From Vulcanimicrobiota bacterium (GTDB taxonomy: Bacteria; Vulcanimicrobiota; Xenobia; Xenobiales; JADMJV01), in contig JBFWNU010000005.1 in the NCBI GenBank assembly GCA_050250895.1, positions 9,235 to 73,234 of the forward strand: a stretch of DNA of 64,000 nucleotides. Direction: 5' to 3'. Shown here piece after piece: positions 1 through 64,000 of this stretch (within the stretch, counting starts at the first letter, position 1; the number at the start of each line of letters is the position of its first letter). A program made the position numbers and the translations under genes. The notes beneath the pieces were generated by a model. The model did not search any database. It was given only the letters and a program-made list of their open reading frames with translations, and was not told the DNA's origin.

Positions 1-903
1 GTCTTTGCCCTTCTTGAGCACCGCGAAGGTGTCGTTGTAGGGGCCGACATTGTCGCCGGAACTGTGGCGTTTGCCATCGGGGCTCAAACCGCGCAAGCCC
101 ACCACGGTGGTGCGGTTGGGGTCGAACTTGCCGCCGTTGGCTTCGACCAGACCTTTGAGATAGTCGTACTGGCCCTGGGTGTCGAGACCTTTGGGAATTT
201 GGGGTAACTGACCAGCCTGAATGGCGCCCGCATTGCCGGCGTCGGTCTCGGTTCTGCCAGTGTCGGTCTTGCCAGTGTCGGATCTGCCGCCTTTGGTGTC
301 GCGGGCCGGCGGAGTGGGACCCTGGGTTCGTCCCGTGTCGGCCTTGCCTTGGGTATCCCCGACAGGAGAGGGACCCTGGCGTGCGTTGGGGTCAGAGTGA
401 AGCTCGTTGAGCTTCTTCTGGGTCTCGGGTCCGACGACGCCGTCGATATCTAGATTATGCTTCTTCTGGAAGTCGCGCACCGCCCTGGCGGTGTCCTGGC
501 CGAACTTACCGTCGGTGTCGAGTTTGGCGCCGCCACGGTTGAGCATCTCTTGGAGACGTTCCACTTTGGGGCCGCTGCCGCCGGAACGGATCCTCTCGTT
601 CTTGCCAAGACCCAGTCCGCCGTTGAGGGTGTCGGCGGTCTCGTTGCCCACGATTCCGTCGACGGCCAGGCCGTGCTCTTTCTGAAATGTGCGGACTCCA
701 TCAGCCGTGCCGGCGTCAAAATTGCCGGTCGGCTTCATCCCGAGGCGTTCCTGGATATGACGTGCCTGGTCTCCGGTCGCGCCCTGGGATACCTCTTGGC
801 CGGGGCTGAGCTTGACCTGTTCGGGACCCAGTCCGACCGACGACCGAGCCCAGCTCAGGAAGTCGGGACTACTGCCAGAAGGCTTTTCCTGTCGCTCGGC
901 CAT
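1..903 (-). CDS. Peptidoglycan-binding domain protein (two PG_binding_1-like repeats); 3' part runs off window start
   Basis: Reverse-strand translation from ATG (cat at 901-903) gives two GxxVxxxQxxL...DGxFGxxTxxAVxxFQ repeats and TDTGKTDTGRTETD low-complexity repeats. Codon third positions are GC-rich. The opposite-strand ORFs 457..1056 and 407..685 look antisense. Confidence 0.6.
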   Translation of the reverse strand, partial: MAERQEKPSGSSPDFLSWARSSVGLGPEQVKLSPGQEVSQGATGDQARHIQERLGMKPTGNFDAGTADGVRTFQKEHGLAVDGIVGNETADTLNGGLGLGKNERIRSGGSGPKVERLQEMLNRGGAKLDTDGKFGQDTARAVRDFQKKHNLDIDGVVGPETQKKLNELHSDPNARQGPSPVGDTQGKADTGRTQGPTPPARDTKGGRSDTGKTDTGRTETDAGNAGAIQAGQLPQIPKGLDTQGQYDYLKGLVEANGGKFDPNRTTVVGLRGLSPDGKRHSSGDNVGPYNDTFAVLKKGKD

Positions 904-1180
904 GGATGCGCGCTGATAGGACTCGCTAGCCGGCTTTTCTTTGGGAGCGCCCTGGGCCGGCCGGGAGGCCGGAGCCTGGGGCCGAGCCGCTGGGCGGTTG
1001 GGAGCTTTAGGGGGGGTCTTTGGAGGGGACTTGGCTGGCGGCTTGGTAGAGGCTGACACACGAACTCCTCGTATTCTTTATACCTCGAGGATACCGGGTC
1101 TGTTTGTGGCCGAGTTTGCACATCGGGTAAACAGTGTTGCCAAAGTGTTAACTGGATGAGAATTTCTAAATATCTCGAGA

Positions 1181-1213
1181 CAAAAAGAGGGTGCCGGCTT
1201 TGGGCCGGCACCC
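1181..1213 (-). terminator. Rho-independent terminator for the 1234..2496 gene
   Basis: 10-bp perfect stem GGGTGCCGGC/GCCGGCACCC with a 5-nt loop, followed on the minus strand by a TTTTTG run; sits 20 nt after the gene stop. Confidence 0.55.
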
Positions 1214-1233
1214 CGCACGTTCTATCCAGAGAC

Positions 1234-2496
1234 TTAATCGAAGGGGTTCAACCAGCTGAGCACGCGACGGCCGCCATCCACCACCGCATTGCCGACGTCG
1301 GCGGCCGTGTTGATCACGGCTCGGCCGGTGTCGGCCACGAAATCCACGGTGGCGCGGGCCGCGTTGTCGACCCAACCGGCGGTGCGCTCGACCCAGTTGT
1401 CGTCGCTGTCGCCGGGCTGATTGAAGTAGCGGACCGAGCCGTCTTTCATGGTGGCCACGATCACCACCTGGCCGTTCTCGAGCGTACGAACCTCGTGGCT
1501 GCGCACGTTCTCGAGATTGATGTCGCGGTTGCCGTTGCCGTTGCCGGTGGCCCAACTTGCGAAGCGTTCCAGCGGTCCATCGTCAGCGTCGCCGGCTCGA
1601 ACCGTGGTGGTGACATCGTCACCCGGTGTTTGACCCGGGTTGACCGAGTCGACCTGACCGTTCGCGCGGATGGTGACACGGGTGTTGATATCACCGTCGG
1701 TGTCTTCGACGATGGCCCGGGAGTTGGTGTTGTTATTGACCACGGTGGTGGTGGTCTGAGCGGTCAAGTCGTTGCTGGTGGCCCGGGTCTGAGAGATGGT
1801 CGCACCGGGGGTCTCCCCCGCGGTCGTTTCGATGAAGCCGCCATCGTTGACGCGGGTCGTCACGGTCATGCGAGCGTCGCGGACCTCGTTCATCGTGCGG
1901 ACTTCGGCCTGGTTAGGAGTAACGTGGATCCGCTGTTGACCGACGTCCTGACGACCGGCAATCAGCCGACCCGGGTGATCGCTGTCGAGGTGCTGGCGAT
2001 TGCAGACCTGAGGTTGGCGATACATGTTTTGCATGGCCATCATCTGCATCATCTGTTGTTGCTGTTGCATCATATACATCTGCATGTACATGTTCATCAT
2101 GGCCGCATTGCGCTGCTGGCTCATCTGTAACAGTCCCATGTAGGGGGCCATCTCGGGACCAAAGCCGTAGCCGTAGGCCGACGGCCCGAACCCGAACGAG
2201 CCTGGCATCCCAAACGAGCCGGGGTAGTTGCCGCAGCCGCCGCCCATCTGGTTGGCCATGTTGCCACCCATCCAGGCGCCCTGGTAAGGGTTATGACAAG
2301 AGCAGCCGCAGTTGAGGGCCTGACCCGAGAAGCCGTTGGGTTGGTAGGGCGTGGGGGCACCCAGCGCCTGGTTGAGTCCGCCGAAAAGTTGATTGGAAAA
2401 GAGTCCGAGCAGGCCGCCGATGATGGCGCCCGGGCCAGGGCACATCAATCCACCGATGAGCGCGCCCGCCAGGCCGCCCATGAAGTTGAGTTGCAT
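1234..2496 (-). CDS. Hypothetical protein: N-terminal glycine-zipper (GGLAGALIGGL), Met/Gln-rich low-complexity region, C-terminal Thr/Asn/Asp-rich domain
   Basis: 420-aa ORF with strong GC3 bias on the minus strand. AGGAGA RBS 7 nt upstream of ATG. Terminator hairpin downstream. The opposite ORF 1156..2130 has antisense-like V/H/G/A composition. Confidence 0.6.
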   Translation of the reverse strand: MQLNFMGGLAGALIGGLMCPGPGAIIGGLLGLFSNQLFGGLNQALGAPTPYQPNGFSGQALNCGCSCHNPYQGAWMGGNMANQMGGGCGNYPGSFGMPGSFGFGPSAYGYGFGPEMAPYMGLLQMSQQRNAAMMNMYMQMYMMQQQQQMMQMMAMQNMYRQPQVCNRQHLDSDHPGRLIAGRQDVGQQRIHVTPNQAEVRTMNEVRDARMTVTTRVNDGGFIETTAGETPGATISQTRATSNDLTAQTTTTVVNNNTNSRAIVEDTDGDINTRVTIRANGQVDSVNPGQTPGDDVTTTVRAGDADDGPLERFASWATGNGNGNRDINLENVRSHEVRTLENGQVVIVATMKDGSVRYFNQPGDSDDNWVERTAGWVDNAARATVDFVADTGRAVINTAADVGNAVVDGGRRVLSWLNPFD

Positions 2497-2667
2497 TTGG
2501 TATCTCCTGCGATGAGAAGTTGCGACCGGCGTTCTCTTTTAGGCGTGGATCGCTCGACTCGCATGATGAGTATCACGCAAGACAAGACGGCCGTTAAGGC
2601 TTTAACAAAAGTTTTACAAACAGGGTGCTGGATTGAGGTCGGAAGTCAGCCATTGGCCAGCAGGGAG

Positions 2668-3147
2668 CTAGCGAACCCTGGACCCCAGAAAGGAGTTGAA
2701 GAACCAATTCAGGACGGCGAAGGCCTCTCCCATCGAGCCGCCGCTCCTCTGGTGACCCTCACGCACCTGGTCGGTGACGAGCTCGTCTCCGGATAGGCCC
2801 CGGTTCTTGTAAATCTGGGTCACCTTGCGTAGCTCGCCGTGGTCGAACCAGATGCCGCGACAGGCCCGGCAAACGTCCAGCGCGATGCCGCCCACCAGTG
2901 GCCGTTCCATGCCCTGGCGGCAACGAGGGCATCGACGCGCCGCCGCCGAGATTTCATAGGTGTGGGTGGCCGACCCACCACCGGCCGGATTGAGGCGCTT
3001 CATCAGGTCAGGACTCTTGTAGAACGTGGCCAATTCGCCCGCGTCAAACCAGATACCGAGACAGTTCGGACAGGTATCGACTTCGAGACCGGTGCTTCCG
3101 TCCTTAAGCAGTTCCAACCCTTGCTTGCTGCAGACCGGACAAACCAT
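2668..3147 (-). CDS. Double zinc-ribbon protein (two CxxC...CxxC-G-IWFDxGEL repeats, zf-TFIIB/PF13453-like)
   Basis: Two copies of CP(V/R)C...CPNCLGIWFDAGEL / CPRCRQ...CRACRGIWFDHGEL in the translation. Confidence 0.6.
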   Translation of the reverse strand: MVCPVCSKQGLELLKDGSTGLEVDTCPNCLGIWFDAGELATFYKSPDLMKRLNPAGGGSATHTYEISAAARRCPRCRQGMERPLVGGIALDVCRACRGIWFDHGELRKVTQIYKNRGLSGDELVTDQVREGHQRSGGSMGEAFAVLNWFFNSFLGSRVR

Positions 3148-3189
3148 GGTCTGGCTATATACGCGAGTCGGCGCCGGGTGGCCTTCTGC

Positions 3190-3223
3190 TCAAAAGGAGA
3201 GCGGCGCCGTTGGCGCCGCTCTC
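3190..3223 (-). terminator. Rho-independent terminator downstream of the lipoprotein gene
   Basis: 12-bp perfect stem GAGAGCGGCGCC/GGCGCCGCTCTC with a 3-nt loop, then CTTTTG on the minus strand, 6 nt after the stop at 3229. Confidence 0.55.
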
Positions 3224-3228
3224 TTCTA

Positions 3229-3618
3229 CTAGTGGGATTCGTCCGAGTTCTCAGCCGGGGCGGCGTCCGTCATCGGCGTCTCTCCCTCGGCCGGGGCGCC
3301 ATCCACGGTGGCCTCGCCTTCGGCCGGCGCACCATCCATGGTGGCCGGCGCCTCCGCCGGTGCCCCATCCATGGTGGTGGGAGCTTCGCCGGCAGGCGCT
3401 CCGTCCATACTGGTCGGAGTCTCTTCCCCGGTGGCCGGGGCCGTGTCGGTGGCTGGGGCTGTGTCGGTGGCCGGGGCGGTTTGGCCTGGCGGCGGGACCT
3501 CCGCAGGCTGAGTCGCAGCCGGAGGAGGGGTAGGGGTCCCCTCGTTGACTTGACCTTGATTGCAGCCCGCGACCAGAGTGGCCAGCAGAAGGGCTCCAAC
3601 TAGAAAGATACGGTTCAT
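3229..3618 (-). CDS. Acidic Pro/Ala/Thr-rich lipoprotein with tandem peptide repeats
   Basis: Start placed at the internal Met (MNRIFLVGALLLATLVAGC, with lipobox LVAGC) preceded by GGGAGAGG RBS. Repeats TDTAPA x3 and MDGAPAE x4 are encoded by 18- and 36-nt DNA tandem repeats. The longer ORF begins at 3657. Confidence 0.55.
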   Translation of the reverse strand: MNRIFLVGALLLATLVAGCNQGQVNEGTPTPPPAATQPAEVPPPGQTAPATDTAPATDTAPATGEETPTSMDGAPAGEAPTTMDGAPAEAPATMDGAPAEGEATVDGAPAEGETPMTDAAPAENSDESH

Positions 3619-3803
3619 AAAATCCTCTCCCATGATGTGATGAGGGGTTAGCCTCATCTAGAATGTAGACGAACCGGGTCAAGCTTCCCTCAAGATGCCT
3701 GCCCGGCCGCGTCAATTTTGTGTCAAGGTTCTCTTGATAGTTCCTTGCTGTCAGGTGCGAGCGATTTGACCTCGACTTGACCCGCCCCTGTTAGAGTAAA
3801 GGC

Positions 3804-5054
3804 GTGTATCAGCTAGTCAGCGGCCTGGGCGTCGCCGCCCTGTTAGCCATCGCCTATGTCTTTTCGGAAAATAGGAAAGCTGTGTCCTGGCGGTTGGTGG
3901 CCGTGGGAACCGGATTGCAGTTTCTATTGGCTGGGCTGGTGCTAAAGACCAGCCCGGGACGTTGGGTCTTTGCCTGGTTTAATGACCTGATCGGTGCAAT
4001 TCTCGGCTATGGAGAGGCGGGAACGCGCTTCGTCTTCAGCGAGAAACTCACCGACCCTGGCGCGTTTGGCGACATGGTCTTCGCTTTCAAGGTATTGCCC
4101 ACCATCATTTTCTTTTCGGCCATGATGAGCGTGCTGTACTACCTGGGGGTGATGCAATGGGTGGTCGCCGGTCTTTCGCGGCTGATGATGAGGGCGCTGG
4201 GCACCTCCGGAGCCGAGACCCTCTCCTGCGCTGCCAACATCTTTGTCGGTCAGACCGAAGCGCCCCTCCTTATCCGTCCCTATGTCGAGCGCATGACACG
4301 TTCCGAGTTGATGACGGTGATGACCGGCGGGTTCGCGACCGTGGCCGGGGGGGTCATGGCCGCCTATGTGGCCATGCTTAGCGACCGCTTTCCCAGCATC
4401 GCCGGTCATCTCATGGCGGCCTCCGTCATGTCGGCTCCGGCGGCGCTCGTGATGGCCAAGATCCTGATCCCCGAAACCGAAGAGCCAGCCACCCGAGGAG
4501 AGATCGCCATCGACGTGCCGGTCAAGGATGCTAACGTCATCGAGGCGGCCGCCGCTGGAGCCAGCGATGGTGTATCGTTGGCCCTCAACGTGGCTGGAAT
4601 GCTGGTGGCTTTCATCGGACTGGTGGCGCTGGCCGATGGCGGTCTGCACCACCTGGGGCTGCTTCTGGGCTACGAGAACTGGAACTTGAGTGCCGTCTTC
4701 AGCCTGGTCTTTTATCCCTTCGCTCTGTTGTTGGGCGTCCCGCCGGCCGAGGCCGGGACGGTGGCCAGACTGCTAGGCCAGAAGGTCGTCCTCAACGAGT
4801 TCTACGCGTACTCCCAACTGAGCTTGCTCCTCCACGGCTCAACCCAGGTCTTGTCCGAACGCTCGGTCACCCTGGTGACCTATGCCCTGTGCGGTTTCTC
4901 GAATTACTCGTCGATCGGTATCCAGATTGCCGGCATCGGCGGTATCGCGCCGGGACGGCGCTCGGATCTGGCCCGTCTCGGGTTGGCGGCTATGTTGGCC
5001 GGAAACCTGGCTTGTCTACAAACGGCCTGTGTGACCGGGGTTTTGGTGAGGTGA
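3804..5054 (+). CDS. nupC: NupC/CNT family concentrative nucleoside transporter
   Basis: 416-aa polytopic membrane protein with CNT-family hallmarks (GxxFVFG..L, MTGGFATVAGGVMAAY). GTG start. TTGACC...TAGAGT promoter-like sequence ending 6 nt before the start. Confidence 0.85.
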   Translation: MYQLVSGLGVAALLAIAYVFSENRKAVSWRLVAVGTGLQFLLAGLVLKTSPGRWVFAWFNDLIGAILGYGEAGTRFVFSEKLTDPGAFGDMVFAFKVLPTIIFFSAMMSVLYYLGVMQWVVAGLSRLMMRALGTSGAETLSCAANIFVGQTEAPLLIRPYVERMTRSELMTVMTGGFATVAGGVMAAYVAMLSDRFPSIAGHLMAASVMSAPAALVMAKILIPETEEPATRGEIAIDVPVKDANVIEAAAAGASDGVSLALNVAGMLVAFIGLVALADGGLHHLGLLLGYENWNLSAVFSLVFYPFALLLGVPPAEAGTVARLLGQKVVLNEFYAYSQLSLLLHGSTQVLSERSVTLVTYALCGFSNYSSIGIQIAGIGGIAPGRRSDLARLGLAAMLAGNLACLQTACVTGVLVR

Positions 5055-6183
5055 CCCTGAGTCTTCCAGGAGTCCCCCTGCCCTCGCGCCGAACCCTGGG
5101 TCCGGTGTTCGAACACGAAGCCTTCCCGGTCTGGCGTCCGGTCCAGTTGCTTTTCTCGGTTCTACTGGTGGCAATGGTCACGGTCGGAGCGCTGGCCCTG
5201 GGAGTCGTCACTCAGGCCAACCTGGTGATGTTCTATCTGCTGGTGGTTGTCTTTGCTGCCTCGCGCTGGGGCAAGGGCCCGGCCGCCCTGGCGGCCCTGA
5301 CGTCGGTTTTGGCCTTTGACTTCTTCTTCGTCCCGCCTTACCAGTTGTTGACCTTTTCTGTGCGGGACACCGAGCACTTCGTGACGTTCGTCTGTTTCAT
5401 GGTGGTCGGCTTGCTGGTGGCCGATTGGACCTCACGCATCCGTGGTCTGGCCCGCGACCGGCTGAGCTTGCTCGAAGAGGCCAGGGCGGTCGAGTTGCTC
5501 CGTGAAAAGGAGCGCCTCCAGGACGCCCTGCTCAATTCGATCTCTCACGACCTGCAAACACCGATCTCGTCTATCGTAGGAGCCCTGGACGGACTGTGTG
5601 ATACCAGCATCAACCTCGACCAGGAGTCTCGCCAGAGCCTGCTCGAGACGGCCCGCAGCGAAACCCATCGCCTGCACCGCCTGGTGCGGAATCTACTCGA
5701 TCTCACTCGGCTCGAGAGCGGTCCGCGTTTGAAGTTGGAAGAGTGTGACCTGACCGACCTGGTGGGAACGGCCCTGAGCCAATTGGAGGACGCCCTGGGA
5801 GCGCGCCAGGTGCGCCTGGATTTTGAGCCGGAGGCCCCGGTGCTCGAAGTGGATTTCGTGCTCTTCGTTCAGGTGCTGGTCAATCTGATCGACAATGCCG
5901 TAAAATATTCTCCGGCTGAATCGGCTATCGAACTGCGCTATCGAGTTGACCCTCAGGGAGTTCGGTTGGAAGTGCTGGACCGAGGCAGTGGGATCGCTGA
6001 GGCGGACCGCGAGCGGGTTTTCGAGAAGTTCTTCCGGCGTTCGGATACCAATACCTCAGGTTCGGGGCTGGGACTTGCCATCAGCCGAGGTCTGGTCGAA
6101 GCTCACGGCGGGCGGCTGACGGCCACCGCCCGGCCCGACGGCGGAGCGAGCCTGTTGATCTGGCTGCCAACGGAGCGAAGCTT

Positions 6184-6187
<4 letters not shown>
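5051..6187 (+). CDS. Sensor histidine kinase, KdpD C-terminal-like (DUF4118 membrane domain + HisKA + HATPase_c), lacking the KdpD N-terminal sensor/Usp domains
   Basis: Residues LLNSISHDLQTPISSI (H-box) and the G-box SGSGLGLAIS are present. Start placed at GTG 5051, overlapping the nupC stop as GTGA. The ORF-track start 4889 overlaps nupC in another frame. Confidence 0.75.
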
Positions 6188-6870
<683 letters not shown>

Positions 6871-7054
6871 TGGGTTCGCTAGCGAACGGACGCTCGCCAG
6901 GGCTTTGACTGGCAAAGTGCCGTCACCACTTGATTCTGTCCCCTTGACTCGTGTTCGCCGAGACTGAACTAGCAACATCCCGGACACAACCTGGATACTT
7001 CCCGGGTAGGCTGACGGCAAACTGTGACCTTCATCCTGGAGTTGGAGGTGCACT

Positions 7055-8428
7055 ATGCAAGCATTATTGAATAAACTAGGTTATTCTCACTTTCGACCCG
7101 GCCAGCGCGAAGCTCTGGCTGCTCTTTACGAAGGGCTCGACGTGTTGGCGGTCATGCCGACGGGAGCGGGCAAGTCCCTGATCTATCAACTTGGCTCCCA
7201 GGCCGTCGAAGGCCTCACCCTGGTGGTCTCGCCCCTGATCTCCTTGATGCAGGATCAGGTGGCGCGTCTGGAAGGGCGTGGATTTGCCGCCACCTATCTC
7301 GCCTCGAGCCTGGGCGCCGACGAGCATCACCAGCGACTGGAGGCGGTCCAAAGAGGACACATCCGTCTGCTGTTCGTGGCTCCAGAAAGGCTGCAGTCGA
7401 TCCCCTTCCGGCGCACACTGGCCAATCACCAGGTAGGCCTGCTAGCGATCGACGAGGCCCATTGCATCTCGCAGTGGGGCCACGACTTTCGCCCCGACTA
7501 TCGGCGCCTGGCCCAGCTCCGCCGCGAGCTGGGCTGCCCCTTGACGGTGGCCATGACGGCCACGGCCACTCCGGATGTTCAGGGCGACATCCTGCGCTGT
7601 CTCGAGATCGAGCAGGCCGTTCGAGTGGTGACCGGCTTTGACCGTCCCAACCTGGCCCTGAAGGTTCTGACCACCCCGGGTGGCGCCTACAAGGACGAGG
7701 TTCTCGCCGGGCTGGTCGCGGCCCATCTGAATCAGGTCATTCTGGTTTACGTCGGGACCCGCGCCGAATCCGAGCGGCTGAGCCTGGAACTGTCCGGCCT
7801 GCGGCCGACGATCTGCTATCACGGTGGCCTGCCCACCAAGGTCCGGACCGAGGCCTTGCAGCGGTTTTCGACCGAGGCCAACCCCCTGGTGGTGGCCACC
7901 AACGCTTTCGGCATGGGCATCGACCGGCCCGACGTGCGCCTGGTGATCCATCATCAGATGCCAGGCACGCTAGAGGCCTACTATCAAGAGGTGGGCCGGG
8001 CCGGACGAGACGGTAAACTGGCCGAGGGCGTCTTGCTGTTCGACCGCGAAGACCGCAAGTTGCACGAGTGGTTCATCAACCGGGCCTTTCCAACCCTCGA
8101 GAAGCTCCACGAGACCCACCTCAAACTGAGTCAGGGTGTCTCGTTTCGGCGCCTCAATCAGGTGGCCGTGGCCCAACTGGAGAAGGCCGGCCTGGTGACC
8201 AGGGTGGGACCAGGTCGATTCGTGACCCAACCCTGGACGCCGCGGCCTCTGGCTCGCCAGCTCGACGCCTCGGCAAACTACCGTCACCATCGCCATCGAC
8301 AACTCGAGAAGATGATCGCATACGCCGACGCCACGGTTTGCAGGCGCGGCCTGATCGTCAATCATTTCGGACAGAACCGGTTCACCGCCAGCAAACCGTG
8401 CTGCGACAACTGTCGGTCGTCGGGGTGA
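7055..8428 (+). CDS. recQ: RecQ-family ATP-dependent DNA helicase (short form, no HRDC)
   Basis: PTGAGKSLIYQL Walker A, DEAHCISQWGHDFRPDY, RQC zinc-binding Cys cluster. GGAGGTG RBS. Confidence 0.85.
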   Translation: MQALLNKLGYSHFRPGQREALAALYEGLDVLAVMPTGAGKSLIYQLGSQAVEGLTLVVSPLISLMQDQVARLEGRGFAATYLASSLGADEHHQRLEAVQRGHIRLLFVAPERLQSIPFRRTLANHQVGLLAIDEAHCISQWGHDFRPDYRRLAQLRRELGCPLTVAMTATATPDVQGDILRCLEIEQAVRVVTGFDRPNLALKVLTTPGGAYKDEVLAGLVAAHLNQVILVYVGTRAESERLSLELSGLRPTICYHGGLPTKVRTEALQRFSTEANPLVVATNAFGMGIDRPDVRLVIHHQMPGTLEAYYQEVGRAGRDGKLAEGVLLFDREDRKLHEWFINRAFPTLEKLHETHLKLSQGVSFRRLNQVAVAQLEKAGLVTRVGPGRFVTQPWTPRPLARQLDASANYRHHRHRQLEKMIAYADATVCRRGLIVNHFGQNRFTASKPCCDNCRSSG

Positions 8429-8567
8429 GGATTGTAACAAATCCCTAACATCCCCTCTCTTTACCATCCACCCCTCCGGTCGTGATGACTAACTTGCAGG
8501 AGGTTCTGCGACGGGCGCCAGACCGGTCGCCGATGCCCCCTAGTCTCACACAGGAGGGGTTTCTGTC

Positions 8568-9200
8568 ATGCGCCGTTTACACGACCTGCCAACGATCGCG
8601 CCCACCCCCGACACCCTGTACGTGAGTCATCTACCACGTCCCTCGGTGGCCGGGCTGCGCTTCCGTCGCCGAGTGGAAGAGTTCGTAGAGTTTTTCGAAG
8701 CCTTCTTCACCTGGCTGGCCGAGGGAACCCGGGCCCTGCTGACGGCCACCCTGACCTTCTGCTGGCAGGTCTCGCGTTGCGCGATGGTGCTCGCCTTCTC
8801 GCTCTGGTTGTTGATTCCGGGGCAGGCCGTCGAGCCCGGTCCCAGATTGGTCGACGCCAGTCAGGCCGTCGTCGACTTTCACCGCGCCCTCGAGGGCCGG
8901 GCCTATCAGGCGGCCTACGGCCAGATGAGCCCTGCCTGGCAGGCTCAGCTCGGCTTTGAACCGTTCGTACGCGGCTTCCACGGATCGAGTTTGAGCCATC
9001 TGCAGGTGGTCGCCGTCGAGCCGCTGACTCGCGAGCTGGCCCGGGTCCAGGTGGTGCTTCGAGTGAGCCGGGGCGGGCACGCAGTGGATTACTACGGCCA
9101 CTACGCGGTGCGCTTCAACGGTCGCGGCTGGGCCCTCGACAGCGGCAAACTCAAGCCTCGGACCCGGATGGTGGGCCAGCGTCTAGCCCCAATTCTCTAA
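8568..9200 (+). CDS. Hypothetical membrane protein
   Basis: 210-aa ORF with GGAGG RBS and a TM segment; convergently overlaps the next gene by about 50 nt. Confidence 0.4.
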   Translation: MRRLHDLPTIAPTPDTLYVSHLPRPSVAGLRFRRRVEEFVEFFEAFFTWLAEGTRALLTATLTFCWQVSRCAMVLAFSLWLLIPGQAVEPGPRLVDASQAVVDFHRALEGRAYQAAYGQMSPAWQAQLGFEPFVRGFHGSSLSHLQVVAVEPLTRELARVQVVLRVSRGGHAVDYYGHYAVRFNGRGWALDSGKLKPRTRMVGQRLAPIL

Positions 9201-10224
9201 GGTAGCGTTCGTCCTCGTCCTCGAAAAGCTCGGCCCCTCCCTGGCGATAGGCCTCGGCCAGTTCCTCTCGCCCGCGCTGTCGCACTCCAGAGTCATACAA
9301 GCTCTGCCCCAGACGCAATCTGAGAAAAGGATCGGCAGAGCCTCCCGGACATCCCAGAGCCGATTCGAGCACCTCGATGGCTTTGTCGTATTCCCCCGAG
9401 CGAAAGGCCACATCTCCGATAGCCGTCAACACCCAGGTGGTTTCCTCGCGCCCGTCGAGCGGCGGCGGAATCAACTCGTAGGCTTCGGCAAACTTCATCC
9501 AGGCCTGCTGCCACTGACGGGATTCGGCCAGTTCATAGCCCTGGTTGCACAGTCGTTCGATTTCTTCCTCGAGCGCGGAGGGGATCTCGTCAACCCGGGC
9601 CTGCAGGCATTGGTGGCACAGTCTGGGCGTGTCGGGAAAGCGCAGGATGGGGCCATCGCACTGCTGACAACGACAGGCTTCGCCATCATGAAGGCAGACT
9701 CCACACAGTCCGTTCTCATAGCCTTCGACCACCAGGTCGCGACGACCGCAGCGGCGGCAGACCGGAATCGCCTCGAGTTCTTCCTGAGCGCTGACCTCGC
9801 GCTCGACAAACCAGACGTAGGGCGCGAAGCGCTCGAATTCCTCGCCGCGAAGATGATCGGCGACGAATTCGAGGGTGAACCCTCCCAGGCCCCGACCTTT
9901 GCTCACCAGGAACCAGTCGGACACTCTCTCGACCCGAAACTCGACCACCTGGCCGGCATGGAGCGAGCTCTCGAAGGAAGGTTCAGAGGCCAGTCTACCC
10001 CGGACGGTGCGTCCGTCGGTCCAAAGCATCCGCAAGAAGAGGTGTTCACCGCTATCGGGCTGGCTGGGGTCATCGAAGAACGCTTTGAGGGCTGCCTCTT
10101 CGAAGGCCGGCCATTGCCGGAAATGCTCGAATTCGGCCTGGCGAGCGAACTCTTCAAACGTAGCCTGGGCCTCTCGGACGGCTTGCGCCATCTGGGCCCC
10201 TTCCGTTTTTTTCCAGTCGATCAT
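9151..10224 (-). CDS. Hypothetical protein with Cys-rich (multiple CxxC) central region and TPR-like C-terminus
   Basis: 357-aa ORF; ATGA overlap with the upstream gene (10221..10574). Confidence 0.55.
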   Translation of the reverse strand: MIDWKKTEGAQMAQAVREAQATFEEFARQAEFEHFRQWPAFEEAALKAFFDDPSQPDSGEHLFLRMLWTDGRTVRGRLASEPSFESSLHAGQVVEFRVERVSDWFLVSKGRGLGGFTLEFVADHLRGEEFERFAPYVWFVEREVSAQEELEAIPVCRRCGRRDLVVEGYENGLCGVCLHDGEACRCQQCDGPILRFPDTPRLCHQCLQARVDEIPSALEEEIERLCNQGYELAESRQWQQAWMKFAEAYELIPPPLDGREETTWVLTAIGDVAFRSGEYDKAIEVLESALGCPGGSADPFLRLRLGQSLYDSGVRQRGREELAEAYRQGGAELFEDEDERYLRELGLDAGPPSGSEA

Positions 10225-10574
10225 TTGGTTTTCTTCTTGATCTCGGCAAGCATCTTGCGGGCCTCTTCGTCTTTTGGATTTGCCTTGAGCAGGCTTTCGA
10301 AGTGGGGACGGGCCTCTTTGTAGAGGCCCTGTTTGTAGAGCGAAATGGCGAGCAGTTGGCGGGCTCGGATGCGGTCGGCCTTAAGACTCGGTTCGAAAGC
10401 CGCGAGCGCTTGCTCGGCCAACTGGGCACTCTGGGCATAGGCGGCCCGTTGCTGGGCCACCCCGGCCGAGGCCAGGGCCGCCGGACCTGTCAGTAGCCGT
10501 AAAGGTAACCCGCTGGCGTGCACTCCCGTGAGCAAAGACGCCAACAACAGCAAAGAAACGGCGGTCTCTTTCAT
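10221..10574 (-). CDS. Small secreted TPR-like protein
   Basis: Signal peptide MKETAVSLLLLASLLTGVHA, Ala-rich helical repeats; coupled by ATGA overlaps on both sides. Confidence 0.5.
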   Translation of the reverse strand: MKETAVSLLLLASLLTGVHASGLPLRLLTGPAALASAGVAQQRAAYAQSAQLAEQALAAFEPSLKADRIRARQLLAISLYKQGLYKEARPHFESLLKANPKDEEARKMLAEIKKKTK

Positions 10575-11995
10575 CCGCTAGCCTCCAGGAGCATCTGGTT
10601 GAGTCGGCTCCTCTCATCGTCGTTGGTGGCCAGTTCCAGGGCCTTGTTGAGGTCATTGAAGGCATCATTGCGCCGACCCTGCTCGAGGGCCAATTTCCCC
10701 CGCAGGGCATAAGTCGGGCCGCAGTAGGGGTTGAGGTCGAGACAGGCGGCGAAGTCCAACAGGGCGGCCTGGGGTCGGCCCGACTCGAGCTCGAGCGCGC
10801 TGCGCTCACGCATGGCTGCGTACAGCTTGGGTTGCAGATTCAAAGCTTCGGAATAGTCCTTTAGTGCCGCCGGTCGATCCCCCAGGCGAGCGCGGATGCG
10901 GGCGCGCAAGTGATAGGCCTCGGCGCTGCGGCGTCGCCCCAGTTCAGCCGTGGCCAGTTCCAGAGCTTCTTCATCGCGGCCCTCGGCGAAAGCCACCTGG
11001 GCTTGTTGGAAAGTCACCGAACCCAACAGCGGATACTCCGAGCAACGTCGCAGCACAGCCTGAGCGGCCCGGGTGATTTCTGATTCGTTGCGCGACACCA
11101 GCCCGGTGCGCACAGCCGTCTCGAGGTCGCCCAGCATGCGAAACATGAGGGGGCGGGTGGTAAGGTAGAACGATTCAGGCATCTGCTCGGAAGAGACCTG
11201 GGCTCTGGCTACCAGGGCCGGCAACTCGGTCAACTCGACGGCCCGTTTACCCAGGGCTGCTTCGAGTCGCGACCGGTCCAGCCCGGCGCCCTCGAGCTGG
11301 GCGATGGTCGCCTGACGCAGGAGTTTGTCGTCTTCGTTGGGGCGTCCAGCGTCGATGCGAGCGATGGTGTAGAGGCCGGCAAACAGGCCTCCGTCGAGGT
11401 CGAGCAGGGCCTGCAGACCGGCCAATCTGGCCACGAAACGGTCTTCGCCGGCCGGGCACGCTTTGCGCGCCTCGCCCAACACCCGGAAAGCCTGCAACTC
11501 TTTACCCGCGAGCATGAAAGCCTCGGCGGCCAGCAGCCAGGGCTCGGGCTTTTTCTGGTCGGCGGCGGCTTTGGCCAGTTCGCGTCCCAGGTCAGCCAGG
11601 CCCAACAGGTCGTTGCCCTTGCACAGGTCGTAGAAGCGCTGATCATGTTCGCCGCGCGATTTTTCGCGAACAATCGGGGCCGAGCGCGTCATGCCGAGAT
11701 ATACCAGTCCGGTCAGTGCTCCGCAGGCGCCGCCCAGCCCGAGGCTGACCAGGGGAGCGGGATCGCTAAGGTGGAGCAAGCTAAAGACCGCCAGCGAGAC
11801 CATCAGACCCAGGGCCGCCGCCTGAGCGTGGGCCAGCCTTCTTCTGAGGGCGAGCTTGAGCACGGCCCAGGCGACCAGCCAGGCGAGCGCCCACGCCAAC
11901 ACTTCGGCCGGGCCGCCGACCGGCCACACCGCCACCATGGCGCTTGCGAAGGCCCCGGTGCCACACCAGGCCAGGAACTGCATCAGACGGGACAA
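10571..11995 (-). CDS. Membrane-anchored TPR-repeat protein
   Basis: Three predicted N-terminal TM helices then multiple TPR-like repeats (e.g. AEAYHLRARIRARLGD). 474 aa. Confidence 0.6.
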   Translation of the reverse strand: MSRLMQFLAWCGTGAFASAMVAVWPVGGPAEVLAWALAWLVAWAVLKLALRRRLAHAQAAALGLMVSLAVFSLLHLSDPAPLVSLGLGGACGALTGLVYLGMTRSAPIVREKSRGEHDQRFYDLCKGNDLLGLADLGRELAKAAADQKKPEPWLLAAEAFMLAGKELQAFRVLGEARKACPAGEDRFVARLAGLQALLDLDGGLFAGLYTIARIDAGRPNEDDKLLRQATIAQLEGAGLDRSRLEAALGKRAVELTELPALVARAQVSSEQMPESFYLTTRPLMFRMLGDLETAVRTGLVSRNESEITRAAQAVLRRCSEYPLLGSVTFQQAQVAFAEGRDEEALELATAELGRRRSAEAYHLRARIRARLGDRPAALKDYSEALNLQPKLYAAMRERSALELESGRPQAALLDFAACLDLNPYCGPTYALRGKLALEQGRRNDAFNDLNKALELATNDDERSRLNQMLLEASG

Positions 11996-12323
11996 GATCG
12001 ACGCCTCCAGATGGCGGCTTCGAGTTTGGCCGCACCGCTCCTGGTTGACTGAGCCACCAGTGATGTAACTGGCTGGCTCGTTGGTATTCGGCCAGGTGGC
12101 CCCGCTCGAGCCAATGCTCGAAGGCCGTCAGACGCGCCCTTTCGGCCTCGAAAGCGGGTTCCTGGGGCAGGCGGCGCTGGCGGCCCCAGTCAAGAATCTG
12201 GCGACAGTGAGCCGGCGAAGCTCCGGAGGCGATCAGGCAATCGAGCATCTGTCCCAGTTGGCGGGATTCACTCAGGAGTTCGGCCGGGGGAGAGAGCAGC
12301 ACGAGAATTATCAGAATGTTCAT
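11781..12323 (-). CDS. Small hypothetical secreted protein (N-terminal part credible; 3' end overlaps next gene by ~215 nt)
   Basis: Signal-peptide-like MNILIILVLLSPPAELLS; the C-terminal 70 aa look like out-of-frame translation of the neighbouring gene. Confidence 0.3.
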   Translation of the reverse strand: MNILIILVLLSPPAELLSESRQLGQMLDCLIASGASPAHCRQILDWGRQRRLPQEPAFEAERARLTAFEHWLERGHLAEYQRASQLHHWWLSQPGAVRPNSKPPSGGVDLVPSDAVPGLVWHRGLRKRHGGGVAGRRPGRSVGVGARLAGRLGRAQARPQKKAGPRSGGGPGSDGLAGGL

Positions 12324-12447
12324 GGTTTTAGCCTGCGCTCTCGAGATGGCCGGGCTGTAGCCGAACTGTTAGCATCCCTTTTCCGCGATCTTACCGTTTG
12401 ATGAACAGCCAACGAACAGAGCAGGGGACCGACCCTGGCGAGCGCAA

Positions 12448-13557
12448 TTGGTGGACATGAGCAGCCAGGACGAGACGACTTGCGTCGAGGGCACCGAGCT
12501 CGAGTTCGTCGACCAGAGTGATCGCAGTTTCGAGGGACAGACGGTGGCCGGCTATCGACTCGAACAGGTGGTGGGACGGGGCGGTTTCGGTCGCGTCTAT
12601 CGCGCTGGTGACCAGCACGGCAAGGTCTGGGCCGCCAAAGAGCTGCTCATGACCTCGGACGAAGCCGACGGCACGGCCCAGTCGCGGGTGCGCCAGACCC
12701 TCGAGCGCGAGCAGAAGATACTCTCCTGGTTGTCTCACGAGGGTATCGTGACGCGCAAAGAAGCCCTCTTCGAGCATGACCGCATCTTCTTGATCATGGA
12801 ATACCTCGAGGGAGCCAATCTGCGCGACCGGTTGGCCGAATCCGAACTCTCGATGCCCCAGGGAGCCGTGCTCGAACTGGGTCTTCAGCTGGCCGAGGTG
12901 TTGGGCTACCTGCACGCCCAGAAGCCCTACCCGATCGTCTTTAGCGACCTCAAGCCGGCCAATCTGATGCTCACCGCCGAGGGAAAGGTAAAGTTGATCG
13001 ATTTCGGGATCGCTCGCCTGGCCACCCCGCGCGAGGAGGGGCTGCCGGCCATGGGCACTCCCGGGTACGCAGCCCCCGAGCAGTACGGCGGCGATTTCGA
13101 CGTGCGCGCCGACATCTATGCCCTGGGGGTGGTCATGCACAACCTGCTGACGCGTCAAGAGCCCCGCCTGCTGAAGCTTCCCCTGCCTCGGGTGGGAGCT
13201 TATGCCACGGCCGTGGACCGTGACCTGGAGGCGGTCATTTCCCGGGCTACCCAGGTCGACCCCGAGCAGCGGTTTTCTTCCGTTCGTCTCATGGCCCGGG
13301 CCCTCGAGGATGTGCTCGAGAAATGGCGACGAAACCGAGCCGAGTTGCGCGGTGAGCTGGTTGCCTGGTCCGGCCTCGAGGCCAGCCGTGCGCGATTGGC
13401 CTCGGCCATTGATGAGAGCGTCAACGAGGTGAATCGTAACCGGGCCGACCGAGCCAAGCCCCTGCTGCCCGACCCCAAGGTCGTACGCCGCTGGCAGTGG
13501 GGTCTGGCTCTGGGCGGAGCCCTGGCGCTGCTGGCCTATGTGATGAGCCAACTTTGA
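12448..13557 (+). CDS. Hanks-type serine/threonine protein kinase with C-terminal TM anchor
   Basis: VGRGGFGRVY, AAKEL, DLKPANLML, DFGIAR, GTPGYAAPE motifs. The antisense ORF 12391..13743 was rejected. Confidence 0.85.
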   Translation: MVDMSSQDETTCVEGTELEFVDQSDRSFEGQTVAGYRLEQVVGRGGFGRVYRAGDQHGKVWAAKELLMTSDEADGTAQSRVRQTLEREQKILSWLSHEGIVTRKEALFEHDRIFLIMEYLEGANLRDRLAESELSMPQGAVLELGLQLAEVLGYLHAQKPYPIVFSDLKPANLMLTAEGKVKLIDFGIARLATPREEGLPAMGTPGYAAPEQYGGDFDVRADIYALGVVMHNLLTRQEPRLLKLPLPRVGAYATAVDRDLEAVISRATQVDPEQRFSSVRLMARALEDVLEKWRRNRAELRGELVAWSGLEASRARLASAIDESVNEVNRNRADRAKPLLPDPKVVRRWQWGLALGGALALLAYVMSQL

Positions 13558-13650
13558 GAGGGGAGCGCTGGCGGACGCACGGCATCCTGTGGCCCGCTTC
13601 GGGGCAGAGGGGAGCGAGGTTCGCGCCCGATCGGTCCCGAAGGGGCGGTC

Positions 13651-15546
13651 ATGCATCCCCTTCAAGTCTTGCACGAACGCTTCACATACAGCCACTTTCG
13701 GGCCGGCCAACTCGAGGTGATCCACTCGTTGCTCGCCGGCCACAGTGCGGCCGCCGTCTTTCCCACGGGGGCCGGCAAGTCGCTGTGCTATCAGCTACCG
13801 GCTTTAATGTGGCCGGGCCTGACGTTGGTAGTCAGTCCGCTCATCGCCTTGATGAAGGACCAGATCGACGCCCTGGTCGCTCGCGGCATCGCCGCTGCGC
13901 GGCTCGATTCGAGCCTGGACCTCGAGCAGTATCGAGAGACGATGCAGGCCGCCGCCGATGGCCGGCTGCGGTTGCTCTATGTGGCCCCCGAGCGTTTCAA
14001 CAACGAGCGTTTTCGGCAGTCGCTAAAGCAGCTCGACATCGAGTTGTTTGCTGTCGACGAGGCCCACTGCGTGTCGGAATGGGGGCACAATTTTCGGCCC
14101 GACTACCTCAAGTTGGCCGGTTACGCTCGGGATTTCCAGGCACGACGCGTGTTGGCCCTGACCGCCACCGCCACTCCCCAGGTGCTCGAAGACATCTGCC
14201 AGTGCTTTTCCATCTCGCCCGAGCATACGGTGCGCACACCGTTTCATCGTCCTAACCTCACCTTGAGGGCTCGGCCGGTCGCCAGCCAGCACCACAAGCA
14301 ACTGGCCCTCATCGAGGGTCTGCGGGGGCGCCCCGAGGGTCCCACCATCGTCTACGTTACCTTGCAGCGCACCGCCGAGTCGGTGGCCGGCTGGCTCGAG
14401 CAGGCCGGTTTCGCGGCTCGGCCTTACCATGCCGGTCTTGACAACGAGGTCCGGGCCGAGACCCAGGAGTGGTTCCTGGCCAGCCCCGACGGCATCGTGG
14501 TGGCTACCATCGCCTTCGGGATGGGCATCGACAAATCAGACATCCGTTACGTGTACCACTATGACCCTCCCAAGAGTCTGGAGAATTACGCCCAGGAAAT
14601 CGGCCGGGCGGGACGTGACGGAGAGCCCTCCACCTGCGAGATGCTCCTCTACGAGCCTGACCGCATTCCCCTCGAGAACTTCGTCTATGGCGACACTCCG
14701 ACCCTCGACGCCATCACCAGCTTATTGGGTGAACTCTTCGGGGGGGCTGACGAATTGGTGCTCAATCTTTACGCCCTCTCGACCCACCATGATATCCGAC
14801 CCCTGGTGCTGCGCACGTTGCTGACCTATCTCGAGTTGGAGGGTTATCTCGAGGGGCTGACGCCGATCTACTCCAGCTATCGCTTCAAGCCGCTGATCAG
14901 CTCGCAAGAGATGCTCGGGCATTTCGAGGGCGAGCGTCGCGAGTTCTTGACGGCTTTGTTTCGCCTGGCCGTACGCAAACGCACCTGGTGCGACATCAGC
15001 ATCGAGACGGCGTGTCAAAGGCTCGAGTGCGGGCGCGACCGAGTGGTGGCGGCCATGGATTATCTGGCCCAGCAGGGGTGGCTCGAACTCAAAGTGGCCG
15101 ATCTGCGCCATCGCTACCGCCTCTTGAGGCGACCCGGACCCGAGCTGGCCAAAACTCTCCACCAGAGGGCCCTGGCTCGGGAACGAGCCGAGCTTGAGCG
15201 TCTCGACCAGGTCATCGCCCTGGCCCGAGCCCAGGAGTGCCGGGTGGCCCTCTTGAGTGCCCACTTCGGCGAGGCGGTCGAGCCGCCTTGCGGCCACTGC
15301 TGCTGGTGTCTGGGCGAGGCGATCCAGGCACCCGACCAGGATCAGACTCGCCCCGCACTCGATCTGGAAGGCTTGCCAGAGGCGCTACGCACTCCACGTG
15401 AGGTGGCCCGCTTTCTGTGCGGAGTCACCTCACCGGCCCTTTCGCGGGCAGGTCTGACCAAGCATCCACGCTTCGGCGAGGCGGCCGGGGTGTCTTTTGG
15501 TCACATCCTGGCCAGCTTTCAGGAGACTTTCACGCCGACCGTCTAA
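13651..15546 (+). CDS. RecQ-family DNA helicase paralog with extended C-terminal domain
   Basis: PTGAGKSLCYQL, DEAHCVSEWGHNFRPDY, C-terminal CGHCCWC zinc motif. Confidence 0.85.
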   Translation: MHPLQVLHERFTYSHFRAGQLEVIHSLLAGHSAAAVFPTGAGKSLCYQLPALMWPGLTLVVSPLIALMKDQIDALVARGIAAARLDSSLDLEQYRETMQAAADGRLRLLYVAPERFNNERFRQSLKQLDIELFAVDEAHCVSEWGHNFRPDYLKLAGYARDFQARRVLALTATATPQVLEDICQCFSISPEHTVRTPFHRPNLTLRARPVASQHHKQLALIEGLRGRPEGPTIVYVTLQRTAESVAGWLEQAGFAARPYHAGLDNEVRAETQEWFLASPDGIVVATIAFGMGIDKSDIRYVYHYDPPKSLENYAQEIGRAGRDGEPSTCEMLLYEPDRIPLENFVYGDTPTLDAITSLLGELFGGADELVLNLYALSTHHDIRPLVLRTLLTYLELEGYLEGLTPIYSSYRFKPLISSQEMLGHFEGERREFLTALFRLAVRKRTWCDISIETACQRLECGRDRVVAAMDYLAQQGWLELKVADLRHRYRLLRRPGPELAKTLHQRALARERAELERLDQVIALARAQECRVALLSAHFGEAVEPPCGHCCWCLGEAIQAPDQDQTRPALDLEGLPEALRTPREVARFLCGVTSPALSRAGLTKHPRFGEAAGVSFGHILASFQETFTPTV

Positions 15547-15556
15547 GCTATCCGCC

Positions 15557-17140
15557 ATGGATGTCTTTTTGCGCGGGCTCGAGCGGCGGGCTTTCGAAGG
15601 CTATGGCGACACCTCGTATTGGTCGCGCGAGGCCAAGGAACTGGCCGTCGAGGCGGCCGCCTTCGCGGCCCGCAAGACCGCCGAGCTGAGGGCCGACGAG
15701 GTTTACACGCCGGCACAGGCTGAGGATGCCCTGACCCAACTGAGGGCCGAGGAATCGCGCTTCAAAGGCACCGCTCACCGCCTGGCCTTTGATGGCTATG
15801 GCGACACCTCTTATTGGTCGCGCCGCACCAAGGAGCTGGCTCTGGCCACGGCGGCCCACTGCTGCTTGACGGCCAGCCTTTGTGATGGACCGATGCTGGC
15901 CGCCCTCGGATCGACCCTCGACACCAGCCTGGCACGATCCCACGACACGGCCTTCAACGGCCACGGTGACGTGAGTTATTGGAGCCAGCGGGCCAAGCGG
16001 CTGGCTGGCGAACAAGCTCCCGAGTTGCCTGCCGAGCTAGCCGGCCTTACCCGGGGACAGGCCACCCCCACCAGCCAGGTGGTCGAGCTCAATCGCGACT
16101 TGCTCGAGGGATTGACCCGCGAGACCTTCGGACCCACTGGCGACACGGGCTTCTGGTCGCGCCAGACTAAGGAGCTCGCCTTTCGCTCGGCCGCTCACGC
16201 CGCCCAGCTCGGCATGTTGGCGGCGGCCAAGAAGAGCCACTCGTCAACCCGGCGAACGCAAGCCGTCGAGCAGTTTGCCCAGCTGGCCCAGGAGCGAGGT
16301 CAGGCGCTCCAAGATAAGGCCTGGTCAAGCACCGGAGACACCTCGCACTGGTCCAAGCGCTCCAAGCATCTGGCTCTGGACGTGGCCTGCGCGGTCAACG
16401 AACTGGTGGAGAGCTGCGACGGGTCGATGGCCGAAACGGTCAGGCCGCTGCTCGAGTCGACCCTGACCGAGGCCCGCGAGGTGGCCTTCGATGGGCACGG
16501 CGATGTGCGTTACTGGAGTCAGCGAGCCAAGCGCATGGCGGCACTTTCCCGCACCGCCCTGGAAGAAGCGGCGGTCGAAGTGCGAGCCCGCCAGGCCGCC
16601 ACTCCCCGCGGCTATCTCGAGGCCTCGGTGGCGGGATTGACCCAGCTGTCTTCGGTTCGCCAGGCGGAAAAGCAAGGCATTCAAGGTCAGCTTGACGACC
16701 TCGGCCGGGTGGCCGCCGCCAATCAACCCCGCCGCGCCCAGCTGGTCAAACGCCACGAGCTACTGCGCAAAGTGGGCATGGGTGGCGCCCTGGCGACGGT
16801 GATCGGGTTTGGTTGTCAGTCGATTTCCCCCTGGTTCTTGGGGCTGGCCGGTGTGGGGGCCGTGGCCGCCGTGGGCAGCGTGCTGGGGCTTTCCTCCATC
16901 AAGTCCGAGCTGGCCAACCTGGCGGTGGGAAAAGGCGACAAAGACCTGCTCGAGCGCCGGCGCCAACTCGTCGACCTCGAACTCGGTCGCCTCGACCGTC
17001 GTCTTGAGGAGCAGAATCAGGCTCTCTCGGTGCATCAGTTGGCCGACGCCCTGACCGCCCCGGCCGGCCCGACCAAACTCGAGTTTGGCGATGAAGAGAT
17101 CCTGATCGGTGACATCGCCGTGGAACGCAACCTGGGTTAA
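15557..17140 (+). CDS. Novel repeat protein: six ~30-aa repeats with core (F/W)xG(Y/H/T)GDTSYWSxxxKELA, then TM segment and coiled coil
   Basis: Start at the ATG after the RecQ paralog stop. Repeats visible in the translation: AFEGYGDTSYWSREAKELA, AFDGYGDTSYWSRRTKELA, AFNGHGDVSYWSQRAKRLA, GPTGDTGFWSRQTKELA, STGDTSHWSKRSKHLA, GHGDVRYWSQRAKRMA. Confidence 0.6.
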   Translation: MDVFLRGLERRAFEGYGDTSYWSREAKELAVEAAAFAARKTAELRADEVYTPAQAEDALTQLRAEESRFKGTAHRLAFDGYGDTSYWSRRTKELALATAAHCCLTASLCDGPMLAALGSTLDTSLARSHDTAFNGHGDVSYWSQRAKRLAGEQAPELPAELAGLTRGQATPTSQVVELNRDLLEGLTRETFGPTGDTGFWSRQTKELAFRSAAHAAQLGMLAAAKKSHSSTRRTQAVEQFAQLAQERGQALQDKAWSSTGDTSHWSKRSKHLALDVACAVNELVESCDGSMAETVRPLLESTLTEAREVAFDGHGDVRYWSQRAKRMAALSRTALEEAAVEVRARQAATPRGYLEASVAGLTQLSSVRQAEKQGIQGQLDDLGRVAAANQPRRAQLVKRHELLRKVGMGGALATVIGFGCQSISPWFLGLAGVGAVAAVGSVLGLSSIKSELANLAVGKGDKDLLERRRQLVDLELGRLDRRLEEQNQALSVHQLADALTAPAGPTKLEFGDEEILIGDIAVERNLG

Positions 17141-17214
17141 CACCTGGTTCGTCGCCCGGCGCTCTAGCGCTCGCCTCCGGGAGTTTGGCCGGTTGGTGAC
17201 GAAGTAGTGGTCCG

Positions 17215-17802
17215 ATGACTTTGATCAGCGTTCAACCGCGGCGATTTAGTCGCGAAGAGTATCACCGAATGGGTGAGGCCGGGCTTTTTCGGGGGGAAAG
17301 GGTCGAACTGATCAAAGGGGCAGTGGTGGCGATGAGCCCCCACGATCCGCTCCATGCCGGCGCCGTGGAGAACGCCTCCACGGTCTTGAATCGGCTTTTA
17401 GGGAGCGCCTATGTCGTGAGAGTGCAATTGCCGATGGTGGCTCCCGACGACTCCGAACCCGAACCCGATTTGCTTTTATTGACTCACGAGCAAGCTCGTC
17501 AGTTCAGGCGAGAACGCCGTCATCCGGATGGGGCCGTGCTGGTGGTCGAGGTGTCCAGGACCTCGCTAGACTACGACCGTCTCGAGAAATCCAGTCTCTA
17601 TGCCGAAACCGGCGTGGCCGAGTTTTGGATTATCAACCTCGTCGACATGGTGGTCGAGACCAGTCGCCAGCCCGCGCGTGACCCCGCAGCCCGACTGGGC
17701 TGGTGCTATCGCGAGACGGCGGTCCTGGGGCCCGACGAGGTCCTCTCGTTCGACGGTGTGTCGATTCCCGTGGGGGGGCTGTTCGCCGACCTCAACGCTT
17801 AG
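17215..17802 (+). CDS. Uma2-family (DUF820) PD-(D/E)xK putative endonuclease
   Basis: FSREEYHRMGEAGLF...ELIKG...MSP...EPDLLL...VVEV...AETGVAEFWIINL matches the Uma2/DUF820 pattern. Confidence 0.75.
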   Translation: MTLISVQPRRFSREEYHRMGEAGLFRGERVELIKGAVVAMSPHDPLHAGAVENASTVLNRLLGSAYVVRVQLPMVAPDDSEPEPDLLLLTHEQARQFRRERRHPDGAVLVVEVSRTSLDYDRLEKSSLYAETGVAEFWIINLVDMVVETSRQPARDPAARLGWCYRETAVLGPDEVLSFDGVSIPVGGLFADLNA

Positions 17803-18470
17803 GCTACCGCCTGAAAAGCGCTCTCTTGCAACCTTTGGCTGAGCAGTTGGTGGGCCGAGGGCGAGAGGCGCTCGGCCCAGGGCAGATAGAATTCGGCGGT
17901 CTGGGCACGGTAACGCGTCTTCTTGGGTTCGGGCATCACCGCCAGGTCGGCGGTGTTGTCGAGGCGGTCGGCCAGTTTGAGCACCAGTACCTGGTCGGGA
18001 GCCCGGTCGCGCAGACCCTCGAGAAAGATGCGATCGCGTTCTTCGCCTGATTGCCCCGGGGCTCTAGCAGGCTTGCTGGCCCAGTCTACCAGTTCGGCCA
18101 CTTGCGCGCCGAACTGCGAGCGCACCTGGGCGAGAGTGACGGGTGTATCCTCGACCACATCGTGGAGGAGCGCGGCCGCCAGTAAGTCGGGGTCGCGCAC
18201 GCCGAAGCGGTCGATCAGTTCGAGAGTGACTCGGGTGGGATGGTGGATGTAGGCGCTTCCGTCTTCGCGCTTTTGCGAGGCGTGGGCCCTGGCGGCTAGC
18301 TGGTAAGCGCGCTGGAGGGTGGGCAGGAGCGGGGCCAGTTCGCGCCGCTGGCAGGCCTGTTCCAGGCTCGACCAGCCCGGCAACCAGGCCTGCGGGACAG
18401 AGGCGGCGGCTGGGTGGGGACCAGCATAGCGGACGACTTTGGGAAGGGCGATGGCTCCGATACCGACCAT
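17799..18470 (-). CDS. HD-domain protein, RelA/SpoT-hydrolase-like small alarmone hydrolase
   Basis: HASQKREDGSAYIHHPTRV ... AALLHDVVEDT signature of the (p)ppGpp hydrolase HD domain; no synthetase domain. Confidence 0.7.
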   Translation of the reverse strand: MVGIGAIALPKVVRYAGPHPAAASVPQAWLPGWSSLEQACQRRELAPLLPTLQRAYQLAARAHASQKREDGSAYIHHPTRVTLELIDRFGVRDPDLLAAALLHDVVEDTPVTLAQVRSQFGAQVAELVDWASKPARAPGQSGEERDRIFLEGLRDRAPDQVLVLKLADRLDNTADLAVMPEPKKTRYRAQTAEFYLPWAERLSPSAHQLLSQRLQESAFQAVA

Positions 18471-18479
18471 CCCTCTACT

Positions 18480-19580
18480 CTAGGTCGGCGAGCTGAAGAG
18501 TTCCTGAAAGGCGGCCAGAGCCTCGGAGAACGTGGTCCGGCCGAAGCCAAACCGGACAAAGCGGTCCTCCCAGCCGAGAAAGGTCGAGGGCAACAGCACG
18601 ATGCCGTGCCGGTCGGCAAGTTCATAACACCACTGCTGGGCAGAGCGACCGTCGAGTAACTCGACCAGGGCTACCGAGGCTCCGCGGGGTCGGCGAAAAC
18701 GAAAAAGGTCTCTATGGCGCGCGAAAAAGTCCTCGGCCAGAGAAAGGTTGGCCTCGATGATCTGGTTGCTGCGGGCCACCAGTTGCGACTCGACCGCCAG
18801 AGCCACCTGGGCCAGGAATTCGGTGGGGGCCGGCGGGCAGATGGAGGTGTACATCTTGAGTTCGAACAGGCGTCTGCGCAGCTCAGGCTCGCGGGTGGCC
18901 AGCCAGCCGCAGCGCAGCCCCGGTAGTCCCTGGGACTTGGAAAGGCCTCCCAGGACTACCGCTCGCGGGTAGAGGTCGGCCGCCGAGGCCAGGCGAGGGA
19001 CATCGGGGCGCAGCAGCCCGGCGTAGATCTCGTCGCAGAAGAGCCAGAGGCCACGTTGGTCGACCCACTCCAAAAGGCGGGTCCACTCTTCGGTCGTGGG
19101 GACAAAGCCCGTCGGGTTGTGCGGAAAGTTGACCACCAGCAAGTCGGTCTCGGGGGTGACCAGCCGCTCGAGACCCTCGAAATCGAGTTGCCACTCGCTG
19201 TCGGTAGCGCGCAGGGGCCAGGGAATGGCGTTCTGGGGCAGGTTCTTGAGGGCGTCGTAGGCCGGGGTCAGCACGATGGTGTCCTGAGTGAAGAGTTGCG
19301 AGAGCAGATAGAGGCCCTCGACGGGGCTGCCCAGCACCAGGATGTCCTCCGCCGACAGAGTCTGGTAGCGGGCCGCAATGGCTTCGCGCAGAGTCGGGTG
19401 ACCAGCCGATTCGGTGTAGCCGAGGGTTAGCTTCATGAACTCGTCGGGCTCGACCCCGGCCAGCTCCAGCAGTGCGCCGACCGAGAGAGTCTGGCAGTCT
19501 GAAGCGGCCAGGAGATGGCGGGCCGTGAACTCGTAGCGAGCGAAGTAGAGCTCGGTATCGAAGGGGCCCGGAAGGGTCAT
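18480..19580 (-). CDS. PLP-dependent aminotransferase (class I/II fold)
   Basis: Aminotransferase-like core (NFPHNPTG, SKSQGLPGLRCGW). Start placed at the internal Met forming an ATGA overlap with the upstream gene; the Arg/Gly-rich 35-aa extension was discarded. Confidence 0.7.
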   Translation of the reverse strand: MTLPGPFDTELYFARYEFTARHLLAASDCQTLSVGALLELAGVEPDEFMKLTLGYTESAGHPTLREAIAARYQTLSAEDILVLGSPVEGLYLLSQLFTQDTIVLTPAYDALKNLPQNAIPWPLRATDSEWQLDFEGLERLVTPETDLLVVNFPHNPTGFVPTTEEWTRLLEWVDQRGLWLFCDEIYAGLLRPDVPRLASAADLYPRAVVLGGLSKSQGLPGLRCGWLATREPELRRRLFELKMYTSICPPAPTEFLAQVALAVESQLVARSNQIIEANLSLAEDFFARHRDLFRFRRPRGASVALVELLDGRSAQQWCYELADRHGIVLLPSTFLGWEDRFVRFGFGRTTFSEALAAFQELFSSPT

Positions 19581-20518
19581 TCGTGGTGCGAGATGACCCG
19601 GTTGCGGCCCGCCTGCTTGGCCGCGTAGAGGGCCTGGTCGGCCCGGGCCAGTAGCTCTTCCTCGGCCAGACCGTCGACCAACCACGCCACTCCCAGGCTG
19701 ACCGTGACAGCGAGTTCTACCGGTCCGGTGGGGGAGGGGGCAGGAAAGGGGCTCTCGGCTACCAGCTGGCGAACCCGTTCGGCCAGACGGGCGGCCCCGA
19801 GGGGATCGGTCTCGGGCAGCAGCATCACGAATTCTTCGCCCCCATAGCGAGCCACCAGGTCCTCTTCGCGACTCAGGCCGATCATGCGCGCGGCCAGCTC
19901 GCGCAAAACGGCGTCTCCGGCCAGGTGGCCGTGGGTGTCGTTGATCGACTTAAAGTGGTCGGCGTCGATGAAGACCAGGCTCAGGGGGGTGCGGTGGCGG
20001 GTGGCTCGGGCCCACTCGACCCGCAAGCGCTCTTTGAAGTAGTTGCGATTGAACACGCCGGTCAACTCGTCGCGGGTGGCCGCCTCGAGCAATTGCTCTT
20101 CGTTGGCGTCGCGAAAATCGAACTTCAGGCGCACGGCCGCACCCAGCCGGATGCGCTCGCCGCCTTGCAGCAGCACCGAGTCGACCTTCTTTTCAGACAC
20201 GAAGGTGCCGTTGGTCGAGCCCAGGTCGGTGAGCACCACATTCCCATCGGGAGAGCGGGTGAACTTGGCGTGGTGGCGGCTGATACCCCGGTCGGGAAAG
20301 ACGATGTGAGCATCGTCGGCCCGCCCCACGATAGTCTCGACCAGATCCAGACGAAAGCTCTGCCCTTTGGCCGTACCAGCCAGCACCACCAGACTCGGGT
20401 GAACCGGATTACCCGGCAGAGGAGCCTCCCCCAACAGCTTCTCGGTGTCGTCGTAGCTCACAGGATTTGGTTCCCAGCCCGGTCGGGCGTACCCTGCTTT
20501 GGGATGGCGGTTTAGCAC
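19577..20518 (-). CDS. FHA domain - GGDEF diguanylate cyclase
   Basis: FHA core (LVVLAGTAKGQSFRL...GRADDAHIVF...SRHHA) followed by GGDEF (RYGGEEF). The 5' end overlaps the divergent gene as annotated, so the start is uncertain. Confidence 0.75.
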   Translation of the reverse strand: MLNRHPKAGYARPGWEPNPVSYDDTEKLLGEAPLPGNPVHPSLVVLAGTAKGQSFRLDLVETIVGRADDAHIVFPDRGISRHHAKFTRSPDGNVVLTDLGSTNGTFVSEKKVDSVLLQGGERIRLGAAVRLKFDFRDANEEQLLEAATRDELTGVFNRNYFKERLRVEWARATRHRTPLSLVFIDADHFKSINDTHGHLAGDAVLRELAARMIGLSREEDLVARYGGEEFVMLLPETDPLGAARLAERVRQLVAESPFPAPSPTGPVELAVTVSLGVAWLVDGLAEEELLARADQALYAAKQAGRNRVISHHE

Positions 20519-20552
20519 AGGGAAGCCAGGTCCCGACCCGAAGACTGTGATT

Positions 20553-22877
20553 ATGGATCGGCCGATTCGCGTGCTGGTGCTCGAAGACGACCTGGCCTTT
20601 CGCGATGTGCTAGAAGAGCTTCTGCAGGACCGGGGCTATGAGGTGGTGGCAGCCGGCCGCGGTGAAGAGGCGGTCCAGCTGGCTCGCAACGAGCCGTTCG
20701 ACCTCATTGTGGCCGACATTCGCATGGAGGGCATGAGCGGCCTGGATGCCATCGAACAGGCGCGCGAGCTGCATCCCGAGCTGGGTGCCATCGTCATTTC
20801 AGGCTATGCCAGTGAGGAAGAGACCTTGCGGGCCGTGCGTTTGAAGGTGGGCGGCTATCTCAAGAAGCCCTTCAAGATGCAGGATTTGCTCGATCGCATC
20901 AACGAGTTCGTCACCCGCCGGGCGCTCGAGTTGCGCCAGGCAAGCGAACTCGAGCGGGCCCGGCGAGCTCTGACATGGAGCCTCGAAGGATTGGGCCACC
21001 TGGGCGAGCAGTTGCATACCGGGCGGGTCTTGCGAGCCGCCGAGTTGGCCGAGGGAATGGGCCGCCAACTGGGTCTGGGGGGCGACCTGCCGCAGCAGTT
21101 GCGTTGGGCCGCCATCCTGCATCAGCTCGACCAGCTGATGGCTTTGAAGATGCCCGAGCGGGTGGTGGACGGCCTGCATATGCTGCCGGGCTTGCGGGCT
21201 TCCTTGCAGAAGAGAGAGGACGCAGCCGCCTTTGCGGCCCAGCTGTGCCGGCGTCTCGAGCCGCACGAAGGGTTGCCTGAGGCCGAGGCTCTCGAACTCG
21301 AACCACCGCTCAAAGAGGCATATCACCGGTTGGTGACCGAGGGGGAAGCGGGTCCGGTCGAGCATCAGGCCCGGGCCGGTTTGGTGCGATTGGGCAGGGC
21401 CTTAGAGCAGGCAGGCGATTTTGCCGGCGCGAGCCTGGCCTATCAGGAAGCGGCCGACGGGGCCGGAGGCGAAGCGATTCAGGCCTTGCTGGGTCTGGCT
21501 CGGTTGGCGGTGGCCCAGGGTCAACGTGAAGGACTCGAGGAATCGATCAAAGGGGTGCTGGCCAGAGCCGAGCAACTGGGTCCGGTGGCCCAGGCTACGG
21601 CTGAACTCGAAGCCACCGACATTCTCACCCGGGCCGGCCACCCGGTGGCCAACAAACTGCTGGCTCGAGCCATCGAGAGCCTGGGAGCGGTCAAGCTGCA
21701 CGTGCCTCGCGCCAGCGCCGTCCTGCGATTGGCCAACCGGGCCGAGTTGGCGGCGGAGGCAGTCGAGCAGGCTCTGGCCGTGCTGGCCGACCCCAACTTC
21801 TTGCTCGAGGTGTTCGAGCAGCTTCCGGTCCTGCTGCCCGAGTTGCTGGAATACGCCGCCCGCACCGGTCACCCGACGGCCGGCAAGTTGGCCGCCCGCT
21901 TCGTACGCGACTATCCGCAAGAGGTGACCCGAGCCTTGCGGGTGGGGCGACTGACGGTGGTCGCGCGCGGCCTGGTGTTGACCAGCCTCGAGGGCCATCA
22001 AGACGCTCCCGGCGACCTGGTCGAGGGGCTGGGCCAGGACCCCGATCCTGAACTGCGGGCGCGGGCCCTTCGGCTGGCTAGTGGCTCGGCCGCACCGCCC
22101 ATCGTGCGCGTCTATTCGCTTGGGCCCATCGAGCTTTTTCTGGGGGAGCATCGGGTCGACGAGAAAGCGTGGAAGAGCCAGAAGATCAAGTATCTATTCT
22201 GGTTTCTGGCGGCTCAGAACCAGCCGGTAGTGGTCGACGCCATCATGGAAGAATTCTGGCCCGGGCCGGTCGAGAACGCTCGCCACAACCTCAACACCTC
22301 GGTCTCCTCGGTCCGTCGCTGCCTCAAGGGCGACTCGGACGGCAACCTCGATCCGGTCTTGCGCGAGAAGGACACCCTGGCGCTAAACCCCGAGCTACCC
22401 CTCTGGCACGATCTCGACGAGCTAGAGAAAGCCCACCAGCAAGCTCTTGCCTGTCTTCAGGCCGGCAAGTCCGAGCAGGCGATGGCCCACTTTTCGCGCG
22501 TGGCTCGCCTCTACAGGGGCCCTTATCTCGAAGGCTGCTACATGGATTGGGCGGTGGCCCGTCGTACCAGTGTAGAACATCTGGCTGCCGACGCCCTCGA
22601 GCGGCTGATCGCCAGCCGGCTCGAAGTGGGGCGCCATCGCGAAGCCCTGGAATACTCCATTCGTCTGCTCGAGGTGCGCCCCGACAATCAGGAGGCTCAC
22701 CACTTCAAGATGTTGGCTCACCTGGGTCTGGGTGAGCCTGAGCAAGCCATCAAGCAGTTCGAGGCTTGCCAGAAAATGCTGGCCAACCTCTACGACATGG
22801 AGCCCACCACCGAGCTTTTGCGAACCTACCATCGAGCGCGCTACGGCTTGAGCGACTCGCCCAGCTGGGTCGGCTGA
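20553..22877 (+). CDS. Response regulator: REC + large helical/TPR-like middle + C-terminal SARP-type winged helix and BTAD
   Basis: N-terminal IRVLVLEDD...DLIVADIRM receiver; C-terminal VRVYSLGPIELFL...KYLFWFLAA (OmpR/SARP wHTH) and TPR-like BTAD region. Start moved to the internal ATG to avoid overlap with the divergent gene. Confidence 0.7.
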   Translation: MDRPIRVLVLEDDLAFRDVLEELLQDRGYEVVAAGRGEEAVQLARNEPFDLIVADIRMEGMSGLDAIEQARELHPELGAIVISGYASEEETLRAVRLKVGGYLKKPFKMQDLLDRINEFVTRRALELRQASELERARRALTWSLEGLGHLGEQLHTGRVLRAAELAEGMGRQLGLGGDLPQQLRWAAILHQLDQLMALKMPERVVDGLHMLPGLRASLQKREDAAAFAAQLCRRLEPHEGLPEAEALELEPPLKEAYHRLVTEGEAGPVEHQARAGLVRLGRALEQAGDFAGASLAYQEAADGAGGEAIQALLGLARLAVAQGQREGLEESIKGVLARAEQLGPVAQATAELEATDILTRAGHPVANKLLARAIESLGAVKLHVPRASAVLRLANRAELAAEAVEQALAVLADPNFLLEVFEQLPVLLPELLEYAARTGHPTAGKLAARFVRDYPQEVTRALRVGRLTVVARGLVLTSLEGHQDAPGDLVEGLGQDPDPELRARALRLASGSAAPPIVRVYSLGPIELFLGEHRVDEKAWKSQKIKYLFWFLAAQNQPVVVDAIMEEFWPGPVENARHNLNTSVSSVRRCLKGDSDGNLDPVLREKDTLALNPELPLWHDLDELEKAHQQALACLQAGKSEQAMAHFSRVARLYRGPYLEGCYMDWAVARRTSVEHLAADALERLIASRLEVGRHREALEYSIRLLEVRPDNQEAHHFKMLAHLGLGEPEQAIKQFEACQKMLANLYDMEPTTELLRTYHRARYGLSDSPSWVG

Positions 22878-25273
22878 TGCAGGCGCGGCTGGTGGGGGTC
22901 GTCACCGGGCTTGCCCTGCTGGTTTTGGGTGGTCTGTCACCCCTTCCCACCGATTGGCTGGCCGTGGCTTTGCTGGGCTTGTCGGCAGTCTTTCTCGAGC
23001 GCCAGGCGGTAGGTCTGGGGGGTCAGGTCCGCTTCTCGCCAGCGACAGCCGTGTATCTGGGCGCGGCCCTTTTGTCCGGGGTCGGTTGCATGGCCGCGGC
23101 CGCACTGCTCTTGCTCGAGACCGCCAGCCGCGAACCGCGTCGGGTTCTCGAGGCGCTGGCCGCTCGTTTCGGCCTGATGACCGGCATTCTGGGCGCCTTT
23201 CTGGGACCGCTGAGCGGGCAACCCTGGCTTGCCTACCTGCTGGGCCCGGCCCTCTATCTGGGAGGCACCGTCTGGCACGAGCGCCAGGTGCGAGGCGAGT
23301 TGACCGCTCGCGAGCGGCTGAGCTGGTTTCGGGCCCGTCATCAGGTGCGCCCGCTGGAGCTGGGTCTGGCGGCAGCCGCCCCGGCTCTGGCTGCGCTCTA
23401 CGCCCAGTCTCCTCTGTTGGGGTTGGTGCTGGTGCCCGTGCTGGCCACCATGCAGTTGGCCGCCGAGAACCTGGTCATCAAAAGCCGGGCCGAGACTACC
23501 GAGCAGGTCATCGAGGCCCTGGCCGACGCCCGGGTCAGTCAGCAAGAAACGGCCCGAGAACTGGCCGAAACTCGCACCCAGAAACAGTTGCTGGAGGGGT
23601 TCTCCCAACAGCTGGCTCAGAATCCGGGGCTCGAGCAGGCCAGTCGTTCGTTGGTGGCCACCGTCTTCGAGTTGATGCCGGTCACCGACGTGGCCGTCTT
23701 TCTCAATCTTCCGGGTCAGCCAGCCGACCGCCCCGAGCCGTTTTACTACCAGGTGGGAGCCGAACATCAGGCTCGCCTGCAAGGCGCCCTGCTTACCGGT
23801 TTGCGCGAGCCTCTGGTGGACGAGGCTTGCCAATCCCGCGCCTGGGTGGTGGCCGAGACGCGCCACCGCACCACTCCTCGCCTGCTGGAAGGAAATCAGG
23901 CGGCAGTAGCCTTTGCCCTGGGCGACCTGGGGGCCCTCTATGTCGGGCGCACCGAGGTCCAGCCTTTTTCCCAGGATGAGTTGCGCCGTCTCGATTGGCT
24001 TTCGACGAAAGCTCGGCTGGCCTTGGAGGTGGCTTTTCGCGATTATGAGGTGAGCCGCCAGCAAGAGCTTCAGCGTCAGGCCGTCGCGGAACTCGAGCGC
24101 CGGGTGGTGCTGTTAGGCTCCCTCACCCACGGGGCCGAAGAGATGGCGGCCACCCTCGACCTCGAGGAGTTGGGTGAGCGGCTGGCCCAGCTTCTCGCCA
24201 GGGCCATCACCCACGATCACGGGCTGCTCGTCTTCGAGTGGGAACCAGGCCAGGTGGTCCGGCGCAGCTGGGGAGGTCTCGAACTCGAGCAACACGAGTT
24301 GCTGGAGAGCGCGCGCGAGTCGGGCCGGCCGCTGCTGCTTGACGATCTCGCCAAGACGCGCTTCGAGGTGCCCTCGACTCGCAGTTTGCTGGTGAGCCCA
24401 CTGGTGGCTCACAGCCGAACCTGCGGGGCCATTTTGTTGGGCAGCCGACAGCCCAATGCCTTTGACCGAGAACAGGTGGACATGCTGTTCTTGCTCGGCT
24501 GCCAGGCCGGCATGGCCTTCTCCAACGCCCGTCTCTATCACGAGGTGGTGTTGGCCCGCCGCCAGTTGGAAGAGTCTCAAGCCCAGCTCATTCAGTCCAG
24601 CAAGATGACGGCGGTGGGACAACTGGCCGCCGGCGTAGCCCACGAACTCAACACTCCCCTCGGGGCGATTGCCCTGGCTCTCGAAGCGGCCGCTTCGAGG
24701 GTGCAAGAACGTCCCGACTCGGCTCTGCGGATGATCGGCAAGGCTCAAGAGGGAGTCGAACGCTCGCGCACCATCATCGAGCGGCTACTGGTCTACTCGC
24801 GCAAACCCAGCCATGAACTGTTCCCCGTCGAGGTGGACAAGATGGTCAAAGATACCCTCGAGTTTGTCGGCTCTCAGGTCAAGACCATGGGCGCCGAAGT
24901 CGACTTTCAGCCGGGTTGCCCACACCAGGTGCGGGGTCGTTGGCAAGAGCTCCAGCAGGTGCTGGTCAACCTGCTCCTCAACGGGATCCAGGCGATGGAA
25001 GACAAGCCGCCGGGCGAGAAAAAAATAAAGGTCAGAACCTACGATGACGACCACCACATCGTCATCGAGGTATCTGACCAGGGTGTCGGGATGACTCCCG
25101 AACAGCTGGCTCGAGCCTTCGAGCCATTCTACACAACCAAGCCGGTTGGAAAGGGCACCGGTCTGGGGCTGTGGGTTGCCCACCAGATCGTGGGCGAGCA
25201 CGGTGGCACGCTCGAGGCGCAATCCCGACCCCACCACGGATCGGTCTTCACCGTTCGCTTGCCACAAGCCTGA
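22877..25273 (+). CDS. Membrane sensor histidine kinase with GAF domains
   Basis: Multi-TM N-terminus, two GAF-like regions, HisKA (AAGVAHELNTPL), HATPase_c (GTGLGLWV). TGATG overlap with the upstream regulator. Start at internal Met 38. Confidence 0.75.
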   Translation: MQARLVGVVTGLALLVLGGLSPLPTDWLAVALLGLSAVFLERQAVGLGGQVRFSPATAVYLGAALLSGVGCMAAAALLLLETASREPRRVLEALAARFGLMTGILGAFLGPLSGQPWLAYLLGPALYLGGTVWHERQVRGELTARERLSWFRARHQVRPLELGLAAAAPALAALYAQSPLLGLVLVPVLATMQLAAENLVIKSRAETTEQVIEALADARVSQQETARELAETRTQKQLLEGFSQQLAQNPGLEQASRSLVATVFELMPVTDVAVFLNLPGQPADRPEPFYYQVGAEHQARLQGALLTGLREPLVDEACQSRAWVVAETRHRTTPRLLEGNQAAVAFALGDLGALYVGRTEVQPFSQDELRRLDWLSTKARLALEVAFRDYEVSRQQELQRQAVAELERRVVLLGSLTHGAEEMAATLDLEELGERLAQLLARAITHDHGLLVFEWEPGQVVRRSWGGLELEQHELLESARESGRPLLLDDLAKTRFEVPSTRSLLVSPLVAHSRTCGAILLGSRQPNAFDREQVDMLFLLGCQAGMAFSNARLYHEVVLARRQLEESQAQLIQSSKMTAVGQLAAGVAHELNTPLGAIALALEAAASRVQERPDSALRMIGKAQEGVERSRTIIERLLVYSRKPSHELFPVEVDKMVKDTLEFVGSQVKTMGAEVDFQPGCPHQVRGRWQELQQVLVNLLLNGIQAMEDKPPGEKKIKVRTYDDDHHIVIEVSDQGVGMTPEQLARAFEPFYTTKPVGKGTGLGLWVAHQIVGEHGGTLEAQSRPHHGSVFTVRLPQA

Positions 25274-25280
25274 GATAGGA

Positions 25281-25793
25281 TTATTTCTTCTTGCCACCTC
25301 CCACCCCGAGGGCCTTGAAATCTTTCATCGACACGCCCGCTCCCGGGCCGGCGGCGTCCCGCAGGCGGCGGTAATAGGCAGGGTTGTCCAGCAGGAACTG
25401 ACTGGCCTTCTTGAGGCGACCGGGCACGTCCGGGTTGTCCTCGACGATGGCTTTCAGATCGCGTCGGTGAAACTTCTTGTCGCGTTTGCTCTGGCCGTCG
25501 GCGGTGTCGAGCACGCCGCGGTGGTGACTGAGCACCTTGACGGCCTCTTTGAAGTTCATCTTCTTGGGGGTGGGCGCAGCCGGGGTCGGCTGGGGCGGAT
25601 TGAGGAAGTCGTGCCAGGTCTGATTGAGTTGGCCCAGGCTCTCGAGCAGTTCCATCTGAAACTGCTGGCCGTACGGGTTCGGGTTGCTCGGTGCAGGCGG
25701 CTGATAGGTAGGAGCCTGCTGGTAGACGTTGACCTGATATTGTTGGACGGCCTGGTAGTTGAAAAAGCCGTAGTTGCTTCCGTAGGTATTCAT
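25281..25793 (-). CDS. Hypothetical protein with Q/N/Y-rich prion-like N-terminus and basic C-terminal domain
   Basis: 170-aa ORF beginning MNTYGSNYGFFNYQAVQQYQVNVYQQAPTYQPP. Confidence 0.5.
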   Translation of the reverse strand: MNTYGSNYGFFNYQAVQQYQVNVYQQAPTYQPPAPSNPNPYGQQFQMELLESLGQLNQTWHDFLNPPQPTPAAPTPKKMNFKEAVKVLSHHRGVLDTADGQSKRDKKFHRRDLKAIVEDNPDVPGRLKKASQFLLDNPAYYRRLRDAAGPGAGVSMKDFKALGVGGGKKK

Positions 25794-25828
25794 TGTGGGT
25801 CCTCCGCGTTGTGTGTGTCGGGTTGAAT

Positions 25829-26275
25829 CTAGCCCAAGAGTCCGGCCCAGGCGGGGCCGCTGTTGCCGACCATCGAGCGAGCCTGATTGAAGCCCGCGCC
25901 GCTGAGCCCGTTGCCTTGCAGCAGATCGTTGAGGCCTGGCAACATTCCGCCCAGTATCTGCATCTGCACGTCGTTCTGGCCGTTCATTCCAGTGGCCATG
26001 CCGACGGCGAGGTCATAGTCTCTTTGGCGAGCATCACGAAGCTCGGTCATCATCTGGATCTGCTCTTCCTGAGCCTTCCTGGCCGCTTCGATCGCTTCGG
26101 GGTCGGCGTTGACGCCACCCCAGGCCTCGGCCAGGGTGGTCAACAAGTTCACCAGTTGGCCAACCGACTCGACCAGAGCACCGATGTCGTTGCCCGAGCC
26201 CGGGGCCGCGTTGGTAGCGGCTCTGGGGGCGGCAGCGGCGGTGCGAGTGGTGGGTTGGTTGGCCTGGACTTTCAT
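25829..26275 (-). CDS. Hypothetical protein (Ala/Gly/Gln-rich helical)
   Basis: GGAGAG RBS 6-7 nt upstream; operon partner of 25281..25793. Confidence 0.5.
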   Translation of the reverse strand: MKVQANQPTTRTAAAAPRAATNAAPGSGNDIGALVESVGQLVNLLTTLAEAWGGVNADPEAIEAARKAQEEQIQMMTELRDARQRDYDLAVGMATGMNGQNDVQMQILGGMLPGLNDLLQGNGLSGAGFNQARSMVGNSGPAWAGLLG

Positions 26276-26421
26276 CGTTCGCTCTCCTCGTGAGTTCTTG
26301 ATACAAGCTTACGAAGAGCGAATAAACCCCCACTAAACCACCTCAGAATCAGGTTAACAGGATGTAAATTTATCCTCTTGATGGGTTCGAACCGTGGGCT
26401 GTGACCCTTTCCTGACGGAAG

Positions 26422-27264
26422 ATGGAGGAACTGGAGTTGGATAGAAGAACGTCTTACAGGGTCATGCCCTTTCCGAGTTCGGAACGTGTCATATATGAAC
26501 GCAACCCTCTGAAAGAGGTCATTTGCGATCTCCAGTTTCCGGCGATTCTTGAGATTTCGAGTTCGAACCCAGTGGCGTTTCAGAAGGTGGTTCGGAAAGC
26601 TTATCCGCTCTTTTCTAAAGGCACCTCGGTCCATCAGGTCAACGCTCCGCCGGAGATTCCGCCCCATGTCATTCAACTCTTTCTCAGCCAGGTGGGAGAA
26701 GCTGGGCCGCCTACCTTCACGTTTAAGACAGCGGATGAAAACAGAGCTATTGTGATGTCCCAGAGCAACCTGGTTCTTCATGAGAAGGACTACAAGGAAT
26801 GGACTGAGTTCAAAGCAAATTTTTCCGACGTCGAAAAGACCTTCCGAAAGGTATACGAGCCGCCCTTCTATACTAGAATTGGCCTCCGCTACGTCAACGT
26901 CATCGACCGTGACGCTCTCGACCTAGGAGATTCCTCATGGAGCGAGATTCTAAAAACCAGGCTCTTGGGTCTTCTCGGAGGTATAAATGGAGTAGAGGTT
27001 ACCGAGACCAAAACGGAGGCACTGCTCAACTTGAATGTGACCAGCGTGAAGGGTGCTCAAGCTTATGTTCGCCACGGGCTTGTCCGGGAGCAAAGTAGCG
27101 GTCGCCCCCTCTATGTCTTGGATATAGATCTATTTACCGACGAAAGGAGTAAGCCGACAGATGTCCCCAAACGACTTGATGTTTTTTCCAGAGAAGCAGG
27201 CAACTTCTTCCGGCATGTTACGAGAGGCAAGCTTCACGAGGCTCTTGGACCGCGCTCCGGTTGA
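26422..27264 (+). CDS. Uncharacterised protein in low-GC island; N-terminal motif YERNPLKEVICDLQFP resembles the sporadically distributed TIGR04255 family (recollection, unverified)
   Basis: 280-aa ORF in a ~50% GC segment (flanks ~65%). Preceded by a 146-nt AT-richer intergenic region. Confidence 0.55.
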   Translation: MEELELDRRTSYRVMPFPSSERVIYERNPLKEVICDLQFPAILEISSSNPVAFQKVVRKAYPLFSKGTSVHQVNAPPEIPPHVIQLFLSQVGEAGPPTFTFKTADENRAIVMSQSNLVLHEKDYKEWTEFKANFSDVEKTFRKVYEPPFYTRIGLRYVNVIDRDALDLGDSSWSEILKTRLLGLLGGINGVEVTETKTEALLNLNVTSVKGAQAYVRHGLVREQSSGRPLYVLDIDLFTDERSKPTDVPKRLDVFSREAGNFFRHVTRGKLHEALGPRSG

Positions 27265-27616
27265 GAGGAGCGGACATGTCTTGCGGCGAGTCGACCTCTT
27301 GGCGAATCTGTTGATTCGACTCGCGAATGTGCCGCTGGAGCAGTTGATCAACGTTTGCTCCATCGTTGGGGAGCATACAGGCGAACCTCATTCCCCCAGT
27401 ATTTTGAGAGTAGTTCCGAGCGAGACCCTTCTGCCACGAACTCTCTCGGGCCAACCCTCGCGAGGTGCGTCTCGCCCTGAGCCACCTCTCGATGACTTTA
27501 CCCTGCCTGAGATTCACTCGAGGCCTGAGCAACTCGAGGCCGTACTGAATTTCATCGCCACTCAACCTTCGACGACCGTTTCATCTTTGTCCGACCTCTT
27601 CGAGGAAGAGGACTAG
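27161..27616 (+). CDS. Hypothetical acidic protein (C-terminus DLFEEED)
   Basis: AAAGGAG RBS 10 nt upstream of the ATG. Overlaps the upstream gene by ~100 nt in another frame. Same low-GC island. Confidence 0.4.
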   Translation: MSPNDLMFFPEKQATSSGMLREASFTRLLDRAPVERSGHVLRRVDLLANLLIRLANVPLEQLINVCSIVGEHTGEPHSPSILRVVPSETLLPRTLSGQPSRGASRPEPPLDDFTLPEIHSRPEQLEAVLNFIATQPSTTVSSLSDLFEEED

Positions 27617-27621
27617 TTGGG

Positions 27622-28290
27622 ATGTATAGCCGAGTCCTCGACGCTCAGCTAAGACAAGGCGACATTCTCGGCAATGTATACTATCCGAAGCTAGACTATT
27701 CGAAGGCCAAATTCCTAGGCTCACTTAATACCTTCCAGTCTCCCCTGGCGTTCGAACCCCAGAAGAACGGCAGCTCGCTCGTGGCTCAGCTTACTTTTTC
27801 TGAGGCTTTCTGTGTAGTCCTTAGTCAATGTTGCGACCTCGCGATCCGTGACGGGGAGCCGTGCAAGACAGATTTTATCGTATGCTGTGTTCTTCGAGAA
27901 TACAGCAGAGGGCACCAAGAGAAGGACCCTGCTCGCTTTAAGCAGGTGAGGCTGAATCCATTATCGGACTTCGGCTCTAGCTACTTTTTTGCGCGAAAGA
28001 AGCCGCTACTATCCCATTTCGTCGCTGAGCTGTCAAATACGTTCTCTGTGCCTAAGAAGTCGTATCCTGATTTGGCCGCGAGAAAGATCTTGCAGTTGAC
28101 GGACGCTGAGCGAGTGCATTTTAAGAAGAAGGTCGCTAGCTTCTTCGGAAGGGCGACCGATGAGGAGACGACTGCGAAGCTTTGGACCGAAGCTTCGGGC
28201 GCCAAGTGTGCAGCGGAAACGAAATCGGGTGTGCGCTGTTCACGCACGCCGATGCCAGGATTGCGCTTCTGCAGGCAACATCAGCCGTAA
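27622..28290 (+). CDS. Hypothetical Cys-rich protein (CC...CC cluster and C-terminal C/H zinc-ribbon-like tail)
   Basis: 222-aa ORF in the low-GC island; convergent with pilC. Confidence 0.5.
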   Translation: MYSRVLDAQLRQGDILGNVYYPKLDYSKAKFLGSLNTFQSPLAFEPQKNGSSLVAQLTFSEAFCVVLSQCCDLAIRDGEPCKTDFIVCCVLREYSRGHQEKDPARFKQVRLNPLSDFGSSYFFARKKPLLSHFVAELSNTFSVPKKSYPDLAARKILQLTDAERVHFKKKVASFFGRATDEETTAKLWTEASGAKCAAETKSGVRCSRTPMPGLRFCRQHQP

Positions 28291-28293
28291 TGT

Positions 28294-29373
28294 TTACGGC
28301 GCGAACTTGCCCACCAGAGTATACATGGGCAAGAAGACCGAGATGACGATAAAGCCCACCACCACGGCCACTCCACTCATCAGCAACGGCTCGAGCAGCG
28401 TCGACATCAGCTCGACTCGGTAGCTGACTTGCTCTTCATAGTGGCGGGCTAGAAACCCGAACATATCGGCAACGCGGGCCGATTCTTCGCCCGCGTTGGT
28501 GAGGTGCACGACCGTCCTGGGATAGATGTCGGGGCGAGTGGCGAAATGCTCCGAGAGGCTCTCTCCCTGTTCGACGGCCGAGCGCATGGGGCGCCAATCG
28601 TGGGCCACCAGGGGGCTGCCGCTGGCCTCGCTGGCCAGGCGCAGACCGGTGAGAAAATCGGTACCCGATTCGAGCATGGCCGCGGCTGCGGCCGTGAAGC
28701 GCGCCATGGCGGTGTCTCGCATCAACCCTCCCACCACCGGCACGAACAGGGCCAACCGATAGCACTCGCGGCGCACCTCTGGTGATTCGAAGTAGCCTCG
28801 CCCGAGCAACAAGACGGCCAGCAAGAAGAGACTCGCCACCGTCCAGGCCCCGGGGCTGGTGATGACGCTGGTGATCAAGACCAGCAGGCGGGTGGGCAGT
28901 GGCAGTTCGGCTCCCAGGTCGTCGAACATGTCGATGAAACTCGGCACCACGCTGACGAAGAGCAGCAGGGTGAGAAAGGCGGTCAGACTCAGGGCGAAAG
29001 CGGGATAGGTCAGGGCCGACTTGAGTTGGCGCCGGAGGTGATCGTCTTTTTCCATCCAGCCACACAGCTGGTCGAGTTGACGCACCAGTTGGCCGTTGGT
29101 CTCGCCCATGGCCACCATGCTCACGGCCAGTGAGGGGAACACCCTGGGAAAGCCGGCCATGGCGGAAGAGAGTCGATGGCCCGACGAGACCCTGGTTTGC
29201 AGCTCGGCCACCACCAGCACCAGGGTTTCGTCGCTGGCGAAGTCGACCACCACCTGGAGAGCGTCCATCAGCGAGATGCCCGAATTGAGCATCGTCGAGA
29301 GCTCGCGGTAGAAACCGATCACCACCTCGGGGCGGCAGCGGGCCCGCTTCTGCCAATAGGCCGGCTGCTCCAT
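28294..29373 (-). CDS. pilC: Type II secretion / type IV pilus platform protein GspF/PilC family, lacking the N-terminal cytoplasmic domain
   Basis: Two T2SSF-like domains (FYRELSTMLNSGISLMDAL ... ; ...FLPMYTLVG). 359 aa versus ~400 typical. Confidence 0.8.
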   Translation of the reverse strand: MEQPAYWQKRARCRPEVVIGFYRELSTMLNSGISLMDALQVVVDFASDETLVLVVAELQTRVSSGHRLSSAMAGFPRVFPSLAVSMVAMGETNGQLVRQLDQLCGWMEKDDHLRRQLKSALTYPAFALSLTAFLTLLLFVSVVPSFIDMFDDLGAELPLPTRLLVLITSVITSPGAWTVASLFLLAVLLLGRGYFESPEVRRECYRLALFVPVVGGLMRDTAMARFTAAAAAMLESGTDFLTGLRLASEASGSPLVAHDWRPMRSAVEQGESLSEHFATRPDIYPRTVVHLTNAGEESARVADMFGFLARHYEEQVSYRVELMSTLLEPLLMSGVAVVVGFIVISVFLPMYTLVGKFAP

Positions 29374-29873
29374 CAGGGTCCGCCCAGGTCCTGGAAGTTG
29401 ATCAGCTGGTAGTAATAGGGATTGGGCTGGGTGTCGTCATCTCGGCGCTGGGCCGAGAGGTCGAACTCGGCCCGGAAGCGACGTTGGGCCACTGGATGAC
29501 CTGGGTCCTGGCCCACCTGGCCCTCGCTATAGATGACCAGAATGCTAAAAGGGGGGTTGCGATAGGTCGAGTCGATAGTGACCGTATAAGAACCCACCCG
29601 GCGCCCGCTCTCGCTCATCTCTTCGCTGTAGCTGAACACGCTCTGGTCGACCTTGATGGGCGGAAAGTGCAGATCACGCTGCAGTTTGAGCAAGGCATCG
29701 GCCAGGCCGGCCTCGGCCAGCCCGCGGGCGGTCAGGGAGCGCTCGGCCAGGCTGGCCCGGCGATACTGCACGGCCCGTTTGCCCAGAAAGGTCAGGCCCA
29801 GAATCAGCAAGACCACGCAGAGCAGCAGGACCGTGACTAACAGAAAGCCGCGCTTCAAGGCTGAAAGACCCAT
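29373..29873 (-). CDS. Pilin-like / minor pseudopilin (atypical N-terminus KRGFLLVTVLL, no Glu5)
   Basis: Hydrophobic N-terminal helix after an RGF motif; ATGA overlap with pilC. Confidence 0.45.
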   Translation of the reverse strand: MGLSALKRGFLLVTVLLLCVVLLILGLTFLGKRAVQYRRASLAERSLTARGLAEAGLADALLKLQRDLHFPPIKVDQSVFSYSEEMSESGRRVGSYTVTIDSTYRNPPFSILVIYSEGQVGQDPGHPVAQRRFRAEFDLSAQRRDDDTQPNPYYYQLINFQDLGGP

Positions 29874-30418
29874 AATCTAGCTTCCGTCGAGAACTCTCGC
29901 AGCAGGTGCTTTTCCTGAAAGCTCACCTTCAGACCCACCCGGTCTTTAGCCAGAAAGGTCGTCTCGAGGCCGCGAATTCCCTCGGATACCTGGCTCTGGG
30001 CGGTCCAGCCCGGGCCACTCACCGTGCGCATCAGGCCCTGTCCCCCGACCTGATAAGTGACCGTCACCAACTGCCCCGCCGGCCGAGGGTCCCAGCTGGT
30101 GAATCCAGCCGGGCTGGGGGGCAGTCGAATCGCGGCCGGGTCCAGTCGCTCGAAACCGAGCACGTTGCTCGTACCCGCCGAGGGCGTGATCAGGCGGATG
30201 GCCGAGCCGAGTTCGGAACGCATCTGCTCGAGGCCGGTCTGCACTCCGTTGAGGGTCTGCTCTTTGCTGGCCGCCAGTCGGGTGGCCTCGGAGTATTCCC
30301 GCACCAGCACACCCACCATGCCCAGCACCATAAAGACCAGCACCATGGCCAGCATCGCCTCGGGCAACGAAAAGCCGCGTCTCACGGCGAAAGCTGCATC
30401 TCCACGGAATATCCCCAC
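29855..30418 (-). CDS. Prepilin-type N-terminal cleavage/methylation domain pseudopilin
   Basis: RRGFSLPEAMLAMVLVFMVL; the true start is probably an alternative codon just upstream of this motif. Confidence 0.6.
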   Translation of the reverse strand: MGIFRGDAAFAVRRGFSLPEAMLAMVLVFMVLGMVGVLVREYSEATRLAASKEQTLNGVQTGLEQMRSELGSAIRLITPSAGTSNVLGFERLDPAAIRLPPSPAGFTSWDPRPAGQLVTVTYQVGGQGLMRTVSGPGWTAQSQVSEGIRGLETTFLAKDRVGLKVSFQEKHLLREFSTEARLWVFQP

Positions 30419-31149
30419 CGCTCCTGCCCTCCGTAGCGGGCGCGGGCGGCCACCCGGCAGGTGCCGCTGGTGGCGACCTTGACACCGTTCGGCTTCTGCA
30501 GTTCATTGGTGAAAGTCGCGCTGCGACCGTCGCGGGTGGGCTCGATGGTTCCTTTGGTGGCGTTGGGAAAGACCGGTTCGACATACCAGTCGAAGAACAG
30601 ATCTTTAATCTCGCGACCGTCGGCGTCGTAGCCGACCGCCGTGAAGGTGACCGGATTGGTCGGGTTGACGATAGGTGGGACGCTGCCGCTGACCACGATG
30701 GGATTGCTCACTCGCCAGCCGCGGAAGCGATCGGTCAAAAGCGTGCTCAGCACGTAGCGCCCCGTGCTGTCCCAGCGCACTTCGATGATAGCCTGTTTGG
30801 CCGTGTTGCTCATCCGCCTGGGTTGAGCTGGATGAGCCAGTTCGAGTTCGCTGCCCGGGGCGAAGAGAGGCTGGTCTTGCAGGCTCACGCTGATGGAATA
30901 GCCGGGAAAGTCAGGGTCGTTTCCGCTGGGAAAGCCGCTCCAGTCGTTCTGGGTGCGGGCCCATTCCCGCAGGGCTCCCAGCCTATTCTCGGCCAACTGG
31001 GTGGCTACCACGCGCTTTTCCACCCGGGTGGTGTAGCGCAGGCCGGCCTGAAACAGGGTCGACACCATGAAGAAGGCAGCTACCAGCACGAACGAGGCGA
31101 TAATCGCCTCGATCAAGGTGTAGCCTTTGGGCTTCAAGGGCCCCACCAC
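30382..31149 (-). CDS. Pseudopilin (prepilin N-terminus KGYTLIEAIIA)
   Basis: Classical G-(F/Y)-TLIE motif followed by a hydrophobic helix. Confidence 0.65.
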   Translation of the reverse strand: MVGPLKPKGYTLIEAIIASFVLVAAFFMVSTLFQAGLRYTTRVEKRVVATQLAENRLGALREWARTQNDWSGFPSGNDPDFPGYSISVSLQDQPLFAPGSELELAHPAQPRRMSNTAKQAIIEVRWDSTGRYVLSTLLTDRFRGWRVSNPIVVSGSVPPIVNPTNPVTFTAVGYDADGREIKDLFFDWYVEPVFPNATKGTIEPTRDGRSATFTNELQKPNGVKVATSGTCRVAARARYGGQERWGYSVEMQLSP

Positions 31150-33203
31150 GACGGTGGGCCATAGACCGAGACCCTGGCGGAGTCTATTCTGGACTCGCTG
31201 CCGGCCAGGTTGACCCGCTTGAGTGTTTCAAGCGAATAGCTATCGAAAACGATCTCGTCGCTGTCGGGACTCCAGCAAAAGTCCTCGATCTCGGCCCCGG
31301 CCGTGAGCCTGGCCACTGCCTTGCCCGGCCCTGTGGGATTGTCGCCGTTGGCTCGGGTGTAGTAGAGGTCTTCGTTGTCATAGTCAGTGAAGGCAATAAA
31401 GCTGCCATCGGGAGAAAAGCGCGGGTAGGCAGCCTCGAGAGTTGACGGAGTGAGGGGAGTAGCCGGCGGCAGACCGGTGATGGTGGCGGGCACGTCGATG
31501 ATATGCACCACCCCGTCGCGAGTGAAAAGCACCTGATCGCCATTGGGGGACCAGGTGGGATATTCGTCGGCGCTCGAAGCCGGGGAGGCCGGCGGTTGGC
31601 TGAGCTGGGCAAAGCCCGTGCCATCGGGTCTGACTCTGCAGATGAAGGACTTTCCGCTGGCCGGCGAGCGGGTGAAGACGATCCAGTTGCCGGCCGGACT
31701 CCACTGGGGGCCATAGTCGTCATGGCCGGCCGGAGGGGTGAGGACCAGGCTGGGGGTGGCCGAGCCGTCGGCACGCACTTGATGAATGGCGGTCGAGCCG
31801 GCCGGAATCTCCATGGCGAAGGTCAGGCGGGTGCTGTCGGGCGACCAGCTGGGCCGGGCCTCGTAGTCGAGGTAGGTGCCCAAATCGACCAGTTTGCGCA
31901 AGCCGCTGCCGTCGTTATTCACCGCCCACACGATCTCGTCGTAGTCGTCGTAAAAGGCGACCTGGCCGCCGTCAGGCGAAAAGCACGCATAGTCGTGGGC
32001 GTGGCCGTCGCCGGGCACCGAAACCACCACCAGGCCGGTGCCGTCGCTATTGCAGATATAGATCTCGGATTCTTCGTCATCGTCGTTGGGATCCCAACCC
32101 GAGAAAGCGATGCGGTGCTTGCGGATGGTCTGGACAACCCCGTTGCTGCCCACCTGGCGGGTGTCTTCCAGGCCGGCCGGGTCACTCACGTGGCAGGTCA
32201 GGGTATAGGTGTCGCCCTGGTTGCTACCCCCCGGCGGGGTCCAGGTCCAGGTTCCCTTCCAGCCCTGACCGGGCATCCACTCCAAAGCGTTGGGCGAGGC
32301 CGCCGAGAAGCGTCCTCCTGTGCCGGTCCAGCGCACGCTCAGGGGATCTCCATCGGGATCGTTGGCGACCACCGTCAAAGTGAGATAACCGTCGCGGGTG
32401 ATCAGCGAACTGACGCCCGAGGGCAAGGCCAGCGGCTCGGGCTCGACCACCACGTCGACAATAGCCGGGGCCGAGTTGCCTCCTGCGGGCAGCGGTCGCG
32501 CCGGGGGAACAGCCGGCATGGCCAACCGCGGAGATTGGGGCACCACCAGACCGGCCGCGCCGGGACGCACCTCGACCTTGCCGGTGGCGCTGATGTGGAT
32601 CGAGTAAGGCTGGCTGAGCGCCGTCGGCGCGAAATAGCGCAAGCTGGTGGGCAAGCTGCCGCCCGGGTCGGCGGTGGGGCTGTACTCCACCCCGTGCGAA
32701 CTCAGCAGAATGAACGCATCGCCGAAGAAAGGAAGTCCATTGCTGGTGGCCTCGCCTGAGGGGGTGAAGATGACCGCGTAGTCTTCAGGCGCCGGTGGGC
32801 TCCACAGGCTGGGGTCAAAGCTGCCCAGATTGGAGCCTGTCCCGGCCTGATCCCGGCTGGCCGCGCCCCAGACTCCGACGAAGACACAAGCATCGGGATA
32901 GTGGTTCTGAAACTGAACCGAGCGCACCACCCGGGGCGCTTCGGGTCCTTCCAGCAGATAGAGCGATTGACTATGAGCGGCCGCGCCAGCATTACTGGGA
33001 AAGGCCACCGCCACGGGGGTCTGGCGGCTAATGGCTTGCTGCCGAGCAGCGCGCAACTCTTCGGCCACCTCCTCGGCCAGGCCCCGCGTCTGGGCCGTGG
33101 CCCGACTGCTGCGCAAGCTCATTAGCCCGAAGCTGGCCGTCAGGGCTACCAGCAGCATGGCCAGAGCCAACTCCAAAAGACTGAATCCGCGTCGGGCCCT
33201 CAT
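31134..33203 (-). CDS. Large pseudopilin fused to a TolB-like PD40 beta-propeller domain
   Basis: N-terminus RRGFSLLELALAMLLV, then repeated PD40-like blades (FSPDGGQVAF, SWSPDSTRLTF, WSPAGNWIVF, WSPNGDQVLF, FSPDGSFIAF). 689 aa. Confidence 0.65.
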   Translation of the reverse strand: MRARRGFSLLELALAMLLVALTASFGLMSLRSSRATAQTRGLAEEVAEELRAARQQAISRQTPVAVAFPSNAGAAAHSQSLYLLEGPEAPRVVRSVQFQNHYPDACVFVGVWGAASRDQAGTGSNLGSFDPSLWSPPAPEDYAVIFTPSGEATSNGLPFFGDAFILLSSHGVEYSPTADPGGSLPTSLRYFAPTALSQPYSIHISATGKVEVRPGAAGLVVPQSPRLAMPAVPPARPLPAGGNSAPAIVDVVVEPEPLALPSGVSSLITRDGYLTLTVVANDPDGDPLSVRWTGTGGRFSAASPNALEWMPGQGWKGTWTWTPPGGSNQGDTYTLTCHVSDPAGLEDTRQVGSNGVVQTIRKHRIAFSGWDPNDDDEESEIYICNSDGTGLVVVSVPGDGHAHDYACFSPDGGQVAFYDDYDEIVWAVNNDGSGLRKLVDLGTYLDYEARPSWSPDSTRLTFAMEIPAGSTAIHQVRADGSATPSLVLTPPAGHDDYGPQWSPAGNWIVFTRSPASGKSFICRVRPDGTGFAQLSQPPASPASSADEYPTWSPNGDQVLFTRDGVVHIIDVPATITGLPPATPLTPSTLEAAYPRFSPDGSFIAFTDYDNEDLYYTRANGDNPTGPGKAVARLTAGAEIEDFCWSPDSDEIVFDSYSLETLKRVNLAGSESRIDSARVSVYGPPSWWGP

Positions 33204-33973
33204 CGGTGCCGCCTTCTACGATCGTGTCGCTTGGGTTGGTGGCGGTCGTGGCGCGGCCGCGCACTGGTGGTTGCCGCTGAGTAGGCTGGCTCGTAGTGCC
33301 GCGGTCGGTTGCGCGAGCCCTGTTCGGGCGGAGGGTCGACGTCGAGGGGTTGGCCCACAGCCTGGGTTGGCGCGGCCTGGACCAACTGGTTGGACCGCAC
33401 TCGCCAGCGCTTGGGGCCAAGGCTTAGCTCGAGGTGATAGCGCCCGGCCGGCCGGTGGGTGGCCACCTCCACGGGAACTTCGAAGGTTCCCGTCTGGGGG
33501 TCGACCTCGGCCGCCACTTCGTAGGGCAGCTCGGGAAACACGACATGCACCTGCAGATCCGCCTGAGGCTTTTCGACCCGGCCCACCACCACCGTCTTGA
33601 GTTCGTCGGGTGGAGCAACGACCGGTTTGGGCTCACTACCACTGGTCAGCCAACGCAAGATTGACACCAGGCAGACCAGGCCCACCATGGCCGTGGCCAG
33701 CTTGTAGGAGTCGGGCATGGGTCCGCGAGGCCGTGGCAAGACCCTGGGTGGGGTAGGTGCAGGTGAGGGAGCGGCCGCGATGGCGTCGAGGGGTGACTTG
33801 GAAATCTGCTCGATGGTGAACTTACGCGAGCGCAGGGCCGTCTCGGCGGATGCCAAACTGGAGGCTTCAATAGCCCCTCTACGTTGCCGTCCCTGGCTAT
33901 CGCGCACCAAATAGTAGAATCGCAATGGGTGCCCCTGCCTTTTCAGGATACCACGCGAAACCTCTACCAGCAA
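33200..33973 (-). CDS. Protein with PilC/GspF N-terminal-like cytoplasmic domain, one TM segment and Pro-rich periplasmic region
   Basis: LRFYYLVRDSQGRQRRGAIEASSLASAETALRSRKFTIEQI resembles the PilC N-domain consensus (FxYxAxDxxGxxxxGxxxAxSxxxAxxxLxxxGxxxxxI). Confidence 0.5.
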   Translation of the reverse strand: MLVEVSRGILKRQGHPLRFYYLVRDSQGRQRRGAIEASSLASAETALRSRKFTIEQISKSPLDAIAAAPSPAPTPPRVLPRPRGPMPDSYKLATAMVGLVCLVSILRWLTSGSEPKPVVAPPDELKTVVVGRVEKPQADLQVHVVFPELPYEVAAEVDPQTGTFEVPVEVATHRPAGRYHLELSLGPKRWRVRSNQLVQAAPTQAVGQPLDVDPPPEQGSRNRPRHYEPAYSAATTSARPRHDRHQPKRHDRRRRHR

Positions 33974-33976
33974 ACG

Positions 33977-34510
33977 CTAGCCGGCGTACTTCAGTCGTTC
34001 GCCCACCAGCTCCAGGCTATGGAGCAGCAGGTTGTTGCCCTGGCGCAGCTGGTCGAACGCCCCCACGAGCCGGTCGAGTTCCTCGGACTCGGAGTCGAAA
34101 AACTCGCGGAATCCGCCGCACCCTCGATCGTAGTGGGTCAGCCCTCGGGCCAGCATGCTGGCCACCCGGCTGTGAAAGTCGTCATCCAACCCCTGGCGCT
34201 CGAGGCTGTCGAGCAGGCTCAACATCTCGGGCACGGTAGAGTCTTCAAACTCGACCAGTCGCTCGCTCATCATCTGAGCGTGCTCATGCAACTCTTCAAA
34301 GGCGTCCTCGCCGTCGAGACAGGCATCCACCAGAGTGGCGAGCTCGGTGATATACTCTGTTTCGTAATTGACCCTCGGGGCGGGAAAGTCTCCGCCCGAC
34401 AGACTGGCCATCAGGTGACCGTCCCGCGGAAGGTTCAAGAGATAGTGGTCACAGTGGGGACAGTAGCGCAGCCCGGGGGTGGTGGCACAGCATAGAACGC
34501 AATACTTCAA
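33977..34510 (-). CDS. Hypothetical protein with N-terminal zinc ribbon (CVLCC...CPHC) and acidic helical domain
   Basis: TTG start; 4-nt overlap with the glpD stop. Confidence 0.5.
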   Translation of the reverse strand: MKYCVLCCATTPGLRYCPHCDHYLLNLPRDGHLMASLSGGDFPAPRVNYETEYITELATLVDACLDGEDAFEELHEHAQMMSERLVEFEDSTVPEMLSLLDSLERQGLDDDFHSRVASMLARGLTHYDRGCGGFREFFDSESEELDRLVGAFDQLRQGNNLLLHSLELVGERLKYAG

Positions 34511-36471
34511 GCCAGATTATTTCGGGCATAAAACGCCTGGGCCTGCTCCAGCTCTTTGGCCTTCTGCTGGTCGCTCCAGCCGAGCGTCTCGGCCATCAGG
34601 TCGACGGTGCGCGGTAGAGCCCTCACGGTGGCCTTCTCGTCGATAAATGACAGGCGAGTGCGGCGCGAGAGCACGTCCACGGCCGTGGTGGCGTACTCGT
34701 GCTTGCAGGCGTAGACCACTTCGGCTTCGAGATAGGGATGCGTCGGAGCCAGCCGCTCGCCCAGTCCGTCCTTGGCCAGGTCGGCTACGGCCAGGGCCCG
34801 GTCCCCGTAATTGTGAGCCAGGTGGTCGGCCACGTCATGGGGCAGCCCATAGCTTTGCTCCAGTTGACCCGTCAGTGATTCCGAGAAGCCATGGGCACCG
34901 ATCAACTTGGCGCTGGCCCGCTGCGAAGGCTGGGCCTCGAGATGGCCGTGCTCGACCGCTTCCTGGACCACTTCTTCGCCCATCCGTCCAAAGCTGGTCC
35001 ACTTGCCGCCGCCGATGGTGATCAGGCCTGAATCCGACACGTCGATGATATGCTTGCGCGAAATCGACGCGGTGGCGCCCGGCTTGACCTTCTCGTGGGG
35101 GTCGCGCACCAGGGGACGGATGCCCGTCCACACCGAGGTGACGTCGCTGCGGCCGATCTGTTGCTCGGGGTCGAGGTAGCCGTTGGCCAGGTCGATGAGA
35201 TACTTGACGTGCTCTTCGCTGGTGCGGGGCTCGGTGGTGATTTCGGTCTTCTCTTCGGTGGTGCCGATGAGGGTGCCGCCTTCGAAAGGCTTGAAGAAAG
35301 CCACGCTGCCGTTGGGAGCCTCGGGAACCAACAGACCTTCGCGCATCTTGAGCTTGTCGACGAACACGTGGGTGCCGGCACTGGGCACTACCAGTTCCGG
35401 CGTCTGTGGATCGTCCATCTTGCGAATGCCGTCGATGAAGGGGCCGGTGGCGTTGATCACCGTCTTGGCCCGCACCGTGAAGGTCTCGTCGCTGCGGGTG
35501 TCCTGCACGCGGGCGCCGACGACCTTGCCATCCTCTTTGACCAGGTCCAACACCTTGACGTAGTTGGCCACGGCGGCCCCGTGGGCCGCAGCCGTGGTGG
35601 CCAGGCCGACATTCATGCGCGAGTCGTTGAACTGTCCATCCGAGTAGGCCACCCCGCCGCGCAGACCCTCCGACTTGACCTCGGGCAGCCGCTCTTTGAC
35701 GGCGCTGGCCGAGAGCATTTTGGTGGCTTCGAGCCCGGCCTGTCCGGCGATGCGGTCATACAGCCAAAGGCCGGCGTAAAAGTAGGGCAACTCGGCGTAA
35801 GAGTAGACCGGGGTGATCAGGCGAATCTCGTCGGTCAGATGAGGAGCCATTTCCAGGAACGCTTTGCGCTCGTGCAGGCCTTCTTTGACCAGGCCGTATT
35901 GCTCGGCGTCGAGCTTCTTGACCGCCTTCTCCAGATAGCGAACCCCGCCGTGAATCAGCTTGGTGCTCTTGCTGGAGGTTCCCGAGGCGAAGTCGCCGGC
36001 TTCGACACAGGCAACCTTTAGCCCACGACGGGCCGCCTCGAGGGTGGCCCCGGCGCCGGTGGCCCCGCCGCCGATGACCAGTACGTCGAACTCTTCGCCG
36101 GACTTGAGGCGGTCGAGTTGCTCGGTGCGGGTGGGAACGACCCAGTTCTGCTCGGGCATCTGACGAATTTCGTCGAGACTAAATTGCTTGGGGGCTGGGG
36201 GAGCCGCGGGGGCAGTGGCGGCTGCGATGGCCGCGCCCGCGATTGCTCCTACTGCGGCTGCTCCCACCTGGCCTACCCAGCCGAGCTGTGAAAGCAAGGC
36301 GCTGGCGGCCAATCCGGTGGCCCCACCAAGGGTAGCTCCGGTGAGCAGCCGAGGGGTGCTGGGACGACTGCCCAGGCTGACCTGGTCGGTCGGCTGAGTG
36401 GCTGGCTGGCTGCTGGCCGCGGCCGGTCGGTAGGTGGGAACCTGGCTATTGAGAAGAGCTTGGACTTTCAC
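34507..36471 (-). CDS. glpD: FAD-dependent glycerol-3-phosphate dehydrogenase (GlpD / mitochondrial GPD2-like) with low-complexity N-terminal extension
   Basis: FDVLVIGGGATGAG dinucleotide fold, GGKWTSFGRMGEE, DAO C-terminal domain. GTG start 10 nt downstream of the conserved 23-nt element. Confidence 0.85.
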   Translation of the reverse strand: MKVQALLNSQVPTYRPAAASSQPATQPTDQVSLGSRPSTPRLLTGATLGGATGLAASALLSQLGWVGQVGAAAVGAIAGAAIAAATAPAAPPAPKQFSLDEIRQMPEQNWVVPTRTEQLDRLKSGEEFDVLVIGGGATGAGATLEAARRGLKVACVEAGDFASGTSSKSTKLIHGGVRYLEKAVKKLDAEQYGLVKEGLHERKAFLEMAPHLTDEIRLITPVYSYAELPYFYAGLWLYDRIAGQAGLEATKMLSASAVKERLPEVKSEGLRGGVAYSDGQFNDSRMNVGLATTAAAHGAAVANYVKVLDLVKEDGKVVGARVQDTRSDETFTVRAKTVINATGPFIDGIRKMDDPQTPELVVPSAGTHVFVDKLKMREGLLVPEAPNGSVAFFKPFEGGTLIGTTEEKTEITTEPRTSEEHVKYLIDLANGYLDPEQQIGRSDVTSVWTGIRPLVRDPHEKVKPGATASISRKHIIDVSDSGLITIGGGKWTSFGRMGEEVVQEAVEHGHLEAQPSQRASAKLIGAHGFSESLTGQLEQSYGLPHDVADHLAHNYGDRALAVADLAKDGLGERLAPTHPYLEAEVVYACKHEYATTAVDVLSRRTRLSFIDEKATVRALPRTVDLMAETLGWSDQQKAKELEQAQAFYARNNLA

Positions 36472-36577
36472 TTCCCCAGTCTAGCCGGCTGGCCTGAAAA
36501 AAATCTGGACCTACGGCTCCAACACCCGGAGAAAGTCGAAGAGAGCGAAGTCGCGCTGGTTGAAAGTTGCGAGATGA

Positions 36578-36844
36578 TCATCGCTCCAGCATCTCGTCCA
36601 TCAATTCGGCGCGAGTCCAGTCCTGGAGGAGCGGGCCAGATTCGTGGGCCTCCAGAGCCAGCAAAGAGCCCTCGGTTCGGCGACTCTCTCGTAGATAGCG
36701 GGACATTGCCTCACGGATGAGCTCGGCAACCGGGCGACCCAGGCGAGCAGAAAGCGATTTGAACTCTTGGTAATCGCGCTCTCCGACATAGATCGATATG
36801 GGTTTCATATATCGATGGTATCGGTCCAGGACCCTCGATGTCAA
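36578..36844 (-). CDS. Ribbon-helix-helix (CopG/ParD-like) protein, apparently orphan
   Basis: KPISIYVGERDYQEFKSLSARLGRPVAELIREAMSRYL is an RHH fold pattern. No toxin-sized ORF in the 106-nt downstream gap. Confidence 0.5.
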   Translation of the reverse strand: MTSRVLDRYHRYMKPISIYVGERDYQEFKSLSARLGRPVAELIREAMSRYLRESRRTEGSLLALEAHESGPLLQDWTRAELMDEMLER

Positions 36845-38004
36845 CGCGACCGAGCAGAAATCTCCTCGGCCAACCTGGCCAGATAGTCGAGGATGAAGGC
36901 TTCCGACATTCCCACCCCGCCAAACATTGGTTGGGCCGCTTTGGCCAGGCTTTCGTCGAGAGCCTCGGCCTGGCGAGCCACGGTGTCCATGGTCTTGACC
37001 GCGTTGACCGGGTCGACGGCTTTGGGTGAGGCTGTCTCACCGCTGAGCATGGTGGCGCTGGCTCCCGAGCGCACGGCGAAATGCACGTTGGCTACGTCAC
37101 TGCGGGCCGGGCTGGTGGAAAACTCCAGGTTCTCCATCATCTCGGTGGCGTCGATGACCGGCTTGCCGCGCAGTTTGCACAGGTTGATGGTCAGCTCTTC
37201 GAGCACGGCAATTTTGGTCATGTCGGTGTTACTGCCCCAGTCGCCGCGAGGCACCATCACCACGTCGGCCTCGTCGACAATTTCGGAAAGGTTGCGAAGC
37301 CCCGAGATGTCCTCGGGCTTGGCCACGATGATGGGATCGTAACCCAACCGACGAGCCTCTTCGCGCACCAGGCGAAGGTGGCCGGCATCGCGCACGTTGG
37401 AAACCGCCAGCATGTCGGCCTTGACCTCGGCCGCCCAGGCCAGACGCTCCGCGTCATCCTGAGGAAAGAGCGGCAGGTCGAGAGCGGCGCCGGGCACACT
37501 GATGCCGGCCTTCTCGGTGAGGGTGCCCCCGCGGGTCACCTGGCAGACCAGCTGCCCGTCGTTTTTCTCCACCACTTCCATGGCGATCTTGCGGTCTTTG
37601 AGAAACACCGTCTGCCCCGGCTCGAGGTCGGTCAGAATGGCCTGCTGGCTGACTTCGACTCCGTCTCGACCGAGCACGAACTTCTGTCCCTCTTGCAGCT
37701 CGACCGAGCCGCCCGGCAGTTTGCCGATACGCACCCGCGGTCCCGGCAGGTCGGCCAGGATGGCCACCTGCTTGCCGGTTTCCTGGCTGGCCCGCCGGAA
37801 GGTGTCGGCTGCCTGGAGGGTCCACTCGTGGCTGGCGTGGGAAAGGTTGAAGCGAGCCACATCCAACCCCGCCTCGAGCTGGGCCGTCGCCTGGTCATAG
37901 CTATCCGAGTTGGGACCCTGGGTGGCCACAACGCGAGTGCGGGCCTCTCCCGGGGCGGGAGGGTCGAGGAAGAGGTGGCGGGCTCTCTGGGCGGGTGTGA
38001 TCAC
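36841..38004 (-). CDS. pyk: Pyruvate kinase (barrel plus A-domain, short form lacking typical C-terminal domain)
   Basis: TRVVATQGPNSDS, FNLSHASHE, LADLPGPRVRIG, MLSGETASPKAV motifs. GTG start 10 nt downstream of the conserved 23-nt element. Confidence 0.8.
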   Translation of the reverse strand: MITPAQRARHLFLDPPAPGEARTRVVATQGPNSDSYDQATAQLEAGLDVARFNLSHASHEWTLQAADTFRRASQETGKQVAILADLPGPRVRIGKLPGGSVELQEGQKFVLGRDGVEVSQQAILTDLEPGQTVFLKDRKIAMEVVEKNDGQLVCQVTRGGTLTEKAGISVPGAALDLPLFPQDDAERLAWAAEVKADMLAVSNVRDAGHLRLVREEARRLGYDPIIVAKPEDISGLRNLSEIVDEADVVMVPRGDWGSNTDMTKIAVLEELTINLCKLRGKPVIDATEMMENLEFSTSPARSDVANVHFAVRSGASATMLSGETASPKAVDPVNAVKTMDTVARQAEALDESLAKAAQPMFGGVGMSEAFILDYLARLAEEISARSR

Positions 38005-38068
38005 CTGACCAGGTTAGCCGGTCGGCCTGAAAAAAAGCTAAGAGGCCGCGAGGGGCGAACTCGTTGGT

Positions 38069-38920
38069 ATGAAAAGAGATTTCTCCGAAGCCCTCAAGCA
38101 AGCGCTGGCTGCGGCCGTGACCACAGCCAGGGGCGGCAGCGTCCACTCGGGTCACCTGCTGGCCGGGTTGCTCCAGTTTCCCCGCACCAAGGCCGCCCGT
38201 ATCCTGACCTGCCTGGGCCTGACCCAGGCGCGCCTCGAGGAACTCGAGGTGAGCGAGGACGGCGCTCCGGGCGACTTCACCCGACCGGTCCGCCAGGCGA
38301 TGGCCTCTTTGCCCAACTTTTACCAGGATCGCAAGCTGGCCATCTTCTTCAGCGGCCGCGACGAAGCGATCTTCCCCGAGCAGCTTGCCTATAGCCTCAT
38401 TCGCGAGCCCAGTTGCCAGGCGCCCGGCCTGCTCGGCCTCGAGCTCGACCGCTACATGGCCCAGTGGGAGTGGTTGAGCACTTCGAGCCTCGGCACGATC
38501 GGTTCCCGGCGCCGTCGTGGCGGCGAACACTCTGTCGACCTCAAGACCGATGACCTTAACCTCAGGCTGGCCCTCGACGGTATCCACGAGGGTTTGCAAT
38601 CGCTCGAAGGCGGTCTCGCCCTTGAGCCCGAGGTCGCCAACCAGTGCCACGAACTACTATCCAGGCTCCCCGAGGCCTGTGGGCCCATCCTCGACTACCG
38701 GCTCACCGCCACCGAGGTGCCACACCTGGAGCGCCTCGACAAGCAAGTTCGCCGCCTGGCCCGGCTGGCCGACGACCTGAGCCAGGTCGCCGCCAGCCAG
38801 GCTCCAGCCGAGATCCGCCAAGCTGCCGATCAGGCCCTGACCGACGCCATCACCCTGCACGACTTGCTCCTCACCAACCTCAAGCTCGGCTACAACCGCC
38901 TCGTGCGCGAATTGGAATGA
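38069..38920 (+). CDS. Clp N-terminal-domain-like protein without AAA module
   Basis: HSGHLLAGLLQFPRTKAARILTCLGLTQARLEE matches the Clp_N repeat. Confidence 0.5.
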   Translation: MKRDFSEALKQALAAAVTTARGGSVHSGHLLAGLLQFPRTKAARILTCLGLTQARLEELEVSEDGAPGDFTRPVRQAMASLPNFYQDRKLAIFFSGRDEAIFPEQLAYSLIREPSCQAPGLLGLELDRYMAQWEWLSTSSLGTIGSRRRRGGEHSVDLKTDDLNLRLALDGIHEGLQSLEGGLALEPEVANQCHELLSRLPEACGPILDYRLTATEVPHLERLDKQVRRLARLADDLSQVAASQAPAEIRQAADQALTDAITLHDLLLTNLKLGYNRLVRELE

Positions 38921-39009
38921 GCGCGGTCGATAAGCATACTTTCAGTCCCGCCGGTTAGGCTGCAATTCGTCCGGCCTGGCTTCTCGCAAATTGGAGAAGG
39001 CCTCAGAAA

Positions 39010-39570
39010 ATGGAAATCAGACTCAACGACACCGCTCGAGTACGCCTGGGTAAACTCGAGTTCGAACACGTCAAGGACGGAGCCCTCGACGACGGGCTGA
39101 CCCAGGTTGTCCAGGCTGCTCTGGGCGACAAGGCCATCCTGGGAGTAGAAGACCCCGCCTGGATTCAGGCTGAAGCCCGGCTGCGCGCCGGAGATTTCCA
39201 GGGTCTTGCTTCAGACGGCTGGCAGATCACGCAACAACGCAGCCCCTCATGGCTTGAAGACGGCCAACGTCACCAAGAGATTCAACAGGTTTTGAGCCGC
39301 TCGGTGGGCAACCGGGAGCAGGTCCAACAGAAGTCGGTGATGACCGTGACCACCGGCACCTTTCACTGGGACCGCAAGCACCGGGGAGACGCCCCCGAGG
39401 GGGCCGTTCCCGAGCCCTGCGAGTCTCCCAGCCACCGCTACCTCGAGACCTCGGCGGCCGCCGATCGGGCCAGGGTCGCAGTGGTCCTTTCGGGCCGCGC
39501 CGGAGCCTTCGCTCACGAGGCCGTGACCATCCACGGCGAAGAGGCCTTTATCAGTCCTCACCCCCAATGA
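39010..39570 (+). CDS. Hypothetical protein
   Basis: 186-aa ORF on the coding strand of the local operon; no recognisable motif. Confidence 0.4.
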   Translation: MEIRLNDTARVRLGKLEFEHVKDGALDDGLTQVVQAALGDKAILGVEDPAWIQAEARLRAGDFQGLASDGWQITQQRSPSWLEDGQRHQEIQQVLSRSVGNREQVQQKSVMTVTTGTFHWDRKHRGDAPEGAVPEPCESPSHRYLETSAAADRARVAVVLSGRAGAFAHEAVTIHGEEAFISPHPQ

Positions 39571-39632
39571 CCCGCCCGGCCGCTGCCAACTCCTTCGCGA
39601 GGGCATCGGCTGCAACTATCGAAATCTAGAAC

Positions 39633-41051
39633 GTGGATTTCGAACTGCCCGAGGTCGCCCACACGCGCACCCCAGAAGTCGAGGCGCTCTTGTTGGCCTG
39701 CGGACCTGACCCTGCCCCGACGCGCGTTTGGGTGAAGGTCCTCAAGTCCGAATTGGGAGCCAATCTACTGGCCAGGCTCGGAGTCACGCTCTCGGCCGTC
39801 GAGGAGGGGCTCGTTCCCTCGGCGGAGTCGATGGACAAGGTCCTTGGACACGCCGCCAGTCTGGGGTTGATGAGGTCAAGCGATTGCAGCGAATCCTTCT
39901 TCCATGCCCTGTTGAACGATCCCCTCAGCAACTTCAGCCAGGCCGCGGCTGAGCAACGAGAGAAGCTCTTGTCTCTGGCAGAGCAGCGCATTCGTTCAGG
40001 CGAGTTGACCTGGCTCGAGTTTGGCGACCGGTTCACGCCCGAAACCGAAGGCGAGCAGATAGAACGGTGCCTGGTCAAAGCGAGCTGGATCCCTGAGAGA
40101 ATTCGGGCCAGCTTGACCGAGCAGGCCAAGAGCTGGATCGGTCCGCCAATTGACGAACCTCTGGTCCTGGTTCCCAGCCTCGTGCAGTTAAAGCACCTTG
40201 CCTTTGCTCTAATCCGAAGTCCGGCCGTGCAGCATTTGATGAGCGGGGTGGGTGTGGTGCCCTCGCGCCTCGGCTACGCCTTCGAACGTCTGATGCCCGA
40301 GATGCCAGGAGAGTTGGCTCGACGCGAAGTGACGGTACCCCCGCGGATGTGGGTGGTCGTCCCGGCCTGCGAAGAAGCCCAGCGCCTGGGCCATGCCGAG
40401 GTCGTTCCCGACCATCTCTTGCTGGGCTTGCTGGCGGATGATGAGTGTGCGGCAAGCCTTGCCCTGGTCGAGGCCGGGTACGATCTGCGCCAGCTACGCC
40501 GCCAGGTTGAAGCCGGGCTACAGGCGGACCAGACTGGCGAGAGTCGCTTCAGCGAAGAGGCAAAGGAGGCTCTGGCCGCGGCCGCCTGGGCCACGCAGAG
40601 CTATCGGCCAGATTCTTTGTATTTGTTGGCGACGCTCTTGCCGATGTCGAGCCATCTCGACGAGTCGCTGGCGGACCTGCTGGGGCGAAGGGCCGCGGGC
40701 GACTTGGAGGACGGTCGCCTCGAGATGGGCGGGCTGTGGATCGGGATGCTCACCGAGGACGTCGTTTCGCGACTGGGTCCCCCAACCACGGTCGGCGAGG
40801 AGGAGGACCAACTTGGCTGGAGCGCCGACGGCGTCGTGGCGGTGATCTCTCAGGGAGCCGTGCGTCAACTGGCGGGTACGGAGATGATTCGAAATGGCCG
40901 GACGGTGCTTGGGTTTGGCGACTCGCGACGCAAGGCCGAATTGCTGCTGGGCCCCGACCTTTGCAAGCTAGTTCTCGGCGATGAGCCGGTCTGGGTGAAG
41001 GTCTCCTGCCTGGGAAACAAAGTCTGCATGATCTCCTTGGAGGCTGGTTAG
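39633..41051 (+). CDS. Clp N-terminal repeat domain protein (no ATPase domain)
   Basis: ACEEAQRLGHAEVVPDHLLLGLLADDECAASLALVEAGYDLRQLRRQVE and a second, degenerate Clp_N repeat. Confidence 0.5.
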   Translation: MDFELPEVAHTRTPEVEALLLACGPDPAPTRVWVKVLKSELGANLLARLGVTLSAVEEGLVPSAESMDKVLGHAASLGLMRSSDCSESFFHALLNDPLSNFSQAAAEQREKLLSLAEQRIRSGELTWLEFGDRFTPETEGEQIERCLVKASWIPERIRASLTEQAKSWIGPPIDEPLVLVPSLVQLKHLAFALIRSPAVQHLMSGVGVVPSRLGYAFERLMPEMPGELARREVTVPPRMWVVVPACEEAQRLGHAEVVPDHLLLGLLADDECAASLALVEAGYDLRQLRRQVEAGLQADQTGESRFSEEAKEALAAAAWATQSYRPDSLYLLATLLPMSSHLDESLADLLGRRAAGDLEDGRLEMGGLWIGMLTEDVVSRLGPPTTVGEEEDQLGWSADGVVAVISQGAVRQLAGTEMIRNGRTVLGFGDSRRKAELLLGPDLCKLVLGDEPVWVKVSCLGNKVCMISLEAG

Positions 41052-41545
41052 TCCAGACTTCCAGCTGGAACCAGGCGCGCCGCGAAGTCCTCGGTCTCGG
41101 GGCTGGCATAGAACCGGAGTTCTCGACCGTCATTGGTTGTAATGACGGCAAATGACGGCGGCCCGAGCATCATGGTATGACTGCTATGGGCGTACCCTAC
41201 CCGTGCAAGCAGAGTGTCCCACGCGTCCGCCTTCGCCTCCCGACGCCGGTCCGCGCAAAGGCTTTTCAACAAGCCCTCGAACTCGTCGATCGAGATTTCG
41301 AATTCGGCGGCGGGATTGGTTGACCAGTCGAGACCGGAGGGGCCGAACAGGCTGGCGCTTACCCGGGACTCCTGTGGAACCAGGGTCAAACGATAGCGCT
41401 CGCCGCCCAGCCGGACCGAGCAGACAAGTTCGTTGACCCTGGAGGCGTCAACCCAGAACGAGCGGGAGATGGCGAGCCCCGCCACGGTCAGCGTCAATCC
41501 CACCAGTAGAAAGACGACTACCCCTCGATTTAGGAAGCGCTCCAC
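41048..41545 (-). CDS. Membrane-anchored hypothetical protein (paralog of 44696..45193)
   Basis: 165 aa, N-terminal TM, shared motif L.C...L....RL...P.....NP.AEF.(L/I). Its 3' end contains the CTTCCAGCTGGAA palindrome (encoding PAGS). Confidence 0.5.
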   Translation of the reverse strand: MERFLNRGVVVFLLVGLTLTVAGLAISRSFWVDASRVNELVCSVRLGGERYRLTLVPQESRVSASLFGPSGLDWSTNPAAEFEISIDEFEGLLKSLCADRRREAKADAWDTLLARVGYAHSSHTMMLGPPSFAVITTNDGRELRFYASPETEDFAARLVPAGSLD

Positions 41546-41554
41546 CGTTCCAGT

Positions 41555-41830
41555 TTACAGCGAAGGCGCTGAGGTGTCGACAGGTTCGCTCAAGAAGAAG
41601 GCCTCGCCAAACTCGGGATGCGGCTGGATCGTGAAGCCGAGCCCTTCCAGCACACGTCGGAGTTTGGGATTCGGTTTGGCGCAGTGGACCGCATACACCA
41701 CCCACTCGATCCGCTCGAGTTCGCGCCGACGGGCGATTGCTCGCGCCAACCTGGCGACGGCCGGCAAGATTCCCTCGCCCCTCCCTCGATGTGAGCTAAT
41801 TTCGGCCCCAGACCTCCCTTCTGGGCCGAA
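41555..41830 (-). pseudogene. GNAT acetyltransferase remnant (C-terminal half only)
   Basis: Frame gives HRGRGEGILPAVARLARAIA...NPKLRRVLEGLGF (acetyl-CoA motif A and C-terminal motif) with an in-frame stop upstream and no N-terminal half. Confidence 0.4.
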
Positions 41831-42149
41831 TCACAAAGCCACCTGTCGTCTTCCAGCTGGAAGTCGTCCTGAAAATGTTCTGATTCCCTAACATTTGCAA
41901 TGAGAGGATTGTCCCCGAAGATTACTCCCAACTTCAATCGGGGCCACAACGTCCATGATGGGCGCTTTCAGCCCTCCCCGTACCGTCCATGGCTGGCGAA
42001 GTCGTTTTTCAGTCAGAGACCCTGCTCGCAGCCTCCTGTGACACGAGCCGGAAACCCAATAACCAAGCCGTTTCGTCGCGTTGATCCGGGCCGGATTCTT
42101 GAGTAAAATGGGATCATTCCTTGATTCTTCTTCTACTCGGAGGTCGGCT

Positions 42150-43337
42150 ATGTCATCATCTCTATCGGGACTCTCCCACTCACTACAACAGCTCTCACAC
42201 CAGCAACTACATCAGCGAAACCGCCAGGCCAGCCAGCGTTCTTTTGGCTGCGAATGGGAACTGGCCGCCCACCTGCTGGCCACCGAACGTAGCGGTCTCT
42301 ATCGCCACATGGGCAGCGGAAGTGTAGTCGGCTACGCGATCCGCCACCTCCATCTGCATCCCCAAAAGGCCGGCGAACTCCTCAGTTTGGCCAAAGTTTT
42401 CGAGCAACTGCCCCTGATCTCAGAGGCCTTTCGCGAGGGCAAACTCTGCTGGAGCAAAGCCCGCGCTCTCAAGCGGATCACCACTCCCGAAAACGAACGC
42501 GAGATGCTGGAATTCGCCCTCAAGAACAAGGCCCAGACGGTCGAGCGCGCCGTGGCTCTGACTCCCACTGAACACAAGCGCGGCCAGGCTTTGAAAGCTT
42601 CGCTCGAAGCTCGCGAAACCCAGCCTGGGCTTGAGTTTGTCGAGCAACCCGCAGAGGCAGTCCAAAAGCCAGCTACGACCTCCGTTCCCGCGGTTCCAAA
42701 GCTGAGACAGGTTGTTCTGCTGCTGACCCCCGAGCAGTATGCCATCTACGAGCAGGCCAAGAGAATGGTCGAGGCGCGCCAGGGCAAGCGCGTCAGCAAA
42801 GAGACGGCCGTGGCCGAGATGAGCAGGGCTCTGCTCGCCTCGGCAGACAACCGCAGCAAAGTGCGCCATCAGGTCATCGTCCACGTGAACGGTGTCACGG
42901 GCGAAGGGTTCTACGATACCGACCGGGGACTGCTGCCGGCCGAACCGGCGGCCGTTGACGAGGCGATGAAGCAAACCGGCATCGTGGTGGCTTGTCCCCC
43001 ACCCGAACTTCCAGCTGGAAGTACCCAGCCCGAGCAATTGCCGTTGCTGCCGAGTCGGTCGAAAGTGCGGCCGGGCCTTCCGGTGGGTTTGGTGCGAGCC
43101 GTGCATGCTCGGGCCTTAGGCCGCTGTGAGCGATGTTCGTGTGCTGGCGGCAACCTGGTGGTGCACCACGTTCGCGCCTGGTCCGAGACCCGGTGCCATC
43201 GGCTAGAGGACTTAGAGCTGTTGTGTCCGAGTTGCCACGCCAACGAGCACGAGAAAGACTTTGCAACCCGGCCGCAGTGGAAGGCCGCGCGGGAGGCCGC
43301 CGTGCAGCGTCGGCGCACCAGGTCTCGCTCGGGCTGA
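42150..43337 (+). CDS. DUF222 + HNH endonuclease domain protein (mycobacterial REP13E12-like family)
   Basis: C-terminal CERCSCAGGNLVVHHV...LLCPSCHANEH HNH motif. GGAGG RBS 7 nt before the ATG at 42150. The longer ORF begins at 42081. Confidence 0.7.
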   Translation: MSSSLSGLSHSLQQLSHQQLHQRNRQASQRSFGCEWELAAHLLATERSGLYRHMGSGSVVGYAIRHLHLHPQKAGELLSLAKVFEQLPLISEAFREGKLCWSKARALKRITTPENEREMLEFALKNKAQTVERAVALTPTEHKRGQALKASLEARETQPGLEFVEQPAEAVQKPATTSVPAVPKLRQVVLLLTPEQYAIYEQAKRMVEARQGKRVSKETAVAEMSRALLASADNRSKVRHQVIVHVNGVTGEGFYDTDRGLLPAEPAAVDEAMKQTGIVVACPPPELPAGSTQPEQLPLLPSRSKVRPGLPVGLVRAVHARALGRCERCSCAGGNLVVHHVRAWSETRCHRLEDLELLCPSCHANEHEKDFATRPQWKAAREAAVQRRRTRSRSG

Positions 43338-43339
43338 GG

Positions 43340-44239
43340 CTACCCGGTTTTCGGGCGGGGCCAAAGAGCCGGCGGCTTCTGGCGATTTTCGACCATGGCC
43401 TGGATTGCCTTCGGGGAGTGCCCCCGAGCGGCTAACACGCGGCGGGCGAAAGCTTCGAACTCGTCGCCCAGAACGTCTGCGACAAAGACCGGAAAGTGCC
43501 ATTGTTCGCAGCGTTGTTGGGCCCGCGGCAGGTAGACCTCGCCGCAGACCTGGCAGGTCTGCTCGCGATCAAAGGGCACGGCCATGTCGGGCGTCGCCTT
43601 GCAGCGAGGGCAGTGGCCGAATGTCGTGAGATACCCCAGGTCGGAGTGGCCGTAGGGCGCCAACTCGACCTGGAGTGGCAAGCTGCTGCGCAGGGCCAGG
43701 CGGAAGTGGGCGAACTCTTCGCCGTCGAGGGTCTCGAAGAGCTGAGATAGTAGGCCACGCTGATCGTCGGTAAGGGGTGACTGGAGCCAGAGACCGTAAT
43801 AGACAGGCTTCGTTTCAGGGAAAGCCGCGCGAAACGGCGCCTCCAGCCCAAGCTTGGCCACGCTCTCGAGCAGCCAATCCTCGGTCTCATCGGGATGGAG
43901 GTAAAAGGCACCGTGGCAACCCGCCGGCCGTTGACCGGCGAGATTGGCGTCGCAGCCGTGGCACAGACTCGCGCCGTGCTCGAGCAGAGCCCCGTGCAAG
44001 GGGAAGCCGATATACGGAAAATCACGCCACACGCCAGTATCATCGGGAATGTCGCAGCCATCGACCAGACAGATGTTCTCGAAGACCTCGCCGTCTCCCA
44101 GGAGGCCCAAATCGAAGAGTTCCCGAGAGGTGGCCTCGGGCGAGTTGGAGTGGGTGCGGTAGGCGCAGGGTCGCTCGAGGCACCACCGCACCGCCTGGAG
44201 GGTGGCCGGCACGGGGGGGATTTCGCGCCGCCCGGTCAC
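43340..44239 (-). CDS. Hypothetical Cys-rich protein
   Basis: Start placed at the GTG forming a GTGA overlap with the upstream gene's stop; the ORF track extends to 44317. Confidence 0.45.
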   Translation of the reverse strand: MTGRREIPPVPATLQAVRWCLERPCAYRTHSNSPEATSRELFDLGLLGDGEVFENICLVDGCDIPDDTGVWRDFPYIGFPLHGALLEHGASLCHGCDANLAGQRPAGCHGAFYLHPDETEDWLLESVAKLGLEAPFRAAFPETKPVYYGLWLQSPLTDDQRGLLSQLFETLDGEEFAHFRLALRSSLPLQVELAPYGHSDLGYLTTFGHCPRCKATPDMAVPFDREQTCQVCGEVYLPRAQQRCEQWHFPVFVADVLGDEFEAFARRVLAARGHSPKAIQAMVENRQKPPALWPRPKTG

Positions 44240-44685
44240 CTTGCCTGGAGGGTGTAGCTGTGGACCTGGCCGTTGTTGGGGTCGAAGTTCACCTGGAAGA
44301 GGCCGAAGTCGCGCCAACCAGCGGCCCAGCCACAGCCGGGACGGTCGATTCGCTGGGGCGGGCCATAGAGGGCCGTGAGTTCGGCCTCGGTGGTGTCGCC
44401 GTCGAAGTGCCGCTCTCCGTGGCTGAGACGAAGTCCCGATATGCTCCGGACCCGCCCGTCCTCTCCGAACTGCAGTTCGCGGCGCTCGTCGTAGGCCCAG
44501 AGGCGGTGCTCGGCGTAGTCGGGCGGGCCCAGCAGGTCGCGCACCTGTGTCTCGCTATCGCCCAGGCGAACGCCGTCGACGGCGAGTTGCGGGGTGGGTC
44601 GATGGAGGAACACCACCAGGGCCACTCCGGCTAGCAGGGCAAGAAGCTCGATCGTTCTTTTCACGTCGAGCCTACGCACGCCCAT
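44236..44685 (-). CDS. Hypothetical membrane-anchored protein
   Basis: 149-aa ORF with N-terminal TM (ELLALLAGVALVVFL). Confidence 0.45.
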   Translation of the reverse strand: MGVRRLDVKRTIELLALLAGVALVVFLHRPTPQLAVDGVRLGDSETQVRDLLGPPDYAEHRLWAYDERRELQFGEDGRVRSISGLRLSHGERHFDGDTTEAELTALYGPPQRIDRPGCGWAAGWRDFGLFQVNFDPNNGQVHSYTLQAR

Positions 44686-44695
44686 AGGCGACGGT

Positions 44696-45193
44696 TCAGG
44701 GGGCCGGGGCTTGAGTGGCCCAGACAGAGGACGGCAAGAGCCCTACGACAAAGCGATTGGTCTCTGGAGTGGCTGAAAGGCTGACCAGAGAGCCGTTGGT
44801 CTTCTCCAACTCCACCCAGGCGTAGAACGTCGACTGAGGGTTGCCCTGGGACGGCCCCAGGTTGATCCATCCCAGGCTATCGTCGAGTCTGTCATGGCGA
44901 TATTCGGCGGCGACTCGCGCCATCAACTCCTCGAGTTGAGTCGGGGTGAGGGTGAATTCGGCGATAGGATTCTCGCTGTCGAAGTCACGCAACTTGCAGC
45001 GAGCGGACCCGCCGGTTGGAGTCACTTGCAGTCGCCACACGCCGGCGGGTAGCACAATTCCGCACTCGAGGGAACGGACCTGGGCCGGATGGAGACTGGC
45101 AGAGTACCACAGCCCCGCAAAGCCCGCCGCCGTCACCAGCAGGCCGAGCACCATCAGGGCAAGGGGGTCGGGCCGCGGCCGAGGAGAGTCCAT
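44696..45193 (-). CDS. Membrane-anchored hypothetical protein (paralog of 41048..41545)
   Basis: 165 aa; LECGIVLPAGVWRLQVTP...NPIAEFTLTPTQLEEL aligns with LVCSVRLGGERYRLTLVP...NPAAEFEISIDEFEGL. Confidence 0.5.
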   Translation of the reverse strand: MDSPRPRPDPLALMVLGLLVTAAGFAGLWYSASLHPAQVRSLECGIVLPAGVWRLQVTPTGGSARCKLRDFDSENPIAEFTLTPTQLEELMARVAAEYRHDRLDDSLGWINLGPSQGNPQSTFYAWVELEKTNGSLVSLSATPETNRFVVGLLPSSVWATQAPAP

Positions 45194-45242
45194 CTCTGGA
45201 TGATAGCAACGGGGCCGGCTGGTTGTCGATAAGCCGAATCTG

Positions 45243-46703
45243 CTAGCTGCGCCAGAAAGGCTGCAACAGGCGCGACCAGTTGCGTTGCTTTTGCTGATAT
45301 TCCCAGGCCATCTTGTCCAGGCGCTTCTTGGGGATCTGGGTGGCTACCGAGGCATGGGTGGTCGGGTCGGCCACGTAGAGATAGCCGAGCATGTCGTAGA
45401 AGCGCTGCTGGTCCAAGGCTGACTCGCTCCAGTATTTCAGCTGCAGCACGTTGATCTTCTCGGCGGCCAGGGTCTCGTACCAGCGGGTCAGGGGCAGACC
45501 CAGCGGGCGTAGCGACGGCTCGCTGGCCACCAGCACCATGGCCAGTTCGGCGGCGGCATCCTCGGGTTCGCCGGTGATGGCCAGGTCGGCGTCGGCGATG
45601 AGCGCGAAAGCGAACTCTTGCAGCATCGAGAATTTCTCGAGTGCGGCCATGGTCTCCGCCGTCTGGGCCGGTGGGTAGCGGCGCGAGAGGCGGGCCTCGG
45701 CGTCGTCGAAGAAGTCCTGGCTGAGCAAGATCTGGCCCGAGTGGGGCAAGAAGGCGTTGCGCTGGAGTTCGACCTTCTTATAGACCACCGTCAGGTTTTT
45801 GGGCAGTTTGAAAGTGGCTTGCAAAAGCGAGACCATCTGAGCGAAGTTGCCACGTCGCGTCAGTTCGGTGATGGGCAAGAGCTTGCCCTCGGCGGGAACG
45901 AAGGTTAGGCTGCGCGGGTTGGCGGGTTCAGGGGTGACCGTCTGCAAGCGATAGGGTCCCGCGGTGACCTGGTGGGCTGCCAGCAGGCGACGCCAGCGGG
46001 CTACCTTTTGAGGATAGCGCTCGTGGGCCAGGCGCAGGCGGGTGTAAGGGACCAGCGGGCTGATGATGGGGCTCAGTTCGGTGGGGTTCGAACCGTAGAG
46101 AAAGCAGAGTATCTTGTAGAAGCGCTGCGAGTTCATCGAGTGCTCGTCCCAGAAGGCCAGTTCCGAGAGGCGCACTTCGGAGCTGCCCATCAGGCGAAAC
46201 CAGTTGGCCGCCGCCAGCGACTGTCCGACTCCGTGGTCAGAAAGCGCGTCAAGGCCAATCAGGGTGGCGAATTCGTCGGCCGAATCCTCTTCACGGCCGA
46301 CCGCCGGCAGGTCCAGTTCATGAATGAGGGCATGGCCCAGTTCGTGCAGCAAGATGAAGTCGACGGTGGCTCGCGTCTGTTGCTCGGGGTCGGGCAGGCC
46401 CGAGCGGCGGAACAAGTCGAGCAGAAAGGCCACCAGGTTGTAACTGACCGTGATGCGGTGCTCGGCCGGGCTGTACCAGGCGTTGATCTTGGGGTGCTCT
46501 TGATAGACGATGGGCAGGGCCCGGGGCAGCCGGTAGGTGCGGTTGATATAGGCCGGCAGGTCGCGGTGAAGCGGGTCGGCTTGCAACAACAACCGCATCT
46601 GCTCGCCCCGAGCGGTCGTGCCGGGCTGCCACTCCGAGGTGACCGCCGGCTGGGCGAAGGCAAAGCTGGTGAGTAAGAGCAGAAGAAGAACTCTGAGAAG
46701 CAT
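45243..46703 (-). CDS. Secreted putative zinc metallopeptidase, tandemly duplicated domain (DUF4344-like, HELGH motif)
   Basis: Signal peptide MLLRVLLLLLLTSFAFA; HELGHALIHELDLP in repeat 1, degenerate in repeat 2; repeated ...SxxxxxRFYxxLxxLYxxxP... motifs. Confidence 0.6.
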   Translation of the reverse strand: MLLRVLLLLLLTSFAFAQPAVTSEWQPGTTARGEQMRLLLQADPLHRDLPAYINRTYRLPRALPIVYQEHPKINAWYSPAEHRITVSYNLVAFLLDLFRRSGLPDPEQQTRATVDFILLHELGHALIHELDLPAVGREEDSADEFATLIGLDALSDHGVGQSLAAANWFRLMGSSEVRLSELAFWDEHSMNSQRFYKILCFLYGSNPTELSPIISPLVPYTRLRLAHERYPQKVARWRRLLAAHQVTAGPYRLQTVTPEPANPRSLTFVPAEGKLLPITELTRRGNFAQMVSLLQATFKLPKNLTVVYKKVELQRNAFLPHSGQILLSQDFFDDAEARLSRRYPPAQTAETMAALEKFSMLQEFAFALIADADLAITGEPEDAAAELAMVLVASEPSLRPLGLPLTRWYETLAAEKINVLQLKYWSESALDQQRFYDMLGYLYVADPTTHASVATQIPKKRLDKMAWEYQQKQRNWSRLLQPFWRS

Positions 46704-46735
46704 AGCGGCAGTCTAGCCAGGTCCGTTGTGATTGT

Positions 46736-47209
46736 CTAAACGCTGACCTTGCCTTTGAGCACGTCCAGGAAGGCGCGCACCAGGTCGCTGGTGCTGAGCA
46801 CTCCCACCACCACTTTGTCGCGGGTCACCACCACCCGGTGGATGCGAAAGTTGGTGAGGAGTTCGGCGGCCGCCCGCAGCTCAGCATCCTCTTCGATGTC
46901 GAGCACCAGCTTGGTCATGATCTCTCCCACGAATTTGTCGCTGGGGTCGGGCTCCATCAGTTCGACGTAACGCCAGGAGGGGTTCACGTAGTACTCGGTC
47001 AGCTCGGGGTCGCTGCCTTTAGCCGTCTCGCGGGCGACGTCAGATAGCGAGACCACGCCCTGTAGCTTGCCTTCTCGGTCGACCACCGGAGCTCCGGTGA
47101 TCTGCTTCTTGCTCAGCAGAGCCGTCAGTTCCGGTACCGGCATCTCGGGGGTAACGCAGATCGGCTCTCGTTGCATATAGTCACGAACCTTCATATCGGC
47201 TCCCTTCAT
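46736..47209 (-). CDS. CBS domain pair protein
   Basis: Two CBS motifs (VTPEMPVPEL...GAPVVD; GEIMTK...HRVVVT). Confidence 0.75.
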   Translation of the reverse strand: MKGADMKVRDYMQREPICVTPEMPVPELTALLSKKQITGAPVVDREGKLQGVVSLSDVARETAKGSDPELTEYYVNPSWRYVELMEPDPSDKFVGEIMTKLVLDIEEDAELRAAAELLTNFRIHRVVVTRDKVVVGVLSTSDLVRAFLDVLKGKVSV

Positions 47210-48135
47210 TTTCCCACACCTATCTCGAATAGGCCCGTTGAATCGGCTCGGGCGCGGGCCATGCCGGCAGTGTTAAACGGCATGACCGTGTGTCCCTGGC
47301 GGTCTACCGCGATGAGACCGCCACAGTCGTCAGGCAGGCTGGCGATGGCCGCGCGAGCAGCCTCGTCCAGGCTAACCTGTTGGTAAAGCATGCGGGCGCT
47401 GACGTCGTGGGCCAGGGCCCGGCGAATGAACTCTTCGCCGGTGCCGGTGCAAGACACGGCGCAGCTGGCGTTGTCGGCATAGGTGCCGGCCCCGATCAGG
47501 GGGCTATCGCCGATGCGGCCCCAGCGCTTGTTGGTCAGGCCTCCAGTCGAGGTGGCCGCGGCCAAATTGCCCTGGCGGTCGCGAGCCACGCAGCCGACCG
47601 TTCCTTTTTTCTTTTCTTGCAGCTGAAGGCGACGCTTTTCGGTCGAGAAATAGCTGTTGTCGACTCGCTCCACCCCGCATTCGGCGGCGAACTCTTCGGC
47701 TCCAGCCCCGGCGAGCAGGACGTGAGGAGTATCGGTCATGACGCGGTGGGCCAGTTTGATGGGGTTCTTGACCGTCTTGACCCCGGCCACCGCCCCGCAG
47801 CGATGGTCGCGTCCGTCCATGACGGCGGCGTCGAGTTCATGCTGGCCGGCGGCGTTGAAGACAGCGCCCTTGCCGGCGTTGAAATAGGGCGAATCTTCGA
47901 GCATGGCCACCACCGTCTCGACGCATTCGAGACTCGTGCCGCCCTGTTCGAGAAGGCGGCTACCGGCGCGGAGCGCGGCTGTAAGGGTCTGTTGATAGCC
48001 TTGCAGTTCGTCGGCCGACAGGCGAGCTGGATCGGCGCCCGCGCCGCCGTGGATGACCAGGGCCCAATCGGGCGACTCGGCCCAGCCCGGAGCCAGGGCG
48101 CACAAGCAAAGCATCAGCATGAGAGAGCGTCGCAT
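47206..48135 (-). CDS. iaaA: Isoaspartyl peptidase / L-asparaginase (Ntn hydrolase, IaaA-like)
   Basis: ALVIHGGAG, GTVGCVARD (Thr nucleophile), GGLTNKRWGRIGDSP. Start at internal Met MRRSLMLML giving a signal peptide. Confidence 0.8.
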   Translation of the reverse strand: MRRSLMLMLCLCALAPGWAESPDWALVIHGGAGADPARLSADELQGYQQTLTAALRAGSRLLEQGGTSLECVETVVAMLEDSPYFNAGKGAVFNAAGQHELDAAVMDGRDHRCGAVAGVKTVKNPIKLAHRVMTDTPHVLLAGAGAEEFAAECGVERVDNSYFSTEKRRLQLQEKKKGTVGCVARDRQGNLAAATSTGGLTNKRWGRIGDSPLIGAGTYADNASCAVSCTGTGEEFIRRALAHDVSARMLYQQVSLDEAARAAIASLPDDCGGLIAVDRQGHTVMPFNTAGMARARADSTGLFEIGVGK

Positions 48136-48230
48136 CCCAGGCACTTCGTAACCCGCGACAAACCTCCCTGGGGCCAGCCGGCAAGCTCTTGGCAACAAAT
48201 CGTTCGAAGGCTGGCTGATAGACTCCAGCC

Positions 48231-49115
48231 ATGGTCTCGACTCACTACACGCACTATCACTCGGGCAACACCCAGGATGTCCGCCCCCGTCATCGGGGCG
48301 GGCTGGCTCTGATTGGCGGAGGCGCCGATGTGGATTCGGCCTTTCGCTACTTAATCGACCGGGGCGGAGGCGGCGACTTCCTGGTGCTGCGGGGCAGCGG
48401 CGCCGACGGGTATCAGGACTATGTCAGCGAGCTGGGCGGGGCCAACTCGGTCGAAACGCTGGTGCTTCACGATCACGAAGCGGCCAGCGACCCTTTCGTG
48501 CTCGAGCGGATCGAACGAGCCGACGCCATCTTTCTGGCCGGCGGGGATCAGTGGAACTACGTGGGCAAGTGGAAGGGGACCCCTTTGCTCGAGGCGCTCA
48601 ATCGGGCTTTGCTCAACGGAGTGCCCATGGGAGGCACTTCGGCCGGGCTGGCCGTGCTGGGCGAGCATGTTTTCACGGCCGAGCGCGACACCATCACCAG
48701 CCAGCAGGCCATGGCCGACCCCTATCATCCGGCCTTGACGCTAGAGTCGGACTTTCTGAAAGCTCCCGCTCTGGAGGGTGTCATTACCGACAGCCACTTT
48801 TCTCAACGCGAGAGGATGGGGCGGTTGGTGAGTTTCATGAGTCGCCTCGAGCCCTCGACCGTGGGTATCGGCGTGGATGAGGCCACCGCCGTCCTGGTGG
48901 ATGGCCACGGTCACGGCGACGTGGTGGGGGAGGGAGCGGCCTATTTCGTGCGGGGGGACGGGCCGCCCGAGCATTGTCTGCCCGGAGAACCTCTGACCTT
49001 CGAGGGGTTGCACGGCTATCGCGTCGAAGCCGGTCAACATCTCGATCTGCCCCAGTGGACCAGTGATGGCACACCGCTGGCGGTCTCGGTCAGAGAGGGC
49101 ACGTTAGTGGATTGA
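48231..49115 (+). CDS. cphB: Cyanophycinase (peptidase S51, CphB-like)
   Basis: LIGGGAD, FLAGGDQ, GTSAG (Ser nucleophile), HFSQRERMGRL. Divergent from the isoaspartyl peptidase gene. Confidence 0.75.
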   Translation: MVSTHYTHYHSGNTQDVRPRHRGGLALIGGGADVDSAFRYLIDRGGGGDFLVLRGSGADGYQDYVSELGGANSVETLVLHDHEAASDPFVLERIERADAIFLAGGDQWNYVGKWKGTPLLEALNRALLNGVPMGGTSAGLAVLGEHVFTAERDTITSQQAMADPYHPALTLESDFLKAPALEGVITDSHFSQRERMGRLVSFMSRLEPSTVGIGVDEATAVLVDGHGHGDVVGEGAAYFVRGDGPPEHCLPGEPLTFEGLHGYRVEAGQHLDLPQWTSDGTPLAVSVREGTLVD

Positions 49116-49132
49116 AGGATAAAAAGGAGCGG

Positions 49133-49738
49133 ATGCCGGTTGGCGACGCCGCTCGCAACAAGCTGATCGCCTATGGCATCGTGGCCGCCCTGGTGGGAGT
49201 GATGGCCGTATTGGGCGTGCGCTCGGTATCGGGCCCTCAGCTGTATAAGGGCGACAAGCTCGAGACCATGACCTGTCGTCTCTGCGACGGCACCGGCCAG
49301 GTCAATGGTGAGCGCTGCAAGGGTTGCCTGGGGGCCAAGAAGGTGAAGGTCATCCTCCCCGGGCCCGAGCATCCCGTCGAGGTGCGAGGCACGGTGCGCG
49401 ATGCGAGCGCTTTCAAAGACCGCGAAGAGGCCCAACAGATGGCCGACGCCGAGCCTTACAAGGCCGGTTTGAACGTGGTCAAGGGTGCGGTCAGGGGGGC
49501 GGTCATCCGCTTCGCCGGAGACGACAACACCATCAAGATCGACGGCAAAGCCACCGGCCGCTATCGCTGCGCCCTCAAGCCCGGCAACTACAAGGTGACG
49601 GTCGAGGCCGAGGGGTTCGCGCCCTACCAGCAAGAGCTGACCGTCGAGCCTTTGAAAGACCCGGTTTGGCCCGATATGCCCGGGGTACCTGACGACGACC
49701 ATCAGAGCCTCGACCTGAACTTGATTCTCACCCGCTGA
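49133..49738 (+). CDS. Hypothetical membrane-anchored protein with CxxCxGxG zinc-finger motif and carboxypeptidase-regulatory-like beta domain
   Basis: AAAGGAG RBS 4 nt before the ATG at 49133; CRLCDGTGQVNGERCKGCLG. Confidence 0.5.
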   Translation: MPVGDAARNKLIAYGIVAALVGVMAVLGVRSVSGPQLYKGDKLETMTCRLCDGTGQVNGERCKGCLGAKKVKVILPGPEHPVEVRGTVRDASAFKDREEAQQMADAEPYKAGLNVVKGAVRGAVIRFAGDDNTIKIDGKATGRYRCALKPGNYKVTVEAEGFAPYQQELTVEPLKDPVWPDMPGVPDDDHQSLDLNLILTR

Positions 49739-49788
49739 GTGTCAGCACCTGTCCTGCGTTTTTCGGTGAGGGGGTTTATACTCTAGGG

Positions 49789-50658
49789 ATGCGCCATCTG
49801 CTTTTGTTGTTGCTTTTCACCGCACCGGTTCTGGCCCAGATTTCGCCACCCGACAAGGCCAGGCTGGTGGGCTCGGACCCGGTGGTGACCTTTCGCTGGC
49901 CAGGCAAGGCCAACCAGTCGTATTTCTTGCAGATCCTGGCCGGAACCGCCGAGGCTTACGCCGAGTCCGTGAAAGGCAATTCGATCCAGCTGCGTCTGCG
50001 TCCCGGACCGCTGTATCGTTGGAAGGCCAGCCAGATCGTGGGAGGCGGCTATCGAACGGTGGCGGAAGGCCAGTTTCAACTCAGCTCGGACCTGGTCTTC
50101 GATTTCAACGGTCGACGTGGCCGGGACGGCCTCGAGGCACCTCGGTCAGGCAGCTACAGCCTTCCTCACGAGGGGGGCAGAGGAGAGGCGGGAGGCAATG
50201 CGCCCAACCTGCGCATCGAACTGGTGCCGGGGGAGGAATACACCGCGGTCACCATCACGGGCGCACCGGCAATTCGCCGCTTTTTGTTATTGCCCGGCAG
50301 CCAGCCTCTGCAAATCTTCGCTCAAGGGGGTGATGGCGGCAGCGGGGGGGCAGGCTCTCAGGGCTATCCGGGCTATTTTGAATTCTACAACGGCTACGTC
50401 ACCTACACGGGCGTGCCGGGTGGAAACGGAGGCCCGGGTGGACCGGGAGGTAATGGGGGCAACGTGGTGATCGACGGCCCCCCCGACCTGGTCGAGGTCC
50501 ACAACGAAGGAGGGCGCGGTGGTGAGGGCGGTCTGGCCGGAGCCAGTTCGCGCCCATACAACACGCCTCCCTACGGCTATAGCTATCCCCAGATCGCCGA
50601 TGGGCGGCCCGGTCCGGCCGCCCCCGATGGACGCGATGGTGTGGTGACGCGCCGCTAG
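49789..50658 (+). CDS. Secreted Gly/Pro-rich hypothetical protein
   Basis: Signal peptide MRHLLLLLLFTAPVLA; GGNGGPGGPGGNGGN low-complexity C-terminus. Confidence 0.5.
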   Translation: MRHLLLLLLFTAPVLAQISPPDKARLVGSDPVVTFRWPGKANQSYFLQILAGTAEAYAESVKGNSIQLRLRPGPLYRWKASQIVGGGYRTVAEGQFQLSSDLVFDFNGRRGRDGLEAPRSGSYSLPHEGGRGEAGGNAPNLRIELVPGEEYTAVTITGAPAIRRFLLLPGSQPLQIFAQGGDGGSGGAGSQGYPGYFEFYNGYVTYTGVPGGNGGPGGPGGNGGNVVIDGPPDLVEVHNEGGRGGEGGLAGASSRPYNTPPYGYSYPQIADGRPGPAAPDGRDGVVTRR

Positions 50659-51008
50659 ATGTCGAAAGTGAAGCTGCTGTTGGTGAAGCCGCCGTTTTGC
50701 TGCGCGGCCTGATCGAACTGCATGCGCTCGACGGTCCAGCGAACCGGCCAGATGCCGCGCTTTTCAGAGAAGTGCTCGAAGGTCTGGGTCTCGCCGTCTT
50801 GACTGACGGTCACTTTGTCGCGGGTGCCCAAATCGTTGTCAAAGAAGCTGCCAGCCTTGATCTGGCCCTCGGGTAGGGCGAGGTCGGTGGTCACCTCGTA
50901 ACGGTCGCCTTTGACGGAGATCTGTTGGGGGTGGTCGGCGGCGGCCTTCTGGATGCCGGTCTTGACGGCGTGATAACGAGCGACGATTTCCTGCTTGCTC
51001 TGGATCAT
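50655..51008 (-). CDS. Hypothetical protein
   Basis: 117-aa ORF, convergent 4-nt overlap with the upstream gene. Confidence 0.4.
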   Translation of the reverse strand: MIQSKQEIVARYHAVKTGIQKAAADHPQQISVKGDRYEVTTDLALPEGQIKAGSFFDNDLGTRDKVTVSQDGETQTFEHFSEKRGIWPVRWTVERMQFDQAAQQNGGFTNSSFTFDI

Positions 51009-51046
51009 GGGATCCTCCTTGTCCAGGCGAGCCTAAGGCAGTGGCC

Positions 51047-51469
51047 TTAAAAAATCGTGACTAATGCCTGGCAGAAAGCCTCGACCTCGGCCGGAATTCC
51101 CGAACCATAGTTGCTGTGCTGGCGTTGGCCGTTCCAGCCGCAGAGATAGTTGGTGAACCCGCCGCTACCCAGATCTTCACCGAGTTCGAGGGTGTAGAAC
51201 CCGGGAGGGTCAGTGGTAAAGCGAAGGGCCACGAAGTGGGCTTCGGGAGGTTCGGCCGGCGGTGGCAGCACCAGCACGTGAAGGCCGTTCTGGTGATGGC
51301 TAAACGAGAGCGGCGGAGGAGGCAGGTCGCTGGGAGTGGTGTGCATGCCGGCATGGACCCACAGGCGCCGCAGCAGCGTGGGCTCTTCGAGCAGGCGCCG
51401 GGCCGAGGCCGGGTCGGAAAAGACCAGGTCGGGCAGCACGCGGTGAACAAAGGCATAGTGTTGGGTCAT
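51047..51469 (-). CDS. Hypothetical protein
   Basis: 140-aa ORF, ATGA-coupled to the upstream gene. Confidence 0.4.
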   Translation of the reverse strand: MTQHYAFVHRVLPDLVFSDPASARRLLEEPTLLRRLWVHAGMHTTPSDLPPPPLSFSHHQNGLHVLVLPPPAEPPEAHFVALRFTTDPPGFYTLELGEDLGSGGFTNYLCGWNGQRQHSNYGSGIPAEVEAFCQALVTIF

Positions 51470-51972
51470 ACCCGATAACCTTCCAATGGGATGCCCGCAT
51501 CGAAGTGAACCTGACCACCCTCGGTGGTTTCGAAAACATCCAGGAACCGTCCGCCGTGAAGTTTCATGCCGAAGGCTCTGGGAGTGACCTTGAGCCAGCC
51601 CATGATGCTGTACTCTTCGCTAGCTCTGGTGACCACGTAAGGGCGTTCGAGGGAGCCGTCGCCCGTGGCCAACAAGGCCTCGCGCAGCTTCTGAGCAAAG
51701 TAGAATTCGAGATCGCTCGCTTTTTCGTCGCCCTTTTTTTCGGCCACCACGCCGAGCGCGATGTGCAGCCCCGGGTTGAGGAGATGGTTGGGAAACTGGG
51801 CTCGGGCCATTTCTTCGGCCTCGTCCAATCGCTCGGCTTCGATCAGCTCCCACACCTGGTCGGGAGCGGCCTGCTCGGGCCGAAAGGCTTCGAGGTCGAT
51901 TACCTGTTGACGCAGGGTTTCATAGGTGGGAAGCCCCGGCTCGCGCAAGAAGTTGACCACCAGCTCGTGCAT
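51466..51972 (-). CDS. Hypothetical protein
   Basis: 168-aa ORF. Confidence 0.45.
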   Translation of the reverse strand: MHELVVNFLREPGLPTYETLRQQVIDLEAFRPEQAAPDQVWELIEAERLDEAEEMARAQFPNHLLNPGLHIALGVVAEKKGDEKASDLEFYFAQKLREALLATGDGSLERPYVVTRASEEYSIMGWLKVTPRAFGMKLHGGRFLDVFETTEGGQVHFDAGIPLEGYRV

Positions 51973-51994
51973 CGTGACGACTTTGCCACCGGGT

Positions 51995-52666
51995 TCAACT
52001 TCCCTTCGATGTCAGTATGACCGGGTGAATCGACCGTGGGCTTCCTCCCAGGAGAACGGTCGTCAACTGGCCCGCTTCCAGGTCGACTGCGAACGGAGTC
52101 AACTCGAAGGTGGAGCCGGCGGGGTGGAGCTGGAACAAGTGGTGACCGGCCTCGAGGTCGAGGATTTCGCTGCAGTGTGCATATTCCAATCCCGCTATCA
52201 GCTCACGGTCGGCCTCCACCAGGTCCAGGCCAACGAGGGTGGGCACCGCGTGCATCACCCGAAGGCTGGCGTGGTTTTTGTCTGTCCGGACGTGGTCGCG
52301 CAATACTCGCAGTTGCGGGCCATAGCCCCTGGCCGAGTGGTATTCTTGCCCTTCAAAACGGGCTCGGAAGTGGTCCCAGACACCGGTCTTGGAGCGGGCC
52401 GACGGCAGGCCGAAGAAGACCAGTGTCATGGGCTGGGCGGGCAGGCCCAGGCGTTGCGAGAGGAGTGGCCGGCCGGCTTGCTGCAAAGTGATTCGGGTGA
52501 CCTCGGCGGGGTTTTGCCAGGGCCCGACTGGTTGCCCGGTCGGCAAAGTGACCGTCCGCTCGCCGATCGAGACCTTGAGGTCCTGGGCTTCAACCAGGCT
52601 GACGCAACGCACGCGGCCCCAGGTTGGGGTGGTGAGCAGACAGAGCACGAGTAACAGCCTAGCCAT
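51995..52666 (-). CDS. Secreted hypothetical protein
   Basis: Signal peptide MARLLLVLCLLTTPTWG. Confidence 0.4.
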   Translation of the reverse strand: MARLLLVLCLLTTPTWGRVRCVSLVEAQDLKVSIGERTVTLPTGQPVGPWQNPAEVTRITLQQAGRPLLSQRLGLPAQPMTLVFFGLPSARSKTGVWDHFRARFEGQEYHSARGYGPQLRVLRDHVRTDKNHASLRVMHAVPTLVGLDLVEADRELIAGLEYAHCSEILDLEAGHHLFQLHPAGSTFELTPFAVDLEAGQLTTVLLGGSPRSIHPVILTSKGS

Positions 52667-53924
52667 CCGTAGCCACCCTTTGCAGCAGATAGGGTCGCCC
52701 CAGGAAGATCAGGGCCACCGTCACCAGGAATAATGCCAGCGGAACGGTGGCCGAGATCGCCAGTCGAATCACCAGGAAGACTCCGACCACCGACCCTACC
52801 GCCATCCCCGCCAGGGCGATCCAGGAGTGCGAGTCGAGCTCGTGATAAGCGATCACATTGACCACGCCGAAAGTCACCAGAAAGGCCAGAGAGGCGGTCT
52901 CGACGAGCACCGACAGCGAGCCGGTGGTGGCCAGCACTGTGGCCATGCTTCCCAGGCAAACTACCGCGAAGCTGGGCACCTCCCGTTCATTGGTCCGCTC
53001 GAACACCGCCGGCAGTTCGCCTTCCTCGGCAATGCGAGCGGCGAGCTGGGCGGACGAGAACAGGGTCGAATTGATGGCCGCCGAGGTAGCCATGGCGGCG
53101 GCCACGGTCAGGACGATCAGACCCGGGTAGCCCACTGCCTGATAGGCGGCCAGCGAGAGAGCCACTTGCTTTTTTTCGATCACGGCCAGGGCCCCCGCCA
53201 GGCTGGTCGTTCCCAGGGCCACCAGGACGTAGAGGGCGATCACGAAAACGACGGCGCTGACCACCACCGGCACCAGGTACCGCTGGGGGTTCTCGATCTG
53301 CTCGTACTCGTAGGCCACCAGCTGAAACCCCTCGTAGGACACGAAAATCGAGGCTGCTCCGATGAGCGCCGTCCAGCCTGGCTGCGGTTCGATGCCGGCG
53401 ACCAAATTGACCGGTTGGAAATGGAGCAGGCCGTAGACAGCCAGCGCTGCCAGGACAAACAGGTTGGCTGAGACAGTCGCGATCTCCAGGCCCTTCATCT
53501 TGCCGACGCCGCCCAGATTCAAGCTGATCAGGCTAACCATTGCGAGTAGGGCCAGGCCCCGGGTCCAGGCCGGACTGCCCCCAAAGGCGTAGGCCACGTA
53601 CTGCCCAAAGGCAAAGGCATAGAGGGCGATGGTCAGCACGTAGCCCAGCAGCAGGATCCAGGCGAGCGAGCCGGCCGGTCCTTCCATCTCAAGCTCTTCG
53701 AGAAACTCGAAGGCTCCACCGGAGCGCCCAAAGTGATTCGAGAGGCGGCAGTAGTTGATGGCGCTAGGTAGGGCTACCACGCCAGCCAGTAGCAGGCTGA
53801 GCCAGGCCCATTGGCCGGCCAGGCCCACCACCACACCCAGGGCCGTGTAGATTCCTCCGCCGACCATACCTCCGGCCACCAACGACCAGAGAGCGATGGG
53901 CCCGATCTTTTGCTGGTCGCTCAC
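52659..53924 (-). CDS. APC-superfamily amino acid/polyamine permease
   Basis: 12 predicted TM segments and APC-family N-terminal motif (SLVAGGMVGGGIYTALG). Confidence 0.75.
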   Translation of the reverse strand: MSDQQKIGPIALWSLVAGGMVGGGIYTALGVVVGLAGQWAWLSLLLAGVVALPSAINYCRLSNHFGRSGGAFEFLEELEMEGPAGSLAWILLLGYVLTIALYAFAFGQYVAYAFGGSPAWTRGLALLAMVSLISLNLGGVGKMKGLEIATVSANLFVLAALAVYGLLHFQPVNLVAGIEPQPGWTALIGAASIFVSYEGFQLVAYEYEQIENPQRYLVPVVVSAVVFVIALYVLVALGTTSLAGALAVIEKKQVALSLAAYQAVGYPGLIVLTVAAAMATSAAINSTLFSSAQLAARIAEEGELPAVFERTNEREVPSFAVVCLGSMATVLATTGSLSVLVETASLAFLVTFGVVNVIAYHELDSHSWIALAGMAVGSVVGVFLVIRLAISATVPLALFLVTVALIFLGRPYLLQRVATDG

Positions 53925-54040
53925 GACTTCATGCTAAAAGAAGAACGGCGAGCTCGGCAGAGCCGATAGGGTCGTGAGGGGGGCATCCCTATGGGTAGGC
54001 CCCAGCGGGTATTTCAACCCACCCGCGAGAATGGCCCGGG

Positions 54041-54973
54041 ATGCAACCCCGATCGATGGTGTTCATCGGCAGCAAAGAGCTCGGCTACCAAATCCTGACG
54101 GCCACTCTTGAAGCGTTCCCCGGCAAGATCACTGCGGTGGTGACCCTCGACGACCGTCAGGACCAGCGTAGCTGCTATGACCTGCTGGTCGAACTGGGCC
54201 AACGGCACCAGCTGCCTGTCTACACGCTCGACAAACCCTCGCAATTGGCCGCGGTGCTCACTCGGGAAAGTCCTGACCTGTGCCTGGTGGTGGGTTGGTA
54301 CTGGCTCATCCCCGAGGCTCTTCTGAACGCCGTGCCCGCTGGCTTCGTGGCCATCCATAACTCGCTTTTGCCCCGCTATCGGGGTGGCTCGCCTCTGGTG
54401 TGGGCCTTTCTCCAGGGAGAGACCGAAGTGGGGTTTTCGGTGTTTCGGCTACAACCGGGCCTCGATGACGGTCCGCTCTGGGCCCAGCACCGCGTCCCGG
54501 TGCACCCCGACGACTACATCGGTGACCTGCTAGCGCGCGTCAATGGGGCGGTGGTGGCCGCCTGGCCGTCGGTGCTTTCCACTATCGTGGACGGTCAGGA
54601 GCCCAGTCCGCAGAGGGACCATGGAGTGACGTTCTGCGGCTTGCGGGCCCCCTGGATGGGGCAGATCGACTGGTCTTTGCCGGCCGATGACCTCGAGCGC
54701 TTTGTGCGGGCTCAGTCGCGGCCTTATCCCGGTGCCTTCAGTTTCTATCAGGGCCGAAAGGCTATCGTCTGGAGGGCTCGCCGCTTCGAGCATCCTTACC
54801 TGGGCGTGCCGGGGCAGGTCCTGACCCTCAAGCCGCAACTGCTCGTGGCGTGTGGCGACCACCGCGCCCTGGTGCTCGAGGAGATGGAGTTTGAAGACGG
54901 CGCAGACCCGATCCAGTCTCTAGCCATCCCGCTCGGGTCTAGCCCTCAGACACCGACGGCAACGACACGCTGA
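54041..54973 (+). CDS. Formyltransferase-family protein (Fmt / ArnA-N-like)
   Basis: HNSLLPRYRGGSPL catalytic motif. The probable true start is the internal MVFIGS at 54056. Confidence 0.7.
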   Translation: MQPRSMVFIGSKELGYQILTATLEAFPGKITAVVTLDDRQDQRSCYDLLVELGQRHQLPVYTLDKPSQLAAVLTRESPDLCLVVGWYWLIPEALLNAVPAGFVAIHNSLLPRYRGGSPLVWAFLQGETEVGFSVFRLQPGLDDGPLWAQHRVPVHPDDYIGDLLARVNGAVVAAWPSVLSTIVDGQEPSPQRDHGVTFCGLRAPWMGQIDWSLPADDLERFVRAQSRPYPGAFSFYQGRKAIVWRARRFEHPYLGVPGQVLTLKPQLLVACGDHRALVLEEMEFEDGADPIQSLAIPLGSSPQTPTATTR

Positions 54974-56321
54974 AACAAGAGCCTTGCCCGGGTGCACTTC
55001 GGACTGACACCGAGCCGCCCGCGCTTTCGACCGCGGCTTTGACCAGCGCCAATCCCAGACCGCTTCCTCCGGCGCTGCGAGCAGGATCGACCCGAAAAAA
55101 CCGTTCAAAGATTCTCTCTTGATGCTGGGCCTCGATACCCGGTCCATTGTCTGCCACTTCCAGGCGCAACCCGCCTGGCTCGGGCCTAGCCGTCAGGCCT
55201 ACCCTTCCGCCGGCCGGCGTGTACTTGATGCCGTTGTCGAGCAGGTTGACGGTCAACAGTTCCAGAGCCTGGGACGAAAGCGCCACCCGAGGCAGGTCTT
55301 GACTCAGCTCGACCACGAGTTCTGTCTGGCGCTCCTCGGCCCCAGGTCTCACCGCCTCCACGGCCCGTTTGAGCGCCTGGCTGACTTCGCAAGAAGCCCC
55401 GCTCCTGCGCGACTCCTCCAGCCTGGTCAGGTCCAGCAGCGTGTTGGCCAGGCTGGCCAGGCGGTCGATCTGGTCATCGAGTTCGCTCAGATAGCGCCGG
55501 GTCAGCTCCTCATCTTCGAGTCCACCATCCAGCAGAGCCTCGGTTCTTAGTTTCATGCGCGTCAGGGGAGTGCGCAATTCATGGCTTGCATCTCCGACGA
55601 ACCGGCGTTGGCGTTCGACCGAAGCGCGCAACTCGGTCAGCATGGTGGCGAAGGCTTGGGCCAGCGAGGCTATCTCGTCGTCGCCGGTAACCGCTACAGG
55701 GGCTTGCCAGTCGCCGCTGGCCACCTTCAAAGCGCTGTCCTCGAGTTGTCGCAGTGGACCCACCAACCGGCGACTGAGGGCAACCCCACCCACGAGAGCC
55801 AACAGCAGGGTGACCAGGCTGACGACGGCCATCCGCAGGCGGAGGCTGCGGCTGCGAGCCTCGGCCCGGGTCCGCCCTATCGCCAATCGAACCACCCCCA
55901 GGGGCCCGCCCCGGTGCGAGATGGGGGCCACCGCATAGACCCATTCGGCGTCGAGTCGATGCAACGGGCGGCCTGCCAGGGCCTCGGAGAGTTCTCGGCG
56001 CACCAGCCCGCCTTCTCCGGCCAGCGGGTGTCCGCTACGATCGGTCACCAGCACGGTAGCGCCGCTTCGCTGGGCCACCTGGGCGGCCCAACTGGCCAGA
56101 TGCGGCAATTCCTCGTAGTCACCCTCTTCGAGTTCATGGAGGTAGCCCGAGAGCGGGTCCTCGAGGTAGCGAGCAGCCAGCAGCGCTTGAATTTGAAGAT
56201 GATTGGCGCTTTCTTCGAGCTGGGCCTCGGAGACGAGCTGTCCAACCCCCAGATTGACCAGCAGCAGAGCCAGGCTCAAGAGCCCGCCGATCACGGCCAG
56301 GATCCGGTGTTGGATTCTCAA
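54939..56321 (-). CDS. Sensor histidine kinase (TM - HAMP - HisKA - HATPase_c)
   Basis: ASHELRTPLT H-box, GGSGLGLALV G-box. Confidence 0.8.
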   Translation of the reverse strand: MRIQHRILAVIGGLLSLALLLVNLGVGQLVSEAQLEESANHLQIQALLAARYLEDPLSGYLHELEEGDYEELPHLASWAAQVAQRSGATVLVTDRSGHPLAGEGGLVRRELSEALAGRPLHRLDAEWVYAVAPISHRGGPLGVVRLAIGRTRAEARSRSLRLRMAVVSLVTLLLALVGGVALSRRLVGPLRQLEDSALKVASGDWQAPVAVTGDDEIASLAQAFATMLTELRASVERQRRFVGDASHELRTPLTRMKLRTEALLDGGLEDEELTRRYLSELDDQIDRLASLANTLLDLTRLEESRRSGASCEVSQALKRAVEAVRPGAEERQTELVVELSQDLPRVALSSQALELLTVNLLDNGIKYTPAGGRVGLTARPEPGGLRLEVADNGPGIEAQHQERIFERFFRVDPARSAGGSGLGLALVKAAVESAGGSVSVRSAPGQGSCFSVSLPSVSEG

Positions 56322-57058
56322 GCGTCCGCCAGGCGGTAGCCCACGTTTCGCACCGTCAAAATGAGTTGAGGGCGACTCGGGTCCTGCTCGAGCTTCTCGC
56401 GAAGCCAGCGAATGTGCACATCCAGAGTCTTGGGGTCGCCGATCCAGTCGGCTCCCCAGACTGCTGCCAGCAACCGTTCGCGTTCGACCACCGCTCCGTT
56501 GGCCTCGAGCAAACCGCGCAACAGTTCGAACTCCCGAAAGGATAGATGAACCGGCTGGCCATCTCGCCGCACTTCACGCCGGGACAGGTCGACCATCAGA
56601 TGACCCAGTCGCCGCTCGCTTTTCTCCTCTGTGTAGCCGACCCGGCGCAGGTTGGCCCGCACTCTGGCCAGCAGTTGACGTGTCCCGAAAGGCTTGACGA
56701 TATAGTCGTCGGCTCCCAGTTCCAGTCCGACCACCTGATCCGACTCTTCGCCTCGGGCCGTGACCATCAGAATCGGCACGGTGCTGAAACGCCGGATCTC
56801 GCGACAGACCTCGAGCCCATTCATTTTCGGCAGCATCAGATCCAGCAGCACCAGGCTCGGCGCCTGGGTGCGGGCCATTTCAAGTCCGGTCTGGCCATCA
56901 AACGCCTGCAGAACCTCGAAGCCCTCGCGACGCAAGGCCAGACCCAGCGGGTCCTGAATCATCGGGTCATCCTCGATCAGCAGGATTTTCTCGGCGGCCA
57001 CCCTGGCTTGATTTGTGCCTGGCGAGGGGGCGTCCTTCCCGCGCTTAGTCGTCATCAT
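56318..57058 (-). CDS. OmpR-family response regulator
   Basis: ILLIEDD...LDLMLP receiver plus trans_reg_C (GYRL). ATGA overlap with the kinase. Start moved to the internal Met. Confidence 0.8.
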   Translation of the reverse strand: MMTTKRGKDAPSPGTNQARVAAEKILLIEDDPMIQDPLGLALRREGFEVLQAFDGQTGLEMARTQAPSLVLLDLMLPKMNGLEVCREIRRFSTVPILMVTARGEESDQVVGLELGADDYIVKPFGTRQLLARVRANLRRVGYTEEKSERRLGHLMVDLSRREVRRDGQPVHLSFREFELLRGLLEANGAVVERERLLAAVWGADWIGDPKTLDVHIRWLREKLEQDPSRPQLILTVRNVGYRLADA

Positions 57059-57539
57059 CGTGGCGGGCGCCGCCGCCATCAACAGCAGGCGCCGACACGG
57101 CCGCCCCACTAAATTCTGTGTGGCGGAACTCGCCCCCGGCCTTAGCTGTTAGAGCCAGCGAACCGAAGGTCAACAGGGCCAGCACTGCCAGGGCTCCCAG
57201 GGGAGCGGCTGGCAGCTCCCGGTTGCGCCAACCAATCAGCGCCCCAAGCGAGAGCATGCCTAGCACCGAGGTTGCGATCAGAGAGATCTCGGCGCGCTCT
57301 TCGTGCTCGTGAATCAGGCGCTCACTGACCCCGGCGATGTGCTCGACCTTCTCTTCGGCGGGCTCGCCGGTGAGATAGGCTGGCACGGCTGCTAGAGCCG
57401 CCAGGGCGAAGGTGGCCAGAGCGGCTCGTTTGAGGTCTGAGCTACGGGCCAATCCAGCCGCCCCCAACAGGAGCAGGCCGAAGGGAACGCCCAGCACAGG
57501 TAGGTGATTAAGAAGCAGGTGAAGGTATGCGGTATCCAT
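57045..57539 (-). CDS. Hypothetical membrane protein
   Basis: Four predicted TM segments; C-terminal Asp run. Confidence 0.45.
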   Translation of the reverse strand: MDTAYLHLLLNHLPVLGVPFGLLLLGAAGLARSSDLKRAALATFALAALAAVPAYLTGEPAEEKVEHIAGVSERLIHEHEERAEISLIATSVLGMLSLGALIGWRNRELPAAPLGALAVLALLTFGSLALTAKAGGEFRHTEFSGAAVSAPAVDGGGARHDDDD

Positions 57540-57617
57540 ACCCTTAGCTTAGCCGATCAGGGTAAAGACTGGCCAAAGCGCAGGTTAAGCTCAGGTTAAG
57601 GCCCGAAACACCGGTCC

Positions 57618-59237
57618 ATGAGCGACTTCTTTCAAGCCTTACGCCAGGCGAGGCCAAACCCCGACGGTCGGCGCTGGCTTTATGTCCCTTACGATCAGCT
57701 CAGCGACGAGCTCGGGCCGCTGGCGAGCGAGCCGGCCGAGGAACTCGGCGTCGTGCTCATCGAAAATCCTGGCAAAGCCGCTCGCCGACCTTATCACCGC
57801 CAGAAGCTGGCTTACATCCTGGCCAACCAGCGACACTTTGCCCTCGAGCAAGCAGGCCGCGGCGTGGCGGTGCGCTATCTGGTGGCCGACAGCTATGCCC
57901 AGGCCCTGGAGTCGGTCTCTGAACTGGGACCTTTGCGCGTGATGGAGCCGGCCGAGCGCGAGCTGCGCCGGGAACTGGCCCCCCTGTTCGAGTCGGGCTT
58001 GCTCGAACAGTTGCCCCACGAAGGCTGGCTGACCACCCCCGAACAGTTCAGAAAGAGTCAGAAGTCGGGCGGCTTCAAGATGGATGCCTTCTATCGCAAG
58101 GTTCGCCAGGACACCGGAATTTTGATGCGCAACGGTTCGCCCGTCGGCGAGAAGTACAGCCACGACGCGGCTAACCGCCAGGCCTGGTCGGGTGAGCCCG
58201 AGGCTCCCGAACCGCCCGCCTTCAAGCTAGACCCTATCAAGCGCGAGGTGGGCCAGCTGATCGAGAAGAGCTTTGGTCATCACCCCGGGCGGCTGGACCT
58301 CGAGCGCCTGCCGGCTAGCAAAGACGAGGCCGTTAGCCTGTGGGAGTGGGCCAAGCAGCATTGCCTGAAGAGCTTCGGACCCTATGAAGACGCCATGTCG
58401 TGGCGCTCGCGAGGAGTCTTTCATACTCGCATCTCGCCACTGCTCAACCTTCACCGCATCCTGCCCCGCACCGTCATCGCCGAGGTGCAACAACTCGACA
58501 TTCCCTTGTCTTCCATGGAAGGCTTCGTTCGCCAGGTGATCGGCTGGCGCGAGTACGTGCGACACGTCCACCGGGAGACGGACGGCTTCCGCAGTCTGGG
58601 CGGCAGGATGAGCCGTCAGGGTGACGGCGGCTACGAGCGGTGGGCGAACCAGGCCTGGCCCGGTCAACCCCCCGAAGAACAAGCCGAGCCCAACTTTTTC
58701 GAGGCGTCTCAGGACTTGCCCCCGGCCTACTGGGGCCGGCCCAGCGGGCTGGCGTGTCTTGACCAGGTCGTCGACGACGTGTGGTATGAAGGCTGGAGCC
58801 ACCACATCACCCGCCTGATGGTCCTCTCCAACCTGGCTACGCTTTTGGATCTCTCGCCTCGCCAGCTGACCGACTGGTTCTGGGTGGCTTACATCGATGC
58901 TTTCGACTGGGTCGTCGAACCCAACGTGCTGGGCATGGGCACCTATGCGGTGGGAGAGTTGATGACTACCAAGCCCTATATCTCGGGGGCTGCCTACATC
59001 CACCGCATGAGCGACTACTGCCAGCGGTGCCGCTTTGATCCCAAAAAGGACTGCCCTATTACCCGTCTGTACTGGGCCTTTTTGGGCCGCCACGCCGAGC
59101 GTCTCGAGGGCAACTTTCGTCTGGCCATGCCGCTACGCAGCCTGGCCAAACGTAGTGCGGCCAACAAAGCCAAAGACGCCGAAACCTTCGAGCGGGTGCT
59201 CGCAACCCTCCAGGCCGGAGGCCGGCTCGAGCCTTAG
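57618..59237 (+). CDS. Cryptochrome/photolyase-family protein of the FeS-BCP / COG3046 type (putative (6-4) photolyase)
   Basis: N-terminal YVPYDQLSDELGPL, C-terminal Cys cluster CQRCRFDPKKDC consistent with the 4Fe-4S photolyase lineage. Confidence 0.7.
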   Translation: MSDFFQALRQARPNPDGRRWLYVPYDQLSDELGPLASEPAEELGVVLIENPGKAARRPYHRQKLAYILANQRHFALEQAGRGVAVRYLVADSYAQALESVSELGPLRVMEPAERELRRELAPLFESGLLEQLPHEGWLTTPEQFRKSQKSGGFKMDAFYRKVRQDTGILMRNGSPVGEKYSHDAANRQAWSGEPEAPEPPAFKLDPIKREVGQLIEKSFGHHPGRLDLERLPASKDEAVSLWEWAKQHCLKSFGPYEDAMSWRSRGVFHTRISPLLNLHRILPRTVIAEVQQLDIPLSSMEGFVRQVIGWREYVRHVHRETDGFRSLGGRMSRQGDGGYERWANQAWPGQPPEEQAEPNFFEASQDLPPAYWGRPSGLACLDQVVDDVWYEGWSHHITRLMVLSNLATLLDLSPRQLTDWFWVAYIDAFDWVVEPNVLGMGTYAVGELMTTKPYISGAAYIHRMSDYCQRCRFDPKKDCPITRLYWAFLGRHAERLEGNFRLAMPLRSLAKRSAANKAKDAETFERVLATLQAGGRLEP

Positions 59238-59761
59238 GCGAGCATCTGCTGAAGAGTTTTGACCACCTTCAGGTTGCGCATGGTCATCGAGACACCCAGG
59301 CCCTTTTCGAAGTAGGCGTTGGTCAGTTTACTGCGACCGATACCGTCGGGACAATGCAGATAGACGGCCCGACCGATCACCGAGAACTGTTCGCTCTCTT
59401 TTTTGACGGGCTTGAGTTCGACCTCGGCGGGCTCTCGGTCGAGAAAGCCCACGAAAACGCGGGTCGGACTCTCTTCGCCCGCTTTGGCATAGGGGTTGGC
59501 AGCCGCGATTTCGTCCATCGTCTCGGAAGAGATGACCATCACCGAGACCTCGTAGCCCCACTTCTCTTTGATGGCCCCGCTAATGGTGTCGGCCAGCTTC
59601 TTGGGAGAGCCCTTAGCCAGGAAGACGACATTGCCGGTCTGGATGTAGCTTTCCACATCCTGGAAGCCTTGTTCGCGAAACAGATCGCGCAATTCAGCCA
59701 TGGCGATTTTGTTGTGCCCCCCAACATTGATGCCCCTCAGCAGGGCCAGCCACTTTTGCAT
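59234..59761 (-). CDS. DUF1697 family protein
   Basis: MQKWLALLRGINVGG typical DUF1697 N-terminus; start moved to this Met. Confidence 0.65.
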   Translation of the reverse strand: MQKWLALLRGINVGGHNKIAMAELRDLFREQGFQDVESYIQTGNVVFLAKGSPKKLADTISGAIKEKWGYEVSVMVISSETMDEIAAANPYAKAGEESPTRVFVGFLDREPAEVELKPVKKESEQFSVIGRAVYLHCPDGIGRSKLTNAYFEKGLGVSMTMRNLKVVKTLQQMLA

Positions 59762-59970
59762 GGGCCGTGCTTCCAGGTTGGAAAGCGACTCCCTGGGCCA
59801 AATCATTAGGATTTCTTTAGAGGCTAGAGGGTGTTTTTGATCGTCGCCAACGCCACGCCGGCCTATGCTGATGCCATGTTGGAGATCGTCATCGGACTGG
59901 CTATCCTTTTCCTCACGTTGGTTGCTCTAGCCTCGGCTCTGGCCGAGATCAAGGGAAACCGGCCGTCCTC

Positions 59971-60438
59971 TTGCGAACCATGGGGCTCGGAGGGACAAGC
60001 CGGATGCAGCGAATCGAGCAATACCTTGACCTGATGCTTCACGTGCTCAGGGCCGACGGGGTCGTCGACCCGGCCGAGCGAGAGAAATTCATGGCTATCA
60101 TGGTCGAAGGCTTGCAGCTTCGACCCGAACTGGTCGAACGTTACCGCAAGGCTCTGGAATGCTCGGATTGGACCGAGGTCAGCGACGATGAGTTGGCGGC
60201 CCTGGGAGAGGGCCTCGAGCCTGGCTCCATCGCTCACATGGTCAAAGATGCCTATGCCATGGCCGAGGCTGACGGCAACTTCGATGTCAGCGAACTGGTC
60301 CTGGTGCGGCGTTTCCTCAAGGCGATCGGGATTCCCGAGACGCGCATGGAGGCTATCGACAACTGGGCCCGGGTGTCGCTCGAAGTGGCCCGCAAGGGCG
60401 AGCGCCTCTTTGTGCGGGTCCCTCAGGAGGCTCGCTAG
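59971..60438 (+). CDS. TerB-like (tellurite-resistance TerB family) protein
   Basis: LRADGVVDPAEREKF and a second helical repeat with AMAEADGNFD; a later Met at 60004 is a possible start. Confidence 0.5.
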   Translation: MRTMGLGGTSRMQRIEQYLDLMLHVLRADGVVDPAEREKFMAIMVEGLQLRPELVERYRKALECSDWTEVSDDELAALGEGLEPGSIAHMVKDAYAMAEADGNFDVSELVLVRRFLKAIGIPETRMEAIDNWARVSLEVARKGERLFVRVPQEAR

Positions 60439-60606
60439 ATGTCGGGGTTTTCGGCCTTTGCCGCTGCCTCGTTTCAGATGAAGAAGCTAGCCGAAGGGGC
60501 GGTGGCCTTCAGCTTCCACGAGCAAGCCGACGGGTTTGCCGAGAGTCTTGACGACGGCATCACTCTGAGCCCTCAGGCGCTGGCCTTCTTGCACGACGAG
60601 GAGTAA
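60439..60606 (+). CDS. Small acidic ORF (55 aa) below the ORF-track size cutoff
   Basis: AGGAGG RBS 8 nt upstream of an ATG that immediately follows the TerB stop; followed by tandem hairpins. Confidence 0.3.
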   Translation: MSGFSAFAAASFQMKKLAEGAVAFSFHEQADGFAESLDDGITLSPQALAFLHDEE

Positions 60607-60614
60607 AGAAATTA

Positions 60615-60657
60615 GGCCGCCCGCAGGCGGCCTTCGCGAAGGTGGTGGGCCACCTTC
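60615..60657. terminator. Tandem hairpins acting as a bidirectional terminator
   Basis: GGCCGCC-cgca-GGCGGCC then GAAGGTGG-tggg-CCACCTTC; on the minus strand followed by TAATTTCTTT, after the pseudopilin gene. Confidence 0.45.
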
Positions 60658-60800
60658 CCCATTGTTGGAGCCGAGTTCGTCGGCTCACCCCTATCCCCGT
60701 GTTGGACTGAGGGCACAGCCTCAGTCTAAACGCTGTTTACAAAATTGTAACAAAGTGAGTATAGCACATCGAGAAAAGGCGAGCAACCGAGAGGTTTGGA

Positions 60801-61409
60801 CTAGTTCCTCATGCGGACCACGCCCTCGAGACGGACTCGTTCTTCATCGCTGCGACCGTAGCGTTGCTTGCGAGCATCGAGGGTCACCCTCAGCAGGGGT
60901 TCGTTGGTGGGCGGTTGGGAGTCTAGAAAGAAGGAGCAATCGTAGATGTCGGACGCCAGCCGGCGTCCGGCCGTGAGATACCCCGTGATGTTGGTCCCGG
61001 TGCTCGAGATAGGAGCGGCCGTGGTGGTGGGGGACGCCAGGGGGACCTCGCGACGAAGCACCTGCCGGGTGGCCGGGTCGTGATAGAGGACGACGTATTT
61101 CTGCCACAGTGGCTGGCCGGCCGCGTCCACCTGAAAGTCGGTGTCGTAGACGGCCGAGAGAAAAGCGACCGAGCCATTGTTGGGGCCAATCGTCACCGAG
61201 TCATAGACCGTCTGCTCGGCGTCGCGCGAGAAGCGGCTCAGCACCGCCTGGTTGGCGCGCACCAGATCGGTGGCCGCGTTGGTGCGCATCAGGGCGTTGG
61301 AACCCAGGCGATAGATGGCGAAGATGGCAGCTGTCAGCAACCCGAGTAGACAGGCCGAGATGAGCACCTCAGGCAAGGTGAAGGCCTTATGGGTAGAGGT
61401 AGGTTTCAA
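60801..61409 (-). CDS. Pseudopilin (prepilin-type N-terminus KAFTLPEVLIS)
   Basis: TTG start just upstream of the KAFTLPEV motif; the ORF-track extension to 61604 encodes a Pro/Arg/Cys-rich leader of doubtful reality. Confidence 0.55.
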   Translation of the reverse strand: MKPTSTHKAFTLPEVLISACLLGLLTAAIFAIYRLGSNALMRTNAATDLVRANQAVLSRFSRDAEQTVYDSVTIGPNNGSVAFLSAVYDTDFQVDAAGQPLWQKYVVLYHDPATRQVLRREVPLASPTTTAAPISSTGTNITGYLTAGRRLASDIYDCSFFLDSQPPTNEPLLRVTLDARKQRYGRSDEERVRLEGVVRMRN

Positions 61410-61815
61410 GCTCGACCTTATGATTGCGTCCCCAGCGAATCTGGACCTGCACGGAACGGGGCGGACTGATGGCTCCAACCACCGGCACGGTATCGGTGCG
61501 CACGATGATGTCGTAGCGCGTCCCATCGATGGTGGAGCTGGGGTAGGGCGTGGGAGGAAACCCGGTTCCAGCCGGTGGGGTCGGCACCGTGGCGCTGCCG
61601 TCAAAGAGGTTCTGGCCGGGCGGAATGGACGCGTAGCCCTGGGCTCGCGCCCGATCCAGCACCTGGCGGCCCAGCTCGCCGGCGGTGGCCAGCTGGGTCG
61701 ACTGGGCGCTGAGCGTCACTCCGCCAAGAAAGACCTGGATAGTCCCCAGCAAAGCCACCGCCAGGATCCCCAGGGCCACCACCACCTCCATGATGGTAAA
61801 GGCCCGTCGTCTCAC
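61387..61815 (-). CDS. Type IV pilin-like / pseudopilin
   Basis: RRRAFTIMEVVVALGILAV prepilin N-terminus. Confidence 0.6.
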   Translation of the reverse strand: MRRRAFTIMEVVVALGILAVALLGTIQVFLGGVTLSAQSTQLATAGELGRQVLDRARAQGYASIPPGQNLFDGSATVPTPPAGTGFPPTPYPSSTIDGTRYDIIVRTDTVPVVGAISPPRSVQVQIRWGRNHKVELETYLYP

Positions 61816-63683
61816 TAGCGGGCCACCCAGGTGGTCACCGTCATGGGTCCGGTGGCCGCCTGCGAAGTGTCGTCGAAATAGGCCTTGTTGTAGGTGATGC
61901 TGGTGCCGCTATTCAGCAGAACGTCTCCGGGAGCCACCGTTTGGCCGTTGATGTCGACGGGCTGTTGCGAGCCGTCGTCGTTGGCGATGACCGCGCCCAC
62001 AATGTTGACCTGATTGTCGGCATAGAAGTAGCCGTTGGTGTAGATCACTCCCTGGAAGTTCGAACTTCCCAGGCGACCGAAGCCAATCTGCTGATGGATG
62101 GAAAGCACCTGACCCCAGAGGTGGGCGTGGGTGGTGTACTGGTCGCCTACGCTGTCGAGCAGACCGGCGTGGGTGGAGGGGATGTCGGGATTGAAGTTGT
62201 TGAGGACATTGAGGTCTCCGCCCAGGTGGCTGCCGCCCCCTTTGAACAGGTCCGAGACATAGGTCAACCGCTTGACCATGAACTGCTCGGTCGGACCGCT
62301 GCCAGCGGCGTTGACCACCGTGGCAATTTTTTCTAGCACGGCCTCGTCGCTACCGCCGAAGCCGGGCTGGCCGGTATTGAACGGCGCCAGAGTGCGCTGG
62401 ATGTCGACCCGGCGGTCGCGCACGGTGGTGCCGAAGTCGGCCACCCCGTAGTTCTGCATATCGGTATCGAGGGCGTCGAGAGCGGTCTTGGCCTGGTCCC
62501 ACCAGAGGGACAACTGGGGATTGCCCTGAGCCGTGGCCAGGTCCTGGATGTATTGGTCTCCGTCGAAACCGGTGAGTTCGACGCTGCCCTTGCTGAAGAT
62601 CGAGACCTTGCGATCGTTGTTGGTCACGATGGTGGCGTCACCGCGAAAGACGGTGGCCGGCTCGTCGGGGTCGGCGCCGTTCACGTAGAGCCCCCCATCG
62701 CCGGTGATCGACCCGTTGACGGTCACCTTGCCGTTGACATAGAGGGTGGCGCCGTTGAGCACCAGATCGCCATTGACCAGCAGGTCTCCGTCATAGTAGA
62801 AGTCTTCCGGAGTGCCGCTGCCCAGAGTGGCTCCACCCACGGCGGGAACGGTGGCCGGCGTGGCCGTCTGTTTAGCCAGGATTTCCGCCTCGATGTCGAC
62901 GGTGGGAAAGGGCTTGGCGCTGGCGTTGTTCTGGGTCGGCGGGCTGCCTCCGAGGGTGGCGCCGGTGAGGCTGATGCCCGAGGCCGCCACTGCACTGACC
63001 GTGCCGGCGATGGTAGCGGTGGTGCCGGGGTCCTGGGTCCACTTGATCAGGTCCGGGTCGCTACCGGCAAAGTTCGAGTGAATGCCCGCCGGTTCAGGGG
63101 TGGGATCGTCGAGGGCCCCGATGCCCTCGACGCGTACGTCTCCTCGCATGTGGACCCGGCCCGAGTTGAGCAGAGCCACGTCCACCTCGGGGCCTCCACC
63201 CCGCCGCACCAGCACCTCGACTACGCGCTCGACCGGGCCCACCCGGGCTACCACCACCAGATCGGCCACGCCCGGGGGTACGGTGCCGTCGCCCCGAGGG
63301 CCATTGACCACGGCCAGTCCGGCCAGGTTGTTGACCGACTCGTGCTTACCTACCGACTGGGTGTCGGCGTTGGTATTGAAGATCAGAGTGTAGCTGCCCC
63401 GGCCCCCCAACAACGTGGTCGAGTTGAACCCGCCCACCCAGGCCCGGTTGGCCTCGAGTTCGGCCAGGGCGTGAGCCACGCCCGCTTCGGCTGCGCCCAG
63501 CGCAGCCAGGCGGTCGGTGTGGCCTCTGGTCGTGAAGTTGCCCCCGGTGGCCCCGGCCACAATGGCCACGAGCATGATCATCAGCACCGTGGCGAATAAG
63601 AGCGCTGTAATGAGGGCGATGCCCCGCCGTGTCCCGTTCCCCATGTTAACATAATAGCAACAAATCGACCGGTTTGCACCCAT
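61815..63683 (-). CDS. Large GspK/PilX-like minor pseudopilin
   Basis: TRRGIALITALLFATVLMIMLVAIVAG N-terminus, 622 aa, Gly/Thr/Asn-rich beta-type repeats. Confidence 0.55.
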   Translation of the reverse strand: MGANRSICCYYVNMGNGTRRGIALITALLFATVLMIMLVAIVAGATGGNFTTRGHTDRLAALGAAEAGVAHALAELEANRAWVGGFNSTTLLGGRGSYTLIFNTNADTQSVGKHESVNNLAGLAVVNGPRGDGTVPPGVADLVVVARVGPVERVVEVLVRRGGGPEVDVALLNSGRVHMRGDVRVEGIGALDDPTPEPAGIHSNFAGSDPDLIKWTQDPGTTATIAGTVSAVAASGISLTGATLGGSPPTQNNASAKPFPTVDIEAEILAKQTATPATVPAVGGATLGSGTPEDFYYDGDLLVNGDLVLNGATLYVNGKVTVNGSITGDGGLYVNGADPDEPATVFRGDATIVTNNDRKVSIFSKGSVELTGFDGDQYIQDLATAQGNPQLSLWWDQAKTALDALDTDMQNYGVADFGTTVRDRRVDIQRTLAPFNTGQPGFGGSDEAVLEKIATVVNAAGSGPTEQFMVKRLTYVSDLFKGGGSHLGGDLNVLNNFNPDIPSTHAGLLDSVGDQYTTHAHLWGQVLSIHQQIGFGRLGSSNFQGVIYTNGYFYADNQVNIVGAVIANDDGSQQPVDINGQTVAPGDVLLNSGTSITYNKAYFDDTSQAATGPMTVTTWVAR

Positions 63684-63739
63684 CCAAAAGTAGCGAAATC
63701 GACAGGATGGCTGGGGGCGAACGGGCGAATGCGAACCGC

Positions 63740-64000
63740 ATGCAGGTGATCGCCGTCAACGTAGGACAGGCCAGGACTCTCGTCAAGGGTCGGGGCCAGA
63801 GCAAAACCGGCATCTTCAAGACCGCCGTCGAGGGTCCGGTGACGGTCGGTCCCCTCGGGCTCGAGGGGGACGTGCAGGTCAACCGCAAGCACCATGGCGG
63901 CCCGGACCAGGCGGTTTATCTATATGCGGCCGACGATTACGTCTGGTGGCAGAGTCAGTTGGGTCGCGAGCTTGAGCCGGGCACGTTCGGTGAGAACCTG
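63740..64000 (+). CDS. MOSC domain protein (YiiM-like), 5' part; runs off window end
   Basis: MQVIAVNVGQ...KTGIFK...GLEGDVQVNRKHHGGPDQAVYLY...GENL matches the MOSC N-terminal beta-barrel. Confidence 0.7.
   Translation, partial: MQVIAVNVGQARTLVKGRGQSKTGIFKTAVEGPVTVGPLGLEGDVQVNRKHHGGPDQAVYLYAADDYVWWQSQLGRELEPGTFGENL

Follow-up and report, generated by a model that had tools for sequence, protein, structure and literature searches.

A putative tandem TCAG-box promoter class shared by glpD-like and pyk-like genes of a Vulcanimicrobiota genome

The window, by which we mean the whole 64-kb stretch of DNA that was analysed, comes from a Vulcanimicrobiota (Eremiobacterota) MAG, and all sequences in this analysis are MAGs or metagenome contigs. 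Within it, a glpD-like and a pyk-like gene lie on the minus strand on either side of a small ribbon-helix-helix gene, and each of the two is preceded by a copy of one repeated element within a predicted promoter:

34507-36471, minus strand: glpD-like gene, GTG start at 36469-36471; FAD-dependent glycerol-3-phosphate dehydrogenase/oxidase family
36472-36508, minus strand: predicted glpD-like promoter, with distal CCAG (36505-36508), linker ATTTTTT (36498-36504), proximal TCAG (36494-36497), spacer GCCAGCCGGC (36484-36493), -10 TAGACT (36478-36483) and the 6-nt discriminator ggggaa (36472-36477)
36578-36808, minus strand: ribbon-helix-helix gene, 76 aa, between pyk and glpD; weak RHH_1/RHH_3 matches
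36815-36844, minus strand: canonical, leaderless promoter of the ribbon-helix-helix gene from a promoter scan, TTGACA-N18-TACCAT-N6-ATG
36841-38004, minus strand: pyk-like gene, GTG start at 38002-38004; 387 aa, pyruvate kinase barrel domain
38005-38041, minus strand: predicted pyk-like promoter, with distal TTAG (38038-38041), linker CTTTTTT (38031-38037), proximal TCAG (38027-38030), spacer GCCGACCGGC (38017-38026), -10 TAACCT (38011-38016) and discriminator ggtcag (38005-38010)

The names glpD and pyk, given to the two genes in an earlier note on this DNA, fit the domains of their products, but both proteins miss the corresponding family cut-offs. The glpD-like product contains DAO and DAO_C domains, scores under the GlpD cut-offs of NCBIfam and is extended at its N-terminus by ~125 aa that include a Gly/Ala-rich hydrophobic segment; its orthologues range in length from 600 to 727 aa. 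The pyk-like product consists of the PK barrel alone, without the C-terminal domain, scores under the TIGR01064 cut-off and has 3 close relatives in a search of 5.8 billion proteins. Several database gene starts at these loci are off relative to the promoter-adjacent start.

The repeated element is 22 nt long and reads, on the plus strand, TAGCCGGCTGGCCTGAAAAAAA at 36482-36503 and TAGCCGGTCGGCCTGAAAAAAA at 38015-38036. The shared form of both copies is TAGCCGG(CT/TC)GGCCTGAAAAAAA, which is not expected even once by chance, and each copy starts exactly 10 nt on from where a minus-strand GTG has its first base (36471 and 38004). The 64-kb window holds no further match, even at 3 mismatches, and none of 100 dinucleotide-preserving shuffles of the window gave any match. 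Six runs of A or T of at least 7 nt occur in the window, two of them in the element copies. No similarity was found outside the element on either flank of the two copies. On the mRNA strand, both copies read TTTTTTTCAGGCC(AG/GA)CCGGCTA(G/A)(A/C)CT-N6-GTG. Coordinates, mismatch search and shuffles thus bear out the earlier description of a conserved element at identical spacing before both GTGs, and its reading of the mRNA strand, with TTTTTTTCAGGCC and with TAGACT or TAACCT 6 nt before GTG, is as stated there. That description missed an upstream box, and the elements that are conserved are the -10 hexamer and a pair of TCAG boxes with an 11-bp offset.

The geometry between hexamer and start codon recurs well beyond these two genes. 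TANNNT lies exactly 6 nt before 9 of the 50 longest-ORF starts in the window, where ~0.2 would be expected (a ~40-fold excess over a background of 0.0045 per start codon), and a TANNNT ~12 nt before the start is accepted as a mark of leaderless genes among high-GC bacteria (PMC3160421, PMC3898074, PMC4007540, PMC12340547). The 6-nt gap before both GTGs contains no Shine-Dalgarno sequence (GGAG, GAGG or AGGA), and an in-frame stop codon lies 3 codons upstream of both. Orthologue N-terminal peptides, conserved from the predicted start, back both GTG starts. GlpD-like orthologues have a common N-terminus, M/V-[KNQ]-[VI]-[QST], and their starts also lie 6 nt past TANNNT, the N6 geometry recurring with ATG or GTG in the four orthologues L019-L022. 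For the pyk-like protein, the peptide QRARxxF, a few codons past the start, is kept in L016, L017 and L018. The same geometry had been claimed for nupC, and it is indeed found there:

3804-5054: nupC-like gene, nucleoside transporter domains, TAGAGT-aaaggc-GTG

The enriched TANNNT-N6-start geometry and the orthologue N-termini support the earlier suggestion of leaderless promoters without a Shine-Dalgarno sequence, and both elements are likely to be promoters with near-leaderless starts. We infer leaderless initiation at glpD and pyk from geometry only; a literature search for start-site data on Vulcanimicrobiota/Eremiobacterota found none.

Upstream of the hexamer, both promoters share a rigidly spaced layout, T(C)AG - 7 nt (T-rich) - TCAG - 10 nt - TANNNT. 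Counted from the start codon as +1, the boxes occupy -37..-34 and -26..-23; a single helical turn separates them and they share one face of the DNA. The T-run is the A/T-rich linker between them. This layout is found at six promoters in the window (~1 gene in nine; ~1 site per 11 kb), the remaining four being these:

51030-51060, minus strand: third member, with leader, TCAC-GATTTTT-TAAG-GCCACTGCCT-TAGGCT, followed by 21 nt including aaggagg and then ATG
50655-51008: gene of the third member, 117-aa protein
38931-38961, plus strand: fourth member, with leader, TAAG-CATACTT-TCAG-TCCCGCCGGT-TAGGCT, followed by a ~48-nt leader and then ATG
39010-39570: gene of the fourth member, 186-aa protein
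18477-18507, minus strand: fifth member, leaderless, TCAG-GAACTCT-TCAG-CTCGCCGACC-TAGAGT-agaggg-ATG
17799-18470: gene of the fifth member, SpoT-like HD-domain protein; the promoter lies inside the 3' end of the upstream gene
15519-15549, plus strand: sixth member, leaderless with N7, TCAG-GAGACTT-TCAC-GCCGACCGTC-TAAGCT-atccgcc-ATG (15557), 527-aa protein

The sixth member was found by a 36-nt position weight matrix, outside the training set of which it lies, with a score of 25.9 bits. Of the four products, one is the SpoT-like HD hydrolase and the other three have no informative domain match, and the genes behind promoters of the class have no common function. The pairing of two central-carbon genes as a regulon, as the earlier note had it, does not hold up against four extra promoters in the window that carry the same boxes before unrelated genes.

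In 158.7 kb of Vulcanimicrobiota DNA, TTTNAG-N10-TANNNT has 13 matches against 0.88 in shuffles, all upstream of genes and in sense orientation. The pattern TTMAG-Nx-TANNNT gives 12 matches at x=10 against 2.2 expected, and 1-2 matches, the chance level, at x=8, 9, 11 and 12; the sites counted include mutual orthologues, and the truly independent promoters number ~7-8. At an offset of 11 bp upstream, where the second box lies, 36 of 48 bases equal TCAG and 10 of 12 sites match in at least 3 of 4 positions, whereas every other upstream offset from 5 to 29 yields 6-16 TCAG matches. An empirical null for the distal box came from the metagenome pattern TTTTCAGG-N9-TAGNCT-N6-RTG, which has at least 120 matches, almost all due to chance; among the 120 listed matches to this proximal half, the distal box is present in 5%. 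The boxes are not equal: TTTTCAGG with a strong T-tract makes up the proximal one, and just T.AG the distal one. A search with the strict motif TTTTTCAGGCCNNCCGGCTA, with one genome per species and the source species apparently absent, returned 13 matches in many phyla, about the number expected by chance; promoter geometry was found in L006 alone, another Vulcanimicrobiota MAG. Taken together, the tandem-box promoter class is very probably real.

The architecture is also conserved. It occurs at both glpD and pyk in the close relative L016 (96% identical), upstream of glpD in four other genomes (L019-L022) and upstream of pyk in a more distant relative, and the earlier view that the likeness of the two copies is not due to chance stands on the glpD orthologues in those four genomes. 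At 60-68% identity, the glpD orthologues keep TTT(T)CAG(G)-N9-TANNNT with unrelated N9 sequences, and the pyk orthologue L018 (51% identity) keeps the same pattern. The pyk-like promoter is kept, with changes, in L016 and L018; at the pyk orthologue L017 (62% identity) no recognisable copy of the element was found. The L016 pyk promoter differs at 7 of 25 positions; six of these lie outside T7, CAG and TA..CT, and the seventh is the G that follows the box. Divergence between the window and L016 is 22-29% at four-fold sites, and the GC core of the pyk promoter changes at about the synonymous-site rate. The window and L016 share an almost identical block of ~590 bp that takes in the glpD promoter and has diverged flanks, which indicates that recombination is active at the locus. 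In the L016 orthologue of the fourth member, boxes and TAGNCT are kept and 4 of 10 spacer positions differ. The boxes of the HD gene are kept in L023, where the site overlaps the 3' coding sequence of the upstream gene and the comparison is therefore confounded, and the distant HD-gene homologues L024 and L025, on lower-GC contigs, have different upstream sequences. On balance, we lean towards reading the glpD and pyk elements as leaderless promoters of one shared tandem-box class.

In such a promoter, TANNNT (TAGACT, TAACCT), 6 nt before GTG, would be a sigma-70-type -10 element, and a -10 at this distance would place the transcription start at or next to the start codon, giving an mRNA without a Shine-Dalgarno leader. 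No TTGACA-like -35 hexamer was found at a spacing of 16 to 18 in the glpD and pyk promoters, where AGATTT and AGCTTT stand at the -35 position; TTTTCA was rejected as a -35 element, for which the spacer would be 11 bp. Canonical -35 promoters (TTGACA/TCGACA/TAGACA) with the same kind of -10 coexist with the class in this window, so the housekeeping sigma appears ordinary. An informal comparison by eye with the consensus sequences of sigma-54, FliA, SigB/F, ECF and sigma-H gave no fit.

In the mechanism that we consider most likely, a protein would bind the tandem direct repeat head-to-tail, in the manner of OmpR/PhoB-family response regulators on Pho boxes, and would then take over the -35 contact and bring in the housekeeping RNA polymerase. 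The Pho box of E. coli consists of two repeats in tandem, 11 bp in period and joined by an A/T linker, and its end lies 10 bp upstream of TAN3T (PMC1906773); when OmpR/PhoB-family dimers occupy boxes of this kind, the sigma R4/-35 contact is displaced (PMC11825685). Here too, direct repeats lie 11 bp apart and a box takes the -35 place, N10 before the -10. We give a separate activator protein as reader of the boxes slightly less than an even chance. The activator step is the weakest part of the explanation, and direct recognition by RNA polymerase is its main rival. We know of no regulator with a TCAG box. The mycobacterial MprA box may resemble TCTCAGGG; this is not used as evidence. The window contains one operon of the OmpR family:

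54939-57109: OmpR-family regulator and kinase; the regulator, at 56318-57109, has its best matches, sub-threshold, to YycF/MtrA/RpaB models

No TCAG boxes were found at this operon, nor was anything found tying its regulator to the motif, and autoregulation through TCAG boxes was rejected, there being just a weak CTTTGGCC/CTTTACCC repeat with a noise-level score. A role as regulator was likewise rejected for the adjacent ribbon-helix-helix gene, which is disrupted in L016 and missing beside glpD in L019-L022, whereas the boxes remain.

The boxes and T-tract may instead form a lineage-specific core promoter element that the RNA polymerase holoenzyme reads with no separate regulator; a variant or second sigma of housekeeping type, or some other subunit bound to the polymerase, could do the reading. 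The high frequency of the layout, with six promoters in the window, and its invariant box-to-hexamer spacing fit direct recognition at least as well as a dedicated regulator. Also in favour of this reading are genes without shared function, a class kept across divergent genomes of the phylum and a -10 consensus that is the same as in other promoters. The positions -26..-23 and -37..-34, however, misfit the ~17-bp -35/-10 spacing of known sigma-70-family holoenzymes, the canonical TTGACA-N17/18-TANNNT promoters in the window make the main sigma appear conventional, and a direct repeat suggests two identical DNA-binding modules, beyond what a single sigma domain would offer. We regard recognition by the polymerase as possible, if unlikely. 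It is distinctly unlikely that ~1/10 of Vulcanimicrobiota genes have a new core promoter architecture in which TCAG at -37/-26 and the T-tract replace the -35 and are read by RNA polymerase, by way of a variant domain of sigma or of an additional subunit on the polymerase, with many mRNAs leaderless.

In the tandem-box promoter that we favour, the GC-rich centre GCCNNCCGGC, the source of the striking likeness between the two copies, appears to be a spacer under little or no constraint. The earlier note saw in its partly palindromic core, AGCCGGCT, an operator, and in the T-run a UP element. Extended to a dimeric repressor (e.g. GlpR/DeoR-type) acting on two central-carbon genes, this is improbable. 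In its favour, the glpD-like and pyk-like cores are identical at 8 of 10 positions, the 186-aa gene and L006 have spacers of a similar form, CC..CCGG(C/T), and a repressor could well act from a site between the boxes and the -10. Yet the core is unrelated in the four glpD orthologues and drifts at roughly the neutral rate in the L016 pyk promoter; the dyad is present in the glpD copy alone and is broken in the pyk copy (GACCGGCT). The T7 run lies at -32..-26 (start codon as +1) instead of -40..-60, and the same promoter frame stands before genes outside carbon metabolism.

It is very improbable that the likeness is an accident, a recent local duplication or gene conversion of one promoter with no shared function, even though 1.5 kb separates the copies, their likeness exceeds what the class requires, and the ~590-bp block shared with L016 points to recombination at the locus. 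Similarity does not extend past the element on either side, the architecture is common to glpD and pyk also in genomes that do not have the two side by side, and the window holds more members. The earlier note had named such a duplication as one case that would refute it; the boxed pyk orthologue in a genome where glpD and pyk lie on different contigs largely rules this out. Hardly credible is a function in RNA, as a 5'-UTR structure, riboswitch or upstream-transcript terminator: the T-run adjoins a GC-rich, partly self-complementary stretch, but on the coding strand it comes before that stretch and not after, Rfam and a terminator scan gave no match at the elements, predicted folds are no stabler than shuffles (z-scores +0.40 and -0.79), and the element stands at a fixed distance from TANNNT but anywhere between 6 and 48 nt from the start codon.

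Vulcanimicrobiota/Eremiobacterota are widespread in soils and peat and are known almost entirely from MAGs, and to our knowledge almost nothing is known about their transcription signals. The result is a concrete promoter model, TCAG-N7-TCAG-N10-TANNNT, together with a sign that leaderless mRNAs may be common in the phylum. The model helps start-codon calling, and the motif offers a way to find the regulator or polymerase determinant that reads it, and a basis for expression tools in the first members brought into culture. It would amount to a new regulatory principle only if RNA polymerase itself proves to read the boxes.

Several known systems share parts of this architecture. Cyanobacterial RpaB/HLR1, actinobacterial MtrA and firmicute WalR sites are 10-11 bp direct repeats at many promoters of mixed function, and lie at a variable distance from the -10; the box-to- -10 distance here is, in contrast, invariant. 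Like a UP element, contacted by alpha-CTD at -40 to -60, the T-run is an A/T-rich tract upstream of the core promoter, but it lies in the region of the usual -35 hexamer and spacer. The Pho box and class II OmpR-PhoB sites (E. coli PhoB; PhoP of Streptomyces and M. tuberculosis) are alike in lacking a -35 hexamer and in having equal geometry. They differ in sequence, TCAG here versus the pho-box consensus CTGTACTA (PMC1906773), and in the distal repeat, which here is much weaker than the proximal one; unlike the Pho regulon, the targets include no phosphate-related genes, and at ~1 site per 11 kb they are far denser. At the start codon, the likeness is to the leaderless promoters of Actinobacteria and Deinococcus-Thermus (high-GC Terrabacteria), where TANNNT also begins 12 nt before ATG or GTG, Shine-Dalgarno sequences are absent, a large share of genes is involved and both ATG and GTG serve as starts. 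The setting here differs in being an uncultured phylum, and in that a subset of its promoters carries a conserved upstream tandem box.

The 22-nt element shared by the glpD-like and pyk-like genes is real, and the earlier note described its identical spacing from the two GTG starts correctly: both copies begin exactly 10 nt past the G that opens the minus-strand start codon.

36482-36503, written on the plus strand: TAGCCGGCTGGCCTGAAAAAAA, preceding the minus-strand glpD GTG at 36471
38015-38036, written on the plus strand: TAGCCGGTCGGCCTGAAAAAAA, preceding the minus-strand pyk GTG at 38004

Even when three mismatches are tolerated, the window has no further match, and none occurred in 100 dinucleotide-preserving shuffles; in agreement with the earlier note, the similarity is not due to chance. 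Window G+C is 63%, and runs of at least seven A or T are rare: two of the six in the 64 kb are those of the element copies. A recent local duplication, named earlier as a possible source of the likeness, is no explanation, since glpD and pyk are not adjacent in the other genomes.

Promoters of orthologues in four genomes with glpD (L019-L022) and in the pyk relative of 51% identity (L018) keep the T-run-CAGG block and the hexamer, always nine bases apart.

glpD, L019: TTTTTTCAGG-GTGGGGCGG-TATGCT-N6-ATG
glpD, L022: TTTTTTCAGG-GGCTGAAAC-TATATT-N6-ATG
glpD, L021: TTTTCAGG-GTAACCGCA-TAGCAT-N6-GTG
glpD, L020: TTTCAGC-CACATCCCG-TAGGCT-N6-ATG
pyk, L018: TTTTTAAGG-TCCGACCTC-TACACT

The GC-rich sequence behind the likeness of the window copies is not kept in them. 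Between the window and L016, the pyk relative of 96% identity, 22% (pyk) and 29% (glpD) of four-fold degenerate sites differ; in the pyk promoter 7 of 25 positions differ, and all seven spare T7, CAG and TA..CT, one G after the box excepted. Because the core is unlike in orthologues and the L016 changes fall outside these blocks, the partly palindromic GC core is, on these comparisons, not a conserved operator. The pyk orthologue of 62% identity (L017) has no recognisable copy of the element. At this locus (L017 1401-2175) the pyk gene lacks a tandem-box promoter and is divergent to a Crp/Fnr-family regulator gene; the 400-bp intergenic region has a T6 run and TCAG repeats offset by 9 bp.

Window 36430-37020 and L016 about 4780-5230 are almost 100% identical, whereas adjoining coding sequence is 8-20% diverged, a pattern that points to a tract recently recombined or transferred. 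The block spans the pyk 3' end, the gene for a ribbon-helix-helix (RHH) protein, destroyed in L016 by a 137-bp deletion, and the first ~15 glpD codons; its very few differences include the glpD promoter's two variable core bases (AG vs GT).

When sites are aligned on the hexamer, information content peaks again 11 bp upstream of the proximal TCAG. At this offset 36 of 48 bases match TCAG, with 10 of 12 sites matching at three or more of the four positions, and all other offsets from 5 to 29 give 6-16 matching bases each. The layout begins with T(C)AG and a T-rich linker of 7 nt, followed by TCAG, a further 10 nt and TANNNT. Counting the start codon as +1, the distal box occupies -37..-34, the T-run -32..-26 and the proximal box -26..-23. 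At the -35 position glpD and pyk have AGATTT and AGCTTT. A more sharply defined model, a class of tandem-box promoters found across the phylum, takes the place of the operator and UP-element reading. Among the 120 metagenome matches listed for the proximal half plus hexamer, which are mostly chance, only 5% carry the distal box.

In 158.7 kb of Vulcanimicrobiota DNA, all of it MAG or metagenome sequence, TTTNAG-N10-TANNNT has 13 matches (0.88 in shuffles), all 13 upstream of genes in sense orientation; the counted class sites include mutual orthologues and amount to about seven or eight independent promoters. Box-to-hexamer phasing is rigid: TTMAG-Nx-TANNNT gives 12 matches at x=10 (2.2 expected) and one or two each at x=8, 9, 11 and 12. 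Trained on 11 sites, a weight matrix picked up one more that was not among them (15514-15549). The window holds six class members, at verified coordinates.

34507-36471, minus strand: glpD-like gene
36841-38004, minus strand: pyk-like gene
50655-51008: 117-aa gene, leader 21 nt
39010-39570: 186-aa gene, leader ~48 nt
17799-18470: SpoT-like HD gene; the site overlaps coding sequence, and its conservation in a relative (L023) says little
start 15557: 527-aa gene, its site found by the weight matrix

Another Vulcanimicrobiota MAG has TTTTTCAGGCCTCCCGGCTAGGCT-N7-ATG ahead of the gene for an uncharacterised 471-aa protein. The class products have no evident common function. Window promoters with TCGACA, TAGACA or TTGACA at 17-18 bp are also present, so conventional promoters coexist with the class; the 76-aa RHH gene between pyk and glpD (36578-36808) has its own, TTGACA-N18-TACCAT-N6-ATG.

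The leaderless part of the earlier interpretation is well supported. TANNNT ends exactly 6 nt ahead of 9 of 50 longest-ORF starts in the window, including the nupC-like transporter gene for which the same geometry had been claimed; the background over all ATG/GTG/TTG triplets is 0.0045, or ~0.2 expected in 50. Both GTGs have an in-frame stop three codons upstream. The pyk N-terminal peptide (…PAQRARHLF…) is kept at 96, 62 and 51% identity, a few codons past the relatives' starts, and the GlpD N-terminus V/M-K/N/Q-V/I-Q/T/S is common to four orthologues, each with ATG/GTG 6 nt after TANNNT. In high-GC bacteria, this geometry is the hallmark by which the literature recognises leaderless genes (PMC3160421, PMC3898074, PMC4007540, PMC12340547). 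The literature searched contained no start-site data for Vulcanimicrobiota, and leaderless initiation at glpD and pyk is strongly inferred.

In five cases the start codon 6-7 nt after TANNNT (9 nt in L018) differs from the database or longest-ORF start, and in four of them N-terminal conservation also backs the promoter-adjacent start. Leaderless-aware start calling would alter annotations in this phylum.

L019: 4475, called at 4529
L018: 6806, called at 6845
L016: 5193, called at 5240
window: 63644, called at 63683
window: 15557, called at 15497

Bacterial GlpD usually starts about 5-20 residues ahead of the FAD-binding motif. The 654-aa 'glpD' product (domains DAO and DAO_C) scores below the NCBIfam GlpD cut-offs and is extended at the N-terminus by ~125 aa, which include a hydrophobic stretch rich in Gly and Ala. 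Its closest homologues (60-68% identity) are likewise long (600-727 aa), and those named come from Eremiobacterota/Vulcanimicrobiota MAGs. Such an extension, 100-200 aa long and poorly conserved, is general among the phylum's GlpD-like proteins (window 36088-36471, residues 1-128); with its Gly/Ala-rich hydrophobic segment it may be a membrane anchor. The 387-aa 'pyk' product is a pyruvate kinase barrel alone, without the C-terminal domain; among 5.8 billion proteins no more than three are closely related to it (96, 62 and 51% identity), the remaining matches being full-length kinases at 33-42%. Identical proteins are on record from Vulcanimicrobiota bacterium MAG GCA_050183855.1 (contig JBFXAX010000014) and a second assembly.

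The pyk GTG and the ATG that opens a divergent plus-strand 283-aa gene (38069-38920) are only 64 bp apart (38005-38068), so the tandem boxes and T-run fill most of a control region shared by both genes; no convincing plus-strand promoter for the 283-aa gene was found within it. Elsewhere in the window, G+C falls to 0.535 at 26001-28000 (0.61-0.66 elsewhere), a region with plus-strand ORFs at 26422-27264 and 27622-28290. No tRNA genes or Rfam families were found anywhere in the window.

A putative activator would bind the tandem boxes and recruit the housekeeping polymerase. We tentatively rate this the most likely mechanism because the layout matches the E. coli Pho box and because, in cryo-EM structures, tandem OmpR/PhoB-family dimers at Pho-type boxes displace the sigma R4/-35 contact (PMC11825685). 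The main rival, direct recognition of the boxes by polymerase itself, is favoured by the invariant box spacing, the high frequency of the class and the absence of any common functional thread among its genes, but it is rather unlikely, as the boxes misfit known sigma-70 geometry, are direct repeats and coexist with canonical promoters. RNA-level explanations are unsupported.

Among the window's genes are those for an OmpR-family regulator and a histidine kinase (54939-57109); the regulator best matches YycF/MtrA models, below all equivalog cut-offs. No TCAG boxes occur at their operon, and no link to the motif was found.

54939-57581: operon with genes for a membrane protein of 164 aa, the OmpR-family regulator and the histidine kinase

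The operon's start is of the leaderless type (TAAGCT-N6-ATG, 57539), and at the TCAG-box position lies a direct repeat CTTTGGCC-N3-CTTTACCC of 11-bp period that scores at noise level.

In the E. coli Pho box, an A/T-rich linker joins two direct repeats spaced by one helical turn; the box stops 10 bp short of a TAN3T hexamer, and there is no -35 element (PMC1906773). The tandem-box layout corresponds to this description. The class, of moderate interest, is familiar in kind, pairing a -10 promoter of leaderless type with a putative activator site that resembles a Pho box, and new in sequence and host lineage.

Follow-up and report, generated by a model that had tools for sequence, protein, structure and literature searches.

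The locus analyzed here finds its closest described counterparts in the ParB-type systems, the homing endonuclease I-TevI and the mycobacterial 13E12 family. In B. subtilis, one parS lies inside spo0J; KorB of plasmid RK2 represses from operators located up to more than 1 kb away; and sopC of the F plasmid is an array of 12 tandem units of 43 bp, in each of which SopB binds a 16-bp inverted repeat. The free-standing homing endonuclease I-TevI of phage T4 autoregulates via an operator-like copy of its target, an operator that overlaps its own promoter. Both parS (TGTTTCAC-GTGAAACA) and NBS (TATTTCCC-GGGAAATA) are 16-bp two-fold palindromes, each occupied by two DNA-binding-domain monomers (PMC7383237). 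The known palindrome of the mycobacterial REP13E12/13E12 genes is the LexA SOS box TCGAAC-N4-GTTCGA located at the promoter (PMC3381160), and papers from 2026 describe the 13E12/DUF222-HNH family as having no defined biological function (PMC13061034, PMC13157036).

The window, i.e., the whole 64-kb stretch of DNA subjected to the analysis, originates from a Vulcanimicrobiota (Eremiobacterota) MAG and hence from outside the mycobacterial context invoked in the sequence-only reading. Three exact copies of the palindrome CTTCCAGCTGGAA are present (41058-41070, 41850-41862 and 43008-43020), the only occurrences in 64 kb; none of 100 dinucleotide shuffles reached that count (mean 0.10), and a scan of the window for TTCCAGCTGGAA and TCCAGCTGGA gave no further occurrences. 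The repeated palindrome is a real signal, recurring beyond chance as had been proposed, and its placement had also been described correctly, with copy 1 at the 3' end of a gene, copy 2 in non-coding DNA, copy 3 inside the HNH gene and PAGS encoded twice (Table 1). Copy 1, with a perfect left arm and one deviation in the right arm (GGAAC, not GGAAG), falls within the final codons (LVPAGSLD-stop) of a 165-aa minus-strand gene (41048-41545), and VPAGSLD is kept in a 93%-identical ortholog of this gene. An analogous distal site, ACTTCCGCGCGGAAGT, is found at 4095-4110 of the paralog locus L005. Copy 2 is situated ~293-300 nt 5' of the annotated ATG of the HNH gene, with ~230 nt separating it from the promoter-like -35 that follows, at the left edge of the sequence common to the paralogs. 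Copy 3 is read as GAA CTT CCA GCT GGA AGT (ELPAGS) in the second inter-domain linker.

Table 1. Features of the DUF222-HNH locus and its left neighbourhood (positions in the 64-kb window; a dot stands where no strand applies).
Feature	Position	Strand	Remarks
Distal site (copy 1), GACTTCCAGCTGGAACCA	41056..41073	.	792 bp left of copy 2
5'-truncated remnant of a ~130-aa gene	41555..41806	-	ends ~25 nt from the left edge of the HNH unit
Imperfect hairpin TTCGGCCCCAG...CTGGGCCGAA	41801..41830	.	junction of the remnant and the HNH unit
~1.5-kb unit common to paralogs	41832..43363	+	90% identity to L005
Proximal upstream site (copy 2), GTCTTCCAGCTGGAAGTC	41848..41865	.	non-coding
Second inverted repeat AAATGTT-N10-AACATTT	41873..41896	.	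8-25 nt right of the proximal site
Sigma-70-like promoter TTGATC-17-TAAAAT	42081..42109	+	kept in five of five subfamily-1 copies
5' leader, nearly invariant, GGAGG Shine-Dalgarno	42110..42149	+	paralog alignment
DUF222-HNH endonuclease gene (395 aa, P0001)	42150..43337	+	Pfam HNH; DUF222 near cutoff
N-terminal DUF222 domain, residues 1-135	42150..42554	+	modelled ParB/Spo0J/Noc-like helix-turn-helix domain
Internal site (copy 3), AACTTCCAGCTGGAAGTA	43006..43023	.	perfect 16-bp palindrome in the HNH gene
HNH nuclease domain, residues ~311-395	43080..43337	+	Pfam and profile matches

The motif reads (A/T)CTTCC-N4-GGAAGT (16 bp). Its arms are invariant across 22 sites and the central 4 nt vary (AGCT, AACT, GGGC, GTGC, GCGC), as is typical of dimer sites with two-fold symmetry. 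The sequence CTTCC-N4-GGAAG was matched 21 times in 123.6 kb of the source genome versus 0.21 expected, with 19 of the 21 matches located within -1.4 kb to +0.9 kb of a DUF222-HNH start codon, and these numbers carry an ascertainment bias, since the 123.6 kb comprised the window and the sequence around such genes, all the extra loci having been fetched through the HNH gene. The remaining ~62 kb of the window contain no copy, so the motif is not a word over-represented everywhere, and ~55 kb of flanks contain only two loosely placed ones; by the same counts a REP/MITE-type dispersed repeat was rejected. The sites were shown to associate exclusively with DUF222-HNH genes in the sequence examined. 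The proposed tie to a 13E12-like element was thus upheld, also in five further DUF222-HNH copies of the same genome. The prophage attachment or recombination site suggested at the same time did not find confirmation: there is neither an integrase or phage context nor a right-end site, and no phage genes adjoin the paralog loci examined.

Six DUF222-HNH genes are distributed over six contigs of GCA_050183855.1, the neighbouring genes differing from copy to copy, and at least 13 close paralogs of the window protein are present in the protein database. The set analyzed at the DNA level consisted of the window copy and five more, with the paralogs P0005-P0009 and P0011-P0013 outside it. The shared unit is composed of ~20-40 nt, the proximal site, a ~300-nt 5' region and the ORF; homology to L005 begins at 41832 and is lost at the stop codon or directly behind it. 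No palindrome, inverted terminal repeat, target duplication or conserved sequence past the stop was found at the right end of the unit. A transposon or insertion sequence was rejected, as terminal inverted repeats, a target-site duplication and a transposase domain (Pfam) are lacking. In all four other subfamily-1 copies the internal site (+855 to +865 in the paralogs) is present and invariant, and the upstream site is also found ~300 nt before the ATG (-291 to -300 in L005, L006 and L012; -374 in L007). A second subfamily in the genome is represented by a paralog only 46% identical that has identical arms. Almost all columns of the 5' leader are identical among paralogs that show 84-90% gene identity to the window copy, and the promoter-like element contains no copy of the palindrome. 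The arms of the second inverted repeat are kept in all five copies, and this repeat may be a second operator.

On its left the unit borders on a gene remnant, which aligns with residues ~54-132 of 130-143-aa homologues; the missing N-terminal ~53 residues, a search for which had been suggested, are absent from the whole 64-kb window. The supposed GNAT pseudogene is indeed a 5'-truncated remnant, but its GNAT identity found no confirmation: neither the remnant nor its family has a Pfam match even at E≤1, and the label is a resemblance by eye. The hairpin noticed at this junction was found as described; it has no T-run and is not kept in the other copies.

Across the six paralogs the same general architecture of proximal, internal and arrayed sites recurs. 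In three copies, the 46%-identical paralog included, 2-4 further sites lie in local tandem repeats. The array units (287 nt x 3.7 in L012, 165 nt x 2.5 in L007, 161-194 nt x ~4 in L014) are 91-97% identical inside one locus and unrelated across loci, the palindrome being the only sequence common to units of different loci; comparison of the units with positions 41000-41860 of the window likewise revealed no homology beyond the palindrome. High identity inside a locus and lack of relationship between the units of different loci indicate recent local amplifications, not an inherited array. The arrays may be partly incidental, since palindrome-free tandem repeats also occur near DUF222-HNH genes. 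They resemble the sopC/iteron arrays in having tandem units with one short palindrome each beside the gene of a (modelled) ParB-type binder, and differ from them in that the units are 161-287 nt long, locus-specific and chromosomal.

The internal site is under constraint as DNA: all five subfamily-1 genes have the same 18 nt here, and the flanking codons vary and contain indels. LPAGS is kept in 12 of the 15 subfamily-1 proteins within a variable linker, which differs in length among them and is predicted to be disordered (pLDDT ~30 in the AlphaFold model). A degenerate 9-codon duplicate follows directly 3' of the site. The paralogs are mosaic in that the nearest neighbour changes between the N, middle and C segments, and this parallels the gene conversion reported for 13E12 in M. 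tuberculosis.

The product of the window gene, P0001 ('HNH endonuclease signature motif containing protein [Vulcanimicrobiota bacterium]' in the source annotation), consists of a helical N-domain, a linker, an alpha/beta middle domain, the site-bearing linker and the C-terminal HNH domain. The CxxC...CxxC and HH motifs are intact, and the HH and both CxxC pairs are invariant in the alignment. PF01844 (HNH) scored 28.1 bits against a cutoff of 21.4, and the profile matches of the domain to EcoKMcrA (6ghc, E 4e-5) and to the HNH of IscB agree with a C-terminal HNH (His-Me finger) domain. PF02720 (DUF222) gave 21.5-23.7 bits, below the gathering score of 24.4; precomputed PF02720 matches exist for the paralogs P0003, P0004 and P0011, the N-domain is alignable with the actinobacterial relatives L004 and L016, and a profile search with it collected 8,714 representative proteins at E≤1e-3.

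When the AlphaFold model of the N-domain (pLDDT 85.5) was compared with the PDB via Foldseek, the best 25 matches were all ParB/Spo0J/Noc proteins, and the full-length model gave the same result. One of them is 1vz0 (TM 0.58-0.60, rmsd 2.5 Å, ~122 columns); the matches ranged over query-normalised TM 0.45-0.60, rmsd 2.4-3.5 Å and 100-125 columns, with E-values of 0.2-2 and a Foldseek probability of 0.96-1.00 for the best ones. In hmmsearch against PDB sequences, neither the A5 profile nor the A6 profile (broader, built from 40 diverse representatives) retrieved any ParB, and hhalign against an approximate Spo0J segment gave a non-significant E of 0.5-0.6. The N-terminal CTP-binding domain of ParB (GERRxR box) was not detected, residues 1-156 being modelled as all-helical and giving no ParBc Pfam match at E≤10. 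Judging from the models, the DUF222 N-domain is related to ParB at the fold level, without significant sequence homology.

The likeness to ParB/Spo0J-parS and Noc-NBS thus comprises the modelled fold of the helix-turn-helix domain and the 16-bp two-fold palindrome; as in these systems and in KorB-OB, several sites are clustered at the gene of the, here putative, binder. The half-sites of parS (TGTTTCAC), NBS (TATTTCCC), the present motif (ACTTCCAG) and L004 (GTTTTCCG) all have T3, T4 and C6. Unlike the ParB systems, the family has no CTPase domain and no partner ParA, is fused to HNH and occurs in multiple dispersed copies, and the similarity of its domain to ParB is statistically undetectable in sequence.

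A profile scan of genome and metagenome contigs gave only homologs 26-41% identical, among them L004, L008 and L009. Relatives from other organisms (31-34% identity) have their own TTCC...GGAA palindromes upstream and, at two loci, in the linker too: L008 carries TTTCCCCGGCGGGGAAA at -330, at -200 and within a different linker, L009 shows the same layout, and in both the TTCC/GGAA arms are kept with N7 spacing. The actinobacterial L004 has GTTTTCCGCGGAAAAC ~100 nt 5' of the ATG. The predicted recognition helix differs among the groups (QKAGELL/YKALELL vs. KRTWELL vs. PAGTERV). A tblastn search of plasmids with the protein gave a single homolog, in Rhodococcus, whose locus is devoid of the TTCC palindrome and has, as judged by eye, an SOS-like mycobacterial-type box TCGAACGTACATTCGA ~40 nt before the ATG. 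The scan of viral contigs for ACTTCCAGCTGGAAGT yielded 20 single matches, about the chance level by our estimate and without clusters, and so gave no sign of a phage target.

Altogether, the layout of the sites and the modelled fold lead us to consider it moderately probable that the palindrome is the cognate parS-/operator-like cis site of the DUF222-HNH family, bound by the N-domain of the nuclease itself; this binding and all its functional consequences are what we infer. The operator for a dimeric regulator put forward in the sequence-only reading agrees with the invariant 6-bp arms and the variable 4-bp centre, but the likeliest binder is the HNH protein's own domain. A dimer of the encoded protein would sit on the palindrome via its ParB/Noc-like helix-turn-helix domain, with each 6-bp arm contacted by one of the two monomers. 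At least one site ~300 nt upstream is present in every gene, amplified in tandem repeats at some loci, and subfamily 1 has a second one inside the ORF, placed in the disordered linker where the protein tolerates it. Once bound, the nuclease would be tethered to its own locus, which would lead, on the most cautious view, to autoregulation at a distance: the upstream and internal sites would be bridged, or the bound protein would act as a roadblock, comparable to silencing of the KorB/ParB type. Simple repression does not suggest itself, since there is no overlap between the sites and the promoter-like element. Tethering might also position the HNH domain so that nicks or breaks made there promote the observed local rearrangements. 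Against self-binding, the likeness to ParB is restricted to the fold level, the identical arms in subfamilies only 46% identical fit a shared host factor equally well, and a nuclease bound to uncut sites within the gene that encodes it must somehow spare that gene.

Among the alternatives, the one surviving best, though we regard it as unlikely, is that the palindrome is primarily a cleavage or recombination target of the HNH nuclease (homing-like or in gene conversion), where cutting would spread or homogenise the ~1.5-kb unit and produce the local rearrangements, with regulatory binding secondary. This explanation overlaps with self-binding in the protein and the site, and differs on the purpose of the site. 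It is supported by the multi-copy, dispersed character of the family with at least six copies in different neighbourhoods, by the mosaic paralogs, by rearrangement scars concentrated at the sites (the tandem arrays, the 9-codon duplicate, the variation in linker length, the truncated neighbour ~25 nt away) and by the 13E12 loci of M. tuberculosis being its top gene-conversion/inversion hotspots (PMC13061034, PMC13157036); copy 1 and the L005 site at 4095 could be off-element targets. However, classical homing insertion destroys its target, whereas here the sites are intact and perfectly conserved in the element, whose right end has no site, repeat or target duplication, the homology stopping at the stop codon. 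The array junctions lie off the palindrome centre, no mosaic breakpoint could be placed at the site, and palindromes and repeats are unstable even without a nuclease. The similarity to I-TevI lies in a nuclease joined by a flexible linker to a separate (modelled) DNA-binding domain, with sites near its own gene that are possibly bound without productive cleavage. Unlike in I-TevI, the present sites are off the promoter, perfectly palindromic and in several copies, and neither an intron or intein nor an element-free allele was seen.

Less likely than the self-bound site, and altogether rather improbable, is an operator of a host transcription factor, e.g., the SOS repressor LexA of the phylum, controlling all the DUF222-HNH genes. 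LexA of M. tuberculosis directly binds most 13E12 genes, some of them at intragenic sites (PMC3381160), the Rhodococcus plasmid homolog has a mycobacterial-type box, the 6-N4-6 layout is that of the Gram-positive box, and both subfamilies in the genome have identical arms. The sites, however, lie ~230 nt upstream and ~900 nt downstream of the -35, clear of the conserved promoter, and are found in amplified arrays. Their CTTCC arms differ from GAAC-N4-GTTC, and no such box is found upstream of these genes, the only two matches in the window (41111 and 44467) being chance ones within coding regions. The TTCC...GGAA palindrome of L004 differs from the actinobacterial LexA box, and the N7 spacing in L008/L009 does not readily fit a single conserved host dimer.

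We give little credence to a nucleic-acid structure (a hairpin with a 6-bp stem and a 4-nt loop, or a cruciform) that would terminate or stabilise transcripts, belong to an ncRNA or be the substrate of a structure-specific nuclease. Fixed arms with a variable 4-nt centre also suit a stem-loop, the ~300-nt 5' region is conserved, and HNH-fold enzymes include structure-specific resolvases. Against it, the Rfam search remained empty up to E≤1, and RNAalifold, run on the 5' regions of five copies, supported no structure, its covariation term being positive (penalising). The sites are not followed by a T-run, and the arm sequence itself is kept, with 0 compensatory changes in 22 sites. The upstream sites, being located upstream of the predicted promoter, may not even be transcribed with the gene. 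RNAalifold also paired the left arm with the Shine-Dalgarno sequence at a distance of 300 nt, which was dismissed. Coincidence, or constraint on a PAGS peptide motif with the DNA identity as a by-product, is effectively refuted despite copies 1 and 3 encoding PAGS in the same frame, for most sites are non-coding, the two PAGS-bearing proteins are unrelated, the codons are identical in five of five genes out of hundreds of synonymous spellings of Leu, Pro, Ala, Gly and Ser, and the shuffles never matched the observed count.

The family described here shares with mycobacterial REP13E12/13E12 the two-domain DUF222 and HNH architecture, the multi-copy dispersed distribution and a palindromic, here putatively protein-binding, site. 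It differs in that CTTCC-N4-GGAAG lies far from the promoter, in the ORF and in arrays, without a prophage/attB context and in another phylum. Extending the self-bound site to the whole family, a step we take only tentatively and on modelled folds, DUF222 would be a ParB/Noc-derived domain and the DUF222-HNH (13E12) proteins, from Vulcanimicrobiota to M. tuberculosis, self-targeting nucleases with lineage-specific parS-like palindromes upstream of and inside the gene, whose binding or nicking would control expression and drive conversion, inversion and amplification.

The 13E12/DUF222-HNH family is large, and in M. tuberculosis its genes stand out both as a repeat induced by the SOS response and as one of the foremost hotspots of gene conversion and large inversions. 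The palindrome combined with a ParB/Noc-like fold provides a cheaply testable hypothesis that the protein recognises sites at its own locus. Were the host operator the true explanation, Vulcanimicrobiota would have in this motif their first defined regulatory box. If instead the protein does recognise its own locus, this would explain the frequent recombination at 13E12/DUF222-HNH loci, and a nuclease fusion would join the repertoire of ParB-type DNA-binding domains.

The sequence-only reading had reported a triple palindrome near an HNH/DUF222 gene, and the repeat proved to be real: CTTCCAGCTGGAA was matched exactly at three positions (Table), a count reached in 0 of 100 dinucleotide-preserving shuffles, and the 12-mer TTCCAGCTGGAA occurred nowhere else in the 64-kb window. 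Copy 1 falls within the final codons, which specify LVPAGSLD*, of a minus-strand gene for a 165-aa protein, and copy 3 lies within the HNH gene, coding for ELPAGS. The HNH gene product showed 100% identity to a Vulcanimicrobiota (Eremiobacterota) MAG protein, and window positions 32150-53337 were identical to a locus on contig JBFXAX010000014.1 of GCA_050183855.1. In Pfam, HNH scored over the threshold and DUF222 slightly under it. The gene is a member of the 13E12/DUF222-HNH family, although the organism is no mycobacterium.

Features of the window and of related loci (coordinates without a locus prefix refer to the window)
Position	Feature	Remarks
41058	Palindrome copy 1	GACTTCCAGCTGGAACCA; right arm with one deviation
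41850	Palindrome copy 2 (proximal)	GTCTTCCAGCTGGAAGTC; non-coding
43008	Palindrome copy 3 (internal)	AACTTCCAGCTGGAAGTA; perfect 16-bp palindrome
41048-41545 (-); 44696-45193 (-)	165-aa predicted membrane protein genes	
41555-41806 (-)	Truncated neighbour	Family of 130-143-aa proteins, strongly conserved IEWVVHALNCAKPNPKLRRV motif
41873-41896	Second inverted repeat AAATGTT-N10-AACATTT	8-25 nt right of proximal palindrome; conserved, 5/5 subfamily-1 copies
42081-42109	Sigma-70-like promoter TTGATC-17-TAAAAT	Conserved
within 42081-42149	40-nt leader after promoter	GGGATCATTCCTTGATTCTTCTTCTACTCGGAGGTCGGCT
42150-43337	HNH gene	395 aa
45243-46703	DUF4344 metallopeptidase gene	
7055-8428; 13651-15546	RecQ-like helicase genes	
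L005 2725-3935	IS3-family transposase pair (HTH_Tnp_1 + rve)	~2 kb upstream of L005 HNH copy
L005 2057-2439, 7511-7819; L006 4487-4763; L012 7303-7454	Palindrome-free GC-rich long-period tandem repeats	Near HNH genes
L007	Two extra upstream sites	Within 165-nt x2.5 tandem repeat
L012	Four extra upstream sites	Within 287-nt x3.7 tandem repeat
L012 6877-6903	9-codon insertion after internal palindrome	Proteins P0008, P0009, P0010, P0012; e.g. SPPEVPAET
L014	Four upstream sites	161-194-nt repeats; arms unchanged, centre GGGC or GTGC
L008	Metagenome relative	34% identical; organism 56% GC
L009 3950-5053	DUF222-HNH relative	Neighbour of L008, same metagenome; frame ends within HNH motif region
L016 2600-2760	Only plasmid homolog	Rhodococcus erythropolis plasmid NZ_CP050126.1

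At least five additional DUF222-HNH copies were present on other contigs of the same genome, with neighbours unrelated between copies. Four of them (L005, L006, L007, L012; 84-90% DNA identity to the window copy) form subfamily 1 with the window copy; L014 represents a second subfamily (46% protein identity). The internal site was identical in every subfamily-1 copy, each of which also had a site ~300 nt 5' of the ATG; with sites in L014 as well, the suspected association of palindrome and HNH/DUF222 genes held. Across 22 sites the arms C-T-T-C-C / G-G-A-A were invariant, the flanking G and T almost so, and the central four bases variable. CTTCC-N4-GGAAG was observed 21 times versus 0.21 expected in 123.6 kb of this genome, where the extra paralog loci had been retrieved via the HNH gene and the unbiased background is the remainder of the window plus flanks. 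Only two matches lay away from any HNH gene: L005 4096, 1.6 kb upstream of the L005 proximal site, and L014 3897, a weaker match. The extra L005 site, ACTTCCGCGCGGAAGT (4095-4110), is 160 nt upstream of the IS3 orfA start.

Codon alignment showed that the 18 nt GAA CTT CCA GCT GGA AGT were identical in 5/5 genes, the codons immediately 5' being variable and one gene carrying a 9-codon insertion directly after the site. This insertion resembles a degenerate second copy of the ELPAGS segment in tandem (LPAGS...VPAETS). In the protein, LPAGS is an island inside a linker of variable length, disordered in the AlphaFold model (pLDDT ~30). The internal site is constrained at the DNA level; peptide-level selection was rejected because the codons are identical and the sequence matches the non-coding copies. 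Chance or a peptide motif as the origin of the palindrome was excluded.

From the proximal site, homology between paralogs extends 20-40 nt to the left and, on the other side, as far as the stop codon. Terminal inverted repeats, a right-end palindrome site and target duplication were all lacking; the repeated unit is the gene with a conserved 5' region and is not recognizable as a transposon. This region comprises, in order, the palindrome, the second inverted repeat, a conserved T-run, the sigma-70-like promoter and a nearly invariant leader. Because ~230 nt separate it from the -35 element downstream, the palindrome is not a classical promoter-overlapping operator. The second inverted repeat may be a second operator, perhaps a host-regulator site; in L014, an AACAA-N9-TTGTT repeat is located close to the promoter. 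Promoter and leader were almost invariant among paralogs with coding regions merely 84-90% identical to the window copy, and a small hairpin (GGATCAT/GATTCTT) is possible in the leader directly 5' of the Shine-Dalgarno sequence. The left arm GACTTCC (41848-41857) and the gene's own Shine-Dalgarno region GGAGGTC (42136-42143) are complementary; their RNAalifold pairing over 300 nt was read as CTTCC resembling an anti-SD, not as structure.

The two predicted membrane protein genes are paralogous (26% identical, E 8e-11), flank the HNH gene and its neighbours on both sides, and neither matched Pfam. The family of the truncated neighbour is known from metagenomes only and has no Pfam model. DUF4344 metallopeptidase genes adjoin the HNH locus both in the window and in L006. 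HNH loci with palindrome-free repeats may be generally repeat-prone; the 64-kb window held no tandem repeats of period ≥100 nt. The two RecQ-like genes, recognized by eye from N-terminal motifs only, are <8 kb apart, with no palindrome copies nearby.

A PDB search with the N-terminal 160 residues as modelled by AlphaFold (pLDDT 85.5) returned only ParB, Spo0J or Noc DNA-binding domains among the top 25, including complexes with parS and NBS (TM 0.45-0.60, rmsd ~2.5-3.5 Å, 100-125 columns), with weak E-values of 0.2-2. The full-length model retrieved ParB/Spo0J/Noc again, together with HNH enzymes. Sequence profiles of the N-domain against ParB were not significant, including one from 40 diverse representatives. 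Because of these E-values and profiles, the models are taken to indicate similarity in fold to the ParB/Spo0J/Noc DNA-binding domain, and homology is not claimed as proven. ParB and Noc domains sit as two-fold symmetric pairs on 16-bp palindromes, TGTTTCAC-GTGAAACA and TATTTCCC-GGGAAATA (PMC7383237). The half-sites found here (ACTTCCAG, GTTTTCCG) have T3, T4 and C6 in common with theirs; unlike ParB, the DUF222-HNH protein has no CTPase domain.

The palindrome layout recurs in distant relatives. In L008, TTTCCCCGGCGGGGAAA occurs twice ahead of the gene, at ~330 and ~200 nt, and a third time intragenically, in a different linker, one coding for VSPAGKT (count reached in 0/200 shuffles). L009, apparently a pseudogene with a degraded HNH, retains one upstream and one internal copy, both slightly degenerate, and L004 (Ilumatobacteraceae) has the perfect 16-mer GTTTTCCGCGGAAAAC ~100 nt 5' of the start. 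The predicted recognition helix varies by group (QKAGELL/YKALELL, KRTWELL, PAGTERV). The plasmid locus L016 lacked a TTCC...GGAA-type palindrome and carried a mycobacterial-type SOS box, TCGAACGTACATTCGA, ~40 nt 5' of the ATG; a GNAT family acetyltransferase gene and the perfect palindrome CGTCCCCGCGGGGACG also lie ahead of its DUF222-HNH gene.

On the most likely reading, which we favour with some reserve, the DUF222-HNH protein itself recognizes the palindrome as its cognate site. The fold, the geometry of the site and its linkage to the gene across lineages suggest that an N-domain dimer would bind the arms. Upstream and intragenic sites would anchor the protein at the gene that encodes it and, by analogy with KorB/ParB, might permit feedback control from a distance or through a roadblock. 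Once anchored there, the HNH domain may nick DNA nearby and promote rearrangements, a step suggested because site-bearing segments are tandemly amplified in 3/6 loci, indels adjoin the internal site, the paralogs are mosaic and the neighbouring gene is truncated ~25 nt from the unit edge. The leading rival reading, that cleavage and recombination, and not regulation, are the main role of the site, seems less likely. Still less probable is an operator of a host LexA-type regulator: most 13E12 genes in mycobacteria are bound by LexA (PMC3381160), but the site positions and arrays, the non-LexA palindrome of the actinobacterial relative L004 and the altered spacing in L008/L009 speak against it. 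A structural RNA or DNA hairpin is very improbable and lacks support; compensatory arm changes numbered 0 among 22 sites.

Papers mentioning DUF222 or REP13E12 describe a repeat whose function is undefined, which LexA targets (PMC3381160) and which is a recombination hotspot; in the literature searched, neither a gene-linked non-LexA palindrome nor a ParB-like DUF222 fold was found described. We rate the gene family and the type of protein-site pair as known and their combination as new. The pairing of the palindrome with DUF222-HNH genes could bear on a question of long standing about the 13E12 repeats.
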